Part shown: positions 1 through 64,000 of the stretch, in pieces | Position numbering within the stretch: position 1 is the stretch's first letter | Layout: each line of letters starts with the position of its first letter | From: Escherichia coli | GTDB lineage: Bacteria > Pseudomonadota > Gammaproteobacteria > Enterobacterales > Enterobacteriaceae | Reading direction: 5' to 3' (one strand) | NCBI RefSeq assembly: GCF_036507355.1 | Contig: NZ_AP027877.1 | Length of the DNA stretch: 64,000 nt | The notes under the pieces: generated by a model | Seen by the model: only the letters and a program-made list of their open reading frames with translations | Databases searched by the model: none | Told to the model about the DNA's origin: nothing | Position numbers and translations under genes: made by a program

Positions 1-61
1 TGGTTGCTGGAAAGAGAAAACCCCCGCACGTTGAGAGGTACAATGAATCGCCACGGATAAT

Positions 62-874
62 CTAGACACTTCCGAGCCGTTGATAATACTGGTTTTCATA
101 TTCTGTCGGTGACATCTGATCGCTGGAACCATGCCGACGCTTACTGTTATAAAACATTTCGATGTAATCAAAAATATCGCTGCGGGCTTCTTCCCGCGTT
201 CCGTAGATCTTTTTCTTTATCCGTTCGCGTTTCAACAACTGGAAAAAGCTTTCTGCAACCGCATTATCATGGCAGTTACCGCGACGGCTCATGCTGCCAT
301 CCAGGCCGTGTGATTTCAGGAACGACTGCCACTCATGGCTTGTGTACTGACTGCCCTGATCCGAATGAACCAGCACCTGTTTTTGGGGATTACGGCGCCA
401 TACAGCCATCAGCAGTGCGTTCAGGACAATGTCCTTTGTCATCCGGGATTGCATGGACCAGCCGATAATTTTGCGTGAGAACAGATCAACAACCACGGCA
501 AGATACAGCCAGCCTTCGTGGGTCCTGATGTAGGTTATGTCCGTTACCCAACGCTTATCCGGAGCATCCGGATTGAACTGTCGCTGGAGCCTGTTGGGCG
601 ACACGATACTGGCCTCGCCTTTACGTGCCCGCGGGCTCCGGTATCCGACCTGAGCCTTTATCCCGACACGTTTCATCAGTCGCCAGACTCTGTTCACTCC
701 GCACTGTTGCCCGCTGTCCCGCAGATCCAGATGGATTTTGCGATAACCATAGACGCATCCCGATTCCAGCCAGAACTGTTTAATCTGCCCTGTCAGCCTC
801 AGGTCTGCCTGATGGCGTTGTGAATGCGGCTGCTGAAGCCAGGCGTAAAAACCACTGGGATGAACATCCAGCAC
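62..874 (-). CDS. IS3-family transposase OrfB (DDE catalytic domain)
   Basis: 270-aa ORF with IS3-type DDE region (HSDQGSQYTS ... DNAVAESFF); normally made as OrfAB by -1 frameshift. Confidence 0.85.
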   Translation of the reverse strand: MLDVHPSGFYAWLQQPHSQRHQADLRLTGQIKQFWLESGCVYGYRKIHLDLRDSGQQCGVNRVWRLMKRVGIKAQVGYRSPRARKGEASIVSPNRLQRQFNPDAPDKRWVTDITYIRTHEGWLYLAVVVDLFSRKIIGWSMQSRMTKDIVLNALLMAVWRRNPQKQVLVHSDQGSQYTSHEWQSFLKSHGLDGSMSRRGNCHDNAVAESFFQLLKRERIKKKIYGTREEARSDIFDYIEMFYNSKRRHGSSDQMSPTEYENQYYQRLGSV

Positions 875-930
875 CCGACAGAGCAGGCGAACAGGCCAGC
901 AACAGGTGTTGTCACGGATAAAGGCGTACC

Positions 931-1215
931 TCAGTCGGACAGCTTTGCGAAGTACGCCGCGGCTTTTTTTAATATGTCCCGTTCGTCGGTAACCCGCTTC
1001 AGCTCTTTCTGGAGACGGCGGATCTCGGCCTGAGCATCTGACTGTTCTTTATTAGCGGAAGAATCCGGACCGTACTTCTTTATCCAGGCGTAAAGGCTGT
1101 GGGTGGTGATATCGAGACGTGTTGCAACGCTGGCAACAGAATAACCGCGATCAACAACCTGTTTGACTGCTTCAATTTTAAACTCTTCGGGATAACGCTT
1201 ACCGCTCATGGGCAC
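931..1215 (-). CDS. IS3-family transposase OrfA (HTH and leucine-zipper part)
   Basis: 94-aa ORF directly upstream of OrfB, ending in the typical ILKKAAAYFA motif. Confidence 0.8.
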   Translation of the reverse strand: MPMSGKRYPEEFKIEAVKQVVDRGYSVASVATRLDITTHSLYAWIKKYGPDSSANKEQSDAQAEIRRLQKELKRVTDERDILKKAAAYFAKLSD

Positions 1216-1357
1216 CTCTCTTTAAGCCATCTTAAATGACTCTGAGGTGTCTGTTAAACCCGTGGCGATTCAACCTGACAACAGAACGGGGGCTAATCTT
1301 GAACCAGAACAATTCAAGAATAGCCGCAAAATGTTGTCATTACAACAAGGCGGCTAT

Positions 1358-1465
1358 ATGACGCTCGCGCAGTTTGCCATGACTTTCTGGCACGACCTGG
1401 CAGCACCGATCCTGGCGGGGATTATTACCGCAGCGATTGTCGGCTGGTGGCGTAACCGGAAGTAA
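1358..1465 (+). CDS. ldr: Ldr-family small toxic peptide (type I toxin)
   Basis: 35-aa peptide MTLAQFAMTFWHDLAAPILAGIITAAIVGWWRNRK matches the Ldr family; located next to kdsA as in K-12. Confidence 0.8.
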   Translation: MTLAQFAMTFWHDLAAPILAGIITAAIVGWWRNRK

Positions 1466-1514
1466 GGTGAAAACGGGCGTCAGGCTGCCGTGATGGCAAT
1501 ATGCGCCCGAAACC

Positions 1515-1546
1515 GGCCGCAGGGGTAACAGCCTGCGGCCTTTTTT
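1515..1546 (+). terminator. Rho-independent terminator downstream of ldr
   Basis: GC-rich hairpin GGCCGCAGG-loop-CCTGCGGCC followed by a T6 run. Confidence 0.6.
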
Positions 1547-1560
1547 GTATCCGGCACCCA

Positions 1561-1600
1561 TAAAAAAAGTCTTAACGCAGAACGCTAAGACTTTATTTTT
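1561..1600 (-). terminator. Rho-independent terminator downstream of kdsA (hairpin flanked by A and T runs)
   Basis: Stem AGTCTTA / TAAGACT flanked by A7 and T-rich runs just 3' of the kdsA stop. Confidence 0.55.
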
Positions 1601-1612
1601 CAAACAAAAAGA

Positions 1613-2476
<864 letters not shown>

Positions 2477-2502
2477 TTAATCTTGAGTAAAATGTCGATT
2501 AA

Positions 2503-3312
2503 TTAATGCAGCACAATATGTTTATGCGCGATGTTATTTATTTGCGCACGGATCATTTCGCTGATCGGGTCTTCCGGACATTGTTCAACGAAATAACTTA
2601 AATCGTTCAACGCAACGTGTTCGCAATCCAGTTGCGCATAAATCAACCCGCGATCGCGAATTTCATAGGGATCTTCAGGGTTGAATTGTAATAAAGCTTC
2701 GCTGGTGCGTAACGCCAGCTCCATCTGATTTTCTTCCATCAACGAGGCTTTGAGTGTATCCAGCAATTTGCGGATTACCTCAATGTTATCAGCTTCATCA
2801 AGGTCTTCATAAAACAGTTCCGCCGACGGGCTGATATTTCCCTTTAACCATACGTCCAGCATATGTTCGCTTAACGATTCACCGTTAAAAGGATTAATCA
2901 GCCAAATTTCGCCATCCGGACATTCAATGCGCAATATCAGCTGCGTAGGGAAAATCACCGGCAGCAGCGGCAAATCGAGACGATTCGCGACCCATAATAA
3001 AACCGCACCTAATGATACCGCACTGCCCTGTCGATTCTTTAACACCTGGTCCAGCCATAATGCATCGGAAAGACGATAAACGCCGCGTGAGGCTTTAAAT
3101 CCCCAGTCGCCGTAAAACAGCGCGATCAGTTTTTCCAGCTGCTCTTCTAAAGGCAGAAGCTGGCTGATTTCTTCCTTCGCCAGACTAACGAGACGCTCCA
3201 GTTCGTCGTAAACATCTTGCGAGGGAAAATCGCGGCGGATTGCTTCGCAAGCCAGGATCATGCCTTCGCACAATGGCGCTTTATTAAATTCGAAATCAGC
3301 TAACGATCTCAT
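2503..3312 (-). CDS. sirB1: SirB1/YchA family protein
   Basis: 269-aa ORF recognised as YchA; conserved position between kdsA and sirB2. Confidence 0.9.
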   Translation of the reverse strand: MRSLADFEFNKAPLCEGMILACEAIRRDFPSQDVYDELERLVSLAKEEISQLLPLEEQLEKLIALFYGDWGFKASRGVYRLSDALWLDQVLKNRQGSAVSLGAVLLWVANRLDLPLLPVIFPTQLILRIECPDGEIWLINPFNGESLSEHMLDVWLKGNISPSAELFYEDLDEADNIEVIRKLLDTLKASLMEENQMELALRTSEALLQFNPEDPYEIRDRGLIYAQLDCEHVALNDLSYFVEQCPEDPISEMIRAQINNIAHKHIVLH

Positions 3313-3315
3313 GAC

Positions 3316-3708
3316 TTACCCCAGTAACGGTACTTTTGTGGTGGCGAGTTTAATGATGATGTACAGCACCACCAACGCCAGCGGGAAGGCAATAATGCGC
3401 GCCTGCTGACTGTGCATACGACGATAATCGAGTGCAATAAAACCCAAAACGATATAAATGATAACTCCAAACAGCTTTTCAGTCAGCCACTGTGCCTGCC
3501 CAGAAAATGGCAGGATGTGCGCTTTAGCCATCAACGCAATGCCGCTTAACAATAACACCGTATCGACAACCGGCGGCACAATGCGCGTCCAGCGAGCAAA
3601 TGCCTGTGGATGCTTCTGATAACGTAGCCAGAAACGTAAGGTTAATAGCCCAACAGAAAGCGCGATACTAATGAGATGAACGCTAAGCAGTGTAGAAAAA
3701 CTTGTCAT
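3316..3708 (-). CDS. sirB2: SirB2/YchQ inner-membrane protein
   Basis: 130-aa hydrophobic ORF recognised as YchQ; conserved synteny. Confidence 0.9.
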   Translation of the reverse strand: MTSFSTLLSVHLISIALSVGLLTLRFWLRYQKHPQAFARWTRIVPPVVDTVLLLSGIALMAKAHILPFSGQAQWLTEKLFGVIIYIVLGFIALDYRRMHSQQARIIAFPLALVVLYIIIKLATTKVPLLG

Positions 3709-4538
3709 TGATAATAGCGGCCGAGCGTTACGCGCTCATTATCACCATAGTCACGGCAGGTTTCGACGTCATGATACCCCGCAAGGATAAATGCTTGTCG
3801 CACCGCTTCGCCCTGCTGCCAGCCATGTTCCAGAAGCAGAAAGCCGCCGGATACCAGCGCGTTACGCGACTGTTCGATGATATGCACGATGTCTGCCATT
3901 CCACTGTCTGCCGCAACCAGCGCAGTGAGCGGCTCAAAGCGGACATCGCCTTGTTGAAGATGAGGGTCCTGCTCGTCAATATACGGCGGATTGCTGACAA
4001 TCATCGCAAACTGCTGCCCGGCTAGCGCGCTAAACCAGTCGCTTTGCAGAATGTGGATATTTTTGATCGCCAGATGCTGGGCATTACGTTGTGCCAGGGC
4101 GACAGCATCGGGCATACGATCTACAGCGGTAATTTCGCAGTCCGGGCGCTCGCGAGCCAGCGCAAGCGCAATCGCCCCGGTACCCGTCCCGAGATCGAGA
4201 ATACGGCAAGGTTGTTCAGGCAACCGCGCCAGTGCCTGCTCCACCAGACACTCCGTATCCGGGCGCGGAATTAAGGTCGCTGGCGAAACAAATAACGGCA
4301 ACGACCAGAATTCTCGCACCCCGGTTAAATGAGCAATGGGTTCACCATCGCGACGACGTGTCAGTAGCGCATCAAGTTGCTGACATTGTTCGTCAGTCAG
4401 CTGCGTTTCACCAAAGGCGAGAATAAAAGTACGCCCTCTGCCGGTAACATGCTCCAGCAGGATTTCAGCATCACGCCGCGGGCTTTCGCTCGCCTGAAGT
4501 TGGCTTATTGCTTCACGTAACCAGTATTGATATTCCAT
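3705..4538 (-). CDS. prmC: Release-factor glutamine N5-methyltransferase (HemK)
   Basis: 277-aa ORF with NPPY methyltransferase motif (VSNPPYI); overlaps prfA stop as in K-12. Confidence 0.95.
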   Translation of the reverse strand: MEYQYWLREAISQLQASESPRRDAEILLEHVTGRGRTFILAFGETQLTDEQCQQLDALLTRRRDGEPIAHLTGVREFWSLPLFVSPATLIPRPDTECLVEQALARLPEQPCRILDLGTGTGAIALALARERPDCEITAVDRMPDAVALAQRNAQHLAIKNIHILQSDWFSALAGQQFAMIVSNPPYIDEQDPHLQQGDVRFEPLTALVAADSGMADIVHIIEQSRNALVSGGFLLLEHGWQQGEAVRQAFILAGYHDVETCRDYGDNERVTLGRYYQ

Positions 4539-5620
4539 TATTCCTGCTCGGACAACGCCGCCAGTTGGTCGGCCTGATGTTCCTGGATAATCGGTTCAAT
4601 CAGCATATCCAGCTTACCTTCCATCACTTCATCCAGGCGGTAGAGCGTCAGGTTGATGCGGTGATCGGTAACGCGCCCCTGCGGGAAGTTGTAAGTACGG
4701 TTACGGTCGCTGCGATCGCCACTCCCCAGCAGGTTACGACGGGTAGACGCTTCGGCCTGTTGCCGTTTTGCCATTTCAGCAGCGTGGATGCGAGCACCGA
4801 GAACAGAAAGTGCTTTAGCTTTGTTTTTATGTTGTGAACGTTCGTCCTGACATTCAACAACAATCCCGGTCGGCAAGTGAGTAATACGAATTGCCGAATC
4901 GGTGGTGTTAACGTGCTGACCACCCGCCCCTGACGAGCGGAAAGTATCAATGCGTAAATCTGCTGGGTTGATGTCCGGCAGTTCTGCGTCAGGCAGTTCT
5001 GGCATTACCGCAACGGTACAAGCAGAAGTATGAATACGACCCTGCGATTCCGTAGCAGGAACACGCTGCACGCGATGACCGCCGGATTCAAATTTCAGAC
5101 GACCATACACACCATCACCGCTAATTTTGGCGATGATCTCTTTATAACCACCATGTTCACCCTCGCTGGCGCTCATGATTTCTACCCGCCAGCGGCGGGC
5201 TTCGGCATAACGGCTGTACATACGGAACAGATCACCCGCGAACAGCGCCGCTTCGTCGCCGCCGGTTCCGGCTCGGACTTCGAGGAAGGCGTTACGTTCG
5301 TCATCAGGATCTTTTGGCAGTAACAGAACCTGTAATTGCTGTTCCAGTTGCTCGCTTTTTTCTTTAGCTTCGCGCAGTTCATCCTGCGCCATCTCACGCA
5401 TTTCAGGATCATCGAGCATCATCTGTGCGGTTTCGATATCTTCCTGAACCTGTTGCCAGTCGGTAAAACAGCGCGAAACATCACTTAACTGCGCATATTC
5501 GCGTGATAATGCGCGAAAACGTTCCTGGTCGGCGATAGTTTGCGCGTCACCCAGCAACGCCTGAACTTCTTCATGGCGTTCATGCAGGGCTTCCAGTTTG
5601 GCAACGATAGAAGGCTTCAT
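4538..5620 (-). CDS. prfA: Peptide chain release factor 1
   Basis: 360-aa ORF with GGQ motif ([11 protein letters not shown]) and PxT-type RF1 region. Confidence 0.95.
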
Positions 5621-5661
5621 AGGCGTAAATGCACCCTGTAAAAAAAGAAAATGATGTACTG

Positions 5662-6918
5662 CTACTCCAGCCCGAGGCTGTCGCGCAGAATATTCAGGCG
5701 TTCGTTATCCCCGTCACGGGCGGCCTGTTGAAGTGATTTCGTTGGCGCATGGATCAAGCGGTTAGTCAGTTTCCATGCCAGATCCTGCATAATGGCTTGC
5801 GCGTCGCCGCCCTGCTCAAGGGCCGCTAACGCTTTGGCGGTTAACTCATCGCGAACTTGCTCTGCCTGGCTGCGATACTCGCGAATGGTTTCGCTGGCGC
5901 TTTGTGCTCGCAGCCACGCCATAAATTCGCTGGTTTCCTGAGCGACAATAGTTTCCGCCTCAACCGCTGCGGCTTTACGCTGCGCCAGGTTGTGCGAAAT
6001 GATGCTTTGCAGATCATCAACGCTATAAAGATAAGCATTCGCCAGTTTGCCAACTTCCGGCTCAACATCGCGCGGAACGGCAATATCCACCAACAGCATT
6101 GGTTGGTTGCGACGGCTTTTTAATGCGCGCTCCACCATGCCTTTCCCGATAATCGGTAACGGGCTGGCGGTGGAACTGATGATGATATCGGCTTCGCGCA
6201 GACGTTCGTCGATATCACTCAGGGCAATCACTTCCGCGCCGACTTCATCTGCCAGAATTTGGGCACGTTCGCGAGTGCGGTTGGCGATAATCATCTTCTG
6301 TACTTTATGTTCGCGCAGATGACGCGCTACCAGCTCGATGGTTTCGCCCGCGCCTACCAGCAACACTGTGACCGTAGAGAGCGATTCAAAGATCTGCCGC
6401 GCCAGCGTACAAGCCGCAAAAGCGACAGACACAGCGCTGGCACCGATATCTGTTTCAGTGCGAACGCGTTTCGCTACAGAGAAAGATTTCTGGAACATGC
6501 GTTCCAGTTCGCTGGCCTTCATATGGCCTTTTTGCGAATCGGCAAACGCTTTTTTAACCTGACCGAGGATCTGCGGCTCCCCAAGAACCAGTGAATCCAG
6601 GCCGCTGGCAACACGCATTAAATGGCTAACCGCGTCGTTATCCTGATGCCAGTAGAGGCTTTTACGCAGATCTTCTTCATTAAGATTGTGATAATCGCAA
6701 AGCCAGCGGATTAACGCCTCTTGCAGGTTATCCTGCTCTTCAACGCTAAGATAAAGTTCCGTGCGGTTGCACGTCGACAGCACCACGCCGCCCTGCACCA
6801 TCGGCTGCGCAAGCAGGCTGTCAAGCGCCTGATCGAGCTTATCCGGCGAAAACGATACACGTTCTCGCAGCGATACAGGTGCCGTTTTATGGTTGATACC
6901 GAGTGCTAAAAGGGTCAT
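5662..6918 (-). CDS. hemA: Glutamyl-tRNA reductase
   Basis: Recognised as HemA; true start taken at the ATG giving [15 protein letters not shown] (ORF-track N-terminal extension rejected); 418 aa. Confidence 0.93.
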
Positions 6919-7062
6919 GTCTGCGGGAAATAATACCAACGTTGATAGGGTTAGTCTGCTTGCATCATACAGGATGCGTAAGATCAATAAAAGAGAGCGC
7001 CCCCTTTTGGAGTAATTGCCGAAAGCCGTTAGATTCTGGCAATTAAGACAACTTGAACATAG

Positions 7063-7754
<692 letters not shown>

Positions 7755-7755
<1 letters not shown>

Positions 7756-8606
7756 TGCGGACACAGTGGCCCTCTCCGGCAAAACTTAATCTGTTTTTAT
7801 ACATTACCGGTCAGCGTGCGGATGGTTACCACACGCTGCAAACGCTGTTTCAGTTTCTTGATTACGGCGACACCATCAGCATTGAGCTTCGTGACGATGG
7901 GGATATTCGTCTGTTAACGCCCGTTGAAGGCGTGGAACATGAAGATAACCTGATCGTTCGCGCAGCGCGGTTGTTGATGAAAACTGCGGCAGACAGCGGG
8001 CGTCTTCCGACGGGAAGCGGTGCGAATATCAGCATTGACAAGCGTTTGCCGATGGGCGGCGGTCTCGGCGGTGGTTCATCCAATGCCGCGACGGTCCTGG
8101 TGGCATTAAATCATCTCTGGCAATGCGGGCTAAGCATGGATGAGCTGGCGGAAATGGGGCTGACGCTGGGCGCAGATGTTCCTGTCTTTGTTCGGGGGCA
8201 TGCCGCGTTTGCCGAAGGCGTTGGTGAAATACTAACGCCGGTGGATCCGCCAGAGAAGTGGTATCTGGTGGCGCACCCTGGTGTAAGTATTCCGACTCCG
8301 GTGATTTTTAAAGATCCTGAACTCCCGCGCAATACGCCAAAAAGGTCAATAGAAACGTTGCTAAAATGTGAATTCAGCAATGATTGCGAGGTTATCGCAA
8401 GAAAACGTTTTCGCGAGGTTGATGCGGTGCTTTCCTGGCTGTTAGAATACGCCCCGTCGCGCCTGACTGGGACAGGGGCCTGTGTCTTTGCTGAATTTGA
8501 TACAGAGTCTGAAGCCCGCCAGGTGCTAGAGCAAGCCCCGGAATGGCTCAATGGCTTTGTGGCGAAAGGCGCTAATCTTTCCCCATTGCACAGAGCCATG
8601 CTTTAA
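7755..8606 (+). CDS. ispE: 4-diphosphocytidyl-2-C-methyl-D-erythritol kinase
   Basis: 283-aa GHMP-kinase ORF ([14 protein letters not shown]) recognised as IspE; start overlaps lolB stop. Confidence 0.95.
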
Positions 8607-8630
8607 GCCGGGCAAGCTGAGTTTCGGTGA

Positions 8631-9704
<1,074 letters not shown>

Positions 9705-9720
9705 TCGAACCCGGCTCAAA

Positions 9721-9744
9721 GACCCGCTGCGGCGGGTTTTTTTT
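9721..9744 (+). terminator. Rho-independent terminator of prs
   Basis: Hairpin CCCGC-TGCG-GCGGG followed by T8. Confidence 0.75.
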
Positions 9745-9829
9745 GTCTGTAATATCCATTTGTATGACCTATGCCTCCTTCACCTGCCATTTAGTTGACA
9801 GATGATGCGCTCACGGATGAAACATTATT

Positions 9830-11509
9830 GTGAACAAAATATTTTCCTCACATGTGATGCCTTTCCGCGCTCTGATCGACGCTTGCTGGAAAGAAAAATA
9901 TACTGCCGCACGGTTTACCCGTGACCTGATTGCCGGGATAACCGTCGGGATTATTGCTATCCCGCTGGCGATGGCGTTGGCTATTGGTAGTGGTGTGGCA
10001 CCCCAGTACGGTTTATATACCGCAGCTGTTGCGGGGATTGTCATTGCTCTGACGGGTGGGTCACGCTTTAGCGTTTCCGGTCCGACTGCGGCATTTGTGG
10101 TAATTCTCTATCCCGTGTCGCAACAGTTTGGACTGGCAGGACTGCTGGTTGCGACCTTGCTGTCGGGGATCTTTTTGATTCTGATGGGTCTGGCACGCTT
10201 TGGTCGCCTGATTGAGTATATTCCGGTTTCCGTCACCTTAGGTTTCACCTCGGGTATCGGGATCACCATCGGTACCATGCAGATTAAAGATTTTCTCGGT
10301 CTGCAAATGGCCCATGTTCCGGAACATTATCTACAAAAAGTCGGCGCATTATTTATGGCGCTGCCGACCATTAATGTGGGTGATGCTGCCATTGGCATTG
10401 TGACGCTAGGTATTCTTGTTTTCTGGCCGCGTCTGGGCATTCGTTTACCCGGTCACCTTCCGGCCTTGCTGGCTGGTTGCGCGGTGATGGGGATTGTTAA
10501 CCTGCTCGGCGGACATGTTGCTACCATCGGTTCGCAATTCCACTACGTCCTGGCCGATGGTTCTCAGGGTAACGGTATTCCGCAACTGCTGCCGCAACTG
10601 GTGCTGCCGTGGGATCTGCCTAATTCAGAATTCACGCTAACCTGGGATTCTATTCGCACACTGCTGCCTGCGGCATTCTCAATGGCAATGCTCGGCGCAA
10701 TCGAATCTCTGCTCTGCGCCGTGGTGCTGGATGGTATGACCGGGACGAAACACAAGGCGAACAGCGAACTGGTTGGCCAGGGACTGGGGAATATTATCGC
10801 TCCGTTCTTTGGTGGTATTACCGCTACAGCTGCCATCGCGCGTTCTGCCGCTAACGTCCGTGCCGGGGCAACTTCCCCTATCTCGGCGGTTATCCACTCT
10901 ATTCTGGTTATTCTTGCCCTGCTGGTACTGGCACCGCTGCTCTCCTGGCTGCCGCTTTCCGCTATGGCAGCCCTGCTGTTGATGGTGGCGTGGAACATGA
11001 GTGAAGCGCATAAAGTGGTCGACTTGCTGCGTCATGCACCGAAAGATGACATCATTGTCATGCTGCTGTGCATGTCGCTGACCGTGCTGTTTGATATGGT
11101 TATTGCCATCAGCGTGGGGATCGTGCTGGCATCGCTGCTGTTTATGCGTCGTATCGCACGTATGACTCGCCTGGCACCGGTAGTCGTAGATGTTCCAGAC
11201 GATGTCCTGGTTCTGCGCGTTATTGGCCCGCTGTTTTTTGCTGCTGCTGAAGGCTTATTCACGGACCTGGAGTCACGTCTTGAAGGCAAACGGATTGTGA
11301 TTCTGAAGTGGGATGCCGTTCCGGTACTTGATGCTGGTGGTCTTGATGCGTTCCAGCGTTTTGTGAAGCGTCTGCCCGAAGGATGTGAACTGCGCGTGTG
11401 CAACGTGGAATTCCAGCCTCTGCGCACTATGGCTCGCGCAGGCATTCAACCGATCCCGGGACGCCTCGCGTTCTTCCCGAATCGTCGCGCGGCGATGGCG
11501 GATTTATAA
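9830..11509 (+). CDS. dauA: SulP-family C4-dicarboxylate transporter DauA (YchM)
   Basis: 559-aa polytopic membrane protein with C-terminal STAS-like domain, GTG start; recognised as DauA. Confidence 0.92.
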
Positions 11510-11563
11510 GTACGAGATTGACCAGTCAGCGCAAACTGACTGGTCAGCAAACTGCATTATTTG

Positions 11564-11842
11564 TTAGCTATGACGGCGATTATCGCTACGGCGGCAACGT
11601 TTGTCATAGTGGCGAACCCACCAGTAACGGTCGCACACCTGTTCATGCCCGCCAACACGGGCACCCGCCAGCCAGAGAATGGCACCGACGAAAATACTTA
11701 GCACTGCACCATGTGCGAAATACTGGGGCATATTAAACTGTGGTAACTGGTTGAGGATTGAATACCCCACACCGACCACCATTACCACCAGACCCAACCC
11801 CATGAGCACGTTACCGAGTAACGAAGCGTTTTTGCGTTTCAT
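11564..11842 (-). CDS. ychH: Stress-induced small membrane protein YchH
   Basis: 92-aa ORF recognised as YchH; conserved position. Confidence 0.88.
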   Translation of the reverse strand: MKRKNASLLGNVLMGLGLVVMVVGVGYSILNQLPQFNMPQYFAHGAVLSIFVGAILWLAGARVGGHEQVCDRYWWVRHYDKRCRRSDNRRHS

Positions 11843-12119
11843 ATGTCACCTCCGGAACTTTCTGGGTTGTAACAGGGAATACCCCTCTTCCTTATGTGTA
11901 AAGTATAGACAACACCCTGTGGGTTATGTGCGGGCGTGATCACAATTACAACCCTTATTTCAACAAAACTTTACAAATAAACGCCTGAACACCTTGACTT
12001 TCTAATAGTCCACTCAGGCAATTATTACGTTATCTGCATTTGATACGCAGTTTTTTGTCAAGCGGGGCCGCAACCAGTAAACTACGCGCCAGTTATGTAC
12101 ACACTCAGGACAAAAAAAC

Positions 12120-12704
12120 GTGACGATTAAATTGATTGTCGGCCTGGCGAACCCCGGTGCTGAATACGCCGCAACGCGACATAATGCTGGTGCCTGGTTC
12201 GTTGACTTACTGGCAGAGCGTTTGCGCGCTCCGCTGCGCGAAGAGGCTAAATTCTTTGGTTATACTTCGCGAGTCACCCTTGGAGGCGAAGATGTCCGCC
12301 TGTTAGTCCCGACTACATTTATGAATCTCAGCGGCAAAGCCGTTGCGGCGATGGCCAGTTTTTTCCGCATTAATCCGGACGAAATTCTGGTGGCCCACGA
12401 CGAACTGGATCTGCCTCCTGGCGTCGCCAAATTTAAGTTGGGCGGTGGCCATGGTGGTCACAATGGACTGAAAGACATCATCAGTAAATTGGGTAATAAC
12501 CCTAACTTTCACCGTTTACGCATCGGAATCGGTCATCCGGGCGATAAAAATAAAGTTGTCGGTTTTGTGTTAGGCAAACCGCCTGTTAGTGAACAGAAGT
12601 TAATTGATGAAGCCATCGACGAAGCGGCGCGTTGTACTGAAATGTGGTTTACAGATGGCTTGACCAAAGCAACGAACCGATTGCACGCCTTTAAAGCGCA
12701 ATAA
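12120..12704 (+). CDS. pth: Peptidyl-tRNA hydrolase
   Basis: 194-aa ORF, GTG start, recognised as Pth. Confidence 0.95.
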
Positions 12705-12820
12705 GTCGTTGTCTGCGGCATTTTTGTCGAGTGCCGTGTATAATAGGCAAAGTTATTTCCATTTTTGCAATCTGTTAGCAATAACAGGTTGATTATTAAG
12801 ATATTAAGGTGATTTAAATC

Positions 12821-13912
12821 ATGGGATTCAAATGCGGTATCGTCGGTTTGCCCAACGTCGGGAAATCTACCCTGTTCAACGCGCTGACCAAAGCCGGTAT
12901 TGAAGCGGCCAACTTTCCATTCTGCACCATTGAGCCGAACACAGGCGTCGTACCAATGCCTGACCCTCGCCTGGATCAACTGGCTGAAATCGTAAAACCG
13001 CAACGTACGCTTCCCACGACCATGGAATTTGTCGATATCGCCGGTCTGGTAAAAGGCGCATCGAAAGGCGAAGGTCTGGGTAACCAGTTCCTGACCAACA
13101 TCCGTGAAACCGAAGCGATCGGTCACGTTGTTCGCTGCTTTGAAAATGACAACATCATTCACGTTTCCGGCAAAGTTAACCCGGCTGACGATATTGAAGT
13201 TATCAACACCGAACTGGCGCTGGCAGACCTCGACACCTGCGAACGTGCGATTCATCGCGTACAGAAGAAAGCCAAAGGTGGCGATAAAGACGCGAAAGCT
13301 GAGCTGGCGGTCCTGGAAAAATGCCTGCCCCAGCTGGAAAACGCAGGTATGCTGCGCGCGCTGGATTTAAGCGCTGAAGAGAAAGCGGCTATTCGTTACC
13401 TGAGCTTCCTGACGCTGAAACCAACAATGTACATCGCCAACGTCAACGAAGACGGTTTTGAAAACAACCCATATCTTGACCAGGTGCGTGAAATCGCGGC
13501 GAAAGAAGGTTCTGTTGTGGTTCCGGTTTGTGCTGCTGTTGAAGCAGACATTGCCGAACTGGACGACGAAGAACGTGACGAGTTTATGCAGGAGCTTGGG
13601 CTGGAAGAGCCGGGCCTGAACCGTGTGATCCGTGCCGGTTATAAGCTGCTGAACCTGCAAACTTACTTCACCGCTGGGGTGAAAGAAGTGCGTGCATGGA
13701 CCATTCCGGTTGGAGCAACCGCGCCGCAGGCAGCGGGCAAAATCCATACTGATTTTGAAAAAGGCTTTATCCGTGCACAAACCATCTCGTTTGAAGATTT
13801 CATCACTTACAAAGGTGAACAAGGCGCGAAAGAAGCAGGCAAAATGCGTGCAGAAGGTAAAGATTACATCGTGAAAGATGGCGATGTGATGAACTTCCTT
13901 TTCAACGTCTAA
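12821..13912 (+). CDS. ychF: Ribosome-binding ATPase YchF (Obg-family)
   Basis: 363-aa ORF with P-loop GLPNVGKST; recognised as YchF. Confidence 0.95.
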
Positions 13913-13923
13913 ATAAAATTTGA

Positions 13924-14004
13924 TGTCTCATGAGGTTTCACTGAATCTCAGAACAACGGTAAAACTCTATAAAATCCACGCAATTGCGTGGATTTTTCAT
14001 TTCA
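13924..14004. repeat. Left copy of 81-bp imperfect direct repeat bounding the island (putative attL)
   Basis: 70 of 81 positions match 61769-61849; the last 37 bp are identical and include the palindrome AAAATCCACGCAATTGCGTGGATTTT. Confidence 0.8.
13971..13998 (+). terminator. Putative ychF rho-independent terminator (inside the repeat)
   Basis: Perfect palindrome followed by a T5 run, 60 bp after the ychF stop. Confidence 0.6.
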
Positions 14005-14041
14005 TGATGTCTCAAATCATCCCGTAAGAGCGCTGTCAAAA

Positions 14042-14095
14042 ATGAGTACATGAATGAGTACAACATTCTTCCATCTTCATTTTAAGTGAGTACAA
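14042..14095 (+). promoter_or_regulatory. Three (A/G)TGAGTACA repeats upstream of the integrase; candidate arm-type binding sites
   Basis: ATGAGTACA at 14042 and 14054, GTGAGTACA at 14087; similar pair ATGAGTATA / ATGAGTACA at 61669-61689. Confidence 0.4.
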
Positions 14096-14126
14096 TAACG
14101 GTATAATAAATAAACAAGGCCCCGTT

Positions 14127-15320
14127 ATGCTCACTGATACACAATGCCGCACTGCCAAACCGAAAGAAAAACTCTATCGACTCAATGATTTCAACGGTCT
14201 CTACCTCGAAGTGAAACCCAATGGTAAAAAGGCTTGGCGTTATCGGTTTAAGCTCAACGGTAAATCCAGCATGTTTGCGCTAGGTGAGTACCCGACGGTC
14301 AAGCTTGCCGAGGCTCGAGAAAAATGCGAGCAAGCGCGAAAGCAGGTTGCGGAAGGAGTCAACCCAGCGCAAGCTCGTCAGTTAGATAAGATTCGTAAGG
14401 TTAACGACGCATCCAACACCTTTGAGCTGATCGCCAAAGAGTGGCTGCAGATGAAAGACTGGGCCGAAATTACCAAAACACGCCGACTGGATATGCTTGA
14501 ACGTGTGGTTTTCCCCTCAATCGGTAAGCTTCCAGTCAGAGAGATCACCCCACACCATATCCTTAAAATTCTTCAGGAAACTGCCAAACGAGGAGCACCG
14601 ACAGTTGCCGCAGAAGCCCGTCGCACCATTTCATCAGTTTTCGAGTTGGCTGTGGCAACGCTTAGAGCTGATAGCGATCCTGTCTGGCCTGTACGCAAGG
14701 CACTTCCGGCGAATAAGACACAGCACAAACAGGCATTGAATCCACAGCAAATCGGGAAGCTATTAAGCTGTTTTGATAACAGTCGCGGCTCATATCAGGT
14801 TAACTATTGCATGTGGCTAATGTGGTGGACGCTGGCGCGACCAGCCGAAGTCACCGAGGCAGAGTGGGCAGAGTTCGATCTTGGTAACGCACTGTGGACC
14901 ATTCCGGCAAGGCGTATGAAAGCTCGTAGGGAACATGTTATTCCCCTTCCTTCCCAAGCCGTCAACATGCTCAAAACACTACAAGGATTAACCGGGCATA
15001 GGCAGCATCTTTTTCCGGGCAGGGATAATCCGCTAGGCCCAATGACATCGCACTCTCTGCGTCAACTACTTAAAAGCCTCGGATGGAATGGCACTTATAG
15101 CCCCCATGCTACCAGAACTACAGGAAGTACGCGTTTAAACGAAATGGGCTATCGACCTGATGCTATTGAGGCCCAACTTGCGCACGCTGATACCAACAAT
15201 GTTCGTCGCACATACAACCATGCAACTTATCTTGATGAGCGAAAGGTTATGATGCAAGACTGGGCAGATAAACTTGAAGGATGGGTAGGAAGCACACACA
15301 GCAATATTGATGTTTCGTAA
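14127..15320 (+). CDS. int: P4-type tyrosine integrase (island left end)
   Basis: 397-aa ORF with phage-integrase boxes (catalytic R in ARPAEV, H-x-x-R in PHATRTT, Tyr in RTYNHATY). Confidence 0.9.
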   Translation: MLTDTQCRTAKPKEKLYRLNDFNGLYLEVKPNGKKAWRYRFKLNGKSSMFALGEYPTVKLAEAREKCEQARKQVAEGVNPAQARQLDKIRKVNDASNTFELIAKEWLQMKDWAEITKTRRLDMLERVVFPSIGKLPVREITPHHILKILQETAKRGAPTVAAEARRTISSVFELAVATLRADSDPVWPVRKALPANKTQHKQALNPQQIGKLLSCFDNSRGSYQVNYCMWLMWWTLARPAEVTEAEWAEFDLGNALWTIPARRMKARREHVIPLPSQAVNMLKTLQGLTGHRQHLFPGRDNPLGPMTSHSLRQLLKSLGWNGTYSPHATRTTGSTRLNEMGYRPDAIEAQLAHADTNNVRRTYNHATYLDERKVMMQDWADKLEGWVGSTHSNIDVS

Positions 15321-15719
15321 GTCATGATACATTGGTGTGTTCATACTGATTATTAAAGATTATTTTCCACCACAATATAAAAACCACGCTTTAGCCTATA
15401 TATTAGTAACCATCTGATTTAACTAATAATGTTTGCTATACTGATCCTGCATTATACTCCCTCTGTTTTTCCATCCCTCTAATAACATAGGACATATCCA
15501 TGCGCTGATATCATGTATCCAGCAGTGAAGCCAGTATGAGAAAGACTCTGGCGAACGAGTTTTGGCTGATAAGCTGGGGATCGCTAGTTCTGATAAGATG
15601 GATGAAGCTGAACTTGTCCTGTTAGAACAACTCTACCAGTCCGTTTTTGAAGAACAGTTCCCGTAAAGACAGCTCAGCATAGCCATGCTAAAAAGCTGGC
15701 ATCCCCGCAGGGGTGGTAA

Positions 15720-17888
<2,169 letters not shown>

Positions 17889-17989
17889 CTAAGCATCACA
17901 GTGGCAGGTCGACAGGGACAAACCTGTGAGTCTGCAGGCTCGACGTTGTGACAGAAACAATCGCATCACACATCAACACCACAGCTTCC

Positions 17990-18270
17990 CGCTTCTGGTC
18001 TGTCGTCAATACTTTCGCCCAAGAACCACCTGAAGCGCCTGAAGCGCCTCCTTATCCGGCATGGCTTCAGCAAGCAGCTTCTTTGAGTCTGGCGTTCTCT
18101 TCCTCAAGCGACTCCAGGTGCTTAACCTCAAGCACCGCCATACTTCTTATGCTATGTGTAAAGAGTGGCATCGGAAATAGCGTGCTTGCAGCAGAGCTCA
18201 CGGGCAGAAACTCCAGCTTCTGCTTCACGGAGAACGCTGATTATCTGTTCGTCGGAAAAACGCTTCTTCA
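17990..18270 (-). mobile_element. Remnant of an IS3-family orfA (IS407/IS2-group-like), disrupted
   Basis: Minus-strand translation gives MKKRFSDEQIISVLREAEAGVSARELC... then ...KKYGGMEVPEVKRLKSLEEENARLKKLLAEAMLDKEAL, broken by a stop/frameshift; approximate boundaries. Confidence 0.45.
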
Positions 18271-18450
18271 TGGGAATCATATTCGGCGTCAGGGTCAATA
18301 TAAAGGCATTACTAGCATCGGGATGTACTAATCAACGGAGAGCAAGATCACATCCCTAACAGTATGACCAGATAAGCTATTCATAGTAAAAAAATATATC
18401 CACTAACCATCTAGAAGATAAGTCATGATTTTCACGGTAATGACTCCAAC

Positions 18451-18954
18451 TTATTGATAGTGTTTTATGTTCAGATAATGCCCGATGACTTTGTCATGCA
18501 GCTCCACCGATTTTGAGAACGACAGCGACTTCCGTCCCAGCCGTGCCAGGTGCTGCCTCAGATTCAGGTTATGCCGCTCAATTCGCTGCGTATATCGCTT
18601 GCTGATTACGTGCAGCTTTCCCTTCAGGCGGGATTCATACAGCGGCCAGCCATCCGTCATCCATATCACCACGTCAAAGGGTGACAGCAGGCTCATAAGA
18701 CGCCCCAGCGTCGCCATAGTGCGTTCACCGAATACGTGCGCAACAACCGTCTTCCGGAGCCTGTCATACGCGTAAAACAGCCAGCGCTGGCGCGATTTAG
18801 CCCCGACGTATCCCCACTGTTCGTCCATTTCCGCGCAGACGATGACGTCACTGCCCGGCTGTATGCGCGAGGTTACCGACTGCGGCCTGAGTTTTTTAAA
18901 TGGCGGAAAATCGTGTTGAGGCCAACGCCAATAATGCGTGCACTGGCGCGACAT
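18451..18954 (-). CDS. insB: IS1 InsB (expressed as InsAB' by frameshift)
   Basis: 167-aa ORF recognised as IS1 InsB. Confidence 0.93.
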
Positions 18955-19148
18955 CCGACGCCATTCATGGCCATATCAATGATTTTCTGGTGCGTACCGG
19001 GTTGAGAAGCGGTGTAAGTGAACTGCAGTTGCCATGTTTTACGGCAGTGAGAGCAGAGATAGCGCTGATGTCCGGCAGTGCTTTTGCCGTTACGCACCAC
19101 CCCGTCAGTAGCTGAACAGGTGGGACAGCTGATAGAAACAGAAGCCAC
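18873..19148 (-). CDS. insA: IS1 InsA
   Basis: 91-aa [43 protein letters not shown]... Confidence 0.93.
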
Positions 19149-19504
19149 TGGAGCACCTCAAAAACACCATCATACACTAAATCAGTAAGTTGGCAGCATC
19201 ACCTAAGTCTTGAGCCATTATTTCTATAAAATACATGTTAAATCATATTAGAATAGTTTATACGATAATTCGCTTGAAGAAGAAAAACACTATTCTAATT
19301 CAAACATTTTATATTATCAAGAACCATGGTAATTACAGTTAATTTACAGTATCAGTGATGTGGTTTCCAAAAAAGTATGCCCAAACATTTAAATATATGC
19401 CTTCGATAAATGAACTTTAACTCATCAGAATGACTACCCATCAATACTATTGAGTATATGAAGACAATTCACAGTCCCATCTGGCGAATTTTTCAGATGG
19501 CGAG

Positions 19505-22500
19505 TTAAATATCTTCTGGTGATTCCCCCAGATACATCTTACGGTAATGATACACTTCAAAGAATTTCCCCTTGTCTTTGTAACTACTGATAAAGTAGCA
19601 ATGTGTTAAATACTTTAGCAGGATCTCATTACCTTCAGTTTTGTGAACTTTTGCTCGTTTGGTTTTATCCGCAATCAAATTATATTCTTCCGACACGAAG
19701 GCCATAAGCGCACGATTGATGTATTCAAAAGGCAGTTCTTCACACTCTAAAAGATGATTCAAAAACACAAGTCGAGTGTCATCTTCCGAAACATTAAGAA
19801 GGAGTGCTATACTGACTTTACTATTTAGGCTTATATGGTCGAAGAAACTATTGGTATAGTGCGGCCAGAGAACATTGATGATTGAAACTTTAGTCGTCAA
19901 CTCTATATCGTCATCATTGAGCACAAGCTCAATAAGTTCATTATCGAAATCTTCGTCATCTTGCAGATAAAACTCAATATTATTTTCAAAAACAGCAAGG
20001 TTGTTTCTAATCATAAGCGACAGACACTCATTGAGGCCCTTGCGACGTTGTCCCTCATAAATGCTGAGTACGTCTTCATAGAGCGCTTCTGACAGCAAAA
20101 CTCTGTTGCTCTCACAAAGTGCTTTAAATTTTGTCAGTGGCAGGTCACTGATTACCTTGTCGATACTTACAGGCAGCACGCTGATCAACTGTGCATATAA
20201 CGCGTCTGGCTTATCCGCTGCTGAAATGATGTGATTCACAACATTATCAATAGACTCCTCAGGAACACTGACCTTATGGCCTGAAAGCACCTCTGGATGG
20301 TGAGCAAAAAACGCCCACAATATCTCATCGTCGACATCGGTATACATGTAGTTAAATATGTTATCCCAGTTGGCAGCGACACGCCCATGTTTAAACAAGA
20401 GGTCATAAACAGTGAATGACGCACCCTCAACTACCGATAGCCTGATATTTTCAACTGTCGACAACTGCTGAACTTCAAAATCCATGTTTTCAATTATAAT
20501 TTCTTTGGAACGCTCAGTAGCGTCTGAATTAATTAGTGAAATAACGGATCCAACGCTTTCCTCAGAATGAATGAAATATTCCACAATAAACATCTCAAGG
20601 TTTGTATTTACAGCCTCAATTAAGCATGGGACTTTTTCACTCATAATTAAGGTATATGGATTGCGCGATAGTTCCTCAACATTCTTTCTGTTATTAGAGT
20701 ACGCATTAAACAGTGCAGTGAGGTTATTAATATTAAATACATACAGAAAATTCTCTGCGATAAACTTCACCAACGTACGTTCACTTTCATCGTTAGCTTC
20801 ATTGACGCTATCGAATACAATATTGAGCTCTTTTAATTTTATGCTGAATGACGCAATCTCATCGGGTCGTATGTATGTAAACAACGTAGTGTCTGTTTTT
20901 AATTCATGCAGATAATCCTGAACAGCACTTTGTCGGGTAATGTTTTCTATCAGACCAAAACGAAGTAATGACACAAATAACTGCTGATAAAAATCATCAT
21001 CAGAGTCAATGTCACGGTAAGTACTCATCGCCGCCATCAATTTACCCAATGTCTTTTCATCGCTTAAAATTAAATTAATTAAGTCATGATAGTCATCATT
21101 ACTAAATTCATAAAAATACGTCCGCATAGTGCGAATGATTAAGCCATGTGAGCAATAATTAAATAAATGAATAAAAACATCACGGGCAAAACCAGCTCGG
21201 CAGTTGATCAAAAAGCTAATTATATGCGGATGAAAAATCCCCTCGTAATATTTAAATGATAGCGACTCCATTTTATCTACAACATTGGAAACGTTATTCA
21301 GATGAATATCTTTTAACTCCTCAAAATTCACCTTAGCAGCGACCTTCTGGATATAAACATTATCTGATTTACTTAATGCACCTGCATGGAAGATAGAGCG
21401 ATATTGCATGTAATCCTGCTCAATATATCCATTTGACAACATGAAAAACAACAATTCCATATTGAAATTAATCGCTGAAGGCTTGGATGCATTTTTATTT
21501 CCCTTATCGTCAGTTGATGCAACATTAAGCAACCACTCACTCAATTTCGCTAAGGTTATTTTTTCACATAATTCATGAAGTGATAGGCCATTTCGTTGAT
21601 TAAGAACACGCTGTGTGTTTAAAATATTTTTAGATAATTGCTCAACGGTTTTTTGGTTCTTATCTAAAATAACTGGTGAGCGTTTGTTATATTCACGTAA
21701 ACTCTCAGCTCGCTTATTATGTGGAATTTGGAAGGTATCTTGATATTCATACCCGTTTCTTGAATATGTGATAGCTATTCCGGATGGAAGCTCTCTGTTC
21801 AGAAAATCACAAAACAATGATTCATCCCCACAAAGTTCAACAAAGCTCCAGCTACTCCCAACTTGCCCATACTTATTATGGCTTATATAAAACACTGTAT
21901 TCGATTCAATTTGTTCAGGAAGATAACGCCTTAGAATTTCAACCCTCAGATTTAAACTGGATGTTTGCAATTCCTTTTGTACTTTCACCAACTTTTCTTT
22001 CTGCTGAGAAATCTTTATTTCCAAATCTTTAAAATACACGTCATGTAGCGTTCTCTTAGAGTAAGCATTAACTATTCTGTATAAAAAACCATCCTGATTA
22101 TCAAGCAGAGTGAAATCTTTGGTACATAAATTTTTATACATTATCAAAGAAAATAACTTCACATCAGAAATCTCACCCGTAATTAATTTTTTAAAAATAT
22201 TAAATTCATTTATAACATTATTCATCACCCGCATATCAGTCAGGTAAAGGGATACTTTCTTGAAAAACTGCTCTTTATCTACCGAATTAAAGTTTATAAC
22301 TTTACTACTTAATATGTCATACGCATTCTCACTATCTACTGCAGGTATAATCGGCACAATAAAATCAAAAAATTTTGTTTGTGATTCAGCATCCTTTAAT
22401 AAATCCTCCCTGACTGCAAAAATAAATTTAATCGGTTTCTTTTCCAATAGTCTGGAATTGTTTATCACTTGATTTATTTCACGGAGCTTAATAAAAATAT

Positions 22501-23407
22501 GACCATTGTTTAAACGGTCTAAATCTTCAAATACGACAACTCTATACTTTGTTTTAAGGAAGAAGTAAACAATCTCATCAATATACAAATTTAGCAGAGA
22601 AGCTGTATTCTGTTTTTCCGCCGCAATTTCTGCCTTTAAGAGATTTACTTTATCAAGAGCAATTTTTCTGTCAAAAAATCCTATCCGATAAAAACGAGAC
22701 AGCAGATACCAACAAATGATAAATGATAGCGAACCGATACATCCCCAACGCCATACCGGATGTATCGCAATGAAATGACTCACCGCTGACGGTAATGAAA
22801 ACGTGTTGATAATTTTTTGAGGAAACAACAATGTAGTGACAACGATTGTCAGTATGAGAACAAAAAACAGCAAACAGGATGTTATTAGTATTTGCCCAAC
22901 ACTTCGGGTGTGAATGCGCTCTACCCGCGAATCTGGCAGCGTACCTTTATCCACTTTGTATAAAATCTGCTGTAATATGCTGTATTCAATGCTTTGTTCT
23001 TTTGATAAAGACTCGGAACTTTTTAGTGTCTCATCCGTTTCAAAGTTTGCCAGTGAGATAATCACGTGCTCATCCGCTGGTTTTAAACTTGTAAACCTGA
23101 GCCAATATTTCAGGCGGTGCCACAACCGCTTTCGCCCTTCAATTTTTTTAAGGTATGAGAGAATAACCGAGCTTTTACCCGCGCCATAGGACCCCGTGAT
23201 GGCGATGTTCTTCACATCATCCCGGCTGAGGGCATAATCCAACGCCTTAAAATAGGGTTGATATCCCTCTTTATCAGGATCGACAATCGGTGTTAGCGTT
23301 TGGAATTCCCTTTCCGTTCCTGAATTGTTTTCTGAAGTAACCTGAAGCCTTGCGACTGTTTTATGCAACCAGTCTGCGATCGTTTTCAACCCGAAAGACA
23401 GCGCCAT
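19505..23407 (-). CDS. KAP-family P-loop NTPase with large C-terminal extension (1300 aa)
   Basis: Walker A GSYGAGKSS, two hydrophobic helices inserted before Walker B VVVFEDLDRL (KAP hallmark), then about 900 aa with no recognisable motif; gene visibly AT-rich. Confidence 0.75.
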   Translation of the reverse strand: MALSFGLKTIADWLHKTVARLQVTSENNSGTEREFQTLTPIVDPDKEGYQPYFKALDYALSRDDVKNIAITGSYGAGKSSVILSYLKKIEGRKRLWHRLKYWLRFTSLKPADEHVIISLANFETDETLKSSESLSKEQSIEYSILQQILYKVDKGTLPDSRVERIHTRSVGQILITSCLLFFVLILTIVVTTLLFPQKIINTFSLPSAVSHFIAIHPVWRWGCIGSLSFIICWYLLSRFYRIGFFDRKIALDKVNLLKAEIAAEKQNTASLLNLYIDEIVYFFLKTKYRVVVFEDLDRLNNGHIFIKLREINQVINNSRLLEKKPIKFIFAVREDLLKDAESQTKFFDFIVPIIPAVDSENAYDILSSKVINFNSVDKEQFFKKVSLYLTDMRVMNNVINEFNIFKKLITGEISDVKLFSLIMYKNLCTKDFTLLDNQDGFLYRIVNAYSKRTLHDVYFKDLEIKISQQKEKLVKVQKELQTSSLNLRVEILRRYLPEQIESNTVFYISHNKYGQVGSSWSFVELCGDESLFCDFLNRELPSGIAITYSRNGYEYQDTFQIPHNKRAESLREYNKRSPVILDKNQKTVEQLSKNILNTQRVLNQRNGLSLHELCEKITLAKLSEWLLNVASTDDKGNKNASKPSAINFNMELLFFMLSNGYIEQDYMQYRSIFHAGALSKSDNVYIQKVAAKVNFEELKDIHLNNVSNVVDKMESLSFKYYEGIFHPHIISFLINCRAGFARDVFIHLFNYCSHGLIIRTMRTYFYEFSNDDYHDLINLILSDEKTLGKLMAAMSTYRDIDSDDDFYQQLFVSLLRFGLIENITRQSAVQDYLHELKTDTTLFTYIRPDEIASFSIKLKELNIVFDSVNEANDESERTLVKFIAENFLYVFNINNLTALFNAYSNNRKNVEELSRNPYTLIMSEKVPCLIEAVNTNLEMFIVEYFIHSEESVGSVISLINSDATERSKEIIIENMDFEVQQLSTVENIRLSVVEGASFTVYDLLFKHGRVAANWDNIFNYMYTDVDDEILWAFFAHHPEVLSGHKVSVPEESIDNVVNHIISAADKPDALYAQLISVLPVSIDKVISDLPLTKFKALCESNRVLLSEALYEDVLSIYEGQRRKGLNECLSLMIRNNLAVFENNIEFYLQDDEDFDNELIELVLNDDDIELTTKVSIINVLWPHYTNSFFDHISLNSKVSIALLLNVSEDDTRLVFLNHLLECEELPFEYINRALMAFVSEEYNLIADKTKRAKVHKTEGNEILLKYLTHCYFISSYKDKGKFFEVYHYRKMYLGESPEDI

Positions 23408-23668
23408 TGAGTGTCCTCACAATCACGAATATTAAATTCATAAATTGGAGACAATCCTAACATGAATCAAAAGAATCATCACACAATCATGTAGTTAAAA
23501 GAACAAGCTGGAACCTGATTTTTTATAGCATTTTCACGCAGCACAGTTTTTGCCCACGATAGTATCACCGGATTACGCTCACTCAAGATCAAGCTTATCG
23601 TACACCCGCACTACATATCAGCTACACCCATCACCGTAACCGAGTCCCATCGATATTCACTGACTAGT

Positions 23669-23713
23669 GTTGATACACCCATATAGATATATATACCCAT
23701 TGAGTGTATCAAC
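23669..23713. repeat. Inverted repeat (10-bp arms GTTGATACAC / GTGTATCAAC around an AT-rich TATATATA core) between the 290-aa gene and the KAP NTPase gene
   Basis: Perfect 10-bp arms separated by 25 bp; candidate operator or attenuator. Confidence 0.4.
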
Positions 23714-23765
23714 TGATGGATTACATGCGTCTAAACGCTTATAGACATCCTGTCTTATGGACAAA

Positions 23766-24638
23766 CTACTTACGGGTTCTCACCCCAGAGGTAAATGTCA
23801 GTCCAGTAAACCCCATCTCATCCTGCTTACATAACGCCCGTGCCAACAGAACAGGCGGCAGCCTGTGTTTGGGGGTACGGCGTTTTCCTGCCTCATCAGG
23901 ATAAGGTCTTACTTCCAGCCACATCCCCTTGAAGCAGTATGTTACCTGCTCGTCAAAATCCTTCAGCTTCTGGCTTTTCATCGGCCGACTGATTATCCCC
24001 GCTCTGGCCCGCATATTTTTATCCCTCTTCATCGCCTTTCTTAGCGTTTTGAGCGCCCCCGGCTCTCTCGGCATCAGTAGATGCAGGTGAGGCATCCAGC
24101 GCTGGATATCGGTGTGAAAATCCAACTCGTAGTCACCCACTATTTTGCCCGTAAATCCGGCTCTTTTTATCATCTTGTAGACCCGCTCCCGGAACTTCTT
24201 ATGATCCCAGCGGCTGATCTCGTCTTCTTTCAGCATGGCATCGTAATAAACCAGCGTAACCACTCTGTACGCGCCCTTAGAGGCCCTCAGTGGGAGCAAT
24301 TCAGTCAGCTTACGTAACCTGTGCAGGCGGAAACACTGTGGGCAGGCCGCGCTACCACATTGATGTTCTGGCATACAGCCCTCCAGTTTTCTCTTTAACC
24401 GAAACATCCGCCCTCGCCACTTTTTGTGTGCTTTTCTGACTTCTTTGCTCTCATCCTGATTATCATTCCTGTTCTGCCGCACAGCCTTTCGTATTGCTTT
24501 TATGCGGTACAGGCGTTCCTTCTCCATTTGCTCCCGGGTTTCAAAACCCGGAATGGTAAGAGCTAACTTTTCCAGTTGGCGCTCTTCTTCTGTCAGTGAT
24601 GCATACACTGCTCGCGCAATACGGTTTGTACCAAACAT
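23766..24638 (-). CDS. Hypothetical protein with Cys-rich zinc-finger-like motif, immediately downstream of alpA
   Basis: ORF 23766-24689; start placed at the ATG at 24638 adjacent to the alpA stop; contains CMPEHQCGSAACPQC; no confident family. Confidence 0.6.
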   Translation of the reverse strand: MFGTNRIARAVYASLTEEERQLEKLALTIPGFETREQMEKERLYRIKAIRKAVRQNRNDNQDESKEVRKAHKKWRGRMFRLKRKLEGCMPEHQCGSAACPQCFRLHRLRKLTELLPLRASKGAYRVVTLVYYDAMLKEDEISRWDHKKFRERVYKMIKRAGFTGKIVGDYELDFHTDIQRWMPHLHLLMPREPGALKTLRKAMKRDKNMRARAGIISRPMKSQKLKDFDEQVTYCFKGMWLEVRPYPDEAGKRRTPKHRLPPVLLARALCKQDEMGFTGLTFTSGVRTRK

Positions 24639-24639
24639 A

Positions 24640-24834
24640 TCAGCAACCTCCTCTGGTCCCACGGGAAGCAATCCACTCATTGACTTCACTTTCCAGCCAG
24701 GCCACCGCTCGTCCTCCTGTCAGGGATTTTTGGCGTGGGAAAGTCCCTTTTTCAATCATCCGGTACAGTGTGGCGCGGCTCACCGCACAGCGTTCCAGCA
24801 CAGCCTGAATTTTGACCAGTTTCATATCATTCAT
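24640..24834 (-). CDS. alpA: AlpA-family phage transcriptional regulator / excisionase-like protein
   Basis: 64-aa ORF with AlpA-type HTH (RCAVSRATLYRMIEKGTFP). Confidence 0.85.
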   Translation of the reverse strand: MNDMKLVKIQAVLERCAVSRATLYRMIEKGTFPRQKSLTGGRAVAWLESEVNEWIASRGTRGGC

Positions 24835-24941
24835 GTTTCAACGTTCCTCAACAAGGAAAGGGAACGCGCTATTAACAAGATCCAAAATCGGGGCTCTGTG
24901 AGGGGGGGGTTGGGACGTCTACTGGCTCGTTTCATACCTAT

Positions 24942-25547
24942 TTGTCGGGCCGACACTTTATGTCCATTGTCGGTCCGACAAAAGAGTCGTTAGAATGCTC
25001 AAAAATGAATGCATCAACGGGAGTTCGCGTGACAGGAAAAAGGCAGACCAGCCGCCAGAAACGGTCAGATAAAATGAGGAAAAATGCAGGATTGACTCAA
25101 GTGAAGGTTTACCTGGATGAAACCACTCTGCAGTTACTGGGGTTACTTCAGGAAAATATGTCAGAAGGTGATATGAAGGGTGATGAGGTCAATATGTTCC
25201 GTAGCATGGCTATAACGGCCAGTATCCACACCCTGGCAAAAGAACGACTGGGGGAACAAGAAGTATCGCATATGGTGATCAAGAACCTCGGTGCTGACTG
25301 CCCATCCGACGAAGCGACAGAAAACCCACGTAAGTTTCTTCTCCGGACGATGATTAACCACCTGTATGATAATGGCACACACAATCCGCACCGCCGTCGA
25401 TTGTCAGAAGTGGCTGGAATTATGAATGAAAGCAGTTTCAGGAACCCGAAGAACAAAAAAGGGGGATGGAGTGAAAATGATATCAGTCACTATGTCAGCA
25501 ATGACATAAAACTGGAAAATGATACCTCGGTTGATGTACCGGGCTAA
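24942..25547 (+). CDS. Hypothetical protein, divergent from alpA
   Basis: 201-aa ORF; true start uncertain; no recognisable motif. Confidence 0.45.
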   Translation: MSGRHFMSIVGPTKESLECSKMNASTGVRVTGKRQTSRQKRSDKMRKNAGLTQVKVYLDETTLQLLGLLQENMSEGDMKGDEVNMFRSMAITASIHTLAKERLGEQEVSHMVIKNLGADCPSDEATENPRKFLLRTMINHLYDNGTHNPHRRRLSEVAGIMNESSFRNPKNKKGGWSENDISHYVSNDIKLENDTSVDVPG

Positions 25548-25760
25548 GCAAATCTATACACCAATATATTTATCTCTGGAATACCCTGGTCGGGGAGCAC
25601 GAATTAGTTATTCATCAGGGGTGGTGAGTTGGTCGTGCTTTCCCGGAAGGCAGGTGCGCCAACGCCAGTACTTGGTATACCTGTGGGCTATCAAAAATAG
25701 TCTCTGGCCCCGTTTGATGGTTTTAACCAACAGGCTGCGGTGGTCATCCCCCATGAAAGC

Positions 25761-26708
25761 TTACCAGCAACATAGCGCCCTGGAGGCTCTGTCTACAGCC
25801 TGCCTGCCCCTACAGTCATAGCGTGTGGTCGTGGATATATCCGCATGTCCTGCCAACTGGCGCACCACATTAATGTCCACTCCCTGCTCCAGCAGGCGGG
25901 TGATGAATGTCCGTCGCAGGTCGTGGGGGGTGAAGTAATCCACTTCTGCAGCTTCGCGTAACTGCGCCAACAGCCCTGTAAGACCCGTGGTGGTAAGCCG
26001 TTGTCGTCCTGGCTGCCCCGCACGACTGATGCGACTGAACAGCGGCCCGGCATGATACCCCCGGAGCTTCAGCCATCGCCGCAGTTGCATGCAGACTTTT
26101 CCGGAAAGGTGGATTTCCCGGATTTTGCGCCCCTTTCCCTGCCTGACAATCACGATCCCCGTGGCTACATCTATATCTCCCACGTCCAGGGCTACCAGTT
26201 CGGCGGCACGCAGACCTGCGCCACACAGAAGCAGCAAAATAGCCCGATTACGCTGGCAACGTACAGCGTCAGCCTTTCCGGCCGCCGCCAGCATGGCCCG
26301 AATTTCGGTCCTGTCCAACGCCCTGCCCAAGCGGGTGGCACTGCCAGTGACACGCCTGACTGAACGTATGCGCGTCAGTCTGTCAGCATCCAGAATCCCC
26401 ATACTGAAAGCCGCTCCGGCAACCGATTTCAGCGCCGACAGCGCCATGTTCACCGTGGCAACAGCATAGCCCTCATCCAGCAGCACCGAGCGTACCCGCA
26501 TCACGCTCGTGTAGTCCAACGTATGCCAGGGGTAGGTGTCGGGCTTCGCCCCCGGACGGAGGATACCGGCACATCGTCGGAGTAAGCTTTGCATCCCCCT
26601 GCGCCCGGCTGGCGTCAGGCTTGCCAGCCACAGCAATGCTGGGTTGATGGAGAGGGCATTTTGCGGGTGGACAGATGCCGCGCGTTTACCATTGCGGCTC
26701 GTGGTCAT
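25761..26708 (-). CDS. Tyrosine-type site-specific recombinase (XerC/XerD-like, about 315 aa)
   Basis: Catalytic-box residues (R in LRAAEL, HDLRRTF, ISTTTRY); visibly GC-rich relative to neighbours. Confidence 0.8.
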   Translation of the reverse strand: MTTSRNGKRAASVHPQNALSINPALLWLASLTPAGRRGMQSLLRRCAGILRPGAKPDTYPWHTLDYTSVMRVRSVLLDEGYAVATVNMALSALKSVAGAAFSMGILDADRLTRIRSVRRVTGSATRLGRALDRTEIRAMLAAAGKADAVRCQRNRAILLLLCGAGLRAAELVALDVGDIDVATGIVIVRQGKGRKIREIHLSGKVCMQLRRWLKLRGYHAGPLFSRISRAGQPGRQRLTTTGLTGLLAQLREAAEVDYFTPHDLRRTFITRLLEQGVDINVVRQLAGHADISTTTRYDCRGRQAVDRASRALCCW

Positions 26709-26784
26709 AATATCATCCTTATTATTGATAGTGGGATATCCCGGTCAGGTCTGACCGGGAGTGAGGGTTAATATGTCTTCGTAG

Positions 26785-27405
26785 TCAGCGTTTTTTCACA
26801 CCATAATGCTGAAGGTAGCGATTCAGGCTCCGACCAGCGCCAGTCTCAAAATTCCATGTCCGCCAGATAAGCTGCCCCACTGTGTCGCGTATCACCAACC
26901 GGAAGTGGGTATGCAGGTCATCCTCAATGGCGACATTTTTATACGTCGCAACCACAGCCTCTGCTTCCAAACGAGTAAACGAATCTGGGGGCAGTTGTGG
27001 CGTCTGTATTGTGGGCTCTGGTGCTGCGCGGTCAGGACGTGAATGCCGTCCCTGTGTGATGTGACTGACGGCTTGGTAACTGCTCTGCCTCAGAAGTCCG
27101 GTGGTCTTCCTTGCCCGGAGAATATCAATGGAGGTAATGTGCGGAGACTGGGGGATAAAGCTGACATTACCCTGGTCTGTACGTACCAGGTCGTACTTTT
27201 CAACAATAGAATTCAGGGCCTCCGTCAGTGATATCTCTGCATCAATGTATGCCTGAATGGCACCTTTCCCGCTAAACGGCGTGTCGCTGAGAGTGAGTCC
27301 GTAGTGCTTCTCCAGCAAGTAAGCCAGCAGAGTGTGCCAGACATCAGCAGGGGACAGGCAACACGATAGTGTCCGATTTGGTGAGACCGGTTGTTTTTTC
27401 ATCAC
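26785..27405 (-). CDS. CbtA/YpjF/YkfI-family toxin (type IV TA), C-terminally extended
   Basis: N-terminal ~120 aa match the CbtA family ([11 protein letters not shown] ... [13 protein letters not shown]); about 80 extra C-terminal residues. Confidence 0.75.
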
Positions 27406-27511
27406 TGTATTCTCGCGGATAACATTGAAAAAGACGCGCGAACGTGAACATCAATTGAACGTCCGCACTTATTGGAATCCGTCGGCCAGACGGGCAAAAA
27501 GTGACTTCCAT

Positions 27512-27871
27512 CTACTGTCCCGAAGACCGGGAAGCCATGGGATAAATGGCGATATATACGTAGCCACAGGAGCCGAGCGTGTTAGCCTCGCAGATCAGCC
27601 CTTCTACCTGTAGCGTGATCCCCTTCGCCCTGCGCGGGTCCAGTTCACCGGACAGCAGAATGCTTTCCATCTGCCTCATGAGCAGCGGAAATATCTGGTC
27701 CAGATGGCGTGCGTCTCTGTCGCTGAACGTACCGGTGAATTCAGCCCGGTCAGCCAGAAAATGCAGGCAGCCGCCCTCCTGCACCAGACGCGCCCCGAAG
27801 CATGGCGTCACGTTGCACTGTAGCCCCCACAGATCTGTGGGTGGCGTATCGTAGTCTTTCAGATCTGTCAT
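27512..27871 (-). CDS. CbeA/YfjZ/YafW-family antitoxin
   Basis: WGLQCNVTPCFGARLVQEG motif; ATG at 27871 preceded by a GAGGA ribosome-binding site. Confidence 0.8.
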   Translation of the reverse strand: MTDLKDYDTPPTDLWGLQCNVTPCFGARLVQEGGCLHFLADRAEFTGTFSDRDARHLDQIFPLLMRQMESILLSGELDPRRAKGITLQVEGLICEANTLGSCGYVYIAIYPMASRSSGQ

Positions 27872-27931
27872 GTCAGGTGTCCTCAAAAGTCGCACTGCCA
27901 GTGCATCAATCTGGCAATGCTGGGTAGTTCT

Positions 27932-28369
27932 TCAGCTTTCCCACAGCACGCGCGTGGTGTAGACCCCGCTGGCGTAGTAGCTCAGGAAGTTACGCTCCCA
28001 CAGGCTGTAAAGCGCCCTTACTTCCGTTAGAGGCAAATCCCCCGTACAGTAGTGCCAGACATAGCCCTGCGACCAACTGATATCGATGATTTTCTCCAGC
28101 TCCGGGTAGACCGTGCCGACATAGCCAAAATCGGTGGCGTAGTCCAGGCACCACTCATCGCCCTGATGAATTAGCCGGATCTCCACCGGGTGATAACCCC
28201 CCCGCTCCACACTGTAGTCCGGGTCCCGGAAGTTGAATGTCACGGCGGTGATCCGATGTTTATGGGCGGGTATTTCGCCCGCCTCTGCCATCAGCAGTTC
28301 GTACAGTTGCAGACTGACAGGCAGCATAAAGCCTGCCGGCTGAATAACGGCATTGATGTTCAAGAGCAA
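27932..28369 (-). CDS. Hypothetical protein between the RadC-like and antitoxin genes
   Basis: 145-aa ORF in the position occupied by small DUF proteins in CP4-type cryptic prophages; no motif recognised. Confidence 0.55.
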   Translation of the reverse strand: MLLNINAVIQPAGFMLPVSLQLYELLMAEAGEIPAHKHRITAVTFNFRDPDYSVERGGYHPVEIRLIHQGDEWCLDYATDFGYVGTVYPELEKIIDISWSQGYVWHYCTGDLPLTEVRALYSLWERNFLSYYASGVYTTRVLWES

Positions 28370-28454
28370 AACCTCAGTGTTTACAGTTTAAAAAAACGTG
28401 AAGGGATAAAGCGGACGTGTCTTAGCGTGGATAATGTGTATTAAACCAGGTAAC

Positions 28455-28943
28455 TCACAGTAGCCCGTGTTCAGCGAAAGACCAGGCTTTGTCGCCTCCC
28501 ACAATGAGATGGTCGGTCACGCGGATATCCAGCAACGCCAGTGCGTCTGTAATTTTTTGGGTAATGAGTTTATCGGCCTGGCTCGGTTCAGGCTCACCAC
28601 TGGGATGGTTATGCACCAGTATCACAGCAGCAGCGTTGTGCGTCAGTGCCAAGCTGACTATTTCGCGGGGATAAACCATCGTCTGGCTCAGCGTACCGAT
28701 AAACAATGTCTGGTAGCCGAGAATATGATGTTGCTGTGAAAGCATTATCACACCAAAAGATTCACGGTTTTCAAGCGCCAGCTTCATCACCAGCCACTGA
28801 CGTACATCTTCAGATGAGGTGATTTTTCGGCGATTGCGAAACTGGCGGGTCAGCAATGAATGGGCAAACCGGATAATCTGTTCGCGGGTAACCGGCTCCA
28901 GCGTCTGATAATGACCGCTACGATCACTTGCGATAAACGTCAT
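28455..28943 (-). CDS. RadC-like JAB-domain protein (YeeS/YfjY/YkfG family)
   Basis: JAMM-like motif HNHPSGEPEPS; start at the ATG at 28943 with GGAG ribosome-binding site. Confidence 0.85.
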   Translation of the reverse strand: MTFIASDRSGHYQTLEPVTREQIIRFAHSLLTRQFRNRRKITSSEDVRQWLVMKLALENRESFGVIMLSQQHHILGYQTLFIGTLSQTMVYPREIVSLALTHNAAAVILVHNHPSGEPEPSQADKLITQKITDALALLDIRVTDHLIVGGDKAWSFAEHGLL

Positions 28944-28965
28944 GATGTACTCCTTACCTTTTAGT

Positions 28966-29589
28966 TCAGAATTCACGTTCAACAAAGTAAATGGCATCCG
29001 GCAGCAACGTATGGCGCTTCAGCTCAGGTTGTACTGAAAACGTGTCCTTTCGCTGGCTGCGTATCCCCAGGCTATCAAACAAAAACAACCGGGTAGCATC
29101 GGTACGAACCACCACTGACCAGTGCCATGTGGTCCCCATAATCACCACGCGCTGCGCCTGATTCTCCGGTGAAGCCAGCCAGTCGCTGATATCATGAAAT
29201 ATTCGGTGAGTTCTCAAGGTTCGATAACGGAAGGGAGTATGAAAATAGAGGGGATAATGTTGGGCGTAATGCCCTCTCAGCAGAACATCTGCTATCAGGT
29301 GGTCCATCTGCTCTTCATCCAGGCCAAGCGTCAGGAGATCAAATAAGTCCCATCGTCGCTTATAGCTGCTTAGCAGGCGGTACATTAATTTTTCCCGCCT
29401 TACCCTGCCGTCATAGAGGTAACTCAGGGTATTAATCAGGCTGTAGATGCCACACAAATAGTCATGCTGTCCCTGGCGGGACGCATGAACGTCTCGAGGA
29501 AGTGTCATTGTAAATTTCCGGGATAAGTGATGGCTGTGAACCAGCCGGAATGGTGGTGATACAGTGGCTGAGCGCATGATGGCAGCCAC
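28966..29589 (-). CDS. Hypothetical protein
   Basis: 207-aa ORF in the same operon-like array; start uncertain. Confidence 0.5.
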   Translation of the reverse strand: MAAIMRSATVSPPFRLVHSHHLSRKFTMTLPRDVHASRQGQHDYLCGIYSLINTLSYLYDGRVRREKLMYRLLSSYKRRWDLFDLLTLGLDEEQMDHLIADVLLRGHYAQHYPLYFHTPFRYRTLRTHRIFHDISDWLASPENQAQRVVIMGTTWHWSVVVRTDATRLFLFDSLGIRSQRKDTFSVQPELKRHTLLPDAIYFVEREF

Positions 29590-29665
29590 TGTATAAATTA
29601 TAACAAAATCAATACATTAATGCAAGTGATTCTTGTTATCACTTATCCAGCGACTCCTTCACTTG

Positions 29666-30046
29666 TTACTGGTTAACGTCTCCTTCAGACAGGTCCCTTG
29701 CAACCTGAGCCAGAGCCTGCTGCAAAAGTTTATCCCTAGAGGCCGGTTTCATGGTACGGAACAACTGTATCCACAGGTTAAGCTGCTCGTCTGCTGAAGT
29801 ATCTGCCGCATCCCGCTCACTTTTCAACGCCATCCCTGCCGCGCTGATATGGTACAGAAACCCCTTCCCACTGGTGCGTTTGCGGCGGATTTCCGGATGT
29901 AGGGCTGTGAGCTTTTCCAGACGTAGCCGCGCCCATTTCGCTGTGCCCGGCATTCCTTCCATTCCGGCAAACTGCTCTGCTGTAAGCCACTCCCCACTGT
30001 CCGTCATTCCGGCATCACAGGGCTCAGTCATCTGTTCACTGCTCAT
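29666..30046 (-). CDS. Hypothetical protein, possibly DNA-binding
   Basis: 126-aa ORF; IS5 inserted about 30 bp upstream of its start codon. Confidence 0.5.
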   Translation of the reverse strand: MSSEQMTEPCDAGMTDSGEWLTAEQFAGMEGMPGTAKWARLRLEKLTALHPEIRRKRTSGKGFLYHISAAGMALKSERDAADTSADEQLNLWIQLFRTMKPASRDKLLQQALAQVARDLSEGDVNQ

Positions 30047-30078
30047 AAAATTTCACCTCTTATCAAAGCGTTAGTTAA

Positions 30079-31272
<1,194 letters not shown>

Positions 31273-31368
31273 CTAAATGAGCGCAAATAACCACAAAAGG
31301 AACTTGATAACTTCCCTTTGTTTGCTTTTAATATCTCCGGTACTAACAACCCGGAGTGAATACATTGA

Positions 31369-31635
31369 GTAACTCAACAGATTCGCAAAAAAAAGCGAAG
31401 TAAGGGAAGTGCTGTTAACTGGCACCGGGCAGATATTGTCGCCGCCCTGCATAAGCGGGGACTTTCCCTGTCAGCTCTCTCCCGGCAACACGGGCTGGCT
31501 TCCAGGACGCTGAATAACGCTTTTGAGCGCCACTATCCGCGGGCGGAAAAGATTATTGCGGAGGCACTGAACACTACGCCCGAAACCATCTGGCCTGAGC
31601 GCTATGCAGGTAGGTCTGTCAAAAACGAAAGCTGA
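31369..31635 (+). CDS. Ner/Nlp-like small DNA-binding protein; no canonical start codon in frame (possible pseudogene)
   Basis: Open frame encodes ...VNWHRADIVAALHKRGLSLSALSRQHGLASRTLNNAFERHYPRAEKIIAEALNTTPETIWPERYAG; no in-frame ATG/GTG/TTG after the stop at 31366. Confidence 0.45.
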   Translation, partial: VTQQIRKKKRSKGSAVNWHRADIVAALHKRGLSLSALSRQHGLASRTLNNAFERHYPRAEKIIAEALNTTPETIWPERYAGRSVKNES

Positions 31636-31647
31636 AGAAAGCATGTT

Positions 31648-32175
31648 ATGTCGACCACCATTACTGAAGTAACGGAATGCTTTGAGTACCTTTTTAGTTC
31701 CCTTTACCGGAAAGCATTTGTCAAAACCCTGCGCCTTAACGAATGCAGTGAACGGGAGTTGCTACCGCTGGTACGCTGCTACCTGCTGGGTTGGTTTGCC
31801 GACAGCGTCTCACCGGAAGTCCGGGGGAAACTGCCCGGCAGTATCTCCGGGCATGGCTATATTGATTTCGTCATTGACGATGTGGCAGTGGAGTTCGCCG
31901 TCCGTAAGCCAGGAGCCGCCCGTTCTGCACTGTCAGCCTCAGTCAACAGCACGGAGGTAAAGAAACTGATGAAGTATGACGGCAAAGCCCTGCTGGTACT
32001 GTTCGATTTTTCTGACACGCCCTATACCGAAGAACAGATTGAATCCTTCAGAAACTGGCCCTCCCTGGGCCGAGGCAACCATCGTAAATCCGCGTTCAAT
32101 GTTGCGTATTTCTTTGTGGAAAAACGCAGCCCGCTGACACCCAGGAAAATCACCAGAAATATCCGCATCCGTTAA
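31648..32175 (+). CDS. Hypothetical protein
   Basis: 175-aa ORF; start 13 nt after the Ner-like stop; no confident family. Confidence 0.55.
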   Translation: MSTTITEVTECFEYLFSSLYRKAFVKTLRLNECSERELLPLVRCYLLGWFADSVSPEVRGKLPGSISGHGYIDFVIDDVAVEFAVRKPGAARSALSASVNSTEVKKLMKYDGKALLVLFDFSDTPYTEEQIESFRNWPSLGRGNHRKSAFNVAYFFVEKRSPLTPRKITRNIRIR

Positions 32176-32228
32176 CGGTAGCGCGCATAACGGATAATGA
32201 AAACGTCAATGAAAGGAGATCACCGAAG

Positions 32229-32747
32229 ATGAGGAAAACCGCTGCCATGTTGCTTCTGGCATTTTCAGGTTGTGCCGGGGCAAAAACACTCCCCGCAGAA
32301 AATTTGCAGGGGCTGTATGAGGCTTATGCCACCCTGAATACCTGCCACCAGTATGGTTACACTGGCGATGAGGCCTTAACTGCACTGGACAAACTTATCC
32401 GCAGCAATCGCTATCAGGATAATAGCGGCAACATCATGACATTAATGAAGGACAATATTAACTATTACCATTCCCTTCAGGACCGCTTTATTCTTGAGCA
32501 GCAATTCAAAAGCGAAGGAATAAACCAGAGCGGTATCCGGCTCCAGATAAAAACCCTCTGCGACCAGATGAACGCCGCTGTTGGTGGGAAGTTGGGTGTG
32601 AAAACCCGTGTTATTTCACCGGATGACCTTCCCACCAGCGCAAAACCTGTTTTTGACAAACCGGTCACTAACAGTGCCCCGGCAATTCCGGAAGACCGAC
32701 CGATGACATGGGACAACAGTCCGGTCCAGGGTATTCCGGTTCAGTGA
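32229..32747 (+). CDS. Putative lipoprotein
   Basis: N-terminal signal peptide with lipobox-like LLLAFSGCAG. Confidence 0.6.
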   Translation: MRKTAAMLLLAFSGCAGAKTLPAENLQGLYEAYATLNTCHQYGYTGDEALTALDKLIRSNRYQDNSGNIMTLMKDNINYYHSLQDRFILEQQFKSEGINQSGIRLQIKTLCDQMNAAVGGKLGVKTRVISPDDLPTSAKPVFDKPVTNSAPAIPEDRPMTWDNSPVQGIPVQ

Positions 32748-32758
32748 GGGGTAACACC

Positions 32759-33073
32759 ATGAAGAAGCATATTATTACCGCACTGCTCATCACAACAGTA
32801 TCCGCTCCGGCGCTGGCAGCGTACCCGGTAAGCCAGCCTGCTCAGGCCGCAGAAGTGATGGTCAGTATATGCCAGCAGCAGCGTTCGGGTATGGACAAGA
32901 ACCAGGCCATCCGTAAAGTCTATGGCACCGTAAGCGACTGGCCCATAGCTTCAACAACTGAAGTTGCTGCTGCGATGGATGAAGGATGGAATTTTGCTGT
33001 ACAAAATCCAGAGATAAGTTGCGACAGAATTTATCTCATGATGATTGACATGCTGGATGGGAAAAAGGATTGA
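32759..33073 (+). CDS. Small secreted protein
   Basis: Start at ATG 32759 with GAGGGG ribosome-binding site; signal peptide MKKHIITALLITTVSAPALAA. Confidence 0.6.
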   Translation: MKKHIITALLITTVSAPALAAYPVSQPAQAAEVMVSICQQQRSGMDKNQAIRKVYGTVSDWPIASTTEVAAAMDEGWNFAVQNPEISCDRIYLMMIDMLDGKKD

Positions 33074-33379
33074 GAAACCAAGCTTAACTTAAGTTGGCAA
33101 AACTAATCTGCATCAATTAAAATTTTACATAGCAATGTGCCCTCCAGCAGGGCACAATTATTATAAACCGTCTGCTATGAGCTGTGAGTTCAATGGGTCG
33201 ATGCAACGCTATTCTTAAATGAGAAGGACATTGACCGACTACGGTCAATAAAACAGTTTGAAGCAAAATCAGATTGCCTCAGCCCCTATCGTTCAGCATG
33301 ATTTTCCTGGAGAAAAGCGGTTTTGTGGCGGACCTGAACGGGCCGCCAGGTAAAACTCTGCTGCGAGAAAGAGGCCACA

Positions 33380-34146
33380 TCAGGCGGTGTGGTTGCTATC
33401 ATCTTGCATGAGATGGTTGGCTCGAAAGACCATCATCCCTTTTTGTCGAATAGCGTCAATCCACAAATCTGCCATCCACGAGTTGATGCCATAATGCTGG
33501 ATACAACATTCACGTATCAGCCGGTGTTCGTTCGCAATGGTAGTTGGCATCAAGGCGCTGTCATCCGTATTTAAACACACCGCCAGCGGCCCGCTGCGCA
33601 GGCCGTATTGGTTAAATTTTCCGCCGGTCGCCAACCATTCTGGATTAGGTGGATTCCAGCGAAAAAGCGGGTGTTCGTGATATTTCTCAAACCGACCAAT
33701 ATAAATATTTGAGGTTGGGCAGGCTTCAAACACTAAACCAAGACGGCTGTATTTTTCGGTTAGGTAATCCTGAATGGCTTCATACAGCTTAAGCTCCCCC
33801 TGAGAAATGAAATCCTCATCTTCAGACAGGGGCGACAAATAGCTATCAGTATCGTTAGGACAACAGTTAATGCAAATAATCCGGTTGGCGGGCTCCTTTT
33901 CATGCAAACCGCTGTTGAGATAGCGTTGCCATAAACGATAAGCAGTGACATTTTTCACTGACGGCGTATGATCTTCTTGCAACGCATCCCAGTCAGGGGC
34001 CCATTCCAGCCTATTCGCGCTGACGGACTCCAAGTTAGCATAATCAGGCCAATTGCGGCGCAGCAGCCACGCCTGATAAAGTAAGTTAGGCGTATAGATA
34101 TCTTTAAATATCCGCTGCGACCAGTGATGAATTTTATCGCGCAATT
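33380..34146 (-). pseudogene. Adenosine/AMP-deaminase-like metal-dependent hydrolase, C-terminal fragment truncated by IS1
   Basis: Contains deaminase-like motif region HEHPLFRW ... LAVCLNTDDSALMPTTIANEH; frame stays open up to the IS1 terminus at 34147, no genuine start. Confidence 0.5.
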
Positions 34147-34201
34147 GGTGATGCTGCCAACTTACTGATTTAGTGTATGATGGTGTTTTTGAGGTGCTCC
34201 A

Positions 34202-34477
34202 GTGGCTTCTGTTTCTATCAGCTGTCCCTCCTGTTCAGCTACTGACGGGGTGGTGCGTAACGGCAAAAGCACCGCCGGACATCAGCGCTATCTCTGCTCT
34301 CACTGCCGTAAAACATGGCAACTGCAGTTCACTTACACCGCTTCTCAACCCGGTACGCACCAGAAAATCATTGATATGGCCATGAATGGCGTTGGATGCC
34401 GGGCAACTGCCCGCATTATGGGCGTTGGCCTCAACACGGTTTTACGTCACTTAAAAAACTCAGGCCGCAGTCGGTAA
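34202..34477 (+). CDS. insA: IS1 InsA
   Basis: 91-aa ORF near-identical to the insA of copy 1. Confidence 0.93.
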
Positions 34478-34899
34478 CCTCGCGCATACAACCGGGCAGT
34501 GATGTGATTGTCTGCGCTGAAATGGACGAACAGTGGGGCTACGTCGGTGCTAAATCACGTCAGCGCTGGCTGTTTTACGCGTATGACAGGATACGGAGGA
34601 CAGTTGTGGCGCACGTTTTCGGTGAACGCACTCTGGCCACACTGGAGCGTCTTCTGAGCCTGCTGTCGGCCTTTGAGGTCGTGGTATGGATGACGGATGG
34701 CTGGCCGCTGTATGAATCACGCCTGAAGGGAAAGCTGCACGTTATCAGCAAGCGTTACACTCAGCGCATTGAGCGACATAATCTGAATCTGAGACAACAT
34801 CTGGCAAGGCTGGGACGGAAGTCACTGTCGTTCTCAAAATCGGTGGAGCTGCATGACAAGGTCATCGGGCATTATCTGAACATAAAACACTATCAGTAA
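34396..34899 (+). CDS. insB: IS1 InsB
   Basis: 167-aa ORF near-identical to the insB of copy 1. Confidence 0.93.
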
Positions 34900-35069
34900 G
34901 TTGGAGTCACTACCGTAGAAGTTAAATCAGGAAAATCGAAAAAAATGAAACGTTCGGCATTGTCGTCGAGTTCCGCTTAATGACGTATCCATCCCGTTTT
35001 CCCCTTCACGTTTTCATGTTTGATAGAGGGCAAAATTGAGCCCTCTCAATCAAGATAATGAGTGAAAAC

Positions 35070-38000
35070 CTATACCGTCCAGCTGTTCGACACCACTTCA
35101 GCCTGCTTCAGTATCAGTTCAACTGCATAAGGTGTTTTATCTGGCGGATACTTGTACTTACGCAGCGTCTGACGCACCAGAATACGTAACCGCGCACGCA
35201 CGCTTTCTCGCACCTGCCAGTCTACGGTTGTGGACTGGCGCAATTTTAACGTGACTTCGATAGCCAGTTTCTTAAGGACGTCATCACCCAGCTCCCGTAC
35301 CGCACTTTCGTTTTCTGCCAGCGCATCGTAGAACGCGATTTCGTCCGGGTTTAGCCCCAGCGCTTCATCACGCGCCATCGCTTCCTGAAACTCTTTTGCC
35401 ATCTGGATCAGTTCTTCAATCACCTGCGCAGTTTCAATGGCGCGGTTATTGTATTTGAGAAGCACGGCTTTCAGGCGATCTGAGTATTTCTTCTCCTGCA
35501 CCACGTTGTTTTTGGTGCGGGCATGAATGCCGTCGTTCAGCAGTTTCTCCAGCAACTCGACTGCCAGATTACGCTGCGGCAATTCGCGCACTTCTTCCAG
35601 AAACTCGTCTGACAACAATCCAATATTCGGCTTATCCAGACCCGCCAGCGCAAACACATCATCCACGCCCGTCGCAATAATGGCGTTATCGAGGATTTTA
35701 CCGAGTAGCGTATTTTTCTCTGACTGACTGAATTTTTTGTCGGTTGTCGTCAGCTTGATAATCGCCACTTTCACCGCCGACAAAAACGCGATCTCTTTTT
35801 GCAAGGGTTTAGCTTCATCTAACGTACTGCACAGCGACCAGGCTTTGTTCATCGCCAGCACGACATCGAAAAAGCGCTTCTTACCGTCATCAAGGCCCAG
35901 CACATAATCTGCGGCTTTGAGTAAAAACCGTTGGGGCACCTCTGCAAAACCGGTGTAATCAAACCCGGCGGCGGTTGGTGTTTTGGCAAACATTCCATGA
36001 ATCACATCCAGCTTTTCAAGCAGGATGGAGAACGCTTCATGAGCATCGACTGTCGTCTGTCCTTTACCTTTTGAATCGGTATAAGTTTTCAGCGCCTGTT
36101 TCAGTTCATTGGCGATACCGATGTAATCCACCACTAAACCGCCCGGTTTATCTTTGAAGACGCGGTTGACGCGCGCAATGGCCTGCATCAGATTATGCCC
36201 GCGCATCGGTTTGTCGATATACATGGTATGACAACATGGCGCATCAAACCCGGTAAGCCACATATCGCGCACAATCACCAGTTTCAACGGGTCGTTGAGA
36301 TCTTTAAAGCGCGCTTCAAGGCGTTTTTTGGTTTGCTTATTGTAGATGTGCGGCTGAAGGAATTTATTATCGGAGGCTGAGCCGGTCATGATGATTTTGA
36401 TTTCACCTTTCTCGACGTCATCACTGTGCCATTCCGGGCGTAGAGCCACCAGCGCATCATACAGCTTCACGCAGATCTCACGGCTCATGGCAACAATCAT
36501 TGCTTTGCCATTCATTGTGGCGTTACGTGCCTCAAAATGCTGAACCAGATCGGCGGCCACCTCATTGATACGAGGTTCAGAACCAACCAGTTTTTCCAGA
36601 CGGCTCCAGTCACTTTTGGTTTTCTCTTTCTGATCGGTCTCTTCATCTTCGACCAGCTCATCCACCTGATTAGACAGCGTTTCCAGCTCTTCGTGGTTGA
36701 GGTCGAGTTTTGCCAGGCGCGATTCATAGTAGATAGGCACGGTTGCGCCATCTTCCACCGCATCCTGTATATCGTAGATAGAGACGTAATCACCAAACAC
36801 CGCGCGGGTGTCTTTATCTTCGGAAGAAACCGGTGTTCCGGTAAAGCCCATAAACGACGCATTGGGTAACGCATCGCGCATATGTTTGGCGTAACCGTAT
36901 TTATAAGCGCCAGTCTCCCGGTTCAGCGTGGCGCTAAGACCATACTGGCTGCGGTGCGCTTCATCGGAAATGACGACGATATTGCTGCGCAGGTTTAGCG
37001 CCGGGTGAGTCTGTTCGCCATCAAGCGGGGCAAATTTTTGTACGGTGGTAAAAATAATCCCGCCTGATTCACGGACATTGAGCATCTCGCGGAGCTGGTC
37101 GCGATCGTTTGCCTGTAACGGTTCCTGCTTAAGCAAATCCTGTGCCTGGCAGAAGGTGGCATACAGTTGGCCGTCGAGATCGTTACGGTCGGTCACCACC
37201 ACGATGGTCGGGTTGTTCATTTCCGCTTGTTGTAGCAGTTTTCCGGCGTAACAACACATCGAGATACTCTTACCGGAACCCTGCGTATGCCACACCACAC
37301 CGGCTTTTTTACTGCCTGGCGTGATGTTGCTGCGCAGCGGCAAGTGTTTACCGGTAGAGGCCACAATCGTCGCCGTCACCGCTTCACGTACTGCGTGGAA
37401 TTGGTGGTAAGCGGCAATCTTTTTAATCAGTCGTTTGCCGTCGCTTTCAAACAGGATGAAGTAACGAATGTAGTCGAGCAGCAGTTCGCGGTTAAAGAAC
37501 CCTTTTACTACCGTTTCAAGCTGCCATTCAAACAGCGGTTTGTCGTCTTCATTAGACAGCGTTTTCCACGGCAAGAAGCGCTCTTCGTTCGCGGTGAGAG
37601 AGCCAATACGGGCGTTGTAGCCATCGCTGACCACCAGCGCTTCGTTGCAGATGAACAGATCGCTGAGTTCGTTTTTATAGGTCTGCAACTGATTAAATGC
37701 CGCCCAGATATCGGCATTAGCATCAATCGGGCTTTTCAGCTCAATCACTACTACTGGCAATCCGTTGATATAGCAGATAACGTCCGGGCGACGTACCTGC
37801 TTCGTTCCCTGGATGGCCACCTGATTCACCACCGTAAAGTGGTTATTATTTGGGTGGTTAAAATCCATCAGTAGCGCTTTGTCGTGGATAACTTTGTCAT
37901 CCTGCTTGTACTGCACCGGCACGCCGTCGAGCAGCAGGTGATGGAAGGCTTTGTTACTGACGACCAGATCCGGGCTTTGCGCATGGGCGATACGCAGTAT

Positions 38001-38204
38001 CACCTCATCCAGCACGGCAACCGGGAGATGTGGGTTAATCTTTTGCAACTGCTCCAGTAGCACCGGGCGCAAAAACACATCGTGGAACGACGCACGCAGC
38101 GGATTGTTGCCATCTGGCGCAATATCCGGCCCGTGCAATACTTCCCAGCCCAGTTCAGCAAACCATTGCAGGCTTTGCTGTTCTAAATCGTCTTCGCTCA
38201 GCAT
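35070..38204 (-). CDS. hsdR: Type I restriction enzyme R subunit (HsdR)
   Basis: 1044-aa ORF with helicase motifs (Walker [13 protein letters not shown] box [10 protein letters not shown]). Confidence 0.9.
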
Positions 38205-39391
38205 CAGGTTTCCTCTGTCTCGGTTTCTTCCATTTCTTCGGGCACGTTTGAAATCTCTTTGAGCGCCATATTCAGTGGGGCAATAAAGGGATCTAACGCT
38301 TTTTCAAATGCCGTCAGGTTTACCAGTAGCCAGTCGATCATTTCAGGCCAGTTGGCTTCATCAAGGCTGATGGCCGGGCTGGCATAGGAAATTCGACACG
38401 ATTTTTTACCCGGCAGAGGTTCCCACTTAAGCGCATGGCCAAACGCGTTTTCAATTGCCTCTTTGCGTTCATGTAGCCAGTTAAAAGCAAAGGTATTGCT
38501 CTCTGCGGAAGCTTTGGCAATCCACAGCTCAACCCGAATCTCTTTTTTACTGAAAATCAGGTTATACGACACCGCGCTAATACCAGAGCCCGCACTGATC
38601 CAGTGATCGGTAGAGGGGCTGATATTGTTATATAAGTGGCAGGAGCTGGCTTTGAGGCGCTCCAGCATCTTTGTCCAGAAAGCTTTACGCATTAATTGGA
38701 CTGGCTTTACTCCGCCGCTGACGGATTGTTCTTCCGCCTCTTTTTGCGCCATACCGATCATGTAAGATTCTGCTTCCGGTGTGGGGATAACCTGACGGAT
38801 ATCAACGAATACATCGTCGTTGAACTTATAGGGTTTAACCTTAAAGCACTGTACCCGCAGACCAAATTGCATGAGCCACAGGGCAGTGTTGGTCACCTCT
38901 TTGCGAAAGTTGGCTGCGACCATGATGATTCGCTGTGTACGGCTCTGGTTGATTAAGGCTTCATCCAGCGTTTCATATTCGAGGAATTCAGCAAGCACCT
39001 CTGCCGCCGGGCGATTTTCCTCTGGGTCGTATTTATCCAGATAAAGCTGGAAGATCTGCAGAATTTGCTCTTTACGCAGGTTGGCGCAATACCCGGCATA
39101 TTTGAGCGCTTGCCAGACGACGTCGCGACCTGAATCATCGAGCTTATTCTCGATGATCACCAGATTGCCTTTTTTATCGATAGCCAGCAGGTCAAGGCGC
39201 TCTTTGGTGTCGTCAAAACCGGCGAACTCTTTCTGTATAATCAGTAGTTCATCGTCATTATCGCGAGTTAACGCTTGGGGATTCTGCGCCAGCCATTCCT
39301 GCAGATTGCCACGTTCGGTAAAACCAAGACTACTGAAAGAGACTTCCTGTAGGGAGTGTAAGCTGTTAGTCGGCGTATCAACTTTATACAT
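38204..39391 (-). CDS. PD-(D/E)xK nuclease-like protein embedded between hsdS and hsdR
   Basis: N-terminal D...ExK-like motif ([18 protein letters not shown]); ATG at 39391 overlaps the hsdS stop, and its stop overlaps the hsdR start. Confidence 0.6.
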
Positions 39392-40769
39392 TTTCCACCT
39401 CACTGACTGCCTGTTCTGCTTCCTGCAGGGTAATTTCACCCGAGAGAAGTTTGGGGAGAAGGGTGTCGCGGAGTTGGGTTAGTGATTCAGTTTGTACACT
39501 GAGCGATTTAATCTCATTAAATAAATGTGTACATTTGGCATGAAATAACTCCAATACTTTAGCATCAGGCTGAGCGATTTTAATTCCTGAGAAAGTAGAC
39601 GTATTGACATTTAAAGTTGCACTACCTGCGCTACCTAAAATGTGAAGATGATCTTTCAATCCCAACATACAAAAATAAAGATAATAGAGTAAGGAACTCT
39701 TATGAGGTGTAACAGAATTTATTTGCTGATTGGTATGAGATGGTTCATTGGTGATAGAAACAACACCAATAGTAGCTATACAACTAACACAGATAGAATT
39801 TGCGGGTACAAGTTTTTTTAGTTGCGACTTTGAACCGGCTTCGCTTAAATATTCATTAGTTTTAAGCACAAAAAGTTGCCCATGCATATCTGGTATCTTT
39901 ATGAATGGAACATCACTACCGTAATACTCTGGTTCTTTTTTTGACGGAGTTTTGCCACAAGTAACCTTCCCCATCTCACTAATTGACGCCACCCCCCATC
40001 CTTTAGGAATCGCCCCTAACTCACTGTCCTGCATCGCTGCCGGAAACAGTTCTGCCGTGGCTTTTAACTCGGCATATTGCTCAGGGTGTTCACGCTCAAA
40101 AACCGCCAGCGCATCCGCATCTTTCCCAGAAATGGCGGTCATGGCGGCAAGTGTTGCGTCTGCCTGCGAACCGCCCGCATCCAGTACTGCCATTTTGGCT
40201 TTTACGGGGTCAAAATCAACAAACCAACTTTTGAACAGGGCTTGTGCCATTTGTTCGAGGGTTTGGTTGATGCGATTATTACTATCAATTTTTTTACTTA
40301 ACGTAAAAATTAGCTTTGTACATCTTTTTTGATATTTTAAAGAAGGAATCTTTATTTTGTAGCTCAGCATGGCCCCTTTATCACCTCGAGGCATTTTTGC
40401 GCCCTTGGATGTAAGATGGCTATAATTAATAAAATCATCACTGCTTAAAATCAAATGTAAATATTCACTTGTGAGTTTTTCATGTGTAGTCCTAAATACT
40501 AGCACATCAGGAGAAACACCTCCGTAAAATGTGGCAAACCATACTTTTTTAAAGTACGTTCGAATATTAGAAAATAAAGTATCACCTATTTCAAAAGAAT
40601 TAAATTTGTTGACATCAGGGATGCCTGATGAAATAGTTACACCCTGACGGTCAGGCAACATATTTTCCGTGGAAATATAATTAGTAACATCTATAATAGA
40701 TGCATCACATTTTTTTGTGACTATCTCTACAAAGTTACCTAACTCAGTTTCGATGAACTCAAAACTCAT
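39384..40769 (-). CDS. hsdS: Type I restriction-modification specificity subunit (HsdS)
   Basis: Two target-recognition-domain architecture, AT-rich; start at 40769 overlapping the hsdM 3' end. Confidence 0.88.
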   Translation of the reverse strand: MSFEFIETELGNFVEIVTKKCDASIIDVTNYISTENMLPDRQGVTISSGIPDVNKFNSFEIGDTLFSNIRTYFKKVWFATFYGGVSPDVLVFRTTHEKLTSEYLHLILSSDDFINYSHLTSKGAKMPRGDKGAMLSYKIKIPSLKYQKRCTKLIFTLSKKIDSNNRINQTLEQMAQALFKSWFVDFDPVKAKMAVLDAGGSQADATLAAMTAISGKDADALAVFEREHPEQYAELKATAELFPAAMQDSELGAIPKGWGVASISEMGKVTCGKTPSKKEPEYYGSDVPFIKIPDMHGQLFVLKTNEYLSEAGSKSQLKKLVPANSICVSCIATIGVVSITNEPSHTNQQINSVTPHKSSLLYYLYFCMLGLKDHLHILGSAGSATLNVNTSTFSGIKIAQPDAKVLELFHAKCTHLFNEIKSLSVQTESLTQLRDTLLPKLLSGEITLQEAEQAVSEVENV

Positions 40770-42468
40770 AACCCAGCCCCCCCAGATTCGCCTTAATCTG
40801 CGCTTCCAACTTCGCGCTCTCTTCAAGCTGATCTTTAAGCTGCGCCGTCAGGCGCGCCATCTTCTCGGCAAACGGTTCATCATCTTCAGCTTGCTCGGCG
40901 GCACCAACGTAGCGCCCAGGGGTCAGCACAAAGTCGTTTTTCTGGATATCCTCCAGCGTTGCTGAGAAGCAGAATCCGGCTTCGTCTTCGTAGTCTTTAT
41001 CCGTCTGCCAGGCGTGGAAGGTATCGGCAATTCTGGCGATATCTTCGCGGGTAAAGTCGCGCAACACGCGATCTTTCATATAACCAATCTGGCGCGCGTC
41101 GATAAACAGCACTTCACCTTTACGGTGCGCTTTGCCGTTGCCACCGGATTTATCTTTGGTCAGGAACCAGATACAGGCTGGGATTTGGGTGTTGGTAAAC
41201 AGTTGCCCTGGCAGCGCCACCATACATTCCACCAGATCCGCTTCAATCAGGTTGCGGCGGATCTCGCCTTCATTGTTAGTGTTGGAACTCATCGAACCGT
41301 TCGCCAGCAGCAGCGCCATCGAACCTTTTGGCGCGAGGTGGTGGATCATGTGCTGCATCCACGCAAAGTTGGCGTTGCCCTGCGGCGGTGTGCCGTATTT
41401 CCAGCGCACGTCGTTTTCCAGCTTCGCGTTCCACCACTCCTTCATGTTGAACGGCGGGTTTGCCATCACGAAGTCAGCGCGCAGATCCGGGTGCTGGTCG
41501 TCTAGCAGGGTGTCGGCGTTTTTGGCACCAAAGTTAAAGTCGATACCGCGGATCGCCATGTTCATCGCCGCCAGCTTCCAGGTGGTCGGATTCGACTCCT
41601 GGCCGTAAACGGAAATATTGCGCTTCTGCTCAGCGGCGTTGTAATTCTTTTCGCCCGCGTGCTCTTCAATGAAACGGTCGCTGGAAACGAAGAACCCGCC
41701 GGAACCCATTGCCGGGTCATACACCCGCCCGTTGTACGGTTGCAGCATTTCGACAATCAGGGTCACGATGCTTTTTGGCGTGTAGTACTGACCTCCCTGT
41801 TTACCTTCCGCCAGCGCGAATTGCCCCAGGAAATATTCGTAAACGTGGCCGAGAATATCTTTGCTCTTTAAGCTGAGTTTCTCGCCGTTATATTCCGGGT
41901 TGCTGAAGTTTGCGTCAGAGAAGGTATTAATCAGCCCGGTCAGCACCTCGTTACTCAGTTGATACTGGCTGATGCGATTCAGAATACCTTTCAGTTTCGG
42001 GTTGGTTTTTTCGATTTCATCCAGCGCGTTATCCACCAGCCAGGAGACAGAGCGCAGCGTCACATCCTTGCCGGTGGTTTCATCCACCCACAGCACGGTG
42101 CCGGTCGGCAACATGGCTTTGTTTTTCAGCGTGTCCCAGCGCGCGGCTTTTGGCACCCAGAAGATGTTCTTTTCGGTGTAGTAATCTTCAACTTCCAGCT
42201 CTTCCTGGATAGCCTGAGCGTATTCTTCGTCGGAACCGTAATCATCGCGCGACATGGCGTAGATGTTGTCGGGATTACCGACATCGCGGAACAGGGTCGT
42301 CAGCTCCTGCTGACGCGCCTCGAAGGCATCAGAAACATACTTCAGGAAGATTAGCCCCAGCACCACATGCTTGTAGTTGGCGGCATCCATATTGGCGCGC
42401 AGTTTGTCGGCGGCCTTCCAGAATTTGTTATCCAGCTCGTTCAGAAATAGCTGTTCAGCGTTGTTCAT
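40759..42468 (-). CDS. hsdM: Type I restriction-modification DNA methyltransferase (HsdM)
   Basis: N6-adenine methyltransferase motif NPPF (VMANPPFNMKEW); start at ATG 42468 with GAGGA ribosome-binding site. Confidence 0.92.
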   Translation of the reverse strand: MNNAEQLFLNELDNKFWKAADKLRANMDAANYKHVVLGLIFLKYVSDAFEARQQELTTLFRDVGNPDNIYAMSRDDYGSDEEYAQAIQEELEVEDYYTEKNIFWVPKAARWDTLKNKAMLPTGTVLWVDETTGKDVTLRSVSWLVDNALDEIEKTNPKLKGILNRISQYQLSNEVLTGLINTFSDANFSNPEYNGEKLSLKSKDILGHVYEYFLGQFALAEGKQGGQYYTPKSIVTLIVEMLQPYNGRVYDPAMGSGGFFVSSDRFIEEHAGEKNYNAAEQKRNISVYGQESNPTTWKLAAMNMAIRGIDFNFGAKNADTLLDDQHPDLRADFVMANPPFNMKEWWNAKLENDVRWKYGTPPQGNANFAWMQHMIHHLAPKGSMALLLANGSMSSNTNNEGEIRRNLIEADLVECMVALPGQLFTNTQIPACIWFLTKDKSGGNGKAHRKGEVLFIDARQIGYMKDRVLRDFTREDIARIADTFHAWQTDKDYEDEAGFCFSATLEDIQKNDFVLTPGRYVGAAEQAEDDEPFAEKMARLTAQLKDQLEESAKLEAQIKANLGGLGYEF

Positions 42469-42830
42469 GTAAATCCTCGGGGTAGATCGCAGCGAAAGAG
42501 CAACCATGCCTTATCGCAAATTCAGTTTTGGAATGCAGTTCGCAAAATGATACCCGGTACACTTACGATTACAAATGCGCGGTATAAAGAAGTTTGCATT
42601 TGATCGGTGAATAATAGGAAACTCAGTCACTGTTTCGTCTGCAAAATCAGCCATTTCGCCTTCATACGTAGTTCTTCGGTTGAATAGTAAGGTCTATCAT
42701 GCTGCATCGAACGGTGATTTTGATGGATGTTGGAAGTGAGTAGCTGTACGTAATTTTTGATTAAAAGTAATCAAAATGTTGCCAATGGTTATGCTATCGT
42801 GTGTTTTTTGAATATATAACAGGTAAAACT

Positions 42831-43724
42831 ATGTCCTGGCTTAATTCTGTCTTATTGGCGCTTACCTCGGTGCAACCTTATATGGTACCGGCAACCGTTA
42901 TCGGCCTCGTCAGTTTTGCATTCCTCTGTTTTATTTTCTTTTATTTTTTTAGAGCAGTTAAAATTATTAACGGCCTGAAAAAATATACTCAGTCAATTAA
43001 TGGCATCGAAAATAATGAGCCTGGTAATCAGCTTCAGCATCTGCAAAGTTTGTTTGTACAGCCTGAGTTAAAGCACGCCTGGAATGAATTCGAAGAATCG
43101 TTGCACTCACAATATGAACTGGAGGACGGGGAAGAGAAAATCGTCCGTATTAGGGCTACTGCACCGAGCGCCAGTTTCTTCTCGGAGCAACAACTGGTCG
43201 ATATTCCGCTGAACACCGAATTTTTCAAACACCTGCCCGGTATTCTGACCGGTGTGGGGATTATCGGTACCTTCTACGGTCTGATGATTGGTCTCAACCA
43301 CTTCGACCCCAGCACACCAGAGCAGGTCTCCAGCAGCGTCAATAATCTGCTTCGCGATGTGCTGTACGCCTTCCTCGGTTCAGCATTTGCGATTACGTTC
43401 TCTATCCTTATCACCTGGCTGGAGAAATTCTGTCTGGCGAAATGCTACAAATATCTGGAAAAATTCACCGCAGCTCTCGACGCCCTCTATGACAGCGGTG
43501 TTGGCGAGGAGTACCTTGCCTCACTGGTAAAATCCAGTAATGAAAGCGCGACCCAGGCACGCCATCTGAAAGAGAGCCTGGTTACCGATTTACGCGATAT
43601 GCTGCTGCATCTGGCCAACAGCCAGAAAGTGGAAAACGAGCGGCTAGCGACCACCCTCAGCACCACCTATCGCGAAACAGGACAACAGTTTGCCGAGCAA
43701 GTCAGCGGTGCGATTGAAAACTGA
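42831..43724 (+). CDS. MotA/TolQ/ExbB-like membrane protein, 3' end interrupted by IS629-like element
   Basis: Three predicted TM helices; motif LPGILTGVGIIGTFYGLMIGL resembles MotA/ExbB proton-channel proteins; the stop codon TGA is the first 3 nt of the IS. Confidence 0.55.
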   Translation: MSWLNSVLLALTSVQPYMVPATVIGLVSFAFLCFIFFYFFRAVKIINGLKKYTQSINGIENNEPGNQLQHLQSLFVQPELKHAWNEFEESLHSQYELEDGEEKIVRIRATAPSASFFSEQQLVDIPLNTEFFKHLPGILTGVGIIGTFYGLMIGLNHFDPSTPEQVSSSVNNLLRDVLYAFLGSAFAITFSILITWLEKFCLAKCYKYLEKFTAALDALYDSGVGEEYLASLVKSSNESATQARHLKESLVTDLRDMLLHLANSQKVENERLATTLSTTYRETGQQFAEQVSGAIEN

Positions 43725-43775
43725 ACCGCCCCGGGAATCCTGGAGACTAAACTTCCTGAGAAAGAGGTAAACAGG

Positions 43776-44102
43776 ATGACTAAAAATACTCGTTTTTCCC
43801 CCGAAGTCCGTCAACGGGCAGTCCGTATGGTTCTGGAAAGTCAGAGCGAATATGACTCACAATGGGCGACAATTTGTTCCATTGCTCCAAAGATTGGCTG
43901 TACGCCGGAGACTCTGCGTGTCTGGGTTCGCCAGCATGAGCGGGATACCGGGGGCGGTGATGGAGGGCTCACCACCGCTGAACGTCAGCGTCTGAAAGAG
44001 CTGGAACGTGAAAATCGTGAACTGCGCCGCAGTAACGATATCCTTCGCCAGGCTTCCGCTTATTTTGCGAAGGCGGAGTTCGACCGCCTCTGGAAAAAAT
44101 GA
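43776..44102 (+). CDS. IS3-family transposase OrfA (IS629-like)
   Basis: 108-aa [31 protein letters not shown]... Confidence 0.9.
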
Positions 44103-44989
44103 TGCCACTGCTGGATAAGCTGCGTGAGCAGTACGGGGTCGGACCGCTATGCAGCGAACTGCATATTGCCCCGTCAACGTATTACCACTGTCAGCAACAG
44201 CGACATCATCCGGATAAACGCAGTGCCCGTGCGCAGCGCGATGACTGGCTGAAGAAAGAGATACAGCGCGTATACGATGAAAATCACAAGGTATACGGTG
44301 TGCGTAAAGTCTGGCGTCAGTTGTTACGGGAAGGTATCAGAGTGGCCAGATGCACTGTGGCACGTCTCATGGCGGTTATGGGACTTGCCGGTGTTCTCCG
44401 GGGTAAAAAGGTCCGTACGACCATCAGCCGGAAAGCCGTTGCCGCAGGCGACCGCGTAAACCGTCAGTTCGTGGCAGAACGACCTGACCAGCTGTGGGTG
44501 GCTGATTTTACTTACGCCAGCACATGGCGGGGCTTCGTCTATGTGGCGTTCATCATTGATGTGTTTGCCGGATACATCGTGGGGTGGCGGGTCTCATCGT
44601 CCATGGAAACGACATTCGTGCTGGATGCACTGGAGCAGGCGTTATGGGCCCGTCGACCGTCCGGCACGGTCCATCACAGTGATAAAGGTTCTCAGTATGT
44701 ATCGCTGGCCTACACACAGCGGCTTAAGGAAGCCGGATTACTGGCATCAACAGGAAGTACAGGCGACTCGTATGACAACGCGATGGCGGAGAGCATCAAT
44801 GGTCTTTACAAAGCGGAGGTAATACACCGTAAGAGCTGGAAAAACCGTGCAGAAGTGGAACTGGCCACACTCACGTGGGTGGACTGGTATAACAATCGAC
44901 GATTGCTGGAAAGGCTGGGCCATACTCCTCCGGCAGAAGCAGAAAAAGCTTATTATGCTTCCATCGGAAACGATGATCTGGCAGCCTGA
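44099..44989 (+). CDS. IS3-family transposase OrfB (IS629-like, DDE domain)
   Basis: 296-aa ORF overlapping the orfA stop. Confidence 0.9.
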
Positions 44990-45153
44990 GTTCACAGATA
45001 AAACACTCTCCAGGAAACCCGGGGCGGTTCACACTATTATTTCTCCGGTTAGCCTACAACAACGTTTTTATCAGAAGCTCAACCAGCAGATAATAGAAAT
45101 GAAAAACCCATTGCAGTGAAATTATTTTTGACAACATACAGCAGGAGTAAAAA

Positions 45154-45999
45154 ATGTTACGTGGTTCAGAAAGAAAAGAAGCATTAGCCAGTCTCAAAAG
45201 TGCAACTAACCGTTATGAAGTACAGGCTAAAGACACCCAGGATGAGATCACTGCCCTCTTTCTGTTACGCCAGAAATGCAGTAAGGACCTGATTGCCCGT
45301 GGTGAAAATTTTGTTAATCGACTGGCGAATACACCGAAAGAGTTTGATAAATCCTGGAGCGAATTGAAAGCGGAAATCGCTGAATTTGATAACGTGGTGG
45401 AAAAACTGGAAGAAGAATACCGCGCATCACATATTGGTAAAGGAACGGCTGCTGCGGGGGTTGCCGTTGGGGCGGGGGTCGCCGCATTTGCCCCTACGGC
45501 TGCGCTGGCGGTCGCAACAACTTTTGGTACAGCATCCACGGGTACCGCTATTGCTACGTTAAGCGGAGCTGCCGCAACAAATGCAGCCCTGGCATGGCTC
45601 GGCGGCGGCGCACTGGCTGCGGGTGGCGGTGGCATGTCAGCAGGAAGCGCACTACTGGCTCTGGCGGGTCCAATAGGCTGGGGGATTGGTGCTGTAGGCA
45701 TCGCTGGCGGAACCTTACTAGCCCGTCGCAAAAACGGTAAAATCATTGATGAAGCACAACAGGAAGAGCGCCAGGTTCGCGCAAAAACCAGCGAACTTCG
45801 CGTGATGGAACGTGGTGCGCAAGAACTCAAGATGCTCACATCCGAGCACTATCATGGTACTGAAAGCATTATTGATGTGCTGGAAAAGGCTGCGCCTCAA
45901 GACTATTGCCAGTTTAATACCCATCAGAAAGATCAATTAGGGGCATTGATTAACCATATCAATGCATTATCAAAACTGATCAACAAGAAAATCCAGTAA
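45154..45999 (+). CDS. Hypothetical coiled-coil protein with central Gly/Ala-rich transmembrane segment
   Basis: AGGAG ribosome-binding site; about 100-aa Gly/Ala-rich glycine-zipper-like hydrophobic region flanked by coiled-coil-like sequence. Confidence 0.6.
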   Translation: MLRGSERKEALASLKSATNRYEVQAKDTQDEITALFLLRQKCSKDLIARGENFVNRLANTPKEFDKSWSELKAEIAEFDNVVEKLEEEYRASHIGKGTAAAGVAVGAGVAAFAPTAALAVATTFGTASTGTAIATLSGAAATNAALAWLGGGALAAGGGGMSAGSALLALAGPIGWGIGAVGIAGGTLLARRKNGKIIDEAQQEERQVRAKTSELRVMERGAQELKMLTSEHYHGTESIIDVLEKAAPQDYCQFNTHQKDQLGALINHINALSKLINKKIQ

Positions 46000-47444
46000 T
46001 GAGCATTAACCATAATACAGTTGGCGACCAGCTTATCGGCAGCGCGGTTAACGCCATTAATCAGACCCGCATTGATAATGAACTGTTAAAACTATCGCAG
46101 CAGGATCGTGCATTTGAGTTGGCTGGCGAACAAATGCAAAAGGTGCGTGATTTCATCGCGTCACCGGGTAACATCCTGGGCTCAATGAGCACCAAACACG
46201 GTGAAATTGCTGAGCAGGTAGAAGTTGGCGTGCGCAATGCTCGCCAGGCAATAGAAGAAAGGGTTCAGGATGCCTCTGATCTTAGCGCCACGTTTGACGG
46301 AGTGGGTCGAACCGCTCCGGCGGATTATATGATAGATGGCGTTGACGTGCAGTCAAAGTTTATCAACGGAGTTAATAATAACCTGAACCATGTCCTTCAG
46401 CACATGGAAACCTATCCCAATTTCACCCGGGGAGAATCCTTTTACCATATCCCCAAAGACTCCTGGCAAACGATTCAGGATGTTATTGATGGGAAGCCGG
46501 TGGAGGGCTTGAGCGAAAAAACAATACAGGCTATCAGGGATAAAGTTGCAGAAATTGAAAGTACAACGGGAAGATCCTTTAATGATGTCGTGCGTCCTGG
46601 AGTTTCTGATTACAAAGATGTTCAGTGGGGAAAAATTGACGAAACTCTTGATAAACATGATCAGGAATTAGCGGAACAGAACGAGGCAAAAAAAGCAGAA
46701 ATTATTGACGATCACCAACCCTCCCTAAGTGAAGGCATGCGTGCAACCGCAATGGGAGCCGCTTTCGGTGGAACCTTTGCTCTTGTAACAGGTATATATA
46801 GCAAATACCGTGACGGTAAAAATATATTTCGTGGAGATTTCAACAGACAGGACTGGCAGGATGTCGGCTTAGATACATTGAAAGGTGCCGCTATTGGCGG
46901 TGTATCCGCCGGAGCAATTTATACCCTGACCAATTATGCCTCTCTGGGAGCACCGTTCGCCAGCGCGCTGGTCACTGCCGCTAAAGGTGTAAGCAATCTT
47001 GCTCTCTCCTATCAGCGCGGTGAGATTAATGCTGATGAATTTACCGATCTTGGCCTTATCATCTGCGCGGAATCGGCCATCGTTGGCGCAATGTCTGTCG
47101 CAGGTCAGGCAATCATCCCTGTGCCTGTTTTGGGGGCATTGGTTGGTTCTATCTCAGGGAAGTTTATGGTTACCGTAGCTAAAAATCTGGACAGTAAAGC
47201 ACGCCAATTGCTGGCGAAAAAAATGGAGCAATTTACATGTCGCTTAAGTGAGATTGAGCAGAAAGCACTCAACCGAATTTTGAACGAGTTCGCGGCGCTG
47301 GGTGAGCTTACCGCAGCTGCATTTAGCGTGGAAAACAATCGCCGGTTGCTGGAAGCAAGCATCACGCTTGCCCAAGCCCACGGTGTTGAAGAGGCGAAGA
47401 TAATCAAAAATGCGGATGATCTTGACACATTTATGATGGCGTAG
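45999..47444 (+). CDS. Hypothetical membrane protein (N-terminal soluble domain, C-terminal Gly-zipper TM bundle)
   Basis: Start overlaps upstream stop (TAATG); C-terminal GxxxG/A-rich hydrophobic helices. Confidence 0.6.
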   Translation: MSINHNTVGDQLIGSAVNAINQTRIDNELLKLSQQDRAFELAGEQMQKVRDFIASPGNILGSMSTKHGEIAEQVEVGVRNARQAIEERVQDASDLSATFDGVGRTAPADYMIDGVDVQSKFINGVNNNLNHVLQHMETYPNFTRGESFYHIPKDSWQTIQDVIDGKPVEGLSEKTIQAIRDKVAEIESTTGRSFNDVVRPGVSDYKDVQWGKIDETLDKHDQELAEQNEAKKAEIIDDHQPSLSEGMRATAMGAAFGGTFALVTGIYSKYRDGKNIFRGDFNRQDWQDVGLDTLKGAAIGGVSAGAIYTLTNYASLGAPFASALVTAAKGVSNLALSYQRGEINADEFTDLGLIICAESAIVGAMSVAGQAIIPVPVLGALVGSISGKFMVTVAKNLDSKARQLLAKKMEQFTCRLSEIEQKALNRILNEFAALGELTAAAFSVENNRRLLEASITLAQAHGVEEAKIIKNADDLDTFMMA

Positions 47445-47480
47445 CACTCGAATAAAAATTACAGCAAGGATAAAACCACA

Positions 47481-50003
47481 ATGCTACAGATAATTGGTGC
47501 GTTAATTTTACTGGTAATCGGTTTTGTTATTATAAAAGCGTTGTTTAAGGCATCTCTCAATATTCTAGGTGTGATATTAGGATTGGGTGCATTGATTGTT
47601 GCAGGCCCACCTTTATTGGCGGGCTATATTGTAGAGCGCGTAACCTATGCGCTTCACTCACGTTGGCTGCTGGGTGTACCTCTTGCCATAGCAGGAATGG
47701 TGATTAGCTTTATGTGGGGACTTGATGGTAAACATATTGCCTACGAAGCCTATTCATTTGATTCAATGAAGTTTATTTTAACCGCTGCATTTGCCAGTGG
47801 CCTGCTTGCAGTACCTGTACAAACCAAGGCTATTCTACAAAACGGGCTTATACCAGCCGATATCAATGCCAAACTTAAAGAGTATTATTGCTGTTTTTAT
47901 ACGTCTTACTTTTTGATGGCCTGCTCTGCGGCTACACCGTTTATAGCCTGGCAATATAATATCTCATCTTCACTGATGTGGTGGACAGGATTGCTATACT
48001 GGATAGCAGCCTTACTGACACAGTTCTATGCGGCAAACCAAATTCAGGAACTCAAGAAGTTAACTAATGCCATCAATACAGGGTTAAATGAGCAAAAAGC
48101 GATCAATAACCAACTTTGGCTGACGGAACTAAAAGAAGGAAGTAACCTCTCAGCAGAATTCGTAGAGACTATCTATCTTAAGTTGGTCTCACAGCATATT
48201 TTTCAGGGCGATACTCGAGAGCAGGATCTGGCTGGTGAAAACTGGCTTTTAAATGATGCCTGGTATGAAAGAAAGATGGCTGAATTTAATGAGCAGTTAA
48301 ACAGTAAAATTGTACACTCATCAGATGAGCTAAGAAGCCTTTTTGGTAATAGGCTGAATTTACCCTCTGCTGCGAATGATGATCTCCTGAACCGTTATCT
48401 TGATGGTGGGAACTATTATTCTTTTTCGGATGGTCGAAAATTTGTCTCGTTTCACTATGTCGACGAGCTTTGTACCTGCACTTCATGCGGTTTGAGCGAG
48501 ATTAAAAACGCAAAACACCAGGACGGTTGTGGGAGCCAGGAATGGTATTGCTCTGATATTTGCCGGGAAACGGAAAAACTCTGCATTGAAATTCACAAGC
48601 GACCACAGGCTGAATTTATTTCCAGTGCAGCAACAAACGGTCTGATTCTCATGACGCTCCCGGAGGCCTGGAATACTAACGAAAAAATGTTTGCAGTGGG
48701 AGGACAAGGACATGGTTTTGCAGCCGAACGGGGAAATCATCTTACTGACAAAATCCAACTAAAAGATGCACATATTCTCGGTGATGATAATGCGAAAAAT
48801 GGTGCAGACAGGCTGGTTAACGGTTCAGAGATTCAGACCAAATACTGTGCAACCGCTGCACGTAGCGTCGGTGCTGGTTTTGACGGACAAAACGGTAATT
48901 ATCGCTATTATGACAGTAACGGAACCCCAATGCAGTTAGAGGTTCCGAAAGACCAGTATTCGAAAGCGCTTGAAACGATGGAGAACAAAATTCGCGATGG
49001 CAAAGTCCCCGGCGTTACCGATCCTGCAGAAGCCACAAAACTTGTACGTCAGGGACACCTGACTTATAGCCAGGCACAAAACATTACTAAGTTTGGCACG
49101 TTCGAATCTATCACTTACGACATTGCGGAAGGATCTATCATCAGCCTCGCAGCTGGAGGTATCAGCTTCGGTCTGACAGCTTCTATTTTCTACCTCAATA
49201 CCGGCGATCGTAAGGCTGCGTTGCAAACGGCAGCAATACAGGCAGGTAAAACATTTACCCGCACACTGACAGTTTATGTGACGGTACAGCAATTACACCG
49301 TATCAGTGCCGTTCAGGGGTTACTTAAAAATATTGATTTTGCCGCTGCCAGCCCGACAGTTCGTAATGCGCTTCAACAGGGAGTCGGAGCTAACAATCTC
49401 AACTCCCTTAACAAGATGATGCGTGGCACACTGGTTACCTCTTTCGCACTGGTCGCCGTGACCACTGGTCCGGATATGATCAAAATGGTGCGAGGTCGTA
49501 TTTCTGGGGCACAGTTTATAAAAAATCTGGCAGTTACTTCATCTGGTGTGGCTGGGGGGGCAATTGGTTCTATTGCTGGCGGAATGATGCTTAGTCCATT
49601 AGGTCCTTTCGGTGCTTTAGCAGGACGCGCAGCTGGTGGCTTGTTAGGCGGTATGATTGCCACAGCGATTTCCAAAAAAATAGCGGGTGCACTGGTTGAA
49701 GACGACCGAGTAAAAGTGCTGGCTCTCATCCAGGAACAGGTTACATGGCTTGCAACAAGTTTCATGCTTACAGCACACGAACTTGAAAACCTGAACGCGA
49801 ATCTGGCAACAGTAATTGACCAAAAAACCCTGGAGGTTATCTTCGCCGCAAAAGAGCAAGACCGAGCAACGGCCAATATGCTGATTAAACCACTTGTAGT
49901 AAGTGTGGTTAAGCAACGACCGGTCCTGAGCTATGAACAATCGCAAATCTGCGAAATGGTCGATCAGCTTGATACATCGGTTTCATTATCTGCTGTTGCA
50001 TAA
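47481..50003 (+). CDS. Hypothetical large membrane protein (N-terminal TM helices, Cys-rich central region, C-terminal Gly-rich TM region)
   Basis: 840-aa ORF with AAGGA ribosome-binding site; Cys cluster CTCTSCG...CGSQEWYCSDIC; Gly-rich C-terminus. Confidence 0.6.
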   Translation: MLQIIGALILLVIGFVIIKALFKASLNILGVILGLGALIVAGPPLLAGYIVERVTYALHSRWLLGVPLAIAGMVISFMWGLDGKHIAYEAYSFDSMKFILTAAFASGLLAVPVQTKAILQNGLIPADINAKLKEYYCCFYTSYFLMACSAATPFIAWQYNISSSLMWWTGLLYWIAALLTQFYAANQIQELKKLTNAINTGLNEQKAINNQLWLTELKEGSNLSAEFVETIYLKLVSQHIFQGDTREQDLAGENWLLNDAWYERKMAEFNEQLNSKIVHSSDELRSLFGNRLNLPSAANDDLLNRYLDGGNYYSFSDGRKFVSFHYVDELCTCTSCGLSEIKNAKHQDGCGSQEWYCSDICRETEKLCIEIHKRPQAEFISSAATNGLILMTLPEAWNTNEKMFAVGGQGHGFAAERGNHLTDKIQLKDAHILGDDNAKNGADRLVNGSEIQTKYCATAARSVGAGFDGQNGNYRYYDSNGTPMQLEVPKDQYSKALETMENKIRDGKVPGVTDPAEATKLVRQGHLTYSQAQNITKFGTFESITYDIAEGSIISLAAGGISFGLTASIFYLNTGDRKAALQTAAIQAGKTFTRTLTVYVTVQQLHRISAVQGLLKNIDFAAASPTVRNALQQGVGANNLNSLNKMMRGTLVTSFALVAVTTGPDMIKMVRGRISGAQFIKNLAVTSSGVAGGAIGSIAGGMMLSPLGPFGALAGRAAGGLLGGMIATAISKKIAGALVEDDRVKVLALIQEQVTWLATSFMLTAHELENLNANLATVIDQKTLEVIFAAKEQDRATANMLIKPLVVSVVKQRPVLSYEQSQICEMVDQLDTSVSLSAVA

Positions 50004-50192
50004 TGAAAGGTATAAATTCATTACCATCGTGATATGGTGCTTCAGACGAAGCAAACTTAAATACCATTAACCCCATGATACTATTGTAAAATCCAAAAAA
50101 AATAATAGTAATCATCATAATGAACTGGTTCGAACAGACTGCGGAAGAGTATGGAGAATTAACAAATAAGGGGGCATTTGCCCCCTTCATCA

Positions 50193-50618
50193 TTATTTCA
50201 GTCGTTTACCTGCATCATCAACGACTTTCTCGCCGTCTTCCTTAGCAAATGCGCCTTTTTGCGCATCCGGAAGAATATCCAGTACCACTTCGGAAGGACG
50301 GCACAGACGCGTTCCCAATGGTGTCGCCACAATCGGGCGATTAATCAGGATCGGATACTGAAGCATAAAATCGACTAACTGATCGTCAGTAAACTTATCT
50401 TCCGCAAGCCCCAGTTCTTCATAAGGTTCAACATTTTTACGCAATAGTGCCCGTACCGTTATCCCCATATCTGCGATGAGTTTGAGCACCTCATCGCGTG
50501 AAGGTGGATTTTCAAGGTAAAGAATAACGTTCGGTTCAGTACCGCTGTTGCGGATCATCTCCAGCGTATTACGCGACGTGCCGCAGGCTGGGTTGTGATA
50601 AATAGTGATGTTGCTCAT
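50193..50618 (-). CDS. arsC: Arsenate reductase (glutaredoxin-type)
   Basis: 141-aa ORF MSNITIYHNPACGTSRNTLEMI... recognised as ArsC. Confidence 0.92.
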   Translation of the reverse strand: MSNITIYHNPACGTSRNTLEMIRNSGTEPNVILYLENPPSRDEVLKLIADMGITVRALLRKNVEPYEELGLAEDKFTDDQLVDFMLQYPILINRPIVATPLGTRLCRPSEVVLDILPDAQKGAFAKEDGEKVVDDAGKRLK

Positions 50619-50630
50619 ATCAATATCTCA

Positions 50631-50840
50631 TTACAAAGTGAAAGAGAGACGTAGCGCCAGCGCGGCCAGCGTTACAAACAGCACAGGCAGAGTCATGATG
50701 ATCCCGGTGCGGAAATAGTATCCCCAGGTGATGGTCATGCTCTTCTGTGAAAAGACATGCAGCCAGAGTAGCGTTGCCAGGCTACCAATAGGTGTAATTT
50801 TCGGCCCCAGATCGCAGCCAATCACGTTGGCATAAATCAT
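50631..50840 (-). pseudogene. arsB: Arsenite efflux pump ArsB, C-terminal fragment only
   Basis: 69-aa ORF matches only the C-terminus of ArsB; no upstream arsB or arsR sequence. Confidence 0.8.
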
Positions 50841-51072
50841 CGCCTCTTTGATAACGCATCATACTGCCAGCGGAATAACTCTCTTCGTCAATACGGCTCT
50901 CGCTGTACGCTTACCCATCTAGAGAGGTTTCAGGTGATTATCGATGTCAGAAGACTGAATGATTCAGTCGTTTACTTTGAGATAGATCAGAGGTTTTTCA
51001 CTACCTGTGTTCATCACATGGCTACGAATAGTAGAATCCAAGCATAAATTAACGCTTAGAAAAGTTGAGCTC

Positions 51073-52272
51073 ATGAGATTCCACCCTGAAGGGCCTTCCA
51101 TACCCGATATCCTCTTAGAACGCTGTGATACAGGTCGAGTTGTATTTCTCTGTGGCGCTGGGGTTTCATTACCTTCAGGGATGCCAAGCTTTGTAGAGCT
51201 TACCCAGCATGTAATTGAATACTTTGACCCACCACACGATTCAGAAATCATGGCAGCATTTCGCCCATGGCTTCACGACCAATCTTCAGCTAATGTCCCT
51301 CTCGACCAAATTTTCAACCTCCTACATCTGGAATATGGCAAGGATGAGGTGAATGCTTTGGTATCAAAGCGTCTGGGGACTGCAAGAACTGATATAGAGA
51401 TTGGACGTGAGCATGCCCTGATTAAAAGAATTTCCTCAAATCAGAGTGGTGTCCCACAGATTGTCACAACGAACTTTGACCGACTGTTCGAGGATAACCA
51501 AGCGCAAGATAATCTAACTCGATATGTGCCGCCAGCTTTCCCAAATCTGAATTTCGGTTCGACAATTGAGGGAATAACATATCTTCACGGCCGCCTGGTC
51601 GACGAAAATGCTGTAAACCATCCTTATGTGCTGAGCAGTGCAGACTTTGGAAGAGCATATCTTTCAGAAGGATGGGCGACCAATTTTATTAAGCTTCTTC
51701 TGGAACGATACATCGTTGTTTTGGTCGGTTATCAGGCAGAAGACCCACCAGTTAAATACCTCCTTCAGGGTCTCAATCATGATGGCCAGTATGATCGTTC
51801 CAGACTTTATGCATTTGATCGCGGCCTTGCCGAGGATATCGAAGCCAAATGGCGTGACAGAGGAGTTACAGCCATAGCCTATTCCGATCATCCAGCTCTT
51901 TGGAAGACTTTGGAAGCATGGGCTGAGCGAGTAGATGATCCACGTCGATGGCGAGCTTCTATTATCGCTAAAAGCCAGCAAGATCCGAAAGTTCTAGCAC
52001 CGTATGAACGTGGTCAACTTGCCCATATACTTCGCACTACACAAGGTGCGAAATTGTTCTCTGAAGCTGTTCCTCTTCCCCATCCAGAGTGGCTTTGTGT
52101 GATGGATGCAAATATTCGGTCAGCCAAACAGAAGAAAAGATACTACGAACTTGATGACAATGATGCAGAGACCTTCGATCCACAAGAAGCTTATGGGCTT
52201 GATGACGATCTGCAAGATATCGCTGATGATGAACGTAAACGTGGAGTGAGTAACGATAATCTCCTTGAATAG
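51073..52272 (+). CDS. SIR2-like (sirtuin-family) domain protein; first segment of a larger interrupted reading frame
   Basis: SIR2-type motifs VVFLCGAGVSLPSGMPSF and VTTNFDRLFE; ends at an in-frame TAG (52270). Confidence 0.7.
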   Translation: MRFHPEGPSIPDILLERCDTGRVVFLCGAGVSLPSGMPSFVELTQHVIEYFDPPHDSEIMAAFRPWLHDQSSANVPLDQIFNLLHLEYGKDEVNALVSKRLGTARTDIEIGREHALIKRISSNQSGVPQIVTTNFDRLFEDNQAQDNLTRYVPPAFPNLNFGSTIEGITYLHGRLVDENAVNHPYVLSSADFGRAYLSEGWATNFIKLLLERYIVVLVGYQAEDPPVKYLLQGLNHDGQYDRSRLYAFDRGLAEDIEAKWRDRGVTAIAYSDHPALWKTLEAWAERVDDPRRWRASIIAKSQQDPKVLAPYERGQLAHILRTTQGAKLFSEAVPLPHPEWLCVMDANIRSAKQKKRYYELDDNDAETFDPQEAYGLDDDLQDIADDERKRGVSNDNLLE

Positions 52273-52308
52273 CGCGACGAAGATGATAACCCGTCAGATT
52301 ACCATCGC

Positions 52309-52998
52309 TTGGCTGGATGTTTGGAGACAATGCCGAAACGATTGAGCCATCTCATGGTCTGGTTCTGCAAATCTCTTGATAGCCCCGTGATGGCTTGGTG
52401 GGCTATCCGAAAAATCAGTATTCATCCTCTACTACTACAAAATATTGAACGCAATATTGAGCATTCAACATCAATCCACAAACGCGCTCGTCAACTGTGG
52501 GGCTTAATTCTTGAACATCATAAAGATCCCCGCAATCGTCGTTATGACGTCGATTGGTACGACTTAAAAGCTCGAATTACAAAACAAGGCTGGACAGCTG
52601 GTGTCTTACGAGAATTTCGTAGGGTAATGACACCCCGATTGGAAAAGAAGTTGCCGTATGGATTGGGTGAAGTCAGACCGCCAAGCGGCTCCTGGGAGGA
52701 AATTCAGTTCAGCGAATTTGGCCAATTTGAAGTTGTGTTCACCGAAAGACATGATGACGATTTAGACGTACCTGACAATGTATTACTACAAGTATTTAAT
52801 GCCTTAGAAGCGCAAATAATAATTGCCTCCGGAATGTTAGAGGATATTGATACGCACTACTTTCCAAGCCCAAGTTGTTATCCAGAACGTGCGGTTGAAG
52901 GAGAAGAACATTTCGCGAAAGGTGCGGAGGTATTAACTTGGTTTGTCCAACTTTTAGACCGAGTTGTTATGAAGTGGCCAGAATTGGCTAAGGCATAA
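52309..52998 (+). CDS. Hypothetical protein; same frame as the upstream SIR2 ORF, likely central part of one disrupted gene
   Basis: Frame open from 52273 with no stop; ends at an in-frame TAA (52996). Confidence 0.5.
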   Translation: MAGCLETMPKRLSHLMVWFCKSLDSPVMAWWAIRKISIHPLLLQNIERNIEHSTSIHKRARQLWGLILEHHKDPRNRRYDVDWYDLKARITKQGWTAGVLREFRRVMTPRLEKKLPYGLGEVRPPSGSWEEIQFSEFGQFEVVFTERHDDDLDVPDNVLLQVFNALEAQIIIASGMLEDIDTHYFPSPSCYPERAVEGEEHFAKGAEVLTWFVQLLDRVVMKWPELAKA

Positions 52999-53103
52999 GT
53001 AACAACTTGGCCAGTTAAGGAGCCATTTTTCTTCCGAAAGCTTAGACTTTATGCATTCAGTAAAAAAGGCGTCTTTGAGGCTGACCGTGTTGCCGAAGAG
53101 CTT

Positions 53104-54882
53104 TTGTCTTTGGATCAAAGTGGATTTTGGGACACAAATATTACCCGCGAACTTCTTTTTCTGCTCACTGATCGTTGGGAAGAATTCTCGCAAGAAAATC
53201 AGAATCGAATTATAGAGCATATATTAACCGGCCCGAACCATTTACTTTATTTGTCTGAGGAAGACATTCCAAAAGAAAGAGAGATATTAGCAGCTAGATA
53301 CGCTCGTTATCTCGAACTAAACGGCTGTAAAGTAACCACTATTCATCGTGACCAACTAACTGCGATGATTAAAAGAATTCCTGACTGGAATGATGGCTGG
53401 GCTACATCTGTTGTCATCAATTGGGGTTCACGGACAGGTTGGGTTCGTACAGACGAAAAGCCAGATATAATCTTAGATCTTCCAGCAAACGAAATAATCC
53501 CAAAAGTAAAAGAGATACTTAAACGAGAGGATGATAGCTTTACTAGTAGGCAACCCTTTGTCGGATTGATAAAAGAAAATCCGCGTAAAGCTTTGTCTGC
53601 ACTCGCTATTGCAGGGAGAGGCGGTGATTACCCTAAGGAATTTTGGTCGCCAATGATAAGTGAGTTACCTATAGATCTTAAACCAAGGGTGAGACGAGTA
53701 TTCCTGAACCGAATTGTGCGATTGCCAGTTACAGCTTTGGTCGAGTTACGACATACATTAAGTAACTGGCTTGAACAAAATTTAGCTGCGACTCTTGAAT
53801 TTGATGAGGATCTCGGGTGGGCAGTTTACGATCATGTCATAGCAGGCATACTGAGTGGTGGCGCCAGTGCAATACGGAGTAGTTTCGGAGAAGTTATCCG
53901 GAATGGAGAAGTTGTAATACAGTCTCGCCGCACGTTCAGTCATGCAATCAATGGTCCTGTCGGTAAATGTACTCAAGCGCTTTTTCAAGCAATGCCAAGT
54001 GAAGAGAAAAAAGCTGGTTCGCTTATTCCTTACTCTATTAAGTCTCGTATTGAACATCTTTTTACTGCACCAGGAGAAGGAGCGGACCACGCTATAGCTA
54101 TAACGTCTCGCAATCTAAATTGGCTAATGTTTGTTGATCCTGCATGGGTAAAGGAATGGCTTATACCCCTTTTGGATTTAAAACATCCTGCAGCAGAACC
54201 AGCATGGAATGGTTATCTTCAGTGCAATGCTATGCCTTCAATTGCAGTAGCTGAACTTATTAAACCAGCTTTTCTTAACCTTATCCCTTGGATCGAATCT
54301 CTTTCTTGGGAAAAAGATTATTCAGTTCGAGCTTCGCAATGGCTTGGCTTAATGAGAATGTTTCACCCTGATGAGCCCTCCAGTCCTTCCAGGAATGAAA
54401 TGCGCTCCATATTACGAGCATTATCTGACGAGGCTCGAAATCGTTTTATTTCCTGGTTAGGATTGGTCGGGCAGAAAAACGAGAGTGGCTGGGTTAAGTA
54501 TGTGATCCCATTAATCAGAGAGGACTGGCCCAAAGAACGCCAATATAGAACCACGAGCTCTGTAAAAGCATGGATTGGTTTACTTGACGATACTGGCGAT
54601 AAGTTTCCGGAGGTTTACGATTCAGTAAAAACATACTTAGTACCAATCGAGACAATTGATCATTTGTTCTACAGATTCACTCGGGAGCTCGGTGGTAAAG
54701 GAGCAATTGCGGCTATTTTTCCAGAAACCACGCTTGATTTAATGGACAAAATAACACCACTGATATTCACGCGTACATCAGGAGAGCTGCAGAAGATTCT
54801 TGAGCTAATTGAAGATACAGATACAAGTCTGATCAAGGATTCTCGGTACTTACGGCTTATTGCACTGGTTGAGAAAAATTAG
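53104..54882 (+). CDS. Hypothetical protein; same frame as the two upstream ORFs, likely C-terminal part of the SIR2-containing gene
   Basis: Frame open from 52999 with no stop; 592-aa helical protein, no motif recognised. Confidence 0.5.
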   Translation: MSLDQSGFWDTNITRELLFLLTDRWEEFSQENQNRIIEHILTGPNHLLYLSEEDIPKEREILAARYARYLELNGCKVTTIHRDQLTAMIKRIPDWNDGWATSVVINWGSRTGWVRTDEKPDIILDLPANEIIPKVKEILKREDDSFTSRQPFVGLIKENPRKALSALAIAGRGGDYPKEFWSPMISELPIDLKPRVRRVFLNRIVRLPVTALVELRHTLSNWLEQNLAATLEFDEDLGWAVYDHVIAGILSGGASAIRSSFGEVIRNGEVVIQSRRTFSHAINGPVGKCTQALFQAMPSEEKKAGSLIPYSIKSRIEHLFTAPGEGADHAIAITSRNLNWLMFVDPAWVKEWLIPLLDLKHPAAEPAWNGYLQCNAMPSIAVAELIKPAFLNLIPWIESLSWEKDYSVRASQWLGLMRMFHPDEPSSPSRNEMRSILRALSDEARNRFISWLGLVGQKNESGWVKYVIPLIREDWPKERQYRTTSSVKAWIGLLDDTGDKFPEVYDSVKTYLVPIETIDHLFYRFTRELGGKGAIAAIFPETTLDLMDKITPLIFTRTSGELQKILELIEDTDTSLIKDSRYLRLIALVEKN

Positions 54883-55040
54883 CATTTATGGTTTTTTACC
54901 GTTGTTGATTACTCAGCAACACTTTTCGACATGCCGTAGCGCTTATCGCCTGTTCTTGACTAAGATGAGAAGCAGGCGTTAAAGTTTGGTTAAAGGAGAA
55001 CCTCTAACCATTCCTTCTGGAAGAAATAATCTTTGGAGTA

Positions 55041-55769
55041 TTATTGAAATTGCTCAAATATACCATGCAACCCAATAAATTTTATTTTTAGTGCAGGATC
55101 ATGCCTTAGAACAGTCTCAAGTGAGTTCCGCTCATAAATTATTGATTGTGCTTGTATTGAGCCGTTCCATGAAGGCAAAAGCAGTAAAGCAGATGTTTCC
55201 AAATCAATACCCCACCAATCGTTAACATAGCAATTTAAAAAATCAACAAGAGCCTTAATCGCAATAAAAGCATCTTTTTCGGTATATGTTTCAGGATCGA
55301 GGGATATACCTGATATATTACTTTTAGCTTGCTCGGAATTAATATTAGACTGGTGTTGATAAGCAATTTTTCCTTCACCCGGTTTAGTTTCTATTGTATC
55401 AGTGAAAATTTTAATCTTAGGATGCACCAATGCATTTCGTTGTGCTATTAATTCTTTTATTATTTGTGTTTGAGTGGTTCCACGAGGTAAAGACATGTCT
55501 TTATGCCATTGAAGAGTATAGTCAAATTTATCAAGTGAAGAGAACCTGTCAATTTGATCTTTTAACTTTTGCGTTATTTCTATAGAAGATAAAAATGAGT
55601 TAGCTGCAGCCTCAATAGCGTAGTTAATTGAAAGTACACTTGATTTGGCAAGTGTTTTTTTGATGTGTGATTTTTTTGTTGCAGCTGATAATTCATAAAG
55701 AGTTATTGCATCAGAAAAAAGCTCAAAAAAGCTGTTCTTGGTTATTTCAACTTTTCTTTTCACACGCAA
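55041..55769 (-). CDS. Hypothetical protein (third gene of AT-rich operon)
   Basis: 242-aa ORF, visibly AT-rich; no motif recognised. Confidence 0.6.
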   Translation of the reverse strand: MRVKRKVEITKNSFFELFSDAITLYELSAATKKSHIKKTLAKSSVLSINYAIEAAANSFLSSIEITQKLKDQIDRFSSLDKFDYTLQWHKDMSLPRGTTQTQIIKELIAQRNALVHPKIKIFTDTIETKPGEGKIAYQHQSNINSEQAKSNISGISLDPETYTEKDAFIAIKALVDFLNCYVNDWWGIDLETSALLLLPSWNGSIQAQSIIYERNSLETVLRHDPALKIKFIGLHGIFEQFQ

Positions 55770-55852
55770 CCCTCTGCATAAAAAATAAAATCATATAGAC
55801 AGAATACAATTTCCTATAATCTTTACATTCTACTAATTGTGGATATAAATGG

Positions 55853-57325
55853 CTATCGAGAATAAGAACTGGGTTTAGGAAAACCACCTCTGACGACGAC
55901 AACAACAATTGCAACTTGAGATTGACCTGTTGGATGAGTGAATACTTCAATATCATCCTCTATTACTCCCACCGGCGCTGATTTTGACGTTGATTCCAGA
56001 ACAACCAAAATACCGATACGCTTACCTAATCCAATGGCATAAGCTGCTGTTTGATCGAAATATTTTTGAAAATCCTTGGGAAAAAGAACCTTATTATTTT
56101 CAACTTTTAGTTCTATCGGAATGTCTTCAAATGTGAGATCCGTTATCCCGCCAGCAGCCTCTGGATGGCCTTGTAATTTCTCGCCAATCTCATTCCTACT
56201 TCTAAGCATTTCGGCTATTTTACGCTGAAATTTTTGCTCTGATGTGCCAGCAATAAATAAACTAGCTTTAAGAGCTTGTGCTGCAACATTTCCTAAGCCG
56301 CCAAGTATAACCATTGTATTAGCAATGTCATCTGAGTGTAATCCAGGGAAAGCTCGTAATATGTTACGAATTTTTATAAGATGCCTATCGACGTTTGAAA
56401 ATCCAGTTAATGGAGCTTGAGCGGAATCACTCCCTTCAAGTAGTAAGCGCCTATGTCCTACGATAGCAATATTTTGGCAATTACTTAAATTGTCAAACTC
56501 GGCAGCATATAGGAATTCGTAAGGTCTCGAGCCAAATGAATTTGCCACTTCCAAGACGACACGACCGATCCCCTTCAGTGTGAAGGGGCCTTCCCCCTCT
56601 GGTTTCTCAAATCTAAAATCAGGCAACCAGTCTCGCTCACGAGCATCAATTGTCACTGGCTTTAATGAGAGGAAATTTGCACTTTTTGGCCAATTTGAAA
56701 CCCTGACCTCTATGTTAAGGTCATAAGCCGTACCCGGCTTAAGATAATTCCATTGCTGAGCTGGTTCCCCATCAATATCAAACTTTAGAAATGCAACTGT
56801 CGATTCTTGTGTTTTATTCTCTTTTGTCTCTTTACTAGATATTCCTTGCCTAATCTCCTCAATATTTTTATCGCGAAGATTTGCGAATAAGAGTAGTGGC
56901 AATGACCAGCTTGTTAACTGGTCTTGTATTTGTTTTAATGAATCTAATTTACTGATTGAACGGACTTGCTCTATAAATTCATTAAATTGTTTGTTCTCCG
57001 AGAGACTCGTCGTCATGTCGATCTCTGATGCTTTTAATTGTGCTGAATTTAAAAACCTTTGAGCATCAGTCTCAGCATTACGTATAGCATGTTTCCACTC
57101 AGCTAGAGTTACAAATATAGTCATTGCTATATAATATGCACGATATTGATCTTCAACATATCCCTGACCGAGCTCATCGAGCGTTTCATTGAGCTTTTGA
57201 CACGCTTCTTTAAGTTTCACCAAGTCATTCGGAATGGACTTGAGTGCACCATCCAACGCTGCTGCAATCTCAACCCTCGGAGAAAAAGCTTGGCGGAAAA
57301 TCTCGAAATTTGGCTCGTTCTTCAT
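55853..57325 (-). CDS. Hypothetical protein (second gene of AT-rich operon)
   Basis: ORF 55853-57367; start placed at ATG 57325; overlaps the 3' end of the upstream gene. Confidence 0.6.
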   Translation of the reverse strand: MKNEPNFEIFRQAFSPRVEIAAALDGALKSIPNDLVKLKEACQKLNETLDELGQGYVEDQYRAYYIAMTIFVTLAEWKHAIRNAETDAQRFLNSAQLKASEIDMTTSLSENKQFNEFIEQVRSISKLDSLKQIQDQLTSWSLPLLLFANLRDKNIEEIRQGISSKETKENKTQESTVAFLKFDIDGEPAQQWNYLKPGTAYDLNIEVRVSNWPKSANFLSLKPVTIDARERDWLPDFRFEKPEGEGPFTLKGIGRVVLEVANSFGSRPYEFLYAAEFDNLSNCQNIAIVGHRRLLLEGSDSAQAPLTGFSNVDRHLIKIRNILRAFPGLHSDDIANTMVILGGLGNVAAQALKASLFIAGTSEQKFQRKIAEMLRSRNEIGEKLQGHPEAAGGITDLTFEDIPIELKVENNKVLFPKDFQKYFDQTAAYAIGLGKRIGILVVLESTSKSAPVGVIEDDIEVFTHPTGQSQVAIVVVVVRGGFPKPSSYSR

Positions 57326-59843
57326 ATTCTTTCTCCAACTCAGCCGTAAGACCATTCCATTTTTCAATTAAGTCATTATAGGGTTCGCAAACACTTATGG
57401 CATGTTCAATGCTAGCTGCTTCTGTAACTAAAGCAGCCTTAAGTTTCCATTGTGTATTTCTTTCATCATTTGGAATTTCTTCCAGTAGTTCCTTTAAACA
57501 AACATTTGCAGTTACGTTATCACCACACTTGCTTAACGCAGCCACGTACACTAATGCTTCAATAAATTGTTGAGGTTTAAATGGTTTCAGAGCATTGAAT
57601 GCTTTTTGGAGATCGTCTTTACAATTTCGAAGCTCATTATGTGGCGCTCTTAATATCACTGAGATGCAGTCATCAATAGAAATACTGCGAGTATACTCAT
57701 CCTGAATTGCTTTGAGTGCGACTTTGACAAAACCGGGAATATCATCAAAATGAAAACGCAATCGATTGATAGCATCATAAAGTGCACTTCCTTCTAAAAT
57801 TAATAATATATTAGAAAGAAGCAATCCAATTTTCCCCTTTCTCTCTTCATCTGATAAGCAAAGAGAAGAAAAAACGTCAATGCATTCTACAATGAAATTA
57901 TCTTTTTTATCTTGTTGAATATAATAGCAAATTAGATTCCATAGCCGGGATCTCACAAGTCCCCGTTTCTCCTCAGGAAAAGATCTACGGCTCAAAGCGC
58001 GAACAGCATACTGATGCACCATAACATATTGATCTAATAGCAAGACTGAATATGCTTCGAAGAATAAATCTGGGAAATTCTTCACTAAATCATAGGGAAC
58101 ATTTTCCCACGCTTGTACGGCACGTGCTCGAATCAATGTACTCTCATCCATAAGAGCACGATACCAATCGGAGAGCACTAGTGTTAGGCTGTCAATACCA
58201 GTTAATAACTTAGAAACATGGGCAATCATGTTCCCACGCATTTGAGTTTGTTCTTCTGGTAAGCTTCTATAGAGATGAAGAAAATCATCGATTCCTTCAC
58301 TCCCTCTAGATTTAGCTCCAATCGCAGCCCATTCAATCAATGCACCCTGTAAGCCATCAATAGCATTACGCTTATTACTTTTATCTAAATGATCTAGAAA
58401 ACTCTCATTTATTTCTATGATTTTTTCTTTATTCAACGCCTCAAATTTCTCGCTTAGCGTTGCAGCCGCTCCGATCAAATCGTCAAAATTATCAACTGCA
58501 AGCTCAGCAAATTCGTCCCAAGAGTGTCTAAAGAATTGTCCTGCATCATCCATGCTATCCTCTGGATTTTCCACAGCAGCCCAGAGCAAACGCCTAAAAG
58601 CTATTTTTTGTGTCTTTCCTGTTTTACTTTTTTTTCTATAGTTATTTCGCAGTACAGATCTGTAAGCTCTATTGGCCTCATGTCTCCCAATATCATCTTT
58701 GTCAGCAAGATAGGATTGAATAACTTTATCGCTTTCATCGGGAAATCTATCTAAGTATTTCGTAGCAGCCTCCCGAAGAAAGAAAAGAATGCTGCTATCT
58801 CTCCGCTCCTCCGGGAGTAGAGTCCGTCGACGCATCAGCTTAGCAAATATACTTCTAATATGTCTTAGAAGCAGCTCATCATCATCCGATGCAATAATTA
58901 TCTCAATAGCAAATTGAAATTTTCCCCGGTGAGTATCTTTTATGTATTCATCAACAACATCACAGATATCAGCTTGTCTTTTTTTAAAAAGTGACTGAAT
59001 GGGGCCTTTATTAAGTACTTTTCGCTCAAATGTGCCAATCATCATTCCAGGAGGAGATTCAACAGCCATTCTAACAAAGTGGTAAAGGACTTTTAAGAAA
59101 TCATCTTCAGATAGATTCTCTGCTTCCAAGAGGATTGCTTCTATAGCTGGTGGACAATATTCGAAGTTGTTTATTAAATATACTGAAATTGCCAGTTTTT
59201 CCGCTTGTGATAATTCAGTTCTTATTAAAGCTTTTGCTGCTGGCATTGAATATGGTAATTTCTCATGTAACACTGCAGGCAACAAGTGTTCAATTATTTT
59301 ACTTGTAAATGTCTCAGGTGCCAGATTAGCAAGTTGTTCCAAACGGGGATCGTTGTTCTCTATATCCTCTTGATCGAGTTCATCAAGCAAATCAAGCACA
59401 AACGTTTCTTCTAGAGTAAGTGAAAGACGTAATACTGCTCGTTCTTGTTGTCTATTGAGCTGCTTCTGCTTTCTCTGCCTTTCTTCTTCTTTGCGAGCCA
59501 AATTTCGTTCTTCGGCAGATTTTTCTCTTGGGCCTACAAACTCTAAAATATTGGGAAATCCCACCGGAACCCGTTGATTACAATGTTTACAGTTCTGTTT
59601 ATAGAAGCTGTAAACCGAGTCTTCCAGCAGCCAGCTAAGCATTGAACTTTGCTTAACAAATTTGCATTGAACTCCCATGTGACCAATGGGTAACCCTGTT
59701 TCAGCCTCAATCATGCCTCTCCCCTCTGATCGAATGAATTCAGAGTGAGAACACCAGTTACTAAGTAGGTGTACAGCACGGAGATTTCGTTGACCAGCTT
59801 CGATTGCCTCTTCAAATCTTTTTTTATCTTCAAAATCATCCAT
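57270..59843 (-). CDS. Hypothetical large protein (first gene of AT-rich operon), N-terminal Cys/His cluster
   Basis: 857 aa; N-terminal C/H-rich segment (CSHSEF...C...CKHCNQ), then charged coiled region and helical repeats; no NTPase motif. Confidence 0.6.
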   Translation of the reverse strand: MDDFEDKKRFEEAIEAGQRNLRAVHLLSNWCSHSEFIRSEGRGMIEAETGLPIGHMGVQCKFVKQSSMLSWLLEDSVYSFYKQNCKHCNQRVPVGFPNILEFVGPREKSAEERNLARKEEERQRKQKQLNRQQERAVLRLSLTLEETFVLDLLDELDQEDIENNDPRLEQLANLAPETFTSKIIEHLLPAVLHEKLPYSMPAAKALIRTELSQAEKLAISVYLINNFEYCPPAIEAILLEAENLSEDDFLKVLYHFVRMAVESPPGMMIGTFERKVLNKGPIQSLFKKRQADICDVVDEYIKDTHRGKFQFAIEIIIASDDDELLLRHIRSIFAKLMRRRTLLPEERRDSSILFFLREAATKYLDRFPDESDKVIQSYLADKDDIGRHEANRAYRSVLRNNYRKKSKTGKTQKIAFRRLLWAAVENPEDSMDDAGQFFRHSWDEFAELAVDNFDDLIGAAATLSEKFEALNKEKIIEINESFLDHLDKSNKRNAIDGLQGALIEWAAIGAKSRGSEGIDDFLHLYRSLPEEQTQMRGNMIAHVSKLLTGIDSLTLVLSDWYRALMDESTLIRARAVQAWENVPYDLVKNFPDLFFEAYSVLLLDQYVMVHQYAVRALSRRSFPEEKRGLVRSRLWNLICYYIQQDKKDNFIVECIDVFSSLCLSDEERKGKIGLLLSNILLILEGSALYDAINRLRFHFDDIPGFVKVALKAIQDEYTRSISIDDCISVILRAPHNELRNCKDDLQKAFNALKPFKPQQFIEALVYVAALSKCGDNVTANVCLKELLEEIPNDERNTQWKLKAALVTEAASIEHAISVCEPYNDLIEKWNGLTAELEKEYEERAKFRDFPPSFFSEG

Positions 59844-60246
59844 TTAGATAACACCCTTATAAGGAACATGTACTCATCTAAAATGCTGTTACCGGATTAT
59901 TATACCTAAAACAATGAATGCTGTGTATTATGAAATGTGATATAAGTCAATTAGTTACATATAAAAACCAACTCACATCCAAAAGGATAGTATTTCGAGG
60001 TTTGTAGCATCATTAAATGTGAACTTATTTATCGCCCCCTCAAGTTAACTAATAAATAAGTTATAATTTACATATACTTCTGGAATTTAGAAACCTTATA
60101 TCTAATAGTTGAGTAAGTTAATAATCAACTTGAGTGTGATTCATAAAAAAAATAATTATTATTTTCAGCCCCTCCATTATGGAGGAGCAATAATAGTATA
60201 GTTTTCCTGTATTCCTAACGATCCAGTTAGGCTTAGAGAAATCTAA

Positions 60247-61443
60247 TTATGAAGCACTCCTGAGAGCAACCCTTCCAACTTTATCAATATAATCCGCATA
60301 CCACTGCATCATCTCTCTCCTGCCTTCCAAATACAGCGCATGGTTGTACGTCCCGCGAATCGCATTCTTATCGACATGCGCAAGCTGGGTTTCAATCCAT
60401 GCGGTATTGAACCCTTCCTCATGCAAAATCGTACTCATCGTGTGGCGGAAACCATGCCCCGTTACCTTCCCCGTGTACCCAATCCGCTTAAACACCTGAT
60501 TAATACTCGCTTCGCTCATTGTTTTGCGGGGATCATTCCTCCCAGGAAACACCAGAGGATATTGCCCAGACATCACTTTGAGCTGCTGTACGATCTCCAG
60601 CGCTTGGGTAGAGAGGGGCACCAGGTGAGGCCGTTTCATCTTCATGCGCTCTGCAGGTATTTCCCACACCGCTTTTTCAAGATCAAACTCACTCCAGAAA
60701 GCACCTCGAAGCTCACCGGTGCGAACCCCCGTAAGGATCAGCAAACGTGCGGCAAGAACAACCAGCGGGCTGCCTGTATAGCCAGAAAGAGCTTTAAAGA
60801 AATCTGGTAACTCCTCAACGGTAAGGAAGGGATAATGCTTCGATTCATGCCCTGACATCGCGCTGGTTAGATCCGCAGCCGGATTGTATTCCGCACGACC
60901 GGTAACTATGGCGTAGCGAAAGACTTCGCTGCAGCGCTGGCGAACTTTCTTGGCCTTCTCTGTCGCACCACGGCTTTCCATTCGACGCAGTACATTCAAC
61001 AGAACAAGAGGCTTAATTTCATTGACTGGCTGCTGACCGATATAGGGAAAAATATCTTTATTTAAAGCTTCGATAATGTCCGATGCATACCCTTCTGACC
61101 ATCTGCTCACCTTCGTACCGTGCCACTCAAGCGCCACAGACTGGAACGTATTATTGAGCTGCACATCACGAACCAGCTTTTCTTCTTTCTTGGCAAACGA
61201 TGGATCGATACCCTCGGCCAGCTTTTTCTTGGCTTCATCGCGTAGTGCCCTCGCTTGAGCAAGGGACACTGCCGGATAAACGCCAAAAGCCATACGCTTC
61301 TCTTTTCCATTGAAGCGATATTTCATTCGCCAGTATCGAGAACCAGAGGGAACGACTTCAAGATACAAACCAGCACCATCTGCCAGCTTATAGGCTTTCT
61401 CTCTGGGTTTAGCTGCATCTACCTGTCGCGCATTTAGCTTCAT
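60247..61443 (-). CDS. int: P4-type tyrosine integrase (island right end)
   Basis: Start taken at MKLNARQVDAAKP (ATG 61443); boxes VRTGELR, GHGFRHT, RGTYNHALY; paralogous to the integrase at 14127. Confidence 0.9.
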   Translation of the reverse strand: MKLNARQVDAAKPREKAYKLADGAGLYLEVVPSGSRYWRMKYRFNGKEKRMAFGVYPAVSLAQARALRDEAKKKLAEGIDPSFAKKEEKLVRDVQLNNTFQSVALEWHGTKVSRWSEGYASDIIEALNKDIFPYIGQQPVNEIKPLVLLNVLRRMESRGATEKAKKVRQRCSEVFRYAIVTGRAEYNPAADLTSAMSGHESKHYPFLTVEELPDFFKALSGYTGSPLVVLAARLLILTGVRTGELRGAFWSEFDLEKAVWEIPAERMKMKRPHLVPLSTQALEIVQQLKVMSGQYPLVFPGRNDPRKTMSEASINQVFKRIGYTGKVTGHGFRHTMSTILHEEGFNTAWIETQLAHVDKNAIRGTYNHALYLEGRREMMQWYADYIDKVGRVALRSAS

Positions 61444-61606
61444 TGGGGGCATCTCCCTGGACCGAACACAGAATGCCCCCACTTATGCCCCCAACTGTAA
61501 CTTGATTCCGGTTGAGTCCAGTTGATAACAGGAGATAAAATACGGGCTAGAAACCGCAGTATACGGGCTTTTAGTTGATTTCGGTAGACTTGGGAAGAGT
61601 TTGAAA

Positions 61607-61655
61607 TGGTGCCGATAATAGGAGTCGAACCTACGACCTTCGCATTACGAATGCG
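61607..61655 (-). other. thrW: tRNA-Thr(CGU) 3' fragment, 49 nt (anticodon arm to CCA); att-core remnant, not a complete tRNA
   Basis: Reverse complement CGCATTCGTAATGCGAAGGTCGTAGGTTCGACTCCTATTATCGGCACCA folds as anticodon stem-loop (anticodon CGT), T-arm and acceptor 3' strand; 5' half absent. Confidence 0.8.
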
Positions 61656-61768
61656 AGCCAGTTCGAAAATGAGTATAACTATGAGTACATAAAAAACAAA
61701 TAATTAATAAAAATATATTAATCAATATGATATCACATAAGTTACGGTTCAACGTCTAATTAATTTAT

Positions 61769-61849
61769 TGTCTCATGAGGTTTCGCTAAATCTCATGAAG
61801 AGCGCAAAAGTATATAAAATCCACGCAATTGCGTGGATTTTTCATTTCA
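61769..61849. repeat. Right copy of 81-bp imperfect direct repeat bounding the island (putative attR)
   Basis: Matches 13924-14004, with the last 37 bp identical including the palindrome. Confidence 0.8.
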
Positions 61850-62603
61850 CCGAGTCCTAATCATTCTTGTAACATCCTACACTTTTGTGCTTATTGCCTA
61901 CAGTGAACCACGAGAATAATTAAAGACATAAGTGTTCAGATGACGGATATCTCATTAGCAGTGATATAACGTCAGTTTTTGTTCCACTACACATCAGCCC
62001 CCTTCACAGCTGATCAATATTGATCACGCTCCAATATACTGGCGAGAAAAGGACTTACCTGAAGGGTAATATCCCGCAGATAAAGTCCCCGAATAACGTG
62101 ATTACGTGCGATCCTGGCAAGATGAAAATGATAACCAATAGCACGATAATAACGATATGCCAGAACATCCATTGATCAAAAATGAATATCGATGTTTTTT
62201 GCTTTTTCTTATTAGTAATGCAAAAATGGCGCATATTGTTTTTGTTATGCAGATACATCAAGCGAAAATCCCATAACTAATTAGGATTATTACCAAAAAA
62301 TATTCACCAAATTATTTAACCGCTGTTTGTTGTAATGTTTTTGTCATATTCATAGTAACGAATTGGAATAAGTAACGACAACTTAGGGAATAACTCGATC
62401 TAAACTTACCTTTGTAATGGGGATGTTAAATATATATTAATTCCTGTGTTTCTGATTTTACCCGGTAATAGAGAATTATTCTCATAGCAGCTCATCATGA
62501 TTGCACCATACAAATATCATGATGATAAGAGGATATTATTCATTGACTTAAACAAAATGACAAAATTCATAGACCCATAGCCTGGGTACTATATAGGAGT
62601 GGT

Positions 62604-63127
62604 ATGGGCATCAAACAACACAATGGGAATACCAAAGCCGATCGTCTCGCTGAATTAAAAATCCGTTCGCCCTCAATTCAACTGATAAAATTTGGCGCTA
62701 TTGGTTTGAATGCAATTATCTTTTCCCCCCTGCTGATAGCTGCTGATACAGGAAGTCAATATGGCACCAATATTACTATTAATGATGGTGACAGAATTAC
62801 AGGAGATACCGCCGATCCATCAGGAAACCTCTATGGTGTAATGACCCCAGCAGGAAACACGCCTGGCAATATCAACCTGGGTAATGATGTCACCGTCAAT
62901 GTCAACGACGCCTCTGGATATGCAAAAGGAATCATTATTCAGGGCAAAAACAGCTCCCTGACAGCTAACCGACTCACAGTAGATGTTGTTGGTCAAACCT
63001 CTGCCATCGGCATTAATTTAATTGGTGACTATACCCATGCTGACTTAGGCACAGGCAGCACCATTAAGAGTAACGATGACGGCATCATTATTGGGCATAG
63101 CTCAACACTAACAGCCACTCAATTAAC
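62604..63127 (+). pseudogene. Autotransporter/adhesin-like gene, N-terminal 174 codons, truncated by the IS3-family copy at 63128
   Basis: ATG with AGGAG ribosome-binding site; hydrophobic signal-like segment then G/N/T-rich beta-helix-like repeats; reading frame runs into the IS terminus. Confidence 0.5.
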
Positions 63128-64000
63128 TGAATCGCCACGGATAATCTAGACACTTCCGAGCCGTTGATAATACTGGTTTTCATATTCTGTCGGTGACATC
63201 TGATCGCTGGAACCATGCCGACGCTTACTGTTATAAAACATTTCGATGTAATCAAAAATATCGCTGCGGGCTTCTTCCCGCGTTCCGTAGATCTTTTTCT
63301 TTATCCGTTCGCGTTTCAACAACTGGAAAAAGCTTTCTGCAACCGCATTATCATGGCAGTTACCGCGACGGCTCATGCTGCCATCCAGGCCGTGTGATTT
63401 CAGGAACGACTGCCACTCATGGCTTGTGTACTGACTGCCCTGATCCGAATGAACCAGCACCTGTTTTTGGGGATTACGGCGCCATACAGCCATCAGCAGT
63501 GCGTTCAGGACAATGTCCTTTGTCATCCGGGATTGCATGGACCAGCCGATAATTTTGCGTGAGAACAGATCAACAACCACGGCAAGATACAGCCAGCCTT
63601 CGTGGGTCCTGATGTAGGTTATGTCCGTTACCCAACGCTTATCCGGAGCATCCGGATTGAACTGTCGCTGGAGCCTGTTGGGCGACACGATACTGGCCTC
63701 GCCTTTACGTGCCCGCGGGCTCCGGTATCCGACCTGAGCCTTTATCCCGACACGTTTCATCAGTCGCCAGACTCTGTTCACTCCGCACTGTTGCCCGCTG
63801 TCCCGCAGATCCAGATGGATTTTGCGATAACCATAGACGCATCCCGATTCCAGCCAGAACTGTTTAATCTGCCCTGTCAGCCTCAGGTCTGCCTGATGGC
63901 GTTGTGAATGCGGCTGCTGAAGCCAGGCGTAAAAACCACTGGGATGAACATCCAGCACCCGACAGAGCAGGCGAACAGGCCAGCAACAGGTGTTGTCACG
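63128..64000 (-). mobile_element. IS3-family insertion sequence, second copy (partial in window), direct orientation relative to copy at 44-1272
   Basis: Identical to copy 1 from its terminus TGAATCGCCACGG onward; the two flanks differ, so these are separate insertions. Confidence 0.85.
63146..63958 (-). CDS. IS3-family transposase OrfB (copy 2)
   Basis: 270-aa ORF identical to the one at 62-874. Confidence 0.85.
   Translation of the reverse strand: MLDVHPSGFYAWLQQPHSQRHQADLRLTGQIKQFWLESGCVYGYRKIHLDLRDSGQQCGVNRVWRLMKRVGIKAQVGYRSPRARKGEASIVSPNRLQRQFNPDAPDKRWVTDITYIRTHEGWLYLAVVVDLFSRKIIGWSMQSRMTKDIVLNALLMAVWRRNPQKQVLVHSDQGSQYTSHEWQSFLKSHGLDGSMSRRGNCHDNAVAESFFQLLKRERIKKKIYGTREEARSDIFDYIEMFYNSKRRHGSSDQMSPTEYENQYYQRLGSV

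Follow-up and report, generated by a model that had tools for sequence, protein, structure and literature searches.

A predicted CbtA-DUF905 fusion toxin in a CP4-type toxin-antitoxin module on an integrative element of Escherichia coli

The window analyzed here, a 64,000-nt stretch of Escherichia coli DNA (assembly GCF_036507355.1, contig NZ_AP027877.1), contains a group of genes resembling the toxin-antitoxin modules of the CP4 cryptic prophages, with a toxin gene that is much longer than cbtA of K-12. This raises the question of whether the additional coding sequence belongs to a real fusion protein, which domain it encodes, and what the fusion means for the activity of the toxin. The preliminary description of the locus had named a RadC-like gene, a small protein, an antitoxin and a C-terminally extended toxin, in this order, and had suggested that the extension could be a fused yeeW-like gene. 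The features discussed are listed by position in the window.

23766-24638, minus strand: 290-aa protein of the element backbone with CxxxxCxxC and HLHLL motifs
24640-24834, minus strand: AlpA, backbone (PF05930, E=3e-16)
24942/24960-25547, plus strand: hypothetical protein of 195-201 aa, backbone, located beyond the recombinase
25761-26708, minus strand: tyrosine recombinase, 315 aa, XerC/XerD/XerA-like (PF00589, E=2.4e-32)
26709-26784, minus strand: spacer separating toxin and recombinase; contains a GC-rich hairpin and an AAGGA ribosome-binding site
26785-27402, minus strand: complete toxin gene; one ORF of 205 aa with CbtA domain, linker and DUF905 domain
26785-26994, minus strand: DUF905/UPF0401 (YkfF-type) domain, aa 137-205, and stop codon
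26995-27048, minus strand: proline-rich linker between the CbtA and DUF905 domains, aa 119-136
27049-27402, minus strand: CbtA-toxin domain, aa 1-118 (PF06755)
27512-27871, minus strand: CbeA/YeeU-family type IV antitoxin, 119 aa (PF06154, E=1.9e-45)
27932-28363, minus strand: DUF2787 protein, 143 aa, TTG start (PF10980, E=4e-34; phrog_13741, E=9.7e-41)
28455-28943, minus strand: RadC-like JAB-domain protein, 162 aa, first recognizable gene of the CP4-type block (PF04002, E=4.9e-43)
28966-29508, minus strand: conserved 180-aa protein, 22 nt upstream of RadC
29666-30046, minus strand: conserved 126-aa protein, head of the block (phrog_310, E=2e-7; phrog_7148, E=2.3e-5)

The CP4-type block is present as described, with the same order as in CP4-44 and CP4-6 of K-12. 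The order of RadC, small protein, antitoxin and toxin was correct, but the small protein is a DUF2787 protein of 143 aa which occupies the place of the CP4-type DUF987 protein (YeeT/YkfH, 73 aa), and tblastn of the window with DUF987 (YeeT) gave no match. As in the CbtA/CbeA, YkfI/YafW and YpjF/YfjZ systems of CP4-44, CP4-6 and CP4-57, the antitoxin gene is found directly upstream of the toxin gene, here on the same strand and with a gap of 109 nt to the toxin start. The CP4 modules and the window also share a RadC-like JAB gene two genes upstream, and the location on an integrated mobile element. Unlike the CP4 modules, with toxins of 113-124 aa, the window encodes a 205-aa toxin with DUF905, has S65 in place of F65 and DUF2787 in place of DUF987 between RadC and the antitoxin, has a recombinase after the toxin, and lacks yeeW, the YafX/YfjX antirestriction gene and DUF932. 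The tblastn searches of the 64 kb for YafX (antirestriction), YafZ (DUF932) and YeeW found none of them, and those with the K-12 CbtA, CbeA, RadC and DUF905 proteins found homologues within the module only. The profile E-values of the module proteins are far beyond chance. NCBIfam has no model that covers the toxin, the antitoxin or the DUF2787 protein, and PADLOC assigned none of the module proteins to a defence system, the sole match being to a JAB model and below threshold. A promoter and terminator scan of 25500-30400 gave counts not above those of shuffled sequence.

The toxin is indeed longer at its C-terminus by about 80 aa, as had been stated. From its ATG it is 205 aa (a GTG start at 27405, chosen by the ORF finder, adds one codon), which exceeds K-12 CbtA (124 aa) by 81 aa. 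Residues 2-113 match CbtA_toxin PF06755 (E=1.6e-38) over profile positions 1-112 of 112, and residues 1-118 align with K-12 CbtA residues 1-120 of 124 at 50% identity (tblastn), with no gap through column 100. The same ORF matches DUF905 (Pfam PF06006, E=5.6e-29), and the extension aligns with residues 3-73 of the 79 residues of YkfF at 54% identity; both a full-length PF06006 match and the YkfF fold are present in the extension. AF2 predicts a helical core for the CbtA domain (pLDDT 84-92) and gives pLDDT values below 50 for linker residues 120-133, and the model suggests two independently folding domains in the 205-aa protein. Collectively, the ORF appears to encode a genuine single polypeptide consisting of a near-complete CbtA, a disordered proline-rich linker of ~18 aa and a complete DUF905 domain. 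The proposed fusion with a downstream yeeW-like gene is easy to imagine, since yeeW overlaps the end of cbtA in CP4-44, but it can practically be dismissed, as BLASTP to K-12 YeeW gave no alignment at E<=100, tblastn of YeeW gave nothing in the window, and the complete DUF905/YkfF domain accounts for the whole extension.

A structure of the DUF905/YkfF family has been available since 2006, and its members are frequent in CP4 islands and in the leading regions of plasmids. The whole domain of these small proteins (UPF0401; CP4-6 ykfF, PDB 2HJJ, and plasmid leading-region genes) is shared with the window toxin. In CP4-6, a free-standing ykfF and the toxin-antitoxin pair belong to one gene cluster. 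While YkfF is usually a separate protein of ~70-80 aa, the domain forms the C-terminus of a 205-aa toxin in the window, and tblastn found no free-standing DUF905 gene in the window module. The fused DUF905 domains also form a clade of their own, apart from the YkfF-type free-standing proteins, and carry IEDDQHTHFRL instead of IEDDQGSHFRL. The literature on DUF905 gives no function for it.

RefSeq does not annotate the gene as a fusion. PGAP splits the ORF into a CbtA pseudogene (27040-27402) and a 56-aa DUF905 CDS (26785-26955), and the split recurs in every record inspected, i.e., the E. coli chromosomes ET729 and SCU-484 and the Salmonella plasmid pIndS104-CTX. This annotation implies decay, in which a CbtA pseudogene has lost its C-terminus and stop codon and runs into a separate DUF905 gene with an internal GTG start. 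Its consistency across all inspected E. coli and Salmonella records speaks for decay, as do an in-frame GTG at codon 150 that is preceded by GAGG in the window, with a similar arrangement in the lineage of islands inserted beside mutS, and the existence of frameshifted and truncated copies in databases (P0016, P0017, P0019). However, the alignment of the CbtA part extends to residue 120 of 124, and therefore essentially nothing is missing from it. The PGAP start also drops 13 conserved DUF905 residues that YkfF and the Pfam model both contain, and a GTG of the codon-150 type is absent in the L006 lineage. No start codon before the DUF905 domain that is conserved across the three lineages was found, and the linkers of the window and of L006 contain no in-frame ATG, GTG or TTG.

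Another argument against decay comes from the reading frame itself. Fused homologues were found at 97%, 63-67% and 56% identity, each with both domains. The same frame is open in 37 complete E. coli genomes as well as in lineages that share only 56-67% identity, and therefore a stop codon missing through sequencing error, which the preliminary description had considered as the refuting case, is excluded. Between lineages, the CbtA part has a dN/dS of 0.19-0.36 and the DUF905 part one of 0.04-0.14, at dS values from 0.8 to >2, and these ratios indicate that both domains of the toxin gene are under purifying selection. Frame conservation and dN/dS together exclude a sequencing-error or ORF-calling artefact. 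The linker drifts, with a pN of ~0.5 between lineages and variable sequence and length, but every full-length copy in the three lineages keeps it in frame and stop-free. The frame is thus open over a fast-evolving linker in three lineages at saturated synonymous divergence, and an accidental read-through would not survive a dS >1. Decay is therefore a very unlikely explanation of this gene.

In neighbor-joining trees, the fused proteins form one clade for each of the two domains, although these trees carry no bootstrap values and, for the CbtA domain, the margin in identity is small. The trees suggest one ancestral fusion which later diverged to 56-67% identity. The count of three lineages excludes P0121 (187 aa, 50% identity), which at first resembled one more fused lineage. 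Frameshifts abound in its contig, and it was left out because it is an error-ridden copy of the mutS-adjacent-island lineage. Compared to the majority E. coli allele, the window allele has seven changes, five of which are nonsynonymous. Two of these are G56E, which affects a near-invariant glycine, and Q163L, within the IEDDQ motif, and therefore the window copy of the fused toxin may be attenuated.

The other genes of the module are also maintained. Every module gene is under purifying selection, and toxin and antitoxin are the most diverged, with 66% aa identity each. The CbeA protein is 66% identical to residues 20-116 of K-12 CbeA (tblastn), and its dN/dS against the lineage of islands inserted beside mutS is 0.27. 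RadC scores 145.9 bits against TIGR00608 (cut-off 133.85), is 55% identical to K-12 YeeS (tblastn), and has the same start in RefSeq as in L001. DUF2787 belongs to the core genes of gammaproteobacterial pipolins (PMC11551731), and we found no mention in the literature of CbtA together with DUF2787. The 126-aa protein, which keeps its position in L002 and L005, shows weak similarity to the HTH N-termini of transposases and repressors. For the 180-aa protein, only 16 homologues were found; it has highly conserved Cys (CGIYSL), His (WHW) and Asp residues and a dN/dS of 0.06, but no match in Pfam (even at E<=5), NCBIfam, PADLOC or PHROG, and its AF2 model (pLDDT 43) is unusable for a fold search. 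From its motifs it might be a peptidase, which we regard as no more than a lead.

These neighbors are relevant for the possibility that the toxin is a mini polyprotein, i.e., one chain which is cleaved in the linker, possibly by the RadC JAB protein or the 180-aa protein, to give toxin and DUF905 in a 1:1 ratio. CbtA domains occur in the multidomain polyvalent proteins of conjugative elements, and polyvalent proteins of mobile elements, including those with CbtA domains, are proposed to be processed to individual units (PMC5512222). The linker of the window toxin is disordered, and two candidate hydrolases are encoded just upstream. On the other hand, the linker shows no conserved cleavage motif, RadC-type JAB domains have been argued to be non-peptidases (PMC5512222), and the peptidase reading of the 180-aa protein came from motifs only while its model failed. 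Cleavage into two products is hence a highly improbable fate of the protein. In polyvalent proteins, several effector domains of host-element conflict are joined in one chain, with CbtA/YeeV listed among them (Iyer et al., 2017; PMC5512222), and the window toxin, with two domains on a mobile element, may resemble them if DUF905 is an effector. In contrast to them, the window protein has only two domains in 205 aa and a dedicated antitoxin, and the examined stretch of the element shows no conjugation genes. The text of that study does not mention DUF905.

The module belongs to a conserved set of genes that forms the backbone of an integrative mobile element and comprises hypothetical proteins, RadC, DUF2787, CbeA, CbtA-DUF905, an internal tyrosine recombinase, AlpA and a candidate HUH protein. 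The element encodes a P4-type integrase, AlpA, a protein with HUH-like motifs and an internal XerC-like recombinase, and is riddled with IS elements in the window. The 290-aa protein is a candidate HUH protein from its motifs (cf. PMC12458937). Together with AlpA, a protein of ~290 aa is found at the same positions in L002-L005, and also in L010 and L011, where the 195-aa protein accompanies them. The gene order including CbeA and the recombinase is repeated in islands beside mutS in Salmonella and E. coli, and the cargo of the relatives includes RADAR, a P-loop NTPase, a YobI-ATPase and a reverse transcriptase. Defence-carrying mobile elements typically bear RadC/ArdB and CbtA/CbeA modules (PMC12458937). 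Those described recently (bioRxiv 10.1101/2025.09.15.676423, PMC12458937) have an integrase, an AlpA-type excisionase, a candidate HUH protein and a cluster of small genes with RadC and CbtA/CbeA, as here. The window element differs from them in being inserted beside ychF/ycgV or mutS and not in tRNA genes, and in having an extra internal XerC-like recombinase and lacking ArdB. Their description does not include the fused toxin.

The GC-rich XerC-like recombinase (25761-26708) was correctly placed right after the toxin by the preliminary description. It starts 76 nt past the toxin stop and has a GC content of 60.7%, compared to 47.4% for the window and 50-58% for neighboring genes. All six residues of the catalytic R-K-H-R-H-Y set align with XerD and XerA and are intact. 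Its score against the XerC equivalog TIGR02224 is 123.5 bits, below the cut-off of 335.15, and its position is unchanged in L002-L005. The recombinase is part of the island and not the chromosomal XerC. The hairpin in the spacer (26709-26784) has the sequence CCCGGTCAG-AC-CTGACCGGG and was not called as a terminator in the scan. L003 and L005 have a hairpin at the same spacer site with a different stem (CCCGGCC/GGCCGGG).

Position 15 of the window toxin is C, as in YpjF and YkfI. At position 65, the FtsZ-binding residue F65 is replaced by S, and F65 is missing in all 16 sequences of the fused clade but present in 96 of the 105 other hits. In CbtA, YpjF and YkfI, F65S abolishes FtsZ binding (PMC5624674). 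Therefore, the fused toxin probably no longer acts on FtsZ via the known surface, but on MreB or another partner.

The loss of F65 could also mean that the protein is no toxin at all. The fusion would then be real, but its CbtA domain would be a cytoskeleton-binding or localization module, or an inert carrier, in an establishment or anti-defence factor, with CbeA kept for a function of its own. Several observations agree with this: F65 is missing in all fused copies, and the toxicity of CbtA is abolished when FtsZ and MreB binding are both lost (PMC5624674). Additionally, the L006 lineage has an intact orphan copy of the fused gene with no adjacent antitoxin, and therefore the fusion may not be strongly toxic. 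In plasmid leading regions, DUF905 genes also adjoin the early establishment genes psiB and psiA (PMC12826799). However, F65S variants of CbtA, YpjF and YkfI are still toxic through a block of elongation (PMC5624674), the CbtA domain is under purifying selection, and CbeA is intact and adjacent, with 66% aa identity like the toxin, in every full island. A loss of toxicity is thus unlikely, though less so than the other alternatives.

The locus combines its domain content with a conserved frame, purifying selection on both domains, an intact antitoxin and gene order conserved together with the toxin, and the loss of F65. We consider it reasonably likely that this is a CP4-variant module on an integrative element, derived from one ancestral fusion, in which a working toxin-antitoxin pair has gained an additional activity from DUF905. 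CbtA-DUF905 and CbeA would still function as a type IV toxin-antitoxin system, where the toxin domain would bind its cytoskeletal target and CbeA would counteract it at the level of the target. The pair might help the element to persist or establish. The tethered DUF905, which is normally a separate small protein, could contribute targeting, regulation or a second effector activity, exerted when and where the toxin acts. C-terminal GFP fusions of CbtA, YpjF and YkfI are still toxic (PMC5624674).

A more speculative idea, which we regard as rather doubtful, is that the fusion is a 'Rosetta stone' which identifies DUF905/YkfF proteins as functional partners of CbtA-type toxins. The toxin of this clade would have lost its FtsZ-binding residue on gaining DUF905, and therefore DUF905 may retarget or gate the toxin. 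The new target could, e.g., be another cellular partner or one associated with incoming DNA, while the element establishes itself or phages attack. In that case, the module would act as an effector with different wiring and not as a simple addiction system.

Our findings are a specialist-level refinement and do not overturn the current understanding of these modules. They correct a systematic error in RefSeq for a gene whose full-length form occurs in 37 complete E. coli genomes, and they document a conserved backbone for an integrative element with RADAR and other defence cargo. For DUF905/YkfF, the fusion is a first contextual handle on a family lacking known function. Since the fusion to a cytoskeleton-binding toxin has been maintained, DUF905 and the toxin are predicted to act together. 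The natural clade of CbtA proteins without F65 is also a ready-made test of how the specificity of type IV toxins evolves.

ORF calls and Pfam confirmed four minus-strand ORFs at 26785-28943 in the order given by the preliminary description, with a tyrosine recombinase next to the toxin.

28455-28943, minus strand, RadC-like JAB protein (PF04002, E=4.9e-43)
27932-28363, minus strand, DUF2787 protein of 143 aa (PF10980, E=4e-34)
27512-27871, minus strand, CbeA/YeeU-family antitoxin (PF06154, E=1.9e-45)
26785-27402, minus strand, toxin ORF of 205 aa counted from the ATG (CbtA_toxin and DUF905, Pfam)
25761-26708, minus strand, tyrosine recombinase of 315 aa (PF00589, E=2.4e-32)

The toxin extends 81 aa beyond K-12 CbtA, in agreement with the excess of about 80 aa over canonical CbtA noted earlier. 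Since its homologues begin with MKKQPVSP, the GTG one codon 5' of the ATG is probably not the start used. The recombinase, correctly described as GC-rich and immediately following the toxin, starts 76 nt past the toxin stop and has a GC content of 60.7%, compared to 47.4% for the window and 50-58% for the neighbouring genes. The proposed likeness to CP4 modules holds in part: the order RadC / X / antitoxin / toxin of the K-12 cryptic prophages CP4-44 and CP4-6 is kept, but X is DUF2787 and not the DUF987 of the K-12 modules. In gammaproteobacterial pipolins, DUF2787 belongs to the core genes (PMC11551731). By tblastn, the window also lacks the antirestriction, DUF932 and yeeW genes of the K-12 CP4 islands.

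Within the single toxin ORF, Pfam assigns residues 2-113 to CbtA_toxin, covering the whole 112-position model, and residues 137-205 to DUF905 (model positions 2-70 of 70, E=5.6e-29), and a proline-rich segment of 18 residues links the two domains. Across YkfF residues 3-73, the C-terminal part shares 54% identity with the 79-aa K-12 YkfF, and it matches YkfF (PDB 2HJJ), the sole solved member, by sequence (4.1e-23). As the CbtA part pairs with residues 1-120 of the 124-aa CbtA in tblastn, the toxin domain is essentially complete, with no truncation. The extension had been suggested to derive from fusion with a yeeW-like gene. However, K-12 YeeW gave no alignment to the toxin protein and no tblastn match across the 64 kb window; this origin is therefore wrong, and the extension is DUF905. 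Compared with the K-12 CP4 modules, the window module has no free-standing DUF905 gene because the domain is now carried on the toxin. An AlphaFold2 model built from an 87-sequence alignment predicts helices for the CbtA domain, with pLDDT 84-92 in the core, and an alpha-beta3-alpha fold for the DUF905 domain (pLDDT 81-90); in the linker, pLDDT is <50 at residues 120-133.

All RefSeq/PGAP records inspected, namely those of E. coli ET729 (100% identical to the window in a 3.9-kb comparison), E. coli SCU-484 and the Salmonella plasmid pIndS104-CTX, annotate the toxin ORF as two separate features. The first is a pseudogene, 'TA system toxin CbtA family protein, incomplete, missing C-terminus', and the second is a 56-aa 'DUF905 family protein', which begins at an internal GTG and drops 13 conserved DUF905-domain residues. 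The alternative that the long ORF is an artefact, its stop lost to sequencing error, is excluded by fused homologues and dN/dS, as the frame is open in three diverged lineages under purifying selection. In a word-indexed search of 5.8 billion proteins, homologues with both Pfam domains in one chain of 192-210 aa were recovered at identities of 97%, 63-67% and 56%. Between lineages, dN/dS (Nei-Gojobori) was 0.19-0.36 in the CbtA portion and 0.04-0.14 in the DUF905 portion, with synonymous divergence near saturation (0.8 to >2). The linker has a pN of about 0.5 and differs in length in one lineage, yet it remains in frame without stops, and no in-frame start codon 5' of the DUF905 domain was found in common to the three lineages. 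The toxin gene is mis-annotated in RefSeq.

In NJ trees of each domain, built without bootstrap, all free-standing sequences sampled fall outside a clade of the fused proteins, by a small margin in the case of the CbtA domain; the clades of both domains are consistent with a single old fusion. HMMER, run exhaustively against 1.84 billion cluster representatives, gave 251 relatives, among which only representatives of the fused clade span both domains; the architecture is thus rare. The full fused gene is present in 37 of 5426 complete E. coli genomes, compared to 3086 with some CbtA-like gene. We found no description of a CbtA-DUF905 fusion in the searchable literature.

The same gene string (126-aa protein, 180-aa protein, RadC, DUF2787, CbeA, CbtA-DUF905, 315-aa recombinase, hypothetical protein, AlpA and a protein of about 290 aa) was found in islands adjoining mutS in Salmonella and E. 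coli. Compared with these, every gene of the string in the window shows 66-94% protein identity and dN/dS of 0.06-0.27, and the toxin and antitoxin are the most diverged (66% each). The window island spans about 18300-42100 between ychF and ycgV, with a P4-type integrase at either end, and is densely hit by IS1, IS100, IS3 and ISKpn26 copies. An ISKpn26 (IS5-like; 30147-31126, plus strand) directly upstream of the 126-aa gene interrupts the divergent control region between this gene and that of an HTH regulator, which is now frameshifted. The E. coli SCU-484 island carries RADAR rdrB and a P-loop NTPase, and in the mutS islands a reverse transcriptase accompanies a YobI-ATPase protein of 1318 aa; in the window, these slots hold IS elements or other genes. 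The element matches a class of defence-carrying integrative elements which, according to a 2025 preprint, encode integrases, excisionases, HUH endonucleases, and RadC/ArdB and CbtA/CbeA 'moron' modules (PMC12458937).

Two further island proteins gave no family match. Immediately upstream of RadC, the 180-aa protein (28966-29508, minus strand) has strongly conserved residues, Cys (LCGIYSL), His (TWHWS) and Asp, in an arrangement resembling that of papain-type Cys-His-Asp peptidases, but its AlphaFold model (pLDDT 43) is too poor to test this idea. Only 16 homologues were found, one from Aeromonas veronii. The protein of about 290 aa beside AlpA (23766-24638, minus strand), for which none of the family libraries searched gave a significant match, contains a cluster of cysteines (CGSAACPQC) and a motif, WMPHLHLLM, similar to HUH of rolling-circle endonucleases. 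Mobile elements carrying defence islands have been reported to encode such HUH proteins (PMC12458937).

The recombinase has the complete R-K-H-R-H-Y catalytic set when aligned to XerD and Pyrococcus XerA, and follows the toxin directly in all full islands. As its score is far under the XerC and XerD equivalog cut-offs, it is an Xer-like recombinase borne on the island and distinct from chromosomal XerC. It might resolve multimers of an excised circle or serve as a second integration enzyme, among other roles. The spacer from the toxin stop to the recombinase start contains a GC-rich hairpin (26730-26760, minus strand; about 8660-8690 in the mutS-adjacent loci L003/L005), which overlaps a weak candidate promoter of the recombinase. 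It occurs in both island lineages with different stems, CCCGGTCAG/CTGACCGGG in the window and CCCGGCC/GGCCGGG in the other, and is followed by a common GGGATAYYCCA.

Compared with the majority E. coli allele (L010 and L011), the 3.9-kb module of the window has 14 differences, 7 of them within the toxin gene. Five of the 7 are nonsynonymous (G56E, A80V, G107S, N155K and Q163L), with G56E hitting a near-invariant glycine and Q163L falling in the IEDDQ motif; RadC, DUF2787 and the 180-aa gene are identical. This pattern suggests relaxed or altered selection on the toxin in this lineage with its IS-riddled island, and the window allele may be attenuated. Other variants were also observed. The Salmonella allele P0008 (L003 8615-8633, CP074306.1) has 210 aa instead of 205, since a one-base change in A-run length at the stop codon causes a frameshift that adds MTTQG. 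In P0018 (207 aa; Logan contig), which represents the fused clade in clustering at 50% identity, a natural deletion has removed the DUF905 domain and placed the toxin, to the end of the linker, in frame with the last ~70 residues of the recombinase. DUF905 is also joined to other unknown regions, being C-terminal to a domain of ~95 aa in P0204 and N-terminal to extensions of ~90-100 aa in P0197, P0229 and P0256, which indicates that it behaves as a mobile domain.

CbtA, YpjF and YkfI bind FtsZ and MreB and thereby block division and elongation; F65S abolishes FtsZ binding in all three, and CbtA R15C/F65S is non-toxic (PMC5624674). The window toxin, whose alignment is gap-free up to residue 100, has S65 and C15, the latter being native also in YpjF and YkfI. 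F65 is found in none of the 16 fused-clade search matches, which have A, T, S or D instead, compared to 96 of 105 others, and 5 of the 9 exceptions among these are truncated fused-clade copies. The fused toxin would then no longer engage FtsZ via the known surface. A C-terminal appendage is tolerated, as His6-toxin-GFP fusions keep their toxicity (PMC5624674). P0015 (193 aa; L006 1-1038), the fused toxin that has diverged most, has a short linker, starts 6 nt past a truncated DUF932 gene and adjoins an AraC-type host gene. No CbeA, RadC or recombinase was found near this intact gene on the short contig, which resembles the remains of an island that kept an orphan toxin; the missing antitoxin hints at low toxicity.

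DUF905 genes are otherwise found in CP4 islands as well as in plasmid leading regions, where they adjoin psiB and psiA (PMC12826799), and the multidomain 'polyvalent' proteins of conjugative elements are known to include CbtA domains (PMC5512222). The tethered DUF905 may contribute targeting, regulation or a second activity. Collectively, a well-known toxin family is represented here by a conserved variant in which two domains are fused, and the mobile-element backbone that carries it is of a recognised type. CbeA works on the targets of the toxin and not on the toxin (PMC5624674), and the CbtA-DUF905/CbeA pair would still be a type IV toxin-antitoxin system, likely serving persistence or establishment of the element.

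What the first reader, a model, noticed from the sequence alone, without database searches (positions are those of the whole stretch)
31273..31635. Ner/Nlp-like regulator gene lacking a canonical start codon, downstream of a frameshifted IS5
The frame encoding a Ner-like HTH protein opens after a TGA at 31366 and contains no ATG, GTG or TTG before the conserved NWHRADIV region. An A8 run at 31387-31394 sits in the expected N-terminal region. It is either a pseudogene, uses a non-canonical start, or is affected by homopolymer slippage.
Basis: seen in the sequence. Interest (0 to 1): 0.3.

Follow-up and report, generated by a model that had tools for sequence, protein, structure and literature searches.

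The report
Frameshifted EnrR/Ner-type regulator pseudogene
A small DNA-binding regulator gene in an E. coli genomic island has been broken by one extra A in a run of seven A's, which cuts its TTG start codon off from the rest of the protein; it is an ordinary pseudogene that NCBI's annotation pipeline already flags in identical genomes.

Summary
The frame that encodes the HTH protein opens after TGA 31366-31368. It contains no ATG, GTG or TTG anywhere up to its stop at 31633-31635, and an A8 run lies at 31387-31394.

The cause is simple. Intact alleles have A7, and the gene starts at TTG 31365, with GGAG 8 nt upstream. The extra A shifts the frame after codon 10. Translation from the TTG therefore ends at TAA 31401-31403 after 12 codons, and the HTH domain is left in a frame with no start.

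- A7 is found in 33 other complete E. coli genomes and in 8 metagenome contigs.
- A8 is found only in this window and three related Chinese isolates (ET729, ET826, ET881). All four also share the ISKpn26 insertion 92 bp upstream of the start.
- PGAP annotates exactly 31365..31635 as "transcriptional regulator, frameshifted" in those isolates.

The repaired 89-aa protein is 74% identical to EnrR of Edwardsiella piscicida (PDB 7F9H). EnrR is a Ner-type nucleoid-associated protein that antagonises H-NS. Its N-terminal extension is essential for function, and that is the segment the frameshift hits.

Sequencing error, phase variation and recoding are each unlikely. This is ordinary gene decay and of low interest.

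The parts
31365..31635 (+). EnrR/Ner-type (HTH_35) regulator pseudogene. This is the full extent of the gene as it exists in intact alleles (89 codons plus stop there).
   Evidence: PGAP annotates this exact range as 'transcriptional regulator, frameshifted' in ET881 and ET729. The intact allele WP_001442951.1 aligns with only the 1-nt indel inside the gene.
31353..31356 (+). GGAG Shine-Dalgarno, 8 nt before the TTG start.
   Evidence: Read from the sequence. It is conserved in alleles 69% identical, where the start is GTG at the same position.
31365..31403 (+). Residual ORF from the true TTG start: MSNSTDSQKKAK, then TAA.
   Evidence: Translation of frame 0.
31387..31394 (+). A8 homopolymer, which is the lesion. 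Every intact allele has A7.
   Evidence: Alignment A1, direct reading of the tract in loci L002-L006 and L010-L019, and hit lengths in 33 complete genomes.
31369..31635 (+). Orphan reading frame that carries the rest of the N-terminal extension and the whole HTH domain. It has no ATG, GTG or TTG.
   Evidence: HTH_35 matches residues 18-84 of the repaired protein.
31304..31332 (+). Candidate promoter found by eye: TTGATA, 17 nt, TTTAAT. It lies between the IS end and the gene. This is an inference only.
   Evidence: Read. The consensus scan did not call it. The TTGATAA is one arm of an inverted repeat that spans the IS insertion point in intact loci.
30079..31272 (+). ISKpn26 (IS5 family) copy inserted in the divergent intergenic region, 92 bp upstream of the TTG. 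One C is deleted at 30674, which splits the transposase into ORFs 30147-30677 and 30662-31126.
   Evidence: Terminal inverted repeats and flanks, the empty site in AR_0128, and comparison with an intact plasmid copy.
30075..30078 (.). Left flank TTAA of the IS. The matching right flank at 31273-31276 is CTAA, so the 4-bp target duplication is imperfect.
   Evidence: The empty site in AR_0128 reads GTTAGTTAAATGAGC.
29666..30046 (-). Divergent 126-aa gene, always paired with the regulator. The IS now sits 32 nt upstream of its ATG.
   Evidence: Conserved neighbour. It gives weak hits to Mu-type transposase and repressor N-terminal families: phrog_310 at 2e-7 and phrog_7148 at 2e-5.
31648..33073 (+). 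Three co-oriented downstream genes (31648-32175, 32229-32747, 32759-33073) that follow the regulator in related islands. Their function is unknown.
   Evidence: The first begins 13 nt after the regulator's stop. All three follow the regulator in the alleles at 92% identity or more; more divergent alleles keep only part of the set. No significant Pfam, NCBIfam or PADLOC family was found.

Best explanation
This is a recently inactivated copy of an EnrR/Ner-type small DNA-binding regulator carried on an E. coli genomic island. In the working gene, ribosomes bind GGAG (31353-31356), start at TTG 31365 and make an 89-aa protein. That protein has a basic N-terminal extension followed by a Ner-type HTH domain. 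In this lineage a replication slip added one A to the A7 tract at codons 8-10. Ribosomes starting at the TTG now stop at TAA 31401-31403 after 12 codons. The HTH domain lies in the +1 frame, which has no start codon, so essentially no functional protein is made. Shown here: the lesion, the true start, the family, the population distribution and the shared ancestry with the IS insertion. Inferred: loss of function, and a possible reduction in expression of the three downstream genes because about 230 nt are left untranslated. Also inferred, by homology to EnrR only: the intact protein binds AT-rich DNA and modulates H-NS-silenced island genes.
For: - The only difference inside the gene between the window and intact alleles is A8 versus A7. 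Removing one A gives an ORF identical to WP_001442951.1.
- PGAP flags the identical sequence as 'frameshifted'.
- The start position and N-terminal peptide are conserved in alleles only 69% identical in DNA. Those alleles use GTG and have an interrupted tract, CAGAAAAAG. The N-terminus also aligns residue for residue with the experimentally studied EnrR, at E 1e-37 and 74% identity.
- A7 is present in 33 complete E. coli genomes with alleles at 92% identity or more and in 8 of 8 metagenome contigs covering three protein variants.
- A8 occurs only in this window and in ET729, ET826 and ET881. All four also carry the same ISKpn26 copy.
- These four assemblies are four different structural variants of the island. 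The window differs from ET881 by 65 SNPs in the flanking core genes but only 3 in the island. The extra A is therefore inherited and not a one-off error.
- Other homopolymers of 7-8 nt in the window lie inside intact long ORFs. Indels against AR_0128 are rare, 8 in about 31 kb.
[quoted passage not shown] Any product lacking a proper N-terminus would therefore be defective.
Against: No sequencing reads are available, so the tract length cannot be confirmed at read level. The three matching genomes come from one study, and I could not find its sequencing platform. Low-level rescue by slippage on A8 cannot be excluded by sequence alone. No expression or protein data exist for this locus.
Confidence: 0.86

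Rival explanations
1. Sequencing or assembly error: the true genome has A7 and the gene is intact.
For: Homopolymers are the classic site of long-read miscalls. The three matching assemblies come from the same project and place. One other long run in the window, T8 at 9737 (intergenic), is T7 in both ET881 and AR_0128.
Against: A8 appears in four assemblies that differ structurally and, in flanking core genes, by SNPs. Three other genomes from the same project (ET665, ET915, ET490) carry the one-base-shorter intact allele, so the pipeline does not systematically miscall this tract. At least 14 other runs of 7-8 nt lie inside intact long ORFs. PGAP found only IS-related frameshifts elsewhere in the 50 kb around the gene.
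Confidence: 0.07
2. Recoding or leaky expression: the A8 allele still yields functional protein. This could happen through RNA polymerase slippage that makes A7 or A10 transcripts, through +1 ribosomal slippage of tRNA-Lys on AAA-AAA, or through a non-canonical start such as ATT 31381.
For: A8 is near the run length at which transcriptional slippage becomes appreciable. Selection against runs is evident at 9 nt in many bacteria, and 8 A's are productive in some organisms (PMC1088944). A +1 re-pairing of tRNA-Lys on the A-run would regenerate the exact wild-type peptide (derived).
Against: The required change is -1 A or +2 A. In E. coli, slippage at A/T runs gives mostly single-base insertions, and deletions within runs are very rare (PMC5574713). 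The -1 ribosomal slip favoured by A_AAA_AAA leads into the wrong frame. No stimulatory element is evident. Homologues do not conserve a shifted arrangement and all are single ORFs. ATT 31381 has no Shine-Dalgarno sequence and would remove part of the essential N-terminus.
Confidence: 0.04
3. Phase-variable contingency locus: the A-tract is a reversible on/off switch for the regulator.
For: The tract lies early in the coding sequence, as in classical phase-variable genes. The intact protein is homologous to a global regulator of horizontally acquired genes.
Against: Tract length is almost invariant. A7 occurs in 33 genomes and 8 metagenome contigs, and no A6 or A9 was seen. All A8 copies share one origin, marked by the same IS. 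Divergent alleles interrupt the run with G. A 7-8 nt run is short for a high-frequency switch in mismatch-repair-proficient E. coli (established knowledge).
Confidence: 0.03

Closest known systems
EnrR (ETAE_0051) of Edwardsiella piscicida, PDB 7F9H/7F9I; Ma et al., Nucleic Acids Res 2022 (PMC9023278)
   Same: - 74% identity over 80 residues, phmmer E 1e-37, aligned from residue 1.
- Same length class (89 vs 90 aa) and same PF13693 domain.
- Same basic N-terminal extension (SQKKRSKGSA), including Arg11 and Ser12.
- 14 of 17 published DNA-contact residues are identical.
- Same kind of setting: a decayed prophage-like island with integrases, transposases and a RadC-type gene.
   Different: The copy here is a frameshifted pseudogene. 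Gln17, whose Q17G mutant binds DNA poorly in EnrR, is Val here. A36 is S and R62 is K. The host is E. coli. No target genes are known. The EnrR consensus AATAAATNATTTATT is not found near the gene.
Phage Mu Ner (PDB 1NEQ/1NER)
   Same: Same fold family, with E 2e-24 over residues 15-81. It is a small HTH repressor transcribed divergently from a neighbour that has weak Mu-type N-terminal DNA-binding similarity, which recalls the Mu c/ner arrangement.
   Different: Mu Ner is shorter at the N-terminus; EnrR is 10 residues longer there. There are no Mu transposition or structural genes here. The identity of the divergent gene as a c-type repressor is only weakly supported.
E. coli Nlp/SfsB (Ner-like protein)
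   Same: Same HTH_35 domain, with partial similarity to NCBIfam NF007670.
   Different: It scores 81 bits against an equivalog cutoff of 150, so it is not SfsB. It is island-borne and present in only about 10% of complete E. coli genomes (554 of 5426).
Homopolymer frameshift pseudogenes of bacterial accessory genes
   Same: A single-base expansion of a short A-run within the first codons, clonal distribution, and co-occurrence with IS insertions and IS-mediated deletions in the same island.
   Different: Nothing distinguishes it from this class.

Membership tests
Pfam PF13693 HTH_35 (Ner-type winged HTH) | Profile match above the gathering threshold | tested here: met
   The repaired protein scores 97 bits against a cutoff of 25, E 6e-28, over residues 18-84.
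EnrR-type nucleoid-associated regulators | Full-length sequence similarity to EnrR, including the N-terminal extension (alpha0, aa 7-16) | tested here: met
   E 1e-37 and 74% identity from residue 1. R11, S12 and H20 are conserved.
EnrR-type nucleoid-associated regulators | Conservation of the published DNA-contact residues | tested here: inconclusive
   14 of 17 are identical. However, Q17, which is functionally important in EnrR, is V here. A36 is S and R62 is K.
EnrR-type nucleoid-associated regulators | Encoded in a horizontally acquired, prophage-like island | tested here: met
   The neighbourhood holds integrases, AlpA, CbtA/YeeU, RadC, IS elements and defence cargo. The gene is present in 554 of 5426 genomes. 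EnrR's own context is described.
EnrR-type nucleoid-associated regulators | Binds AT-rich DNA and competes with H-NS | not testable with these tools
   This needs EMSA or ChIP with the A7 protein.
EnrR-type nucleoid-associated regulators | Intact, translatable ORF in this window | tested here: not met
   The +1 A frameshift leaves a 12-codon ORF from the TTG, and the HTH frame has no start.
SfsB/Nlp (NCBIfam NF007670 equivalog) | Score at or above the curated equivalog cutoff | tested here: not met
   81 bits against a cutoff of 150.
Mu-type c/ner early regulatory switch | Ner homologue divergent from a Mu c-type repressor | tested here: inconclusive
   The Ner similarity is strong. The divergent 126-aa protein gives only weak PHROG hits (2e-7 and 2e-5) and no Pfam or NCBIfam hit.
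Phase-variable contingency gene | Tract length varies among close relatives and across lineages | tested here: not met
   A7 occurs in 33 genomes and 8 metagenome contigs. A8 occurs only in one IS-marked lineage. No other lengths were seen.
Programmed frameshift / recoding site | The two-frame arrangement and shift site are conserved in homologues | tested here: not met
   All homologues are single ORFs. Divergent alleles break the A-run.

The most novel reading that the evidence does not exclude
The A8 allele is not dead but hypomorphic or reversible. On this reading, rare -1 or +2 slippage on the A-run (by RNA polymerase, the ribosome or DNA replication) supplies a trickle of, or an on/off switch for, an EnrR-like H-NS antagonist. 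That antagonist would tune expression of the neighbouring defence-system cargo of the island.
Probability: 0.04. Interest if true: 0.4.

Novelty: already known. Interest (0 to 1): 0.1.

Why it matters
It matters little beyond correct annotation. The gene should be labelled as a frameshifted EnrR/Ner-type regulator pseudogene with its start at TTG 31365, not as a gene with an unusual start codon.

The small added value is the link to EnrR. About one in ten complete E. coli genomes carries an uncharacterised homologue of a protein shown in Edwardsiella to counteract H-NS. In E. coli it sits at the conserved edge of an island whose variable cargo consists of anti-phage systems (RADAR, Zorya, type I R-M, SIR2). 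The natural A7/A8 pair of alleles would be a ready-made isogenic contrast for anyone asking whether the E. coli protein regulates that cargo.

Tried and rejected
- **Non-canonical start in the HTH frame.** Only ATT, CTG and ATC codons occur. ATT 31381 has no Shine-Dalgarno sequence and would remove essential N-terminal residues. Rejected.
- **-1 ribosomal frameshift on A_AAA_AAA.** It leads into the wrong frame. Rejected.
- **The A7 allele's in-phase A_AAA_AAG heptamer as a conserved recoding site.** Divergent alleles have G_AAA_AAG and no second-frame conservation. Rejected.
- **Autoregulatory operator.** The EnrR consensus motif with up to 3 mismatches has no match between 30000 and 33000. 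The repeat search of the intact intergenic region found only short 7-nt arms. I make no claim here.
- **Promoter scan.** It called nothing between the IS and the gene. The TTGATA-17-TTTAAT candidate was found by eye only.
- **Sequencing platform of the ET strains.** No paper is held.
- **Functions of the 126-, 175-, 172-, 104- and 180-aa neighbours.** Nothing was found in Pfam, NCBIfam or PADLOC apart from weak PHROG hits.
- **Source of the window.** It is not identical to any of ET729, ET826 or ET881.
- **Searches not run.** I did not run the large protein-homology searches or structure prediction. The PDB sequence hit to EnrR already settled the family.

Full report
**Observation.**
- TGA lies at 31366-31368.
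- The following frame reads VTQQIRKKKRSKGSAVNWHRADIVAALHKRGLSLSALSRQHGLASRTLNNAFERHYPRAEKIIAEALNTTPETIWPERYAGRSVKNES and stops at 31633-31635.
- A8 occupies 31387-31394.
- The frame has no ATG, GTG or TTG at all, not only before NWHRADIV.

**The lesion.** In another frame a TTG lies at 31365, 8 nt after a GGAG at 31353-31356. From it the sequence reads MSNSTDSQKKAK and then TAA at 31401-31403. Deleting one A from the run fuses this start to the HTH frame and gives an 89-aa ORF.

This is what related genomes contain. A megablast against 5,426 complete E. coli genomes found three identical copies (ET729, ET826, ET881) and a set of 99.5%-identical copies one base shorter. Alignment shows that the only difference inside the gene is A8 versus A7. 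In the A7 genomes PGAP annotates an intact 89-aa protein, WP_001442951.1, starting at that TTG. In ET729 and ET881 PGAP annotates the range that equals window 31365..31635 as 'transcriptional regulator, frameshifted'.

**Is the TTG the true start?** Alleles only about 69% identical in DNA keep the Shine-Dalgarno sequence. They have GTG at the same position and encode the same N-terminal peptide (M-R-NSTASQKKQIKGS..NWHRADIV). Their A-run is interrupted (CAGAAAAAG). The N-terminus also aligns residue for residue with EnrR, whose structure is solved and numbered from Met1. The start is therefore well supported.

**Population picture.** With the IS excluded from the query, 554 of 5,426 genomes carry a homologue.
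- Among alleles at 92% identity or more, 3 have the 387-nt form and 33 have the form one base shorter. All 33 are annotated as intact.
- I read A7 directly in six loci.
- A scan of public metagenome contigs that allowed 4-12 bases between the flanks found 8 contigs. All have A7, and they cover three protein variants.
- No A6 or A9 was seen anywhere.

**Real mutation or error?** No reads are available, but several lines favour a real, inherited change.
- The four A8 sequences are four different structural versions of the island. ET826 is the longest. The window lacks 7.2 kb of Zorya genes next to an IS3. ET729 lacks window 33277-43721. ET881 lacks window 34915-52572.
- The window differs from ET881 by 65 SNPs in the core genes left of the island but only 3 in about 20 kb of island.
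- Other genomes from the same project (ET665, ET915, ET490) carry the one-base-shorter intact allele.
- Across about 31 kb shared with AR_0128 there are only 8 indels against roughly 150 substitutions.
- At least 14 other 7-8-nt homopolymers in the window lie inside intact long ORFs.

I put sequencing error at about 7%.

**What the gene is.**
- The repaired protein matches Pfam HTH_35 (PF13693) at 97 bits and PHROG 769 'transcriptional repressor'.
- It falls well below the SfsB/Nlp equivalog cutoff, at 81 bits against 150.
- Against solved structures the best hit is EnrR of Edwardsiella piscicida (7F9H), with E 1e-37 and 74% identity from residue 1. Mu Ner is second at E 2e-24.

EnrR is a genomic-island-encoded, Ner-like nucleoid-associated protein. 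It binds AT-rich DNA and displaces H-NS. Its N-terminal extension (alpha0, aa 7-16, with Arg11, Ser12 and Gln17) contacts the minor groove. [quoted passage not shown] Here 14 of the 17 published contact residues are identical; Gln17 is Val. The genomic setting is also alike, with integrases, AlpA, CbtA/YeeU, RadC and IS elements. The A-tract encodes Lys9-Lys10 at the start of that essential extension.

**Consequence.** Canonical translation yields a 12-residue peptide and no HTH domain.

Rescue is unlikely. Restoring the frame needs -1 A or +2 A in the mRNA, or a +1 ribosomal shift. In E. coli, slippage in A/T runs gives mainly single-base insertions and almost never deletions (PMC5574713). 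Selection against slippery runs is typically evident from 9 nt (PMC1088944). The -1 ribosomal shift favoured by A_AAA_AAA enters the wrong frame. I give meaningful leaky expression about 4% and a phase-variable switch about 3%.

**Surroundings.** ISKpn26 (30079-31272) is inserted in the 120-bp divergent intergenic region. It lies 92 bp upstream of the TTG and only 32 nt upstream of the ATG of the divergent 126-aa gene. PGAP's label of 'programmed frameshift' for it looks like an annotation convenience.

The IS and the A8 always occur together, so their order cannot be resolved. The IS probably affects the 126-aa gene more than the regulator. A plausible promoter (TTGATA-17-TTTAAT, 31304-31332) remains between the IS and the TTG, but it was found by eye and the scan did not call it.

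**Verdict.** This is an ordinary, already-annotated frameshift pseudogene of a known regulator family, and of low interest. The one useful refinement is the family assignment: it is EnrR-type rather than generic Ner/Nlp.

Noticed in passing
window 33380-34144 (-) and 34147-34914: The 254-aa ORF is the C-terminal remnant of the RADAR deaminase RdrB (NCBIfam RdrB model positions 599-850). It is cut off by an IS1X2 copy. Related islands (AR_0128, JNU) carry intact rdrA/rdrB at this spot.
   Followed up: partly
window 34915-52572; junction at 43717-43722: By comparison with ET826, the island cargo is a type I R-M system, a DUF4268 gene, type I Zorya and SIR2-family genes. In the window, Zorya is reduced to about the first 890 nt of zorA1 by a 7.2-kb deletion that abuts an IS3. 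ET729 and ET881 carry different IS-adjacent deletions of the same region.
   Followed up: partly
window 30662-30677 (site 30674): The ISKpn26 transposase is split by a single C deletion (GGCATG to GGATG), which is not in a homopolymer. PGAP labels the joined product WP_224465515.1 a 'programmed frameshift', although intact ISKpn26 copies encode one 326-aa ORF.
   Followed up: yes
window 30075-30078 and 31273-31276: The flanks of the IS are TTAA and CTAA rather than a perfect 4-bp target duplication. The empty site reads ...GTTAGTTAAATG.... A point change after insertion is the simplest reading, but I did not test it.
   Followed up: no
window 29666-30046 (-): The 126-aa gene divergent from the regulator gives weak hits to Mu-type transposase and repressor N-terminal families (phrog_310 at 2e-7, phrog_7148 at 2e-5) and none in Pfam. 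Together with the Ner-type gene it resembles a Mu c/ner switch. The IS insertion 32 nt upstream of its ATG probably separates it from its promoter.
   Followed up: partly
window 31386-31395 in A7 alleles (L002 6113-6121): The intact allele has a perfect in-phase A_AAA_AAG heptamer, the dnaX-type -1 slippery site, at codons 8-10. Divergent alleles have G_AAA_AAG, so it is not a conserved recoding signal.
   Followed up: yes
L007 1653-1850 (E. coli RM14723): PGAP calls a 65-aa short form of the homologue from an internal GTG, although the full-length frame from the conserved GTG start is open. This is an annotation inconsistency.
   Followed up: no
window 9737-9744 and 24902-24909: The intergenic T8 between prs and dauA is T7 in both ET881 and AR_0128. 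The G8 just upstream of the annotated start (24960) of the gene at 24960-25547 is G6 in AR_0128. Both are length-variable homopolymers outside annotated genes.
   Followed up: no
window 15879-18271: An IS21-family element (IS100kyp-like) has frameshifted istA and istB. A 1-nt deletion at 16116 and a 9-nt repeat-unit difference at 18029 are seen against AR_0128.
   Followed up: no
window 34453 (IS1X2 A6C site): The only indel between the window and ET826 over 24 kb is at the IS1 frameshift motif. TTAAAAAAC is A6 here and A5 in ET826.
   Followed up: no

What the first reader, a model, noticed from the sequence alone, without database searches (positions are those of the whole stretch)
33380..34146. 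Adenosine-deaminase-like gene cut off by IS1
The frame encoding a deaminase-like C-terminal region (LNTDDSALMPTTIANEH) stays open right up to the IS1 terminus at 34147 and has no real start codon, so the N-terminal part was lost or displaced. Adenosine deaminases are effectors of some defence systems (for example RADAR), and the neighbouring genes (Ner-like regulator, lipoprotein) are unusual. The missing partner might lie next to the other IS1 copy if the IS1 pair mediated an inversion.
Basis: partly seen in the sequence, partly recalled or inferred. Interest (0 to 1): 0.4.

Follow-up and report, generated by a model that had tools for sequence, protein, structure and literature searches.

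The report
RADAR deaminase gene remnant beside IS1
The stretch is the dead last 30% of rdrB, the adenosine deaminase gene of the known RADAR anti-phage system; an IS1-linked deletion removed the rest of rdrB and its partner gene rdrA, which is ordinary decay of an E. coli defence island.

Summary
On the minus strand, 33380-34146 is an open frame that runs without a stop into IS1 (34147-34914) and has no credible start codon. It is not a generic deaminase. It is residues 601-854 of the 854-aa RADAR deaminase RdrB (PADLOC RdrB E=1e-142; 252 of 254 residues identical to intact E. coli RdrB once the TTG/Leu601 start-codon artefact is discounted).

The four zinc-binding histidines and the catalytic glutamate lie in the missing 600 residues. 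rdrA is also missing.

Twenty-one complete E. coli genomes carry the same island with intact rdrA-rdrB. ET826 and ET881 share this exact IS1 junction and have no rdrB 5' part or rdrA anywhere. The DNA right of IS1 comes from a different island (type I restriction-modification plus Zorya), and IS1 has no target-site duplication. This points to an IS1-mediated deletion or fusion, not a simple insertion.

The proposed inversion between the two IS1 copies is not supported. The "unusual" neighbours (a Ner-like regulator and small proteins) are backbone genes of the island family and also occur without RADAR.

Verdict: a known system, inactivated. Low interest. The side observation is that sister genomes show stepwise erosion of this defence island by insertion sequences.

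The parts
33380..34146 (-). 3' remnant of rdrB (RADAR adenosine deaminase): codons 601-854, the stop codon, and 2 nt of codon 600. It is a pseudogene fragment. RefSeq annotates it as a 254-aa 'hypothetical protein' in ET826 and ET881.
   Evidence: One search shows 3 nt differences in 767 nt versus intact rdrB (1 synonymous, 2 non-synonymous).
34147..34914 (+). IS1 element (annotated as IS1X2-like in ET826), 768 bp, with intact insA (34202-34477) and insB' (34396-34899) frames. Its left inverted repeat abuts rdrB codon 600. There is no target-site duplication: the left flank is CGCGCAATT and the right flank is GTAGAAGTT.
34915..35069 (.). Spacer downstream of hsdR that belongs to a different island (integrase-hypothetical-UvrD helicase-hsdR-DUF4268-hsdS-hsdM-zorABCD). 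In genomes carrying that island, the breakpoint lies 22 bp upstream of the UvrD-helicase gene start.
35070..38204 (-). hsdR, the type I restriction endonuclease R subunit. It is the first gene of the foreign segment fused to rdrB' through IS1.
18436..19203 (-). Second IS1 copy, inverted relative to the first and about 93% identical to it. It also lacks a target-site duplication. Neither of its flanks holds any rdrB or rdrA sequence: on the left a transposase remnant, on the right the 3' flank of the Tmn/KAP NTPase gene.
31365..31634 (+). Ner-like (Pfam HTH_35) regulator gene of the island backbone. It is frameshifted in the window and intact in AR_0128.
31648..33073 (+). Three small backbone genes (175 aa, 172 aa, 104 aa), convergent with rdrB. 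They are conserved in islands that lack RADAR.
30079..31273 (+). IS5-family element (ISKpn26-like) inserted about 90 bp upstream of the Ner-like gene. It is absent from the intact-RADAR island of AR_0128.

Best explanation
The feature is a non-functional 3' remnant of rdrB, the adenosine (ATP/dATP) deaminase gene of the two-gene RADAR anti-phage system. RADAR sits as cargo at the end of an integrative defence island between ychF and ycgV in E. coli. In this lineage an IS1-mediated rearrangement removed rdrB codons 1-600 and all of rdrA. The event was either an IS1-adjacent deletion or a recombination through an IS1 copy. It joined the remnant, through IS1, to a segment of another defence island (type I restriction-modification with DUF4268, plus Zorya). 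Shown here: the identity of the fragment, the breakpoint, the absence of the missing part, the foreign origin of the right flank, and the lack of a target duplication. Inferred: the exact order of events, and that the remnant makes no useful protein.
For: The fragment matches only the C-terminal 250 positions of RdrB profiles. It aligns to residues 601-854 of intact RdrB WP_001442952.1 at 251/254 identity as scored, where one mismatch is the TTG start read as Met.

The window is collinear with the AR_0128 island up to the base before IS1; in AR_0128, rdrB continues there and is followed by rdrA.

Twenty-one genomes hold the intact rdrA-rdrB stretch. ET826 and ET881, which share this junction at 100% identity, are not among them.

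In the intact homologue, the HxH motif (168-170), HAGED (516-520) and DRIGH (544-548) all lie before residue 601. These correspond to the zinc-binding histidine tetrad H152/H154/H498/H530 and the catalytic E501 of the solved E. coli RdrB (PMC9994260).

Defence needs both RdrA and RdrB, and RdrB works as a dodecamer built through insertions 1-3 (PMC9994260).

There is no target-site duplication around IS1. The right flank is identical to a different island that normally sits at the yagU/pao locus. The UvrD part of that island is also absent from ET826.

In ET881 the same IS1 copy has a further 17.7-kb deletion starting exactly at its right end. This shows that this copy does produce adjacent deletions.
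Against: No ancestor carrying both intact rdrAB and the restriction-modification/Zorya segment side by side was found among the listed hits from 5426 complete E. coli genomes. The path (adjacent deletion versus recombination between two IS1 copies or with incoming DNA) therefore cannot be resolved.

The remnant has only 3 substitutions, so sequence decay alone does not prove it is a pseudogene.

A promoter-like hybrid site spans the IS1/rdrB' junction, with -35 TTGGCA in IS1 and -10 TAAAAT in rdrB'. Transcription of the remnant is therefore not excluded.
Confidence: 0.95

Rival explanations
1. The gene was split by an inversion between the two inverted IS1 copies (18436-19203 and 34147-34914). 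On this reading the N-terminal half and rdrA survive next to the other copy or elsewhere, and the population may flip between orientations.
For: Two IS1 copies in inverted orientation bracket a 14.9-kb segment. Neither copy has a target duplication.
Against: Nothing in the window matches rdrB 5' or rdrA. ET826 and ET881 have none genome-wide. The flanks of the two copies are not reverse-complement pairs, as an inversion of two simple insertions would leave them. The bracketed segment has the same orientation relative to ychF and ycgV as in genomes with intact RADAR and no IS1. The copies are only about 93% identical.
Confidence: 0.02
2. A simple IS1 insertion into rdrB, with the rest of the gene lying directly on the other side of IS1.
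For: IS1 abuts the reading frame precisely.
Against: The other side of IS1 is the hsdR downstream spacer of a different island. There is no 8-9 bp target duplication.
Confidence: 0.01
3. The 254-aa product is a functional stand-alone protein, for example a truncated deaminase or a dominant-negative or decoy fragment, expressed from a hybrid IS1/rdrB promoter.
For: The frame is intact, with only 2 amino-acid changes. A promoter-like site spans the junction. RefSeq annotates the frame as a CDS.
Against: All four zinc-binding histidines and the catalytic glutamate are missing. The only start is the native Leu601 TTG, with no ribosome-binding site visible in the sequence. The predicted hybrid promoter would start transcription downstream of that TTG. 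Sister genome ET729 has lost the fragment altogether. RdrA is absent.
Confidence: 0.02

Closest known systems
RADAR anti-phage system (rdrA-rdrB): Gao et al. 2020, cited from my own knowledge; structure and mechanism in Duncan-Lowey et al. 2023, PMC9994260
   Same: The fragment is 99% identical to the C-terminus of an rdrB annotated in 21 complete E. coli genomes, sits in the same island position, and has the same downstream neighbours.
   Different: Only residues 601-854 remain. The catalytic histidine tetrad and the glutamate are gone, and so is rdrA, so this is a remnant and not a working system. This RdrB subfamily (PADLOC PDLC02218, 854 aa) is only distantly related to the solved E. coli RdrB 8FNW (E=1.7e-15 over short stretches).
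IS1 adjacent deletions and IS1-created hybrid promoters (classical IS1 biology, from my own knowledge)
   Same: The IS is retained. One junction is fixed while the other flank varies between sister genomes (window/ET826 versus ET881). There is no target duplication. A -35-like hexamer in the IS1 end faces outward.
   Different: Nothing unusual was found. The promoter is only a consensus match.
Housekeeping adenosine deaminase (Add, Pfam PF00962)
   Same: The C-terminal CPTSN and NTDD motifs are shared.
   Different: The Pfam score of 21.7 is below the gathering score of 27, and only 34 residues match. The true family is RdrB.

Membership tests
RdrB (RADAR adenosine deaminase) | Significant match to RdrB-specific profiles | tested here: met
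   PADLOC PDLC02218 gives E=1.2e-142 and 474.9 bits. NCBIfam NF041744 gives E=2.1e-96 and 324 bits, below the full-length cutoff of 800 because only 30% of the protein is present.
RdrB (RADAR adenosine deaminase) | Full-length protein of about 800-900 aa covering the whole profile | tested here: not met
   Only profile positions 606-853 of 855 are matched. The fragment equals residues 601-854 of 854.
RdrB (RADAR adenosine deaminase) | Zinc-binding histidine tetrad and catalytic glutamate (EcRdrB H152, H154, H498, H530, E501) | tested here: not met
   The equivalents in the intact homologue are at 168/170, 516, 548 and 519, all upstream of residue 601 and therefore deleted.
RADAR system | An adjacent rdrA (AAA+ ATPase) gene in the same operon | tested here: not met
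   The window has no rdrA. ET826 and ET881, which share the junction, have none in their genomes. Intact islands have rdrA directly upstream of rdrB.
RADAR system | Phage defence and ATP-to-ITP deamination activity | not testable with these tools
   This needs an experiment. It is predicted to be absent from the missing catalytic residues and the missing RdrA.
IS1 | 768-bp element with terminal inverted repeats and insA/insB' frames | tested here: met
   Element 34147-34914 has the ends GGTGATGCTGCCAACTTACTGAT and ATCAGTAAGTTGGAGTCACTACC, a 91-aa insA and a 167-aa insB'. It is annotated as IS1X2 in ET826.
IS1 | 8-9 bp target-site duplication, as left by a simple insertion | tested here: not met
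   The flanks are CGCGCAATT and GTAGAAGTT. This is expected after an adjacent deletion or recombination.

The most novel reading that the evidence does not exclude
The window and three sister genomes from one sampling site (ET826, ET881, ET729) capture a stepwise, IS-driven erosion of one defence-island array. RADAR, Tmn, type I restriction-modification, Zorya and a Dsr1-like SIR2 gene are each lost or broken by independent IS1- or IS3-adjacent deletions or by a nonsense mutation. A bolder version is that the retained RdrB C-terminal fragment (which starts about 50 residues after the last catalytic histidine, where EcRdrB has trimer-forming insertion 3, plus the last core strands) is expressed from the IS1 hybrid promoter and interferes with incoming RADAR assemblies.
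Probability: 0.04. Interest if true: 0.4.

Novelty: already known. Interest (0 to 1): 0.1.

Why it matters
It matters little on its own. It corrects the RefSeq label 'hypothetical protein' (WP_306460771.1) to an rdrB pseudogene fragment, and it warns that defence-system counts for this strain should not include RADAR. As context, the locus is a clear example of how insertion sequences trim and fuse defence islands on short timescales. That is useful for studies of defence-system turnover but is not new in principle.

Tried and rejected
I made four checks that came back negative.

(1) I searched the window for the missing rdrB 5' part and rdrA with blastn against the intact AR_0128 locus. Nothing was found.

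(2) I searched 5426 complete E. coli genomes with the missing 4.3 kb. Twenty-one genomes matched, none of them the two that share the junction.

(3) I tested the inversion idea by comparing the four IS1 flanks for swapped or reverse-complement target duplications. There were none.

(4) I looked for a genome with intact rdrAB next to the hsdR/Zorya segment, as a possible ancestor. The two listed hit sets do not overlap, although 6 records were not listed.

I rejected the housekeeping adenosine deaminase reading because the Pfam hit is below threshold. I rejected the idea that the neighbours are RADAR accessories because the module occurs without RADAR.

I did not run structure prediction or the large protein-database searches. 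The identity of the fragment was already unambiguous.

Full report
**Observation.** On the minus strand, 33380..34144 is a 254-codon open frame. Bases 34145-34146 complete the remainder of one more codon, and at 34147 the left end of IS1 begins (GGTGATGCTGCCAACTTACTGAT). IS1 is 768 bp (34147-34914) and has intact insA and insB' frames. The frame continues for 30 codons into IS1 before a stop, with no ATG, GTG or TTG in that stretch. The TTG that the ORF lister uses as a start is the native Leu601 codon of the parent gene.

**Identity.** Pfam sees only a sub-threshold adenosine deaminase match (E=1.2e-4, 21.7 bits against a gathering score of 27). Defence-specific profiles are unambiguous. PADLOC RdrB PDLC02218 gives E=1.2e-142 over profile positions 606-853 of 855. 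NCBIfam NF041744, "antiviral RADAR system adenosine deaminase RdrB", gives E=2.1e-96 over positions 599-850 of 850. The NCBIfam score of 324 bits is below the full-length cutoff of 800. This explains why RefSeq calls the frame "hypothetical protein" in strains ET826 and ET881. BLASTP against the 854-aa RdrB of E. coli AR_0128 aligns the fragment to residues 601-854 at 251/254 identity. At the DNA level there are 3 differences in 767 nt: 1 synonymous and 2 non-synonymous.

**What is missing.** In AR_0128 and 20 other complete E. coli genomes the same island continues from this point with the rest of rdrB and then rdrA. The window is collinear with that island (99.5-99.6% identity) up to the base before IS1, apart from an IS5 insertion at 30079-31273. 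The window has no match to the missing 4.3 kb. ET826 and ET881, whose junction is 100% identical to the window, are not among the 21 genomes that hold it.

In the intact homologue the HxH motif (168-170), HAGED (516-520) and DRIGH (544-548) all precede residue 601. From the alignment to the solved E. coli RdrB (8FNW), these correspond to the zinc-binding tetrad H152/H154/H498/H530 and the catalytic E501 described in PMC9994260. The same paper reports that defence depends on both RdrA and RdrB, and that RdrB acts as a dodecamer with RdrA heptamers docked over its active sites. A fragment that holds only the last core strands (CPTSN, NTDD) and has no RdrA partner cannot be a working RADAR. This last step is an inference from established knowledge, not a test.

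**How it arose.** IS1 has no target-site duplication: the flanks are CGCGCAATT and GTAGAAGTT. The DNA to its right (34915 onward) is not rdrB. It is the spacer downstream of hsdR from a different integrative island: integrase, hypothetical gene, UvrD-like helicase, hsdR, DUF4268, hsdS, hsdM, zorABCD. That island sits at the yagU/pao region in more than 40 other E. coli genomes, and there the breakpoint lies 22 bp upstream of the helicase gene. ET826 lacks the helicase part as well.

The junction is therefore a one-sided fusion of two defence islands through IS1, not one half of a reciprocal exchange. That this IS1 copy produces adjacent deletions is shown directly by ET881. ET881 keeps the rdrB'-IS1 junction, but its IS1 right end abuts window position 52573, a further 17.7-kb loss. 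Whether the original event was an adjacent deletion or a recombination between two IS1 copies cannot be decided. No genome among the listed hits carries both intact rdrAB and the restriction-modification/Zorya segment.

**The inversion proposal.** A second IS1 (18436-19203, about 93% identical, inverted) lies 14.9 kb to the left. Its flanks are a transposase remnant and the 3' flank of a Tmn/KAP NTPase gene, not rdrB. The four flanks show no swapped or reverse-complement duplications. The bracketed segment has the same orientation relative to ychF and ycgV as in IS1-free genomes with intact RADAR. The proposal is not supported. Only read data could exclude a minor flipped subpopulation.

**Neighbours.** The Ner-like regulator is real: Pfam HTH_35 matches the intact AR_0128 copy at E=6e-28. 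In the window it is frameshifted. This gene and the three small genes after it (175, 172 and 104 aa) have no RADAR-related family hits. They belong to the island backbone: the same module, together with RadC, DUF2787, YeeU/CbtA, DUF905, an integrase and AlpA, occurs next to mutS in KL53 and ET490 without any RADAR. RADAR is cargo at the end of that backbone.

**Context.** The window is a defence-island array between ychF and ycgV. It carries Tmn, the RADAR remnant, a type I restriction-modification system with DUF4268/PDC-S11, a zorA stub, PDC-M09, a Dsr1-like SIR2 pair, and Olokun. Sister genomes show independent IS-adjacent deletions:
- ET826 and ET729 lost Tmn next to the left IS1, with different endpoints.
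- The window lost the zorA 3' part through zorD next to an IS3.
- ET729 lost everything from just downstream of the rdrB stop codon to that IS3, including the remnant itself.

**Verdict.** This is a known system (RADAR) in an inactivated, truncated state caused by ordinary IS1 activity. Interest is low and the novelty rating is "already known".

Noticed in passing
window 42801-43721 (+), IS3 from 43722: This is a zorA stub: only the first ~295 of 727 ZorA profile positions remain. Compared with ET826, the zorA 3' part, zorB, zorC and zorD (7.2 kb) are deleted exactly at the left end of an IS3-family element. The Zorya system is therefore also dead in this strain.
   Followed up: partly
window 51007-52998 (+), base 52271: The SIR2-domain gene (Dsr1-like N-terminal part) carries a TGG-to-TAG nonsense change at codon 422 relative to ET826. 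It is one of only two substitutions in 15.6 kb. The Dsr1-like C-terminal part is a separate ORF at 53104-54882.
   Followed up: partly
window 18436-23407, compared with ET826 (L001) and ET729 (L007): The Tmn/KAP P-loop NTPase gene (19505-23407, PADLOC Tmn E=4e-222) is intact here and in ET881. In ET826 and ET729 it is deleted from the left IS1 end to two different endpoints (~23150 and 23397), so these were independent IS1-adjacent deletions.
   Followed up: partly
ET881 locus L009 21715/21716 = window 34914|52573: In ET881 the same IS1 copy that truncates rdrB has a further 17.7-kb adjacent deletion. It removes hsdRMS, the zorA stub, IS3, PDC-M09 and part of the SIR2 gene.
   Followed up: yes
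ET729 locus L007 10977/10976 = window 33276|43722: In ET729 an IS3-adjacent deletion removed the rdrB remnant, IS1, hsdRMS and the zorA stub. The IS3 is left about 100 bp beyond the rdrB stop codon.
   Followed up: yes
window 38204-39439 (-): A DUF4268 / PADLOC PDC-S11 gene (E=3.5e-173) sits between hsdR and hsdS of the type I restriction-modification operon. It is a candidate defence gene embedded in that operon.
   Followed up: no
window 45154-50003 (+): The PDC-M09A/B candidate defence pair (E=2e-120 and 3e-214) is followed by an 840-aa ORF that has no PADLOC or NCBIfam hit.
   Followed up: no
window 55853-59843 (-): An Olokun-like pair is present: OloB E=5.5e-58 and OloA E=7.5e-77. In ET826 the oloA-like gene is interrupted by an IS5 (ISKpn26-like), but it is not interrupted in the window.
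   Followed up: no
window 44-1272 and 63128-64000: There are two copies of an IS3-family element (38-nt imperfect terminal inverted repeats; transposase NF033516 E=8.5e-101). The right-hand copy begins where similarity to ycgV of other strains stops, so ycgV appears to be interrupted.
   Followed up: partly
window 34160..34131 (-): A promoter-like hybrid site spans the IS1/rdrB' junction: -35 TTGGCA inside the IS1 left inverted repeat, an 18-nt spacer, and -10 TAAAAT in rdrB'. It matches 10 of 12 consensus positions. This is a consensus match only, and it would start transcription downstream of the TTG.
   Followed up: no
window 30079-31634: An IS5 (ISKpn26-like) element is inserted about 90 bp upstream of the Ner-like HTH_35 gene, and that gene also carries a frameshift. 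The island's regulator is therefore hit twice.
   Followed up: partly

What the first reader, a model, noticed from the sequence alone, without database searches (positions are those of the whole stretch)
51007..54882. SIR2-domain reading frame of about 3.9 kb broken by exactly two in-frame stop codons
The three ORFs at 51007-52272, 52309-52998 and 53104-54882 are all in the same frame, and the stretches between them (52273-52308 and 52999-53103) contain no stop codon. The whole region is therefore one reading frame of about 1290 codons interrupted only by a TAG at 52270 and a TAA at 52996. The N-terminus carries SIR2-like motifs (GAGVS...G.P.F and TTNFD), so this looks like a DSR-type defence sirtuin (SIR2 plus a large C-terminal domain) inactivated by two nonsense mutations, or a case of stop-codon readthrough.
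Basis: seen in the sequence. Interest (0 to 1): 0.6.

Follow-up and report, generated by a model that had tools for sequence, protein, structure and literature searches.

The report
Dsr1-like defence sirtuin pseudogene
This is an anti-phage "defence sirtuin" gene of the Dsr1 type that two single-base changes have turned into a dead gene in this E. coli strain; it is an ordinary case of a defence gene decaying inside a fast-changing genomic island.

Summary
Window 51073-54882 (+) is one 1269-codon reading frame broken only by TAG at 52270 and TAA at 52996. The other five frames carry 43-106 stops.

Near-identical E. coli loci settle the question. Strains PSJ-29 and Z226-5 carry one intact gene with TGG (Trp400) and TAC (Tyr642) at those codons. 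ET826 has only the TAA. So both stops are derived single-base nonsense mutations, and TAA very probably came first.

All 114 full-length homologues aligned (62-93% identity, Enterobacterales to Pseudomonas) are single proteins of about 1269 aa with sense codons at both sites.

The intact protein has an N-terminal SIR2 domain and an alpha-solenoid C-terminal region of about 870 aa. It matches PADLOC Dsr1 models (E 8e-86 and 3e-79). It aligns end to end with canonical E. coli Dsr1 at 22% identity (E 4e-60). It falls below NCBIfam's Dsr1 equivalog cut-off (379 bits against 1400).

Readthrough is unlikely. RF1, encoded in the same window, is identical to a reference RF1; the window has no tRNA gene; and no homologue has a stop at either site.

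An independent read-based assembly reproduces both stops.

Sister alleles of the same gene are also hit by IS903B and by an IS1-mediated deletion.

Verdict: an ordinary, recent pseudogene of a divergent Dsr1-like clade. Low interest.

The parts
51073..54882 (+). Whole Dsr1-like SIR2 pseudogene: 1269 codons plus the natural stop
   Evidence: Single frame. The intact orthologue in PSJ-29 is annotated as one 'SIR2 family protein', WP_338387174.1. PADLOC Dsr1 E 8e-86 and 3e-79.
51007..51072 (+). In-frame upstream extension from a GTG; probably not translated
   Evidence: All full-length homologues begin at MRFHPEGP, which is ATG 51073. PGAP start choices differ between identical sequences.
51073..52269 (+). 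Fragment 1, codons 1-399: complete SIR2 domain (GAGVS at 28, TTNFD at 132, YLHG at 170) plus an acidic linker
   Evidence: Pfam SIR2_2 PF13289 at aa 129-268, E 1.5e-13. Motif positions. On record as WP_338387635.1, 399 aa.
52270..52272 (+). Nonsense codon TAG (Trp400 to stop; TGG to TAG, G to A at 52271)
   Evidence: TGG in ET826, PSJ-29, Z226-5 and EC2641. Trp in 109 of 110 homologues. The residue lies in the low-confidence linker of the model, residue 11.
52273..52995 (+). Fragment 2, codons 401-641: start of the alpha-helical sensor region
   Evidence: Conserved as coding sequence in the homologues. Helical in the AlphaFold model.
52996..52998 (+). Nonsense codon TAA (Tyr642 to stop; TAC to TAA, C to A at 52998)
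   Evidence: TAC in PSJ-29, Z226-5 and EC2641; TAA also in ET826 and ET881. His or Tyr in 113 of 114 homologues, Arg in one, never a stop. The residue lies inside helix 247-256 of the model.
52999..54882 (+). Fragment 3, codons 643-1269 plus the natural stop: remainder of the alpha-solenoid sensor region
   Evidence: Aligns to the C-terminal part of the Dsr1 profiles: PADLOC PDLC04167 positions 628-1242, NCBIfam NF041818 positions 449-1261. Alpha-solenoid model with mean pLDDT 79. Only generic HEAT/ARM-repeat fold matches.

Best explanation
Window 51073-54882 is a recently inactivated copy of a single-gene anti-phage system of the Dsr1 type. The ancestral product is a 1269-aa protein. Its N-terminal SIR2 domain is an NAD+-degrading effector, held in check and switched on by a C-terminal alpha-solenoid sensor of about 870 aa. 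In canonical E. coli Dsr1 that sensor recognises a phage major capsid protein. In this lineage a C-to-A change made Tyr642 a TAA stop, cutting the sensor. A later G-to-A change made Trp400 a TAG stop in the linker just after the SIR2 domain. Shown: the two substitutions, their derived state, homology to Dsr1, and the domain layout. Inferred: the order of events, from allele sharing; that the intact protein depletes NAD+ on infection, by homology; and that the 399-aa SIR2 stub, lacking its sensor, gives no defence, by analogy with DSR2 and EcDsr1, where the sensor and assembly are needed for activation.
For: There is one frame with only two internal stops, against 43-106 in the other frames. 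The intact 1291-codon CDS annotated in PSJ-29, and the same intact frame in Z226-5, differ from the window at 3-4 bases in 4101, with TGG and TAC at the stop codons. ET826 differs by one base (TGG) and shares the TAA. The 120 best homologue clusters are nearly all 1265-1272 aa with 100% coverage. In 114 aligned homologues, codon 400 is Trp in 109 of 110 and codon 642 is His or Tyr in 113 of 114, Arg in one, and the former 'intergenic' stretches are conserved coding sequence. Family evidence: PADLOC Dsr1 E 8e-86 and 3e-79; NCBIfam Dsr1 E 6e-113; an end-to-end BLASTP alignment with an NF041818-positive E. coli Dsr1 at E 4e-60, with TTNFD and YLHG conserved; Pfam SIR2_2; a helical-repeat C-terminal model. 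The gene stands alone in other defence islands, for example next to Gabija-like genes in Pseudomonas aeruginosa. Both stops are reproduced in a Logan assembly of SRR26926489, 100% identical over 8197 bases, and in RefSeq/DDBJ proteins WP_338387635.1, WP_338387636.1 and BED22757-9. Published function: DSR1 depletes NAD+ during infection (bioRxiv 10.1101/2021.12.14.472415); EcDsr1 is triggered by a phage major capsid protein through its sensor (PMC12803255).
Against: No expression or activity data exist for this allele. The protein is only 22% identical to canonical EcDsr1 and scores 379 bits against the 1400-bit NCBIfam equivalog cut-off, so its trigger and exact biochemistry are extrapolated. 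An SD-like GGAGA sits 2 nt upstream of ATG 52330, so fragments could in principle be translated separately. I could not show that SRR26926489 is a different isolate from the window's source.
Confidence: 0.93

Rival explanations
1. The gene is functional through stop-codon readthrough or suppression: UAG and UAA are decoded as sense codons often enough to give full-length protein.
For: Both stops are in frame and the downstream frame is still fully open. The base after the TAG is C; from general knowledge this is a comparatively leaky context in E. coli.
Against: Alleles that are 99.9% identical have ordinary sense codons there, so no recoding signal has evolved. None of 114 homologues has a stop at either site. 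prfA (RF1, which reads UAG and UAA) lies in the same window and is 100% identical in protein to a reference E. coli RF1, and prmC is intact. The window has no tRNA gene, hence no island-borne suppressor. Two successive readthrough events, one at UAA, would give a negligible yield (general knowledge).
Confidence: 0.02
2. The locus now works as a split system: the three fragments are translated separately and reassemble, or the SIR2 stub acts alone.
For: The 399-aa fragment keeps the whole SIR2 domain. A GGAGA motif precedes ATG 52330. PGAP annotates the fragments as separate CDSs.
Against: No homologue is organised as three genes. The breakpoints are single-base changes. One lies inside a predicted helix of the solenoid (model residue 253) and not at a domain boundary. 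There are no convincing promoter-like sites inside the gene; the scan found 5 sites against 9.0 expected from shuffles. In DSR2, NADase activation needs the intact sensor and tetramer assembly (PMC11850899).
Confidence: 0.03
3. One or both stops are sequencing or assembly errors and the strain really has an intact gene.
For: Among the 5426 complete RefSeq E. coli genomes searched, none carries the TAG.
Against: The changes are base substitutions, not homopolymer indels. TAA recurs in the independent complete genomes ET826 and ET881 and on 10-12 contigs. TAG plus TAA recur in a separate read-based Logan assembly.
Confidence: 0.02

Closest known systems
Dsr1 (defence-associated sirtuin 1; EcDsr1 WP_029488749.1 of Gao et al. 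2020; NCBIfam NF041818; PADLOC Dsr1)
   Same: A single-gene system. N-terminal SIR2 domain with the GAG-x-S, TTNFD and YLHG motifs. Nearly the same length (1269 against 1263 aa). An end-to-end collinear alignment (E 4e-60). A long helical-repeat C-terminal region. Located in a defence island.
   Different: Only 22% identity. It scores 379 bits against the 1400-bit equivalog cut-off, so it belongs to a separate clade with no experimental data that I found. The copy in this window is a pseudogene with two nonsense codons.
DSR2 (Bacillus subtilis 29R; structures such as 8YG1 and 8YGA)
   Same: The same logic: an N-terminal SIR2 NADase plus a C-terminal HEAT-like alpha-solenoid sensor that binds a phage structural protein and activates NAD+ depletion (PMC11850899, PMC10973363).
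   Different: No detectable sequence relation. PADLOC returns no Dsr2 hit. A phmmer search of all PDB chains finds nothing at E <= 0.01. Foldseek against the PDB returns only generic karyopherin and CAND1 repeats with TM <= 0.27.
Avs7 (STAND NTPase with a Dsr1-type sensor)
   Same: According to PMC12803255, Avs7 and Dsr1 share a bilobed TPR-like sensor that recognises phage major capsid proteins.
   Different: The protein here has no STAND NTPase module. I did not test its relation to the Avs7 sensor directly.

Membership tests
Dsr1 (defence-associated sirtuin 1) | N-terminal SIR2 domain with the conserved NAD-binding and catalytic motifs (GAG-x-S; Asn/Asp of TTNFD; His of YLHG) | tested here: met
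   Pfam SIR2_2 E 1.5e-13. Motifs at residues 28, 132 and 170, nearly invariant across the aligned homologues, and aligned to the same motifs in canonical E. coli Dsr1.
Dsr1 (defence-associated sirtuin 1) | Long C-terminal helical-repeat sensor region homologous and collinear with that of Dsr1 | tested here: met
   BLASTP alignment of residues 1-1263 to residues 1-1259 of an NF041818-positive Dsr1, E 4e-60. PADLOC PDLC04167 positions 628-1242 and NCBIfam positions 449-1261 are matched. The model is an alpha-solenoid with pLDDT 79.
Dsr1 (defence-associated sirtuin 1) | Significant match to PADLOC's Dsr1 models | tested here: met
   PDLC04167 E 8.3e-86; PDLC02183 E 2.8e-79.
Dsr1 (defence-associated sirtuin 1) | Reaches the curated NCBIfam equivalog cut-off (NF041818, 1400 bits) | tested here: not met
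   378.8 bits, E 5.7e-113. A canonical E. coli Dsr1 scores 1674 bits. This makes it a homologue from a different clade, not an equivalog.
Dsr1 (defence-associated sirtuin 1) | Stand-alone single gene found in defence islands | tested here: met
   In P. aeruginosa it stands alone between integrase/Rep genes and Gabija-like genes. In Serratia and E. coli it lies next to Olokun-like genes but with different upstream neighbours.
Dsr1 (defence-associated sirtuin 1) | NAD+ depletion on phage infection, triggered by a phage protein (major capsid protein for EcDsr1) | not testable with these tools
   Known only for other Dsr1 proteins.
Dsr1 (defence-associated sirtuin 1) | Intact open reading frame in this window, meaning a functional member | tested here: not met
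   TAG at codon 400 and TAA at codon 642.
DSR2 | Sequence or profile similarity to DSR2, including its C-terminal domain | tested here: not met
   No PADLOC Dsr2 hit. No PDB chain at E <= 0.01; by my knowledge, not checked here, the PDB holds DSR2 structures. No DSR2 chain among the 50 best Foldseek matches listed.
Programmed stop-codon readthrough / recoding | The stop codon is conserved at the site among homologues, with a conserved recoding context | tested here: not met
   Sense codons in all 114 homologues and in the 99.9%-identical alleles.
Programmed stop-codon readthrough / recoding | Altered termination machinery or a suppressor tRNA | tested here: inconclusive
   RF1 is 100% identical to the reference and prmC is intact. 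The window has no tRNA gene. The rest of the genome was not available.

The most novel reading that the evidence does not exclude
The decay is not neutral. In at most seven near-identical E. coli alleles the gene has been hit at least four independent times: Y642*, W400*, an IS903B insertion and an IS1-mediated 5' deletion. Two of the six variable sites are nonsense, against 4.7% expected per substitution. In the TAA sub-lineage, two of three genomes then lost or shortened the SIR2-bearing stub. This could mean selection to get rid of this Dsr1-like gene. One possible cause is a resident or frequently met phage capsid that triggers costly NAD+ depletion. Another is that the sensor-truncated 641-aa SIR2 fragment is itself harmful.
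Probability: 0.2. Interest if true: 0.45.

Novelty: new member of a known kind. Interest (0 to 1): 0.2.

Why it matters
The practical value is for annotation. Tools that call defence systems protein by protein would see a 399-aa 'SIR2 family protein' and two 'hypothetical proteins' here, and could miss the system or wrongly count it as active. The intact sister allele in E. coli PSJ-29 (WP_338387174.1) is a ready-made reference for a widespread Dsr1-like clade for which I found no experimental data. The clade holds 728 sequences at 90% identity or more in Enterobacterales alone, and has 62-66% identical relatives in Pseudomonas and Halomonas. The set of near-identical alleles with different lesions is a small natural example of how quickly defence genes are lost. 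It does not open a new question.

Tried and rejected
1. Three genuine genes: rejected. Every close and distant homologue is one protein of about 1269 aa.

2. Readthrough or suppression: rejected on allele comparison, the absence of stops in homologues, an intact RF1 and no tRNA gene in the window. TAG and TAA are not selenocysteine codons and E. coli has no pyrrolysine system (general knowledge).

3. Assembly error: rejected for TAA because it recurs in several genomes. Made unlikely for TAG by the Logan assembly.

4. DSR2 membership: no support.

5. Pfam on the C-terminal 860 aa: no match even at E <= 10.

6. PDB sequence search: nothing.

7. Foldseek against the PDB: only generic HEAT/ARM solenoids with TM <= 0.27, so no specific structural relative.

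8. Promoter and terminator scan of 50500-55200: fewer promoter-like sites than in shuffles, and no internal signals that would support separate genes.

9. A literature search for papers on pseudogenisation of defence systems gave nothing specific to Dsr1.

10. The first Pfam call failed because the protein exceeds 1200 aa, so it was run in two halves.

11. The E. coli alleles already decide the question.
Full report
**1. The observation**

The six-frame ORF list and a direct translation of 50905-54984 show that the ORFs at 51007-52272, 52309-52998 and 53104-54882 lie in one frame. The only internal stops are TAG at 52270-52272 and TAA at 52996-52998. Counted from ATG 51073, the frame has 1269 sense or nonsense positions plus its terminator. 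The other five frames of the same region contain 43-106 stops. In 2000 shuffles the mean is 75 stops and the minimum 48. The pattern is real and far beyond chance.

**2. What the stops are**

A megablast search of 5426 complete E. coli genomes finds this DNA in six of them, all at 99% identity or more.

| Strain | State of the gene |
|---|---|
| PSJ-29 | one 3876-nt CDS, 'SIR2 family protein' WP_338387174.1 |
| Z226-5 (and Z226-6, not fetched) | one intact frame; PGAP merely picks a later start |
| ET826 | split into two CDSs |
| ET881 | 5' part removed next to an IS1 |
| EC2641 | IS903B inserted |

Base-by-base comparison gives the following:
- The window differs from ET826 at a single base in 4101 (52271, A against G).
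- Codon 400 is TGG (Trp) in every other allele that retains it (ET881 has lost that segment).
- Codon 642 is TAC (Tyr) in PSJ-29, Z226-5 and EC2641, and TAA in ET826, ET881 and the window.

Both stops are therefore derived single-base substitutions: TGG to TAG and TAC to TAA. TAA is shared by three genomes that also share the synonymous GCG at codon 1213. TAG is private to the window. So TAA very probably arose first.

**3. Homologues elsewhere**

The window's protein falls in a 90%-identity cluster of 728 sequences from Escherichia, Salmonella, Citrobacter, Pantoea, Cronobacter, Klebsiella, Enterobacter and Yersinia. The typical length is 1269-1270 aa. A search of 5.8 billion proteins returns 2918 relatives. 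The best 120 clusters are 62-93% identical and include Serratia, Yersinia, Pseudomonas, Halomonas and Alcanivorax. Nearly all are 1265-1272 aa long with 100% coverage.

In alignments of 110-114 full-length homologues:
- Position 400 is Trp in 109 of 110.
- Position 642 is His in 100, Tyr in 13 and Arg in one.
- All homologues start at MRFHPEGP, which is ATG 51073, so the GTG at 51007 is probably not the start.

The 'three separate genes' refuter therefore fails.

**4. Are the stops real?**

The TAA allele is present in two independent complete genomes, and its two products are on record from 10-12 contigs.

The TAG plus TAA allele is also on record. The 399-aa and 222-aa products are WP_338387635.1 and WP_338387636.1, with DDBJ entries BED22757-9 (locus tags VEE46_25250 to VEE46_25270) on a 4.64-Mb contig. 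This is presumably the window's source.

A Logan assembly of run SRR26926489 gives a contig 100% identical to window 50802-58998, with both stops. I could not establish whether that run comes from the same isolate. It does show that a different assembler working from reads produces the same bases. Both changes are substitutions, not homopolymer indels.

**5. What the intact gene is**

- Pfam finds SIR2_2 (PF13289) at residues 129-268, and nothing in the C-terminal 860 aa.
- PADLOC's Dsr1 models match with E 8e-86 and 3e-79, covering both ends of the protein.
- NCBIfam's Dsr1 equivalog NF041818 matches with E 6e-113 but only 379 bits, against a curated cut-off of 1400.
- An E. coli plasmid Dsr1 that passes that model (1674 bits) aligns with the protein from residue 1 to 1263 at 22% identity, E 4e-60. 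GAG-x-S, TTNFD and YLHG are conserved.
- An AlphaFold2 model of residues 390-1269 (29-sequence alignment, mean pLDDT 79) is almost entirely helical repeats.
- Foldseek against the PDB returns only generic HEAT/ARM solenoids such as karyopherin beta2 and CAND1, with TM <= 0.27.
- A phmmer search of all PDB chains finds nothing.

In P. aeruginosa the gene stands alone in an integrase-bearing element next to Gabija-like genes. In Serratia it keeps the downstream 240-, 490- and 857-aa genes but has other upstream neighbours.

So this is a stand-alone, single-gene, Dsr1-type system from a clade distinct from the characterised EcDsr1.

**6. How it most likely works, and why it no longer does**

By homology (inference), the SIR2 domain is an NADase kept inactive until the C-terminal sensor binds a phage protein. 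DSR1 was shown to deplete NAD+ during infection (10.1101/2021.12.14.472415). EcDsr1 is triggered by a phage major capsid protein through its TPR-like sensor, and disrupting the effector abolishes defence (PMC12803255). In the analogous DSR2, NADase activation depends on trigger binding by the HEAT-like domain and on tetramer assembly (PMC11850899).

In the model numbering, Trp400 is residue 11, in the low-confidence acidic linker after the SIR2 domain. Tyr642 is residue 253, inside a helix of the solenoid. The first event (Y642*) removed about 630 residues of the sensor. The second (W400*) leaves a 399-aa SIR2 stub. Neither product can sense a trigger. Loss of defence is the expected result (inferred, not measured).

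**7. Readthrough and other rivals**

- There is no recoding signature. The surrounding sequence is identical to that of alleles with ordinary sense codons, and no homologue has a stop at either site.
- The window itself encodes RF1 (prfA, 4541-5620, minus strand). It is 100% identical in protein to the copy annotated in the reference genome used for comparison (EC17CM13, WP_000804726.1). prmC is intact.
- ARAGORN finds no tRNA gene in the window. The rest of the genome could not be examined.
- A GGAGA motif lies before ATG 52330, so some reinitiation is conceivable. But a sensor cut inside a helix and the absence of any split homologue argue against a functional split system.
- The promoter and terminator scan gives no internal signals above the shuffle expectation.

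**8. Context and turnover**

The gene sits in a composite island that starts after ychF (integrase at 14127-15320) and runs to a second integrase at 60247-61482. The island carries:
- a 1300-aa P-loop NTPase
- a type I restriction-modification system
- a remnant of type I Zorya
- PDC-M09-like genes
- an Olokun-like pair

In this strain zorA1 is cut at 43721 by an IS3 element, and zorB1 to zorD are missing relative to ET826. arsB is a stump directly upstream of the SIR2 gene. Sister genomes show other lesions. ET881 has an IS1-mediated deletion of window 34915-52572. ET826 has ISKpn26 in oloA. EC2641 has IS903B in the SIR2 gene at about 54279-54287.

Across the alleles the gene has six variable sites, and two of them are nonsense. 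Only 4.7% of possible substitutions in this gene create a stop. That is suggestive of relaxed or negative selection on the gene, but the sample is tiny and the comparison is post hoc.

**9. Verdict**

This is an ordinary, recent pseudogene of a Dsr1-like defence sirtuin in a decaying defence island.

The clade is divergent from characterised Dsr1, and I found no experimental work on it. It is nonetheless recognised by existing models, so I rate it a new member of a known kind, of low interest. The one reading that would raise interest is selection for loss of this gene. It is not excluded, but it rests on few events.

Noticed in passing
window 42801-45000: The type I Zorya system is dead here. 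Only the first ~0.9 kb of zorA1 remains (ORF 42801-43724). It is cut at 43721 by an IS3 element that starts at 43717. zorB1, zorC and zorD (7.2 kb in strain ET826) are absent.
   Followed up: yes
window 50193-50855 (-): An intact arsC (50193-50618) is followed by a C-terminal stump of arsB (about 50631-50855), directly upstream of the SIR2 gene. The arsenic-resistance operon was truncated when this module was assembled.
   Followed up: partly
window 3708-5620 (-): prfA (release factor 1, 4541-5620) and prmC (3708-4538) lie in the same window and are intact. RF1 is 100% identical to WP_000804726.1. This was useful as a control against UAG/UAA readthrough.
   Followed up: yes
window 45154-50003 (+): A three-gene block: PDC-M09A (281 aa, PADLOC E 2e-120), PDC-M09B (481 aa, E 3e-214) and an 840-aa protein whose C-terminal half weakly resembles PDC-M09B (E 6e-5). 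This is a candidate defence system of unknown mechanism with an apparent extra paralogous gene.
   Followed up: partly
window 55041-59843 (-): An Olokun-like pair: OloB-like 55853-57367 (E 5e-58) and OloA-like 57270-59843 (E 3e-77). A conserved 240-aa gene of unknown function (55041-55769) lies next to them, converges on the SIR2 gene and matches no family. The same trio follows the SIR2 gene in Serratia (L013-L015). oloA is intact here but interrupted by ISKpn26 in ET826.
   Followed up: partly
window 19505-23407 (-): A 1300-aa P-loop NTPase (annotated KAP/YobI family in related genomes) lies in a low-GC (37-39%) segment. The segment is absent from ET826 but present in ET881.
   Followed up: no
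window ~61607-61655; L002 22709-22757: In PSJ-29 and Z226 the same SIR2/Olokun module sits at tRNA-Thr next to proA. In the window the match to that island ends inside the 3' part of that tRNA, although no tRNA gene is detected. This suggests a relic attachment site carried to a new location between ychF and ycgV.
   Followed up: partly
L005 (ET881) 11288-12001; window 34145-34920 and 52573: In ET881 an IS1 copy is joined directly to window position 52573. This deletes 17.7 kb (window 34915-52572), including the type I R-M system, the PDC-M09 genes, arsC and the SIR2-domain half of the gene. It is a second lesion on the TAA allele, independent of the window's TAG.
   Followed up: yes
cluster 2 (P0017-P0030): C-terminal fragments of this protein (132-643 aa), not flagged as partial, are on record from Klebsiella oxytoca, K. 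quasipneumoniae, Citrobacter portucalensis, Erwinia aphidicola, Phytobacter diazotrophicus, Cronobacter dublinensis and Salmonella enterica. This hints that disruption of this gene is common beyond E. coli.
   Followed up: no

What the first reader, a model, noticed from the sequence alone, without database searches (positions are those of the whole stretch)
55041..59843. AT-rich three-gene operon of large proteins with no recognisable domains, next to the right-end integrase
Three co-directional, overlapping ORFs (857 aa, about 490 aa, 242 aa) in a visibly AT-rich block next to the integrase and convergent with the SIR2 gene. The first has an N-terminal Cys/His cluster followed by a highly charged coiled region and helical repeats. 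None shows Walker, nuclease, methyltransferase or other catalytic motifs that I can see. Size, base composition and position are typical of horizontally acquired defence cargo.
Basis: partly seen in the sequence, partly recalled or inferred. Interest (0 to 1): 0.7.

Follow-up and report, generated by a model that had tools for sequence, protein, structure and literature searches.

The report
Olokun defence operon plus HEPN gene
The supposed domain-less three-gene operon is a known two-gene anti-phage system, Olokun (a HEAT-repeat scaffold protein plus a DNA nuclease), followed by a separate HEPN-type putative RNase gene that travels with it in only one enterobacterial lineage, so it is ordinary defence-island cargo with one modestly interesting add-on.

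Summary
The three minus-strand ORFs are real, AT-rich, intact and under purifying selection. They are not domain-less.

- **Genes 1 and 2** (59843-57270 and 57325-55853) match the PADLOC models OloA (7.5e-77) and OloB (5.5e-58). This is the Olokun anti-phage system.
  - OloA is predicted as a HEAT/adaptin-like alpha-solenoid with four invariant N-terminal cysteines.
  - OloB carries an invariant D396...E405-x-K407 PD-(D/E)xK nuclease motif.

Across about 60 related loci, OloA-OloB is always a pair. Gene 3 follows it only in an Enterobacterales clade (OloB at least 83% identical). In that clade the three genes have diverged together. It is absent from one nested enterobacterial lineage and from all 29 more distant loci with enough downstream sequence. 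Its own relatives stand alone elsewhere, for example as a single-gene integron cassette in Vibrio.

Best reading: a canonical Olokun system plus an autonomous HEPN module, inside a multi-system defence island. The convergent SIR2 gene is DSR1 and here carries two premature stop codons.

Novelty is low: a new member of a known kind. A true three-component Olokun variant remains possible, at about 0.2.

The parts
57270..59843 (-). oloA: 857-aa Olokun subunit A. It has an N-terminal module with four invariant Cys, a long charged helix (residues 99-139) and a HEAT/ARM (adaptin-like) alpha-solenoid (144-847).
55853..57325 (-). oloB: 490-aa Olokun subunit B, with a C-terminal PD-(D/E)xK nuclease domain (D396, E405, K407). 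Its start overlaps the end of oloA by 56 nt.
   Evidence: PADLOC OloB PDLC03926, E 5.5e-58, and a LmuA C-terminal match at 5.9e-14. D396, E405 and K407 are invariant in 15 homologues spanning 65-88% identity. The ATG at 57325 has a GGAGA ribosome-binding site. The overlap is conserved in the loci where gene calls were available and tblastn match coordinates indicate a similar overlap elsewhere.
55041..55763 (-). Gene C: 240-aa HEPN-domain protein and putative RNase, with R109-N-x3-H114 and a conserved GTG start. It is a lineage-specific neighbour of oloAB.
55764..55852 (-). The oloB-gene C spacer, 89 nt. Its length is conserved (87-93 nt) but its sequence diverges. It holds a promoter-like site, TAGCCA-17-TAGAAT, and an AGAGGG ribosome-binding site. 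No terminator is predicted.
59899..59927 (-). Promoter-like site (TACACA-17-TATAAT) about 55 nt upstream of the oloA ATG. It lies inside the stretch that stays homologous in loci with otherwise different flanks.
   Evidence: This is a consensus match only.
51073..54882 (+). Neighbour, not part of Olokun: a DSR1 (SIR2) defence gene convergent with gene C. In this window it is interrupted by two in-frame stop codons.
   Evidence: The intact 1269-aa homologue matches PADLOC Dsr1 at 2.1e-88. The stops are TAG at 52270-52272 (TGG in L008) and TAA at 52996-52998 (CAC in L008). The gene is intact in strain PSJ-29.
60247..61482 (-). Neighbour: a P4-type tyrosine integrase of the island, followed by a 3' fragment of tRNA-Thr(CGT) at about 61607-61655 (an att remnant).

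Best explanation
The block is a canonical two-gene Olokun anti-phage system (oloA-oloB) with a separate HEPN gene attached downstream.

**Shown here**
- OloA and OloB are homologues of the PADLOC Olokun proteins.
- OloA is a HEAT/adaptin-like alpha-solenoid with a conserved Cys4 N-terminus.
- OloB keeps the PD-(D/E)xK catalytic triad.
- The two genes overlap by 56 nt and are adjacent wherever upstream sequence was available.

**Taken from the literature on a Pseudomonas homologue**
- OloA and OloB form a 2:2 complex. [quoted passage not shown]
- The complex degrades some phage DNAs and nicks plasmid DNA, but does not degrade E. coli genomic DNA.

**Inferred for this locus**
- OloA is the sensor or scaffold that holds the OloB dimer in check.
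- On infection the complex cuts phage DNA.

**Gene C**
- It is a 240-aa HEPN protein with an intact Rx4H site, so it is most likely a metal-independent RNase.
- Its family is autonomous elsewhere. Members occur as single-gene integron cassettes and as lone genes in variable regions.
- Most Olokun loci lack it.
- I therefore read it as an independent RNA-targeting abortive-infection or toxin-type module. It was captured next to oloAB in an ancestor of an Enterobacterales clade and has been co-inherited since, together with DSR1 in most members. I do not read it as an obligatory Olokun subunit.
For: **Olokun identity**
- PADLOC OloA 7.5e-77 and OloB 5.5e-58.
- Invariant D396/E405/K407 in OloB.
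- Published 2:2 OloA-OloB complex, PD-(D/E)xK activity and substrate pattern (bioRxiv 10.1101/2025.07.10.664194).
- OloA lies directly upstream of OloB in every related locus that had upstream sequence, including 46 metagenome loci.

**Gene C is HEPN**
- Invariant RNxxVHPK motif.
- AFDB neighbours carry HEPN names.

**Gene C is separable from Olokun**
- No gene C or HMM relative in 29 loci with OloB at 55-78% identity and at least 900 bp downstream. Their downstream genes are heterogeneous and often on the opposite strand.
- Absent from Enterobacteriaceae loci L021-24 (OloB 84%). There, nucleotide homology stops exactly at the oloB stop codon.
- Absent from Serratia JSRIV001 and Marinobacter.
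- Gene C relatives at 45-77% identity have no oloAB nearby in Budviciaceae, Alkalimonas, Thalassotalea, V. campbellii and V. parahaemolyticus.
- In V. parahaemolyticus it is a single-gene cassette between two attC-like repeats.
Against: **Signs that gene C could be functionally tied to Olokun**
- Within the Enterobacterales clade the trio looks like more than a casual neighbourhood.
  - The three genes show similar dS in each pairwise comparison (0.35-0.54, 0.69-0.81 and 0.59-0.72).
  - The gene C tree is congruent with the OloAB tree.
- The trio persists when flanks differ. L007 lacks DSR1 and sits at another site. The islands use tRNA-Thr or tRNA-Arg.
- The 87-93-nt spacer length is kept, and no terminator is predicted between oloB and gene C. 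Co-transcription and functional coupling are therefore not excluded.

**Limits of the evidence**
- Nothing was measured on this 857/490-aa subfamily. I could not align it directly with the experimentally tested Olokun proteins.
- RNase activity of gene C is inferred from fold and motif alone. Pfam HEPN models reach only i-E of about 2e-3 to 6e-3 in a few family members.
- A free-standing HEPN RNase with no visible antitoxin is unusual.
Confidence: 0.65

Rival explanations
1. A genuine three-component Olokun variant. In the Enterobacterales clade the HEPN protein is co-transcribed with oloAB and acts with it, for example as a second, RNA-cleaving effector or as a fail-safe released when a phage blocks the OloAB nuclease.
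For: - Co-divergence and congruent trees for all three genes over about 20% amino-acid divergence.
- The trio is retained in different genomic contexts and on islands with different integrases.
- Spacer length is conserved, and no terminator is predicted between oloB and gene C.
- All three genes are under similar purifying selection.
Against: - Most Olokun loci are two-gene, including a lineage nested inside the same clade.
- The published two-protein complex is active on its own.
- The gene C family lives alone as an integron cassette.
- DSR1 shows the same co-inheritance in most members. Linkage alone therefore does not separate a partner from a neighbour.
- A promoter-like site exists in the spacer.
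Confidence: 0.2
2. Gene C is not a defence gene. It is an addiction or toxin-like or otherwise selfish cassette gene (or a regulator) that hitch-hiked into the island. Olokun is the only defence function in the finding's coordinates.
For: - It occurs as a promoterless single-gene cassette in Vibrio chromosomal integron arrays among acetyltransferases and small unknown genes.
- No PADLOC model matches it.
- It stays intact in the E. hormaechei island after oloAB was deleted.
Against: - Many of its non-Vibrio contexts are defence-like. In Budviciaceae it sits beside a PLD-helicase and a KAP NTPase; here it sits beside Olokun and DSR1.
- HEPN RNases are recurrent defence effectors (established knowledge: Anantharaman et al. 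2013).
- No antitoxin partner is visible, which a stabilising toxin would need.
Confidence: 0.12
3. One reading: a previously unknown three-gene defence system made of large proteins without recognisable domains.
For: - Pfam, NCBIfam and PHROGs give nothing significant for any of the three proteins.
- RefSeq annotates all three as hypothetical.
Against: - PADLOC identifies OloA and OloB.
- Nuclease and HEPN catalytic motifs and folds are present.
- The three-gene unit is not conserved beyond one clade.
Confidence: 0.02

Closest known systems
Olokun anti-phage system (OloA/OloB; named by Millman et al. 2022; biochemistry in bioRxiv 10.1101/2025.07.10.664194)
   Same: - Both PADLOC models match over nearly the full length.
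- The gene order is oloA then oloB.
- OloA is an adaptin-like solenoid.
- OloB has a C-terminal PD-(D/E)xK nuclease.
- Subunit sizes (about 97 + 55 kDa, estimated from the 857- and 490-aa lengths) are roughly consistent with the published 2:2 complex of about 278 kDa.
   Different: - This is the highly conserved 855-857/490-aa subfamily. It is at least 55-60% identical across phyla and matches the 596- and 556-position PADLOC profiles with long insertions.
- It carries an invariant Cys4 N-terminal module that I did not find described.
- In this clade it is followed by a HEPN gene that is not part of the Olokun definition.
Free-standing HEPN proteins of the Apea-like / AbiU2-like / RiboL-PSP-HEPN groups (Anantharaman et al. 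2013 classification; from memory)
   Same: - A single HEPN domain with an Rx4H motif, about 240 aa.
- Scattered in defence islands and mobile cassettes.
- AFDB neighbours carry these names.
   Different: - No Pfam HEPN family is matched significantly.
- There is no PADLOC AbiU or other Abi match.
- It has an extra beta-hairpin and a C-terminal helical extension.
HEPN-MNT type II/VII toxin-antitoxin modules and RnlA/LsoA toxins
   Different: - No MNT nucleotidyltransferase or other antitoxin gene lies beside gene C, here or in the Vibrio cassette.
- Sequence identity is only 10-14%.
Lamassu LmuA (Cap4-type nuclease effector)
   Same: The OloB C-terminus (residues 376-503 of the 504-aa ORF) matches the C-terminal 130 positions of a PADLOC LmuA model at 5.9e-14. 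The nuclease module is therefore shared.
   Different: There is no LmuB SMC or LmuC partner. The N-terminal two thirds of OloB are unrelated. The partner is a HEAT-repeat protein.

Membership tests
Olokun | A protein homologous to OloA | tested here: met
   PADLOC PDLC03925, E 7.5e-77. Residues 43-854 match profile positions 17-576 of 596.
Olokun | A protein homologous to OloB | tested here: met
   PADLOC PDLC03926, E 5.5e-58. Residues 22-504 match profile positions 2-551 of 556.
Olokun | oloA and oloB adjacent and co-oriented as one operon | tested here: met
   Same strand with a 56-nt overlap. The arrangement holds in all related loci that had upstream sequence.
Olokun | OloB carries an intact PD-(D/E)xK nuclease active site | tested here: met
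   D396, E405 and K407 are invariant in alignment A3. The C-terminal LmuA nuclease-region match is 5.9e-14. The fold of OloB itself was not modelled.
Olokun | OloA is an adaptin-like helical-repeat protein without an NTPase motif | tested here: met
Olokun | [quoted passage not shown] | not testable with these tools
   Known only for the Pseudomonas homologue.
HEPN superfamily (gene C) | Rx4-6H catalytic motif | tested here: met
   R109 and H114 are invariant in 25 family members (motif RNxxVHPK), and N110 is nearly invariant.
HEPN superfamily (gene C) | HEPN helical-bundle fold | tested here: met
HEPN superfamily (gene C) | Significant match to a curated HEPN family model | tested here: inconclusive
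   Pfam HEPN_RiboL-PSP and HEPN_Cthe2314 reach only i-E 2.4e-3 to 5.8e-3, in 2-3 of 25 members. There is no hit for the window protein itself.
HEPN superfamily (gene C) | RNase activity | not testable with these tools
   Inferred from motif and fold only.
HEPN-MNT toxin-antitoxin | An adjacent MNT nucleotidyltransferase or other cognate antitoxin gene | tested here: not met
   Gene C lies between oloB and the convergent DSR1 with no small partner ORF. In Vibrio it is the only gene of its cassette.
   The trio is found in nine loci other than the window, all with OloB at least 83% identical (L007, L008, L009, L015-17, L029, L030, L063). It is absent from L018-L024 and from 29 metagenome loci with enough downstream sequence.
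DSR1 (neighbouring SIR2 gene) | Intact SIR2-plus-C-terminal-domain protein of about 1250 aa | tested here: not met
   Homology to Dsr1 is clear: 2.1e-88 for the intact L008 copy. The window copy has two in-frame stop codons.

The most novel reading that the evidence does not exclude
In an Enterobacterales clade, Olokun has become a three-component system. A HEPN RNase, recruited from a pool of free-standing cassette genes, is co-expressed with the OloA-OloB DNA-nuclease complex. It serves as a coupled second effector or fail-safe, so that DNA and RNA are both targeted. This would be a natural example of a defence system gaining a new effector module.
Probability: 0.2. Interest if true: 0.55.

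Novelty: new member of a known kind. Interest (0 to 1): 0.3.

Why it matters
The main result is a correction. The locus should be annotated as Olokun plus a HEPN gene plus a DSR1 pseudogene, not as a new system.

Three points may still be useful to specialists:
- This 857/490-aa Olokun subfamily is unusually conserved across phyla. Its OloA has an invariant Cys4 N-terminal module, which AF2 does not resolve and which I did not find discussed. It is a candidate metal-binding or sensor element.
- The stable oloAB-HEPN(-DSR1) block gives a clean natural test of whether co-inherited defence neighbours cooperate.
- The HEPN family (about 430 cluster representatives) is absent from PADLOC. It could be tested as a single-gene defence candidate.

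Tried and rejected
- **Profile libraries.** Pfam, NCBIfam and PHROGs scans of all three proteins gave nothing significant.
- **PDB sequence searches.** Searches with single sequences and with profiles gave nothing meaningful for OloA, OloB or gene C.
- **IMG/VR viral contigs.** No relative of gene C or OloB was found, so there is no evidence for a phage origin.
- **Genome-contig scan with OloB.** It returned only 4 loci. I used the metagenome scan to enlarge the sample.
- **A 95%-identical gene C on an E. hormaechei 'plasmid' without oloAB** looked like independent carriage. It turned out to be the same island at proA/tRNA-Thr with window 55877-59782 deleted. I did not count it as an independent context.
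- **HEPN-MNT toxin-antitoxin and AbiU membership.** Both were considered and rejected: there is no partner gene and no PADLOC match.
- **Recurrent alternative third genes downstream of oloB.** I looked in other lineages. Three co-directional candidates have no PADLOC hit, and no recurrent family stood out by size or position. I did not cluster them formally.
- **Millman preprint.** The text held in the library does not contain the word Olokun, and the 2025 preprint has no supplements held. I therefore could not align this locus directly with the experimentally tested operons.
- **Zorya coordinates transferred from strain ET826** did not fit the window. I rechecked the upstream ORFs directly.
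Full report
**1. The observation**

Three minus-strand ORFs occupy 55041-59843:
- 59843-57270, 857 aa.
- 57367-55853, 504 aa at most. The conserved start is the ATG at 57325, preceded by GGAGA, which gives 490 aa.
- 55769-55041, 242 aa from a TTG. The start conserved across homologues is the GTG at 55763, which gives 240 aa.

GC is 0.34-0.40 over the block, against 0.42-0.55 in the surrounding sequence. Genes 1 and 2 overlap by 56 nt. Genes 2 and 3 are separated by about 89 nt, so 'overlapping' is true only for the first pair.

A P4-type integrase follows at 60247-61482. A SIR2 gene converges on gene 3 and ends at 54882.

The window is E. coli chromosome. The block is 99.9-100% identical to six complete genomes and is found in only 6-7 of 5426. 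RefSeq calls all three proteins hypothetical.

The ORFs are real genes. Against homologues in a metagenome contig, Yersinia proxima and Serratia proteamaculans, dN/dS is 0.13-0.19 for each of the three.

**2. Genes 1 and 2 are Olokun**

Pfam, NCBIfam and PHROGs are silent. PADLOC-DB matches gene 1 to OloA (E 7.5e-77) and gene 2 to OloB (E 5.5e-58). The OloB C-terminus also matches the C-terminal nuclease region of a LmuA model (5.9e-14).

In an alignment of 15 OloB homologues (65-88% identical), D396, E405 and K407 are invariant within GGITD-LTF-D-IPIELKVE. This is a classical PD-(D/E)xK signature.

For OloA:
- The four cysteines C31, C60, C85 and C88 are invariant in 24 homologues.
- AlphaFold2 (mean pLDDT 80) leaves residues 1-100 unresolved. 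It predicts a long charged helix at 99-139 and an all-alpha repeat solenoid at 144-847.

This agrees with the literature on a Pseudomonas Olokun (bioRxiv 10.1101/2025.07.10.664194):
- The complex degrades T7, SECphi17 and SPO1 DNA and nicks plasmid DNA. It does not degrade E. coli genomic DNA.
- Olokun is not among the systems listed there as having a Walker A motif.

The statement that no nuclease motif is present was not.

**3. Gene 3 is a HEPN protein**

It has no PADLOC, Pfam or NCBIfam match. A word-indexed search found 34 homologues in Gammaproteobacteria, some named 'RiboL-PSP-HEPN' or 'HEPN AbiU2-like' by UniRef. An exhaustive profile search found 428 cluster representatives at E no greater than 1e-3, mostly proteins of about 230-250 aa.

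AFDB50 neighbours are annotated as Apea-like, AbiU2-like or RiboL-PSP HEPN. Pfam HEPN models only graze a few family members. Superfamily membership therefore rests on fold and motif, and no specific curated family is met.

**4. Is it a three-gene unit?**

*Olokun-centred view.* OloA lies directly upstream of OloB in every related locus that had upstream sequence. These comprise 4 genomes, several assemblies and 46 metagenome contigs.

Gene C follows oloB only where OloB is at least 83% identical to the window:
- E. coli-like and Enterobacter-like islands at tRNA-Thr (L008, L009, L029, L063).
- Serratia bockelmannii (L015).
- A metagenome contig with different flanks and no DSR1 (L007).
- L030.
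- Yersinia proxima and Serratia proteamaculans (L016, L017).

None of the 29 loci with OloB at 55-78% identity and at least 900 bp of downstream sequence has gene C or any HMM-detectable relative. Their downstream genes are heterogeneous and often on the opposite strand.

Inside Enterobacteriaceae, L021-L024 (OloB 84%) carry oloAB on a P4-like element (integrase ... oloAB-AlpA-DUF927) without gene C. There, nucleotide homology to the window stops exactly at the oloB stop codon.

*Gene C-centred view.* Relatives at 45-77% identity sit without oloAB in Budviciaceae, Alkalimonas, Thalassotalea, a metagenome island, Vibrio campbellii and V. parahaemolyticus. In V. parahaemolyticus the gene is a single-gene cassette bounded by attC-like repeats at L012 7864-7985 and 8720-8844.

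The conserved unit is therefore oloAB. Gene C belongs to an autonomous, mobile family.

**5. The association is not trivial within the clade**

- A neighbour-joining tree of OloA+OloB groups all trio loci in one Enterobacterales clade. The gene C tree is congruent with it.
- dS is similar for the three genes in each comparison: 0.35-0.54 versus L007, 0.69-0.81 versus L016, and 0.59-0.72 versus L017. The three genes have been inherited together since the clade's ancestor.
- L021, which lacks gene C, is nested in this clade. That implies a loss, or a module swap at the oloB stop codon.
- The block sits on islands with different integrases and attachment sites, tRNA-Thr or tRNA-Arg.
- The spacer keeps its length (87-93 nt) while its sequence drifts. 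It contains a promoter-like site and no predicted terminator.
- DSR1 is co-inherited in the same way in most members (81-100% amino-acid identity). Linkage alone therefore cannot distinguish a functional partner from a stable neighbour.

**6. Mechanism**

- *Shown:* homology, motifs, folds and gene arrangement.
- *From the literature:* the OloA2B2 complex and selective DNA cleavage.
- *Inferred:* in this locus, OloA (HEAT solenoid plus Cys4 module) acts as sensor or scaffold for the OloB nuclease dimer, which cuts phage DNA on infection. Gene C is a HEPN RNase acting independently as an abortive-infection or toxin-type module.

I give this composite reading 0.65. Olokun identity alone is about 0.95. 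The alternative, that the clade has evolved a true three-component Olokun with a coupled RNA-targeting effector, gets 0.2. A non-defence cassette gene gets about 0.12. A wholly new domain-less system gets about 0.02.

**7. Context**

The window is a mosaic defence island:
- A type I R-M system with an embedded PDC-S11 gene (35070-42507).
- A truncated zorA (42801-43724).
- PDC-M09A and PDC-M09B (45154-47444).
- An 840-aa protein (47481-50003).
- arsC.
- DSR1.
- The HEPN gene.
- Olokun.
- The integrase, followed by a 3' fragment of tRNA-Thr.

The island is eroding in this lineage:
- DSR1 carries two in-frame stop codons here.
- ET881 has an IS1 in DSR1.
- ET826 has ISKpn26 in oloA.
- L009 has a split oloA.
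- An E. hormaechei copy has lost oloAB altogether.

In the window itself, oloA, oloB and gene C are intact.

**8. Verdict**

The finding is a real, intact, horizontally acquired defence locus. It is a member of a known system that general-purpose domain libraries miss.

Novelty is 'new member of a known kind', and interest is 0.3. The residual interest lies in two places. One is the clade-specific, co-diverging HEPN add-on; no paper in the searchable library mentions Olokun and HEPN together. The other is the conserved, undescribed Cys4 N-terminus of OloA.

Noticed in passing
window 51073-54882 (+): The convergent SIR2 gene is DSR1. The intact homologue matches PADLOC Dsr1 at 2e-88. In this window it has two in-frame stop codons: TAG at 52270-52272 (TGG elsewhere) and TAA at 52996-52998 (CAC elsewhere). 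There are no indels, so it is probably a pseudogene here. It is intact in E. coli PSJ-29 and carries an IS1 insertion in ET881.
   Followed up: yes
window 59576-59753 (OloA residues 31-88): OloA has four invariant cysteines (C31, C60, C85, C88) and a nearly invariant H55. They lie in an N-terminal region that AF2 cannot model (pLDDT 30-55). This may be a zinc-binding or sensor module. I did not find it mentioned in the Olokun literature I could read.
   Followed up: partly
loci L018, L032-L072; proteins P0099, P0125, P0189, P0264, P0272: This 855-857/490-aa Olokun subfamily is 55-70% identical in amino acids across very distant phyla: Synechocystis, Desulfatiferula, Geomobilimonas, Chlorobiaceae, Sulfurospirillum and Marinobacter. 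Lengths are almost invariant, and gene calls show the same 56-nt oloA/oloB overlap where available. This points to strong constraint, wide recent horizontal transfer, or both.
   Followed up: partly
window 35070-42507 (-): A type I restriction-modification system: hsdR 35070-38204, hsdS 39384-40826 and hsdM 40759-42507. A PADLOC candidate gene, PDC-S11 (38204-39439, E 3.5e-173), is inserted between hsdR and hsdS.
   Followed up: partly
window 42801-44989 (+): A truncated zorA (307 aa, matching only positions 1-295 of a 727-position ZorA1 model) is followed by a 296-aa ORF with no PADLOC hit. This may be a remnant of a type I Zorya system: the related strain ET826 carries zorC and zorD followed by an IS3 element at the corresponding place.
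   Followed up: partly
window 45154-50003 (+): PADLOC candidate system PDC-M09: M09A at 45154-45999 (2e-120) and M09B at 45999-47444 (3e-214). An 840-aa membrane-associated protein follows (47481-50003) and is weakly similar to PDC-M09B. It might be a third component.
   Followed up: no
window about 61607-61655: A 48-49-nt 3' fragment of tRNA-Thr(CGT) lies next to the integrase, but there is no complete tRNA anywhere in the window. In L008 and L015 the same island abuts an intact thrW next to proA. In E. coli the neighbour is ycgV/dhaR, so the island end here is an att remnant or has been rearranged.
   Followed up: partly
L012 7864-8844 (V. parahaemolyticus); also L026: A 54%-identical homologue of the HEPN gene is a single-gene integron cassette flanked by attC-like repeats of about 120 nt. 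It lies in a long cassette array that also holds a HEPN_Swt1-like gene.
   Followed up: yes
L025 (E. hormaechei pRHBSTW-00844_2, 361 kb): This 'plasmid' carries chromosomal core genes (gpt, frsA, crl, phoE, proBA) and the same island. The segment corresponding to window 55877-59782 (oloAB) is deleted, the integrase is frameshifted and IS3 elements are inserted, but the HEPN gene is intact.
   Followed up: yes
L021-L024 (Enterobacteriaceae): A two-gene Olokun (OloB 84% identical) sits in the cargo position of a P4-like element (integrase, 214-aa gene, oloAB, AlpA, DUF927 primase). The same system is thus carried by a different kind of mobile element.
   Followed up: partly
window 62604-63958: The autotransporter gene ycgV appears cut after about 181 codons by an IS3-family element (transposase ORF 63146-63958, minus strand).
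   Followed up: no
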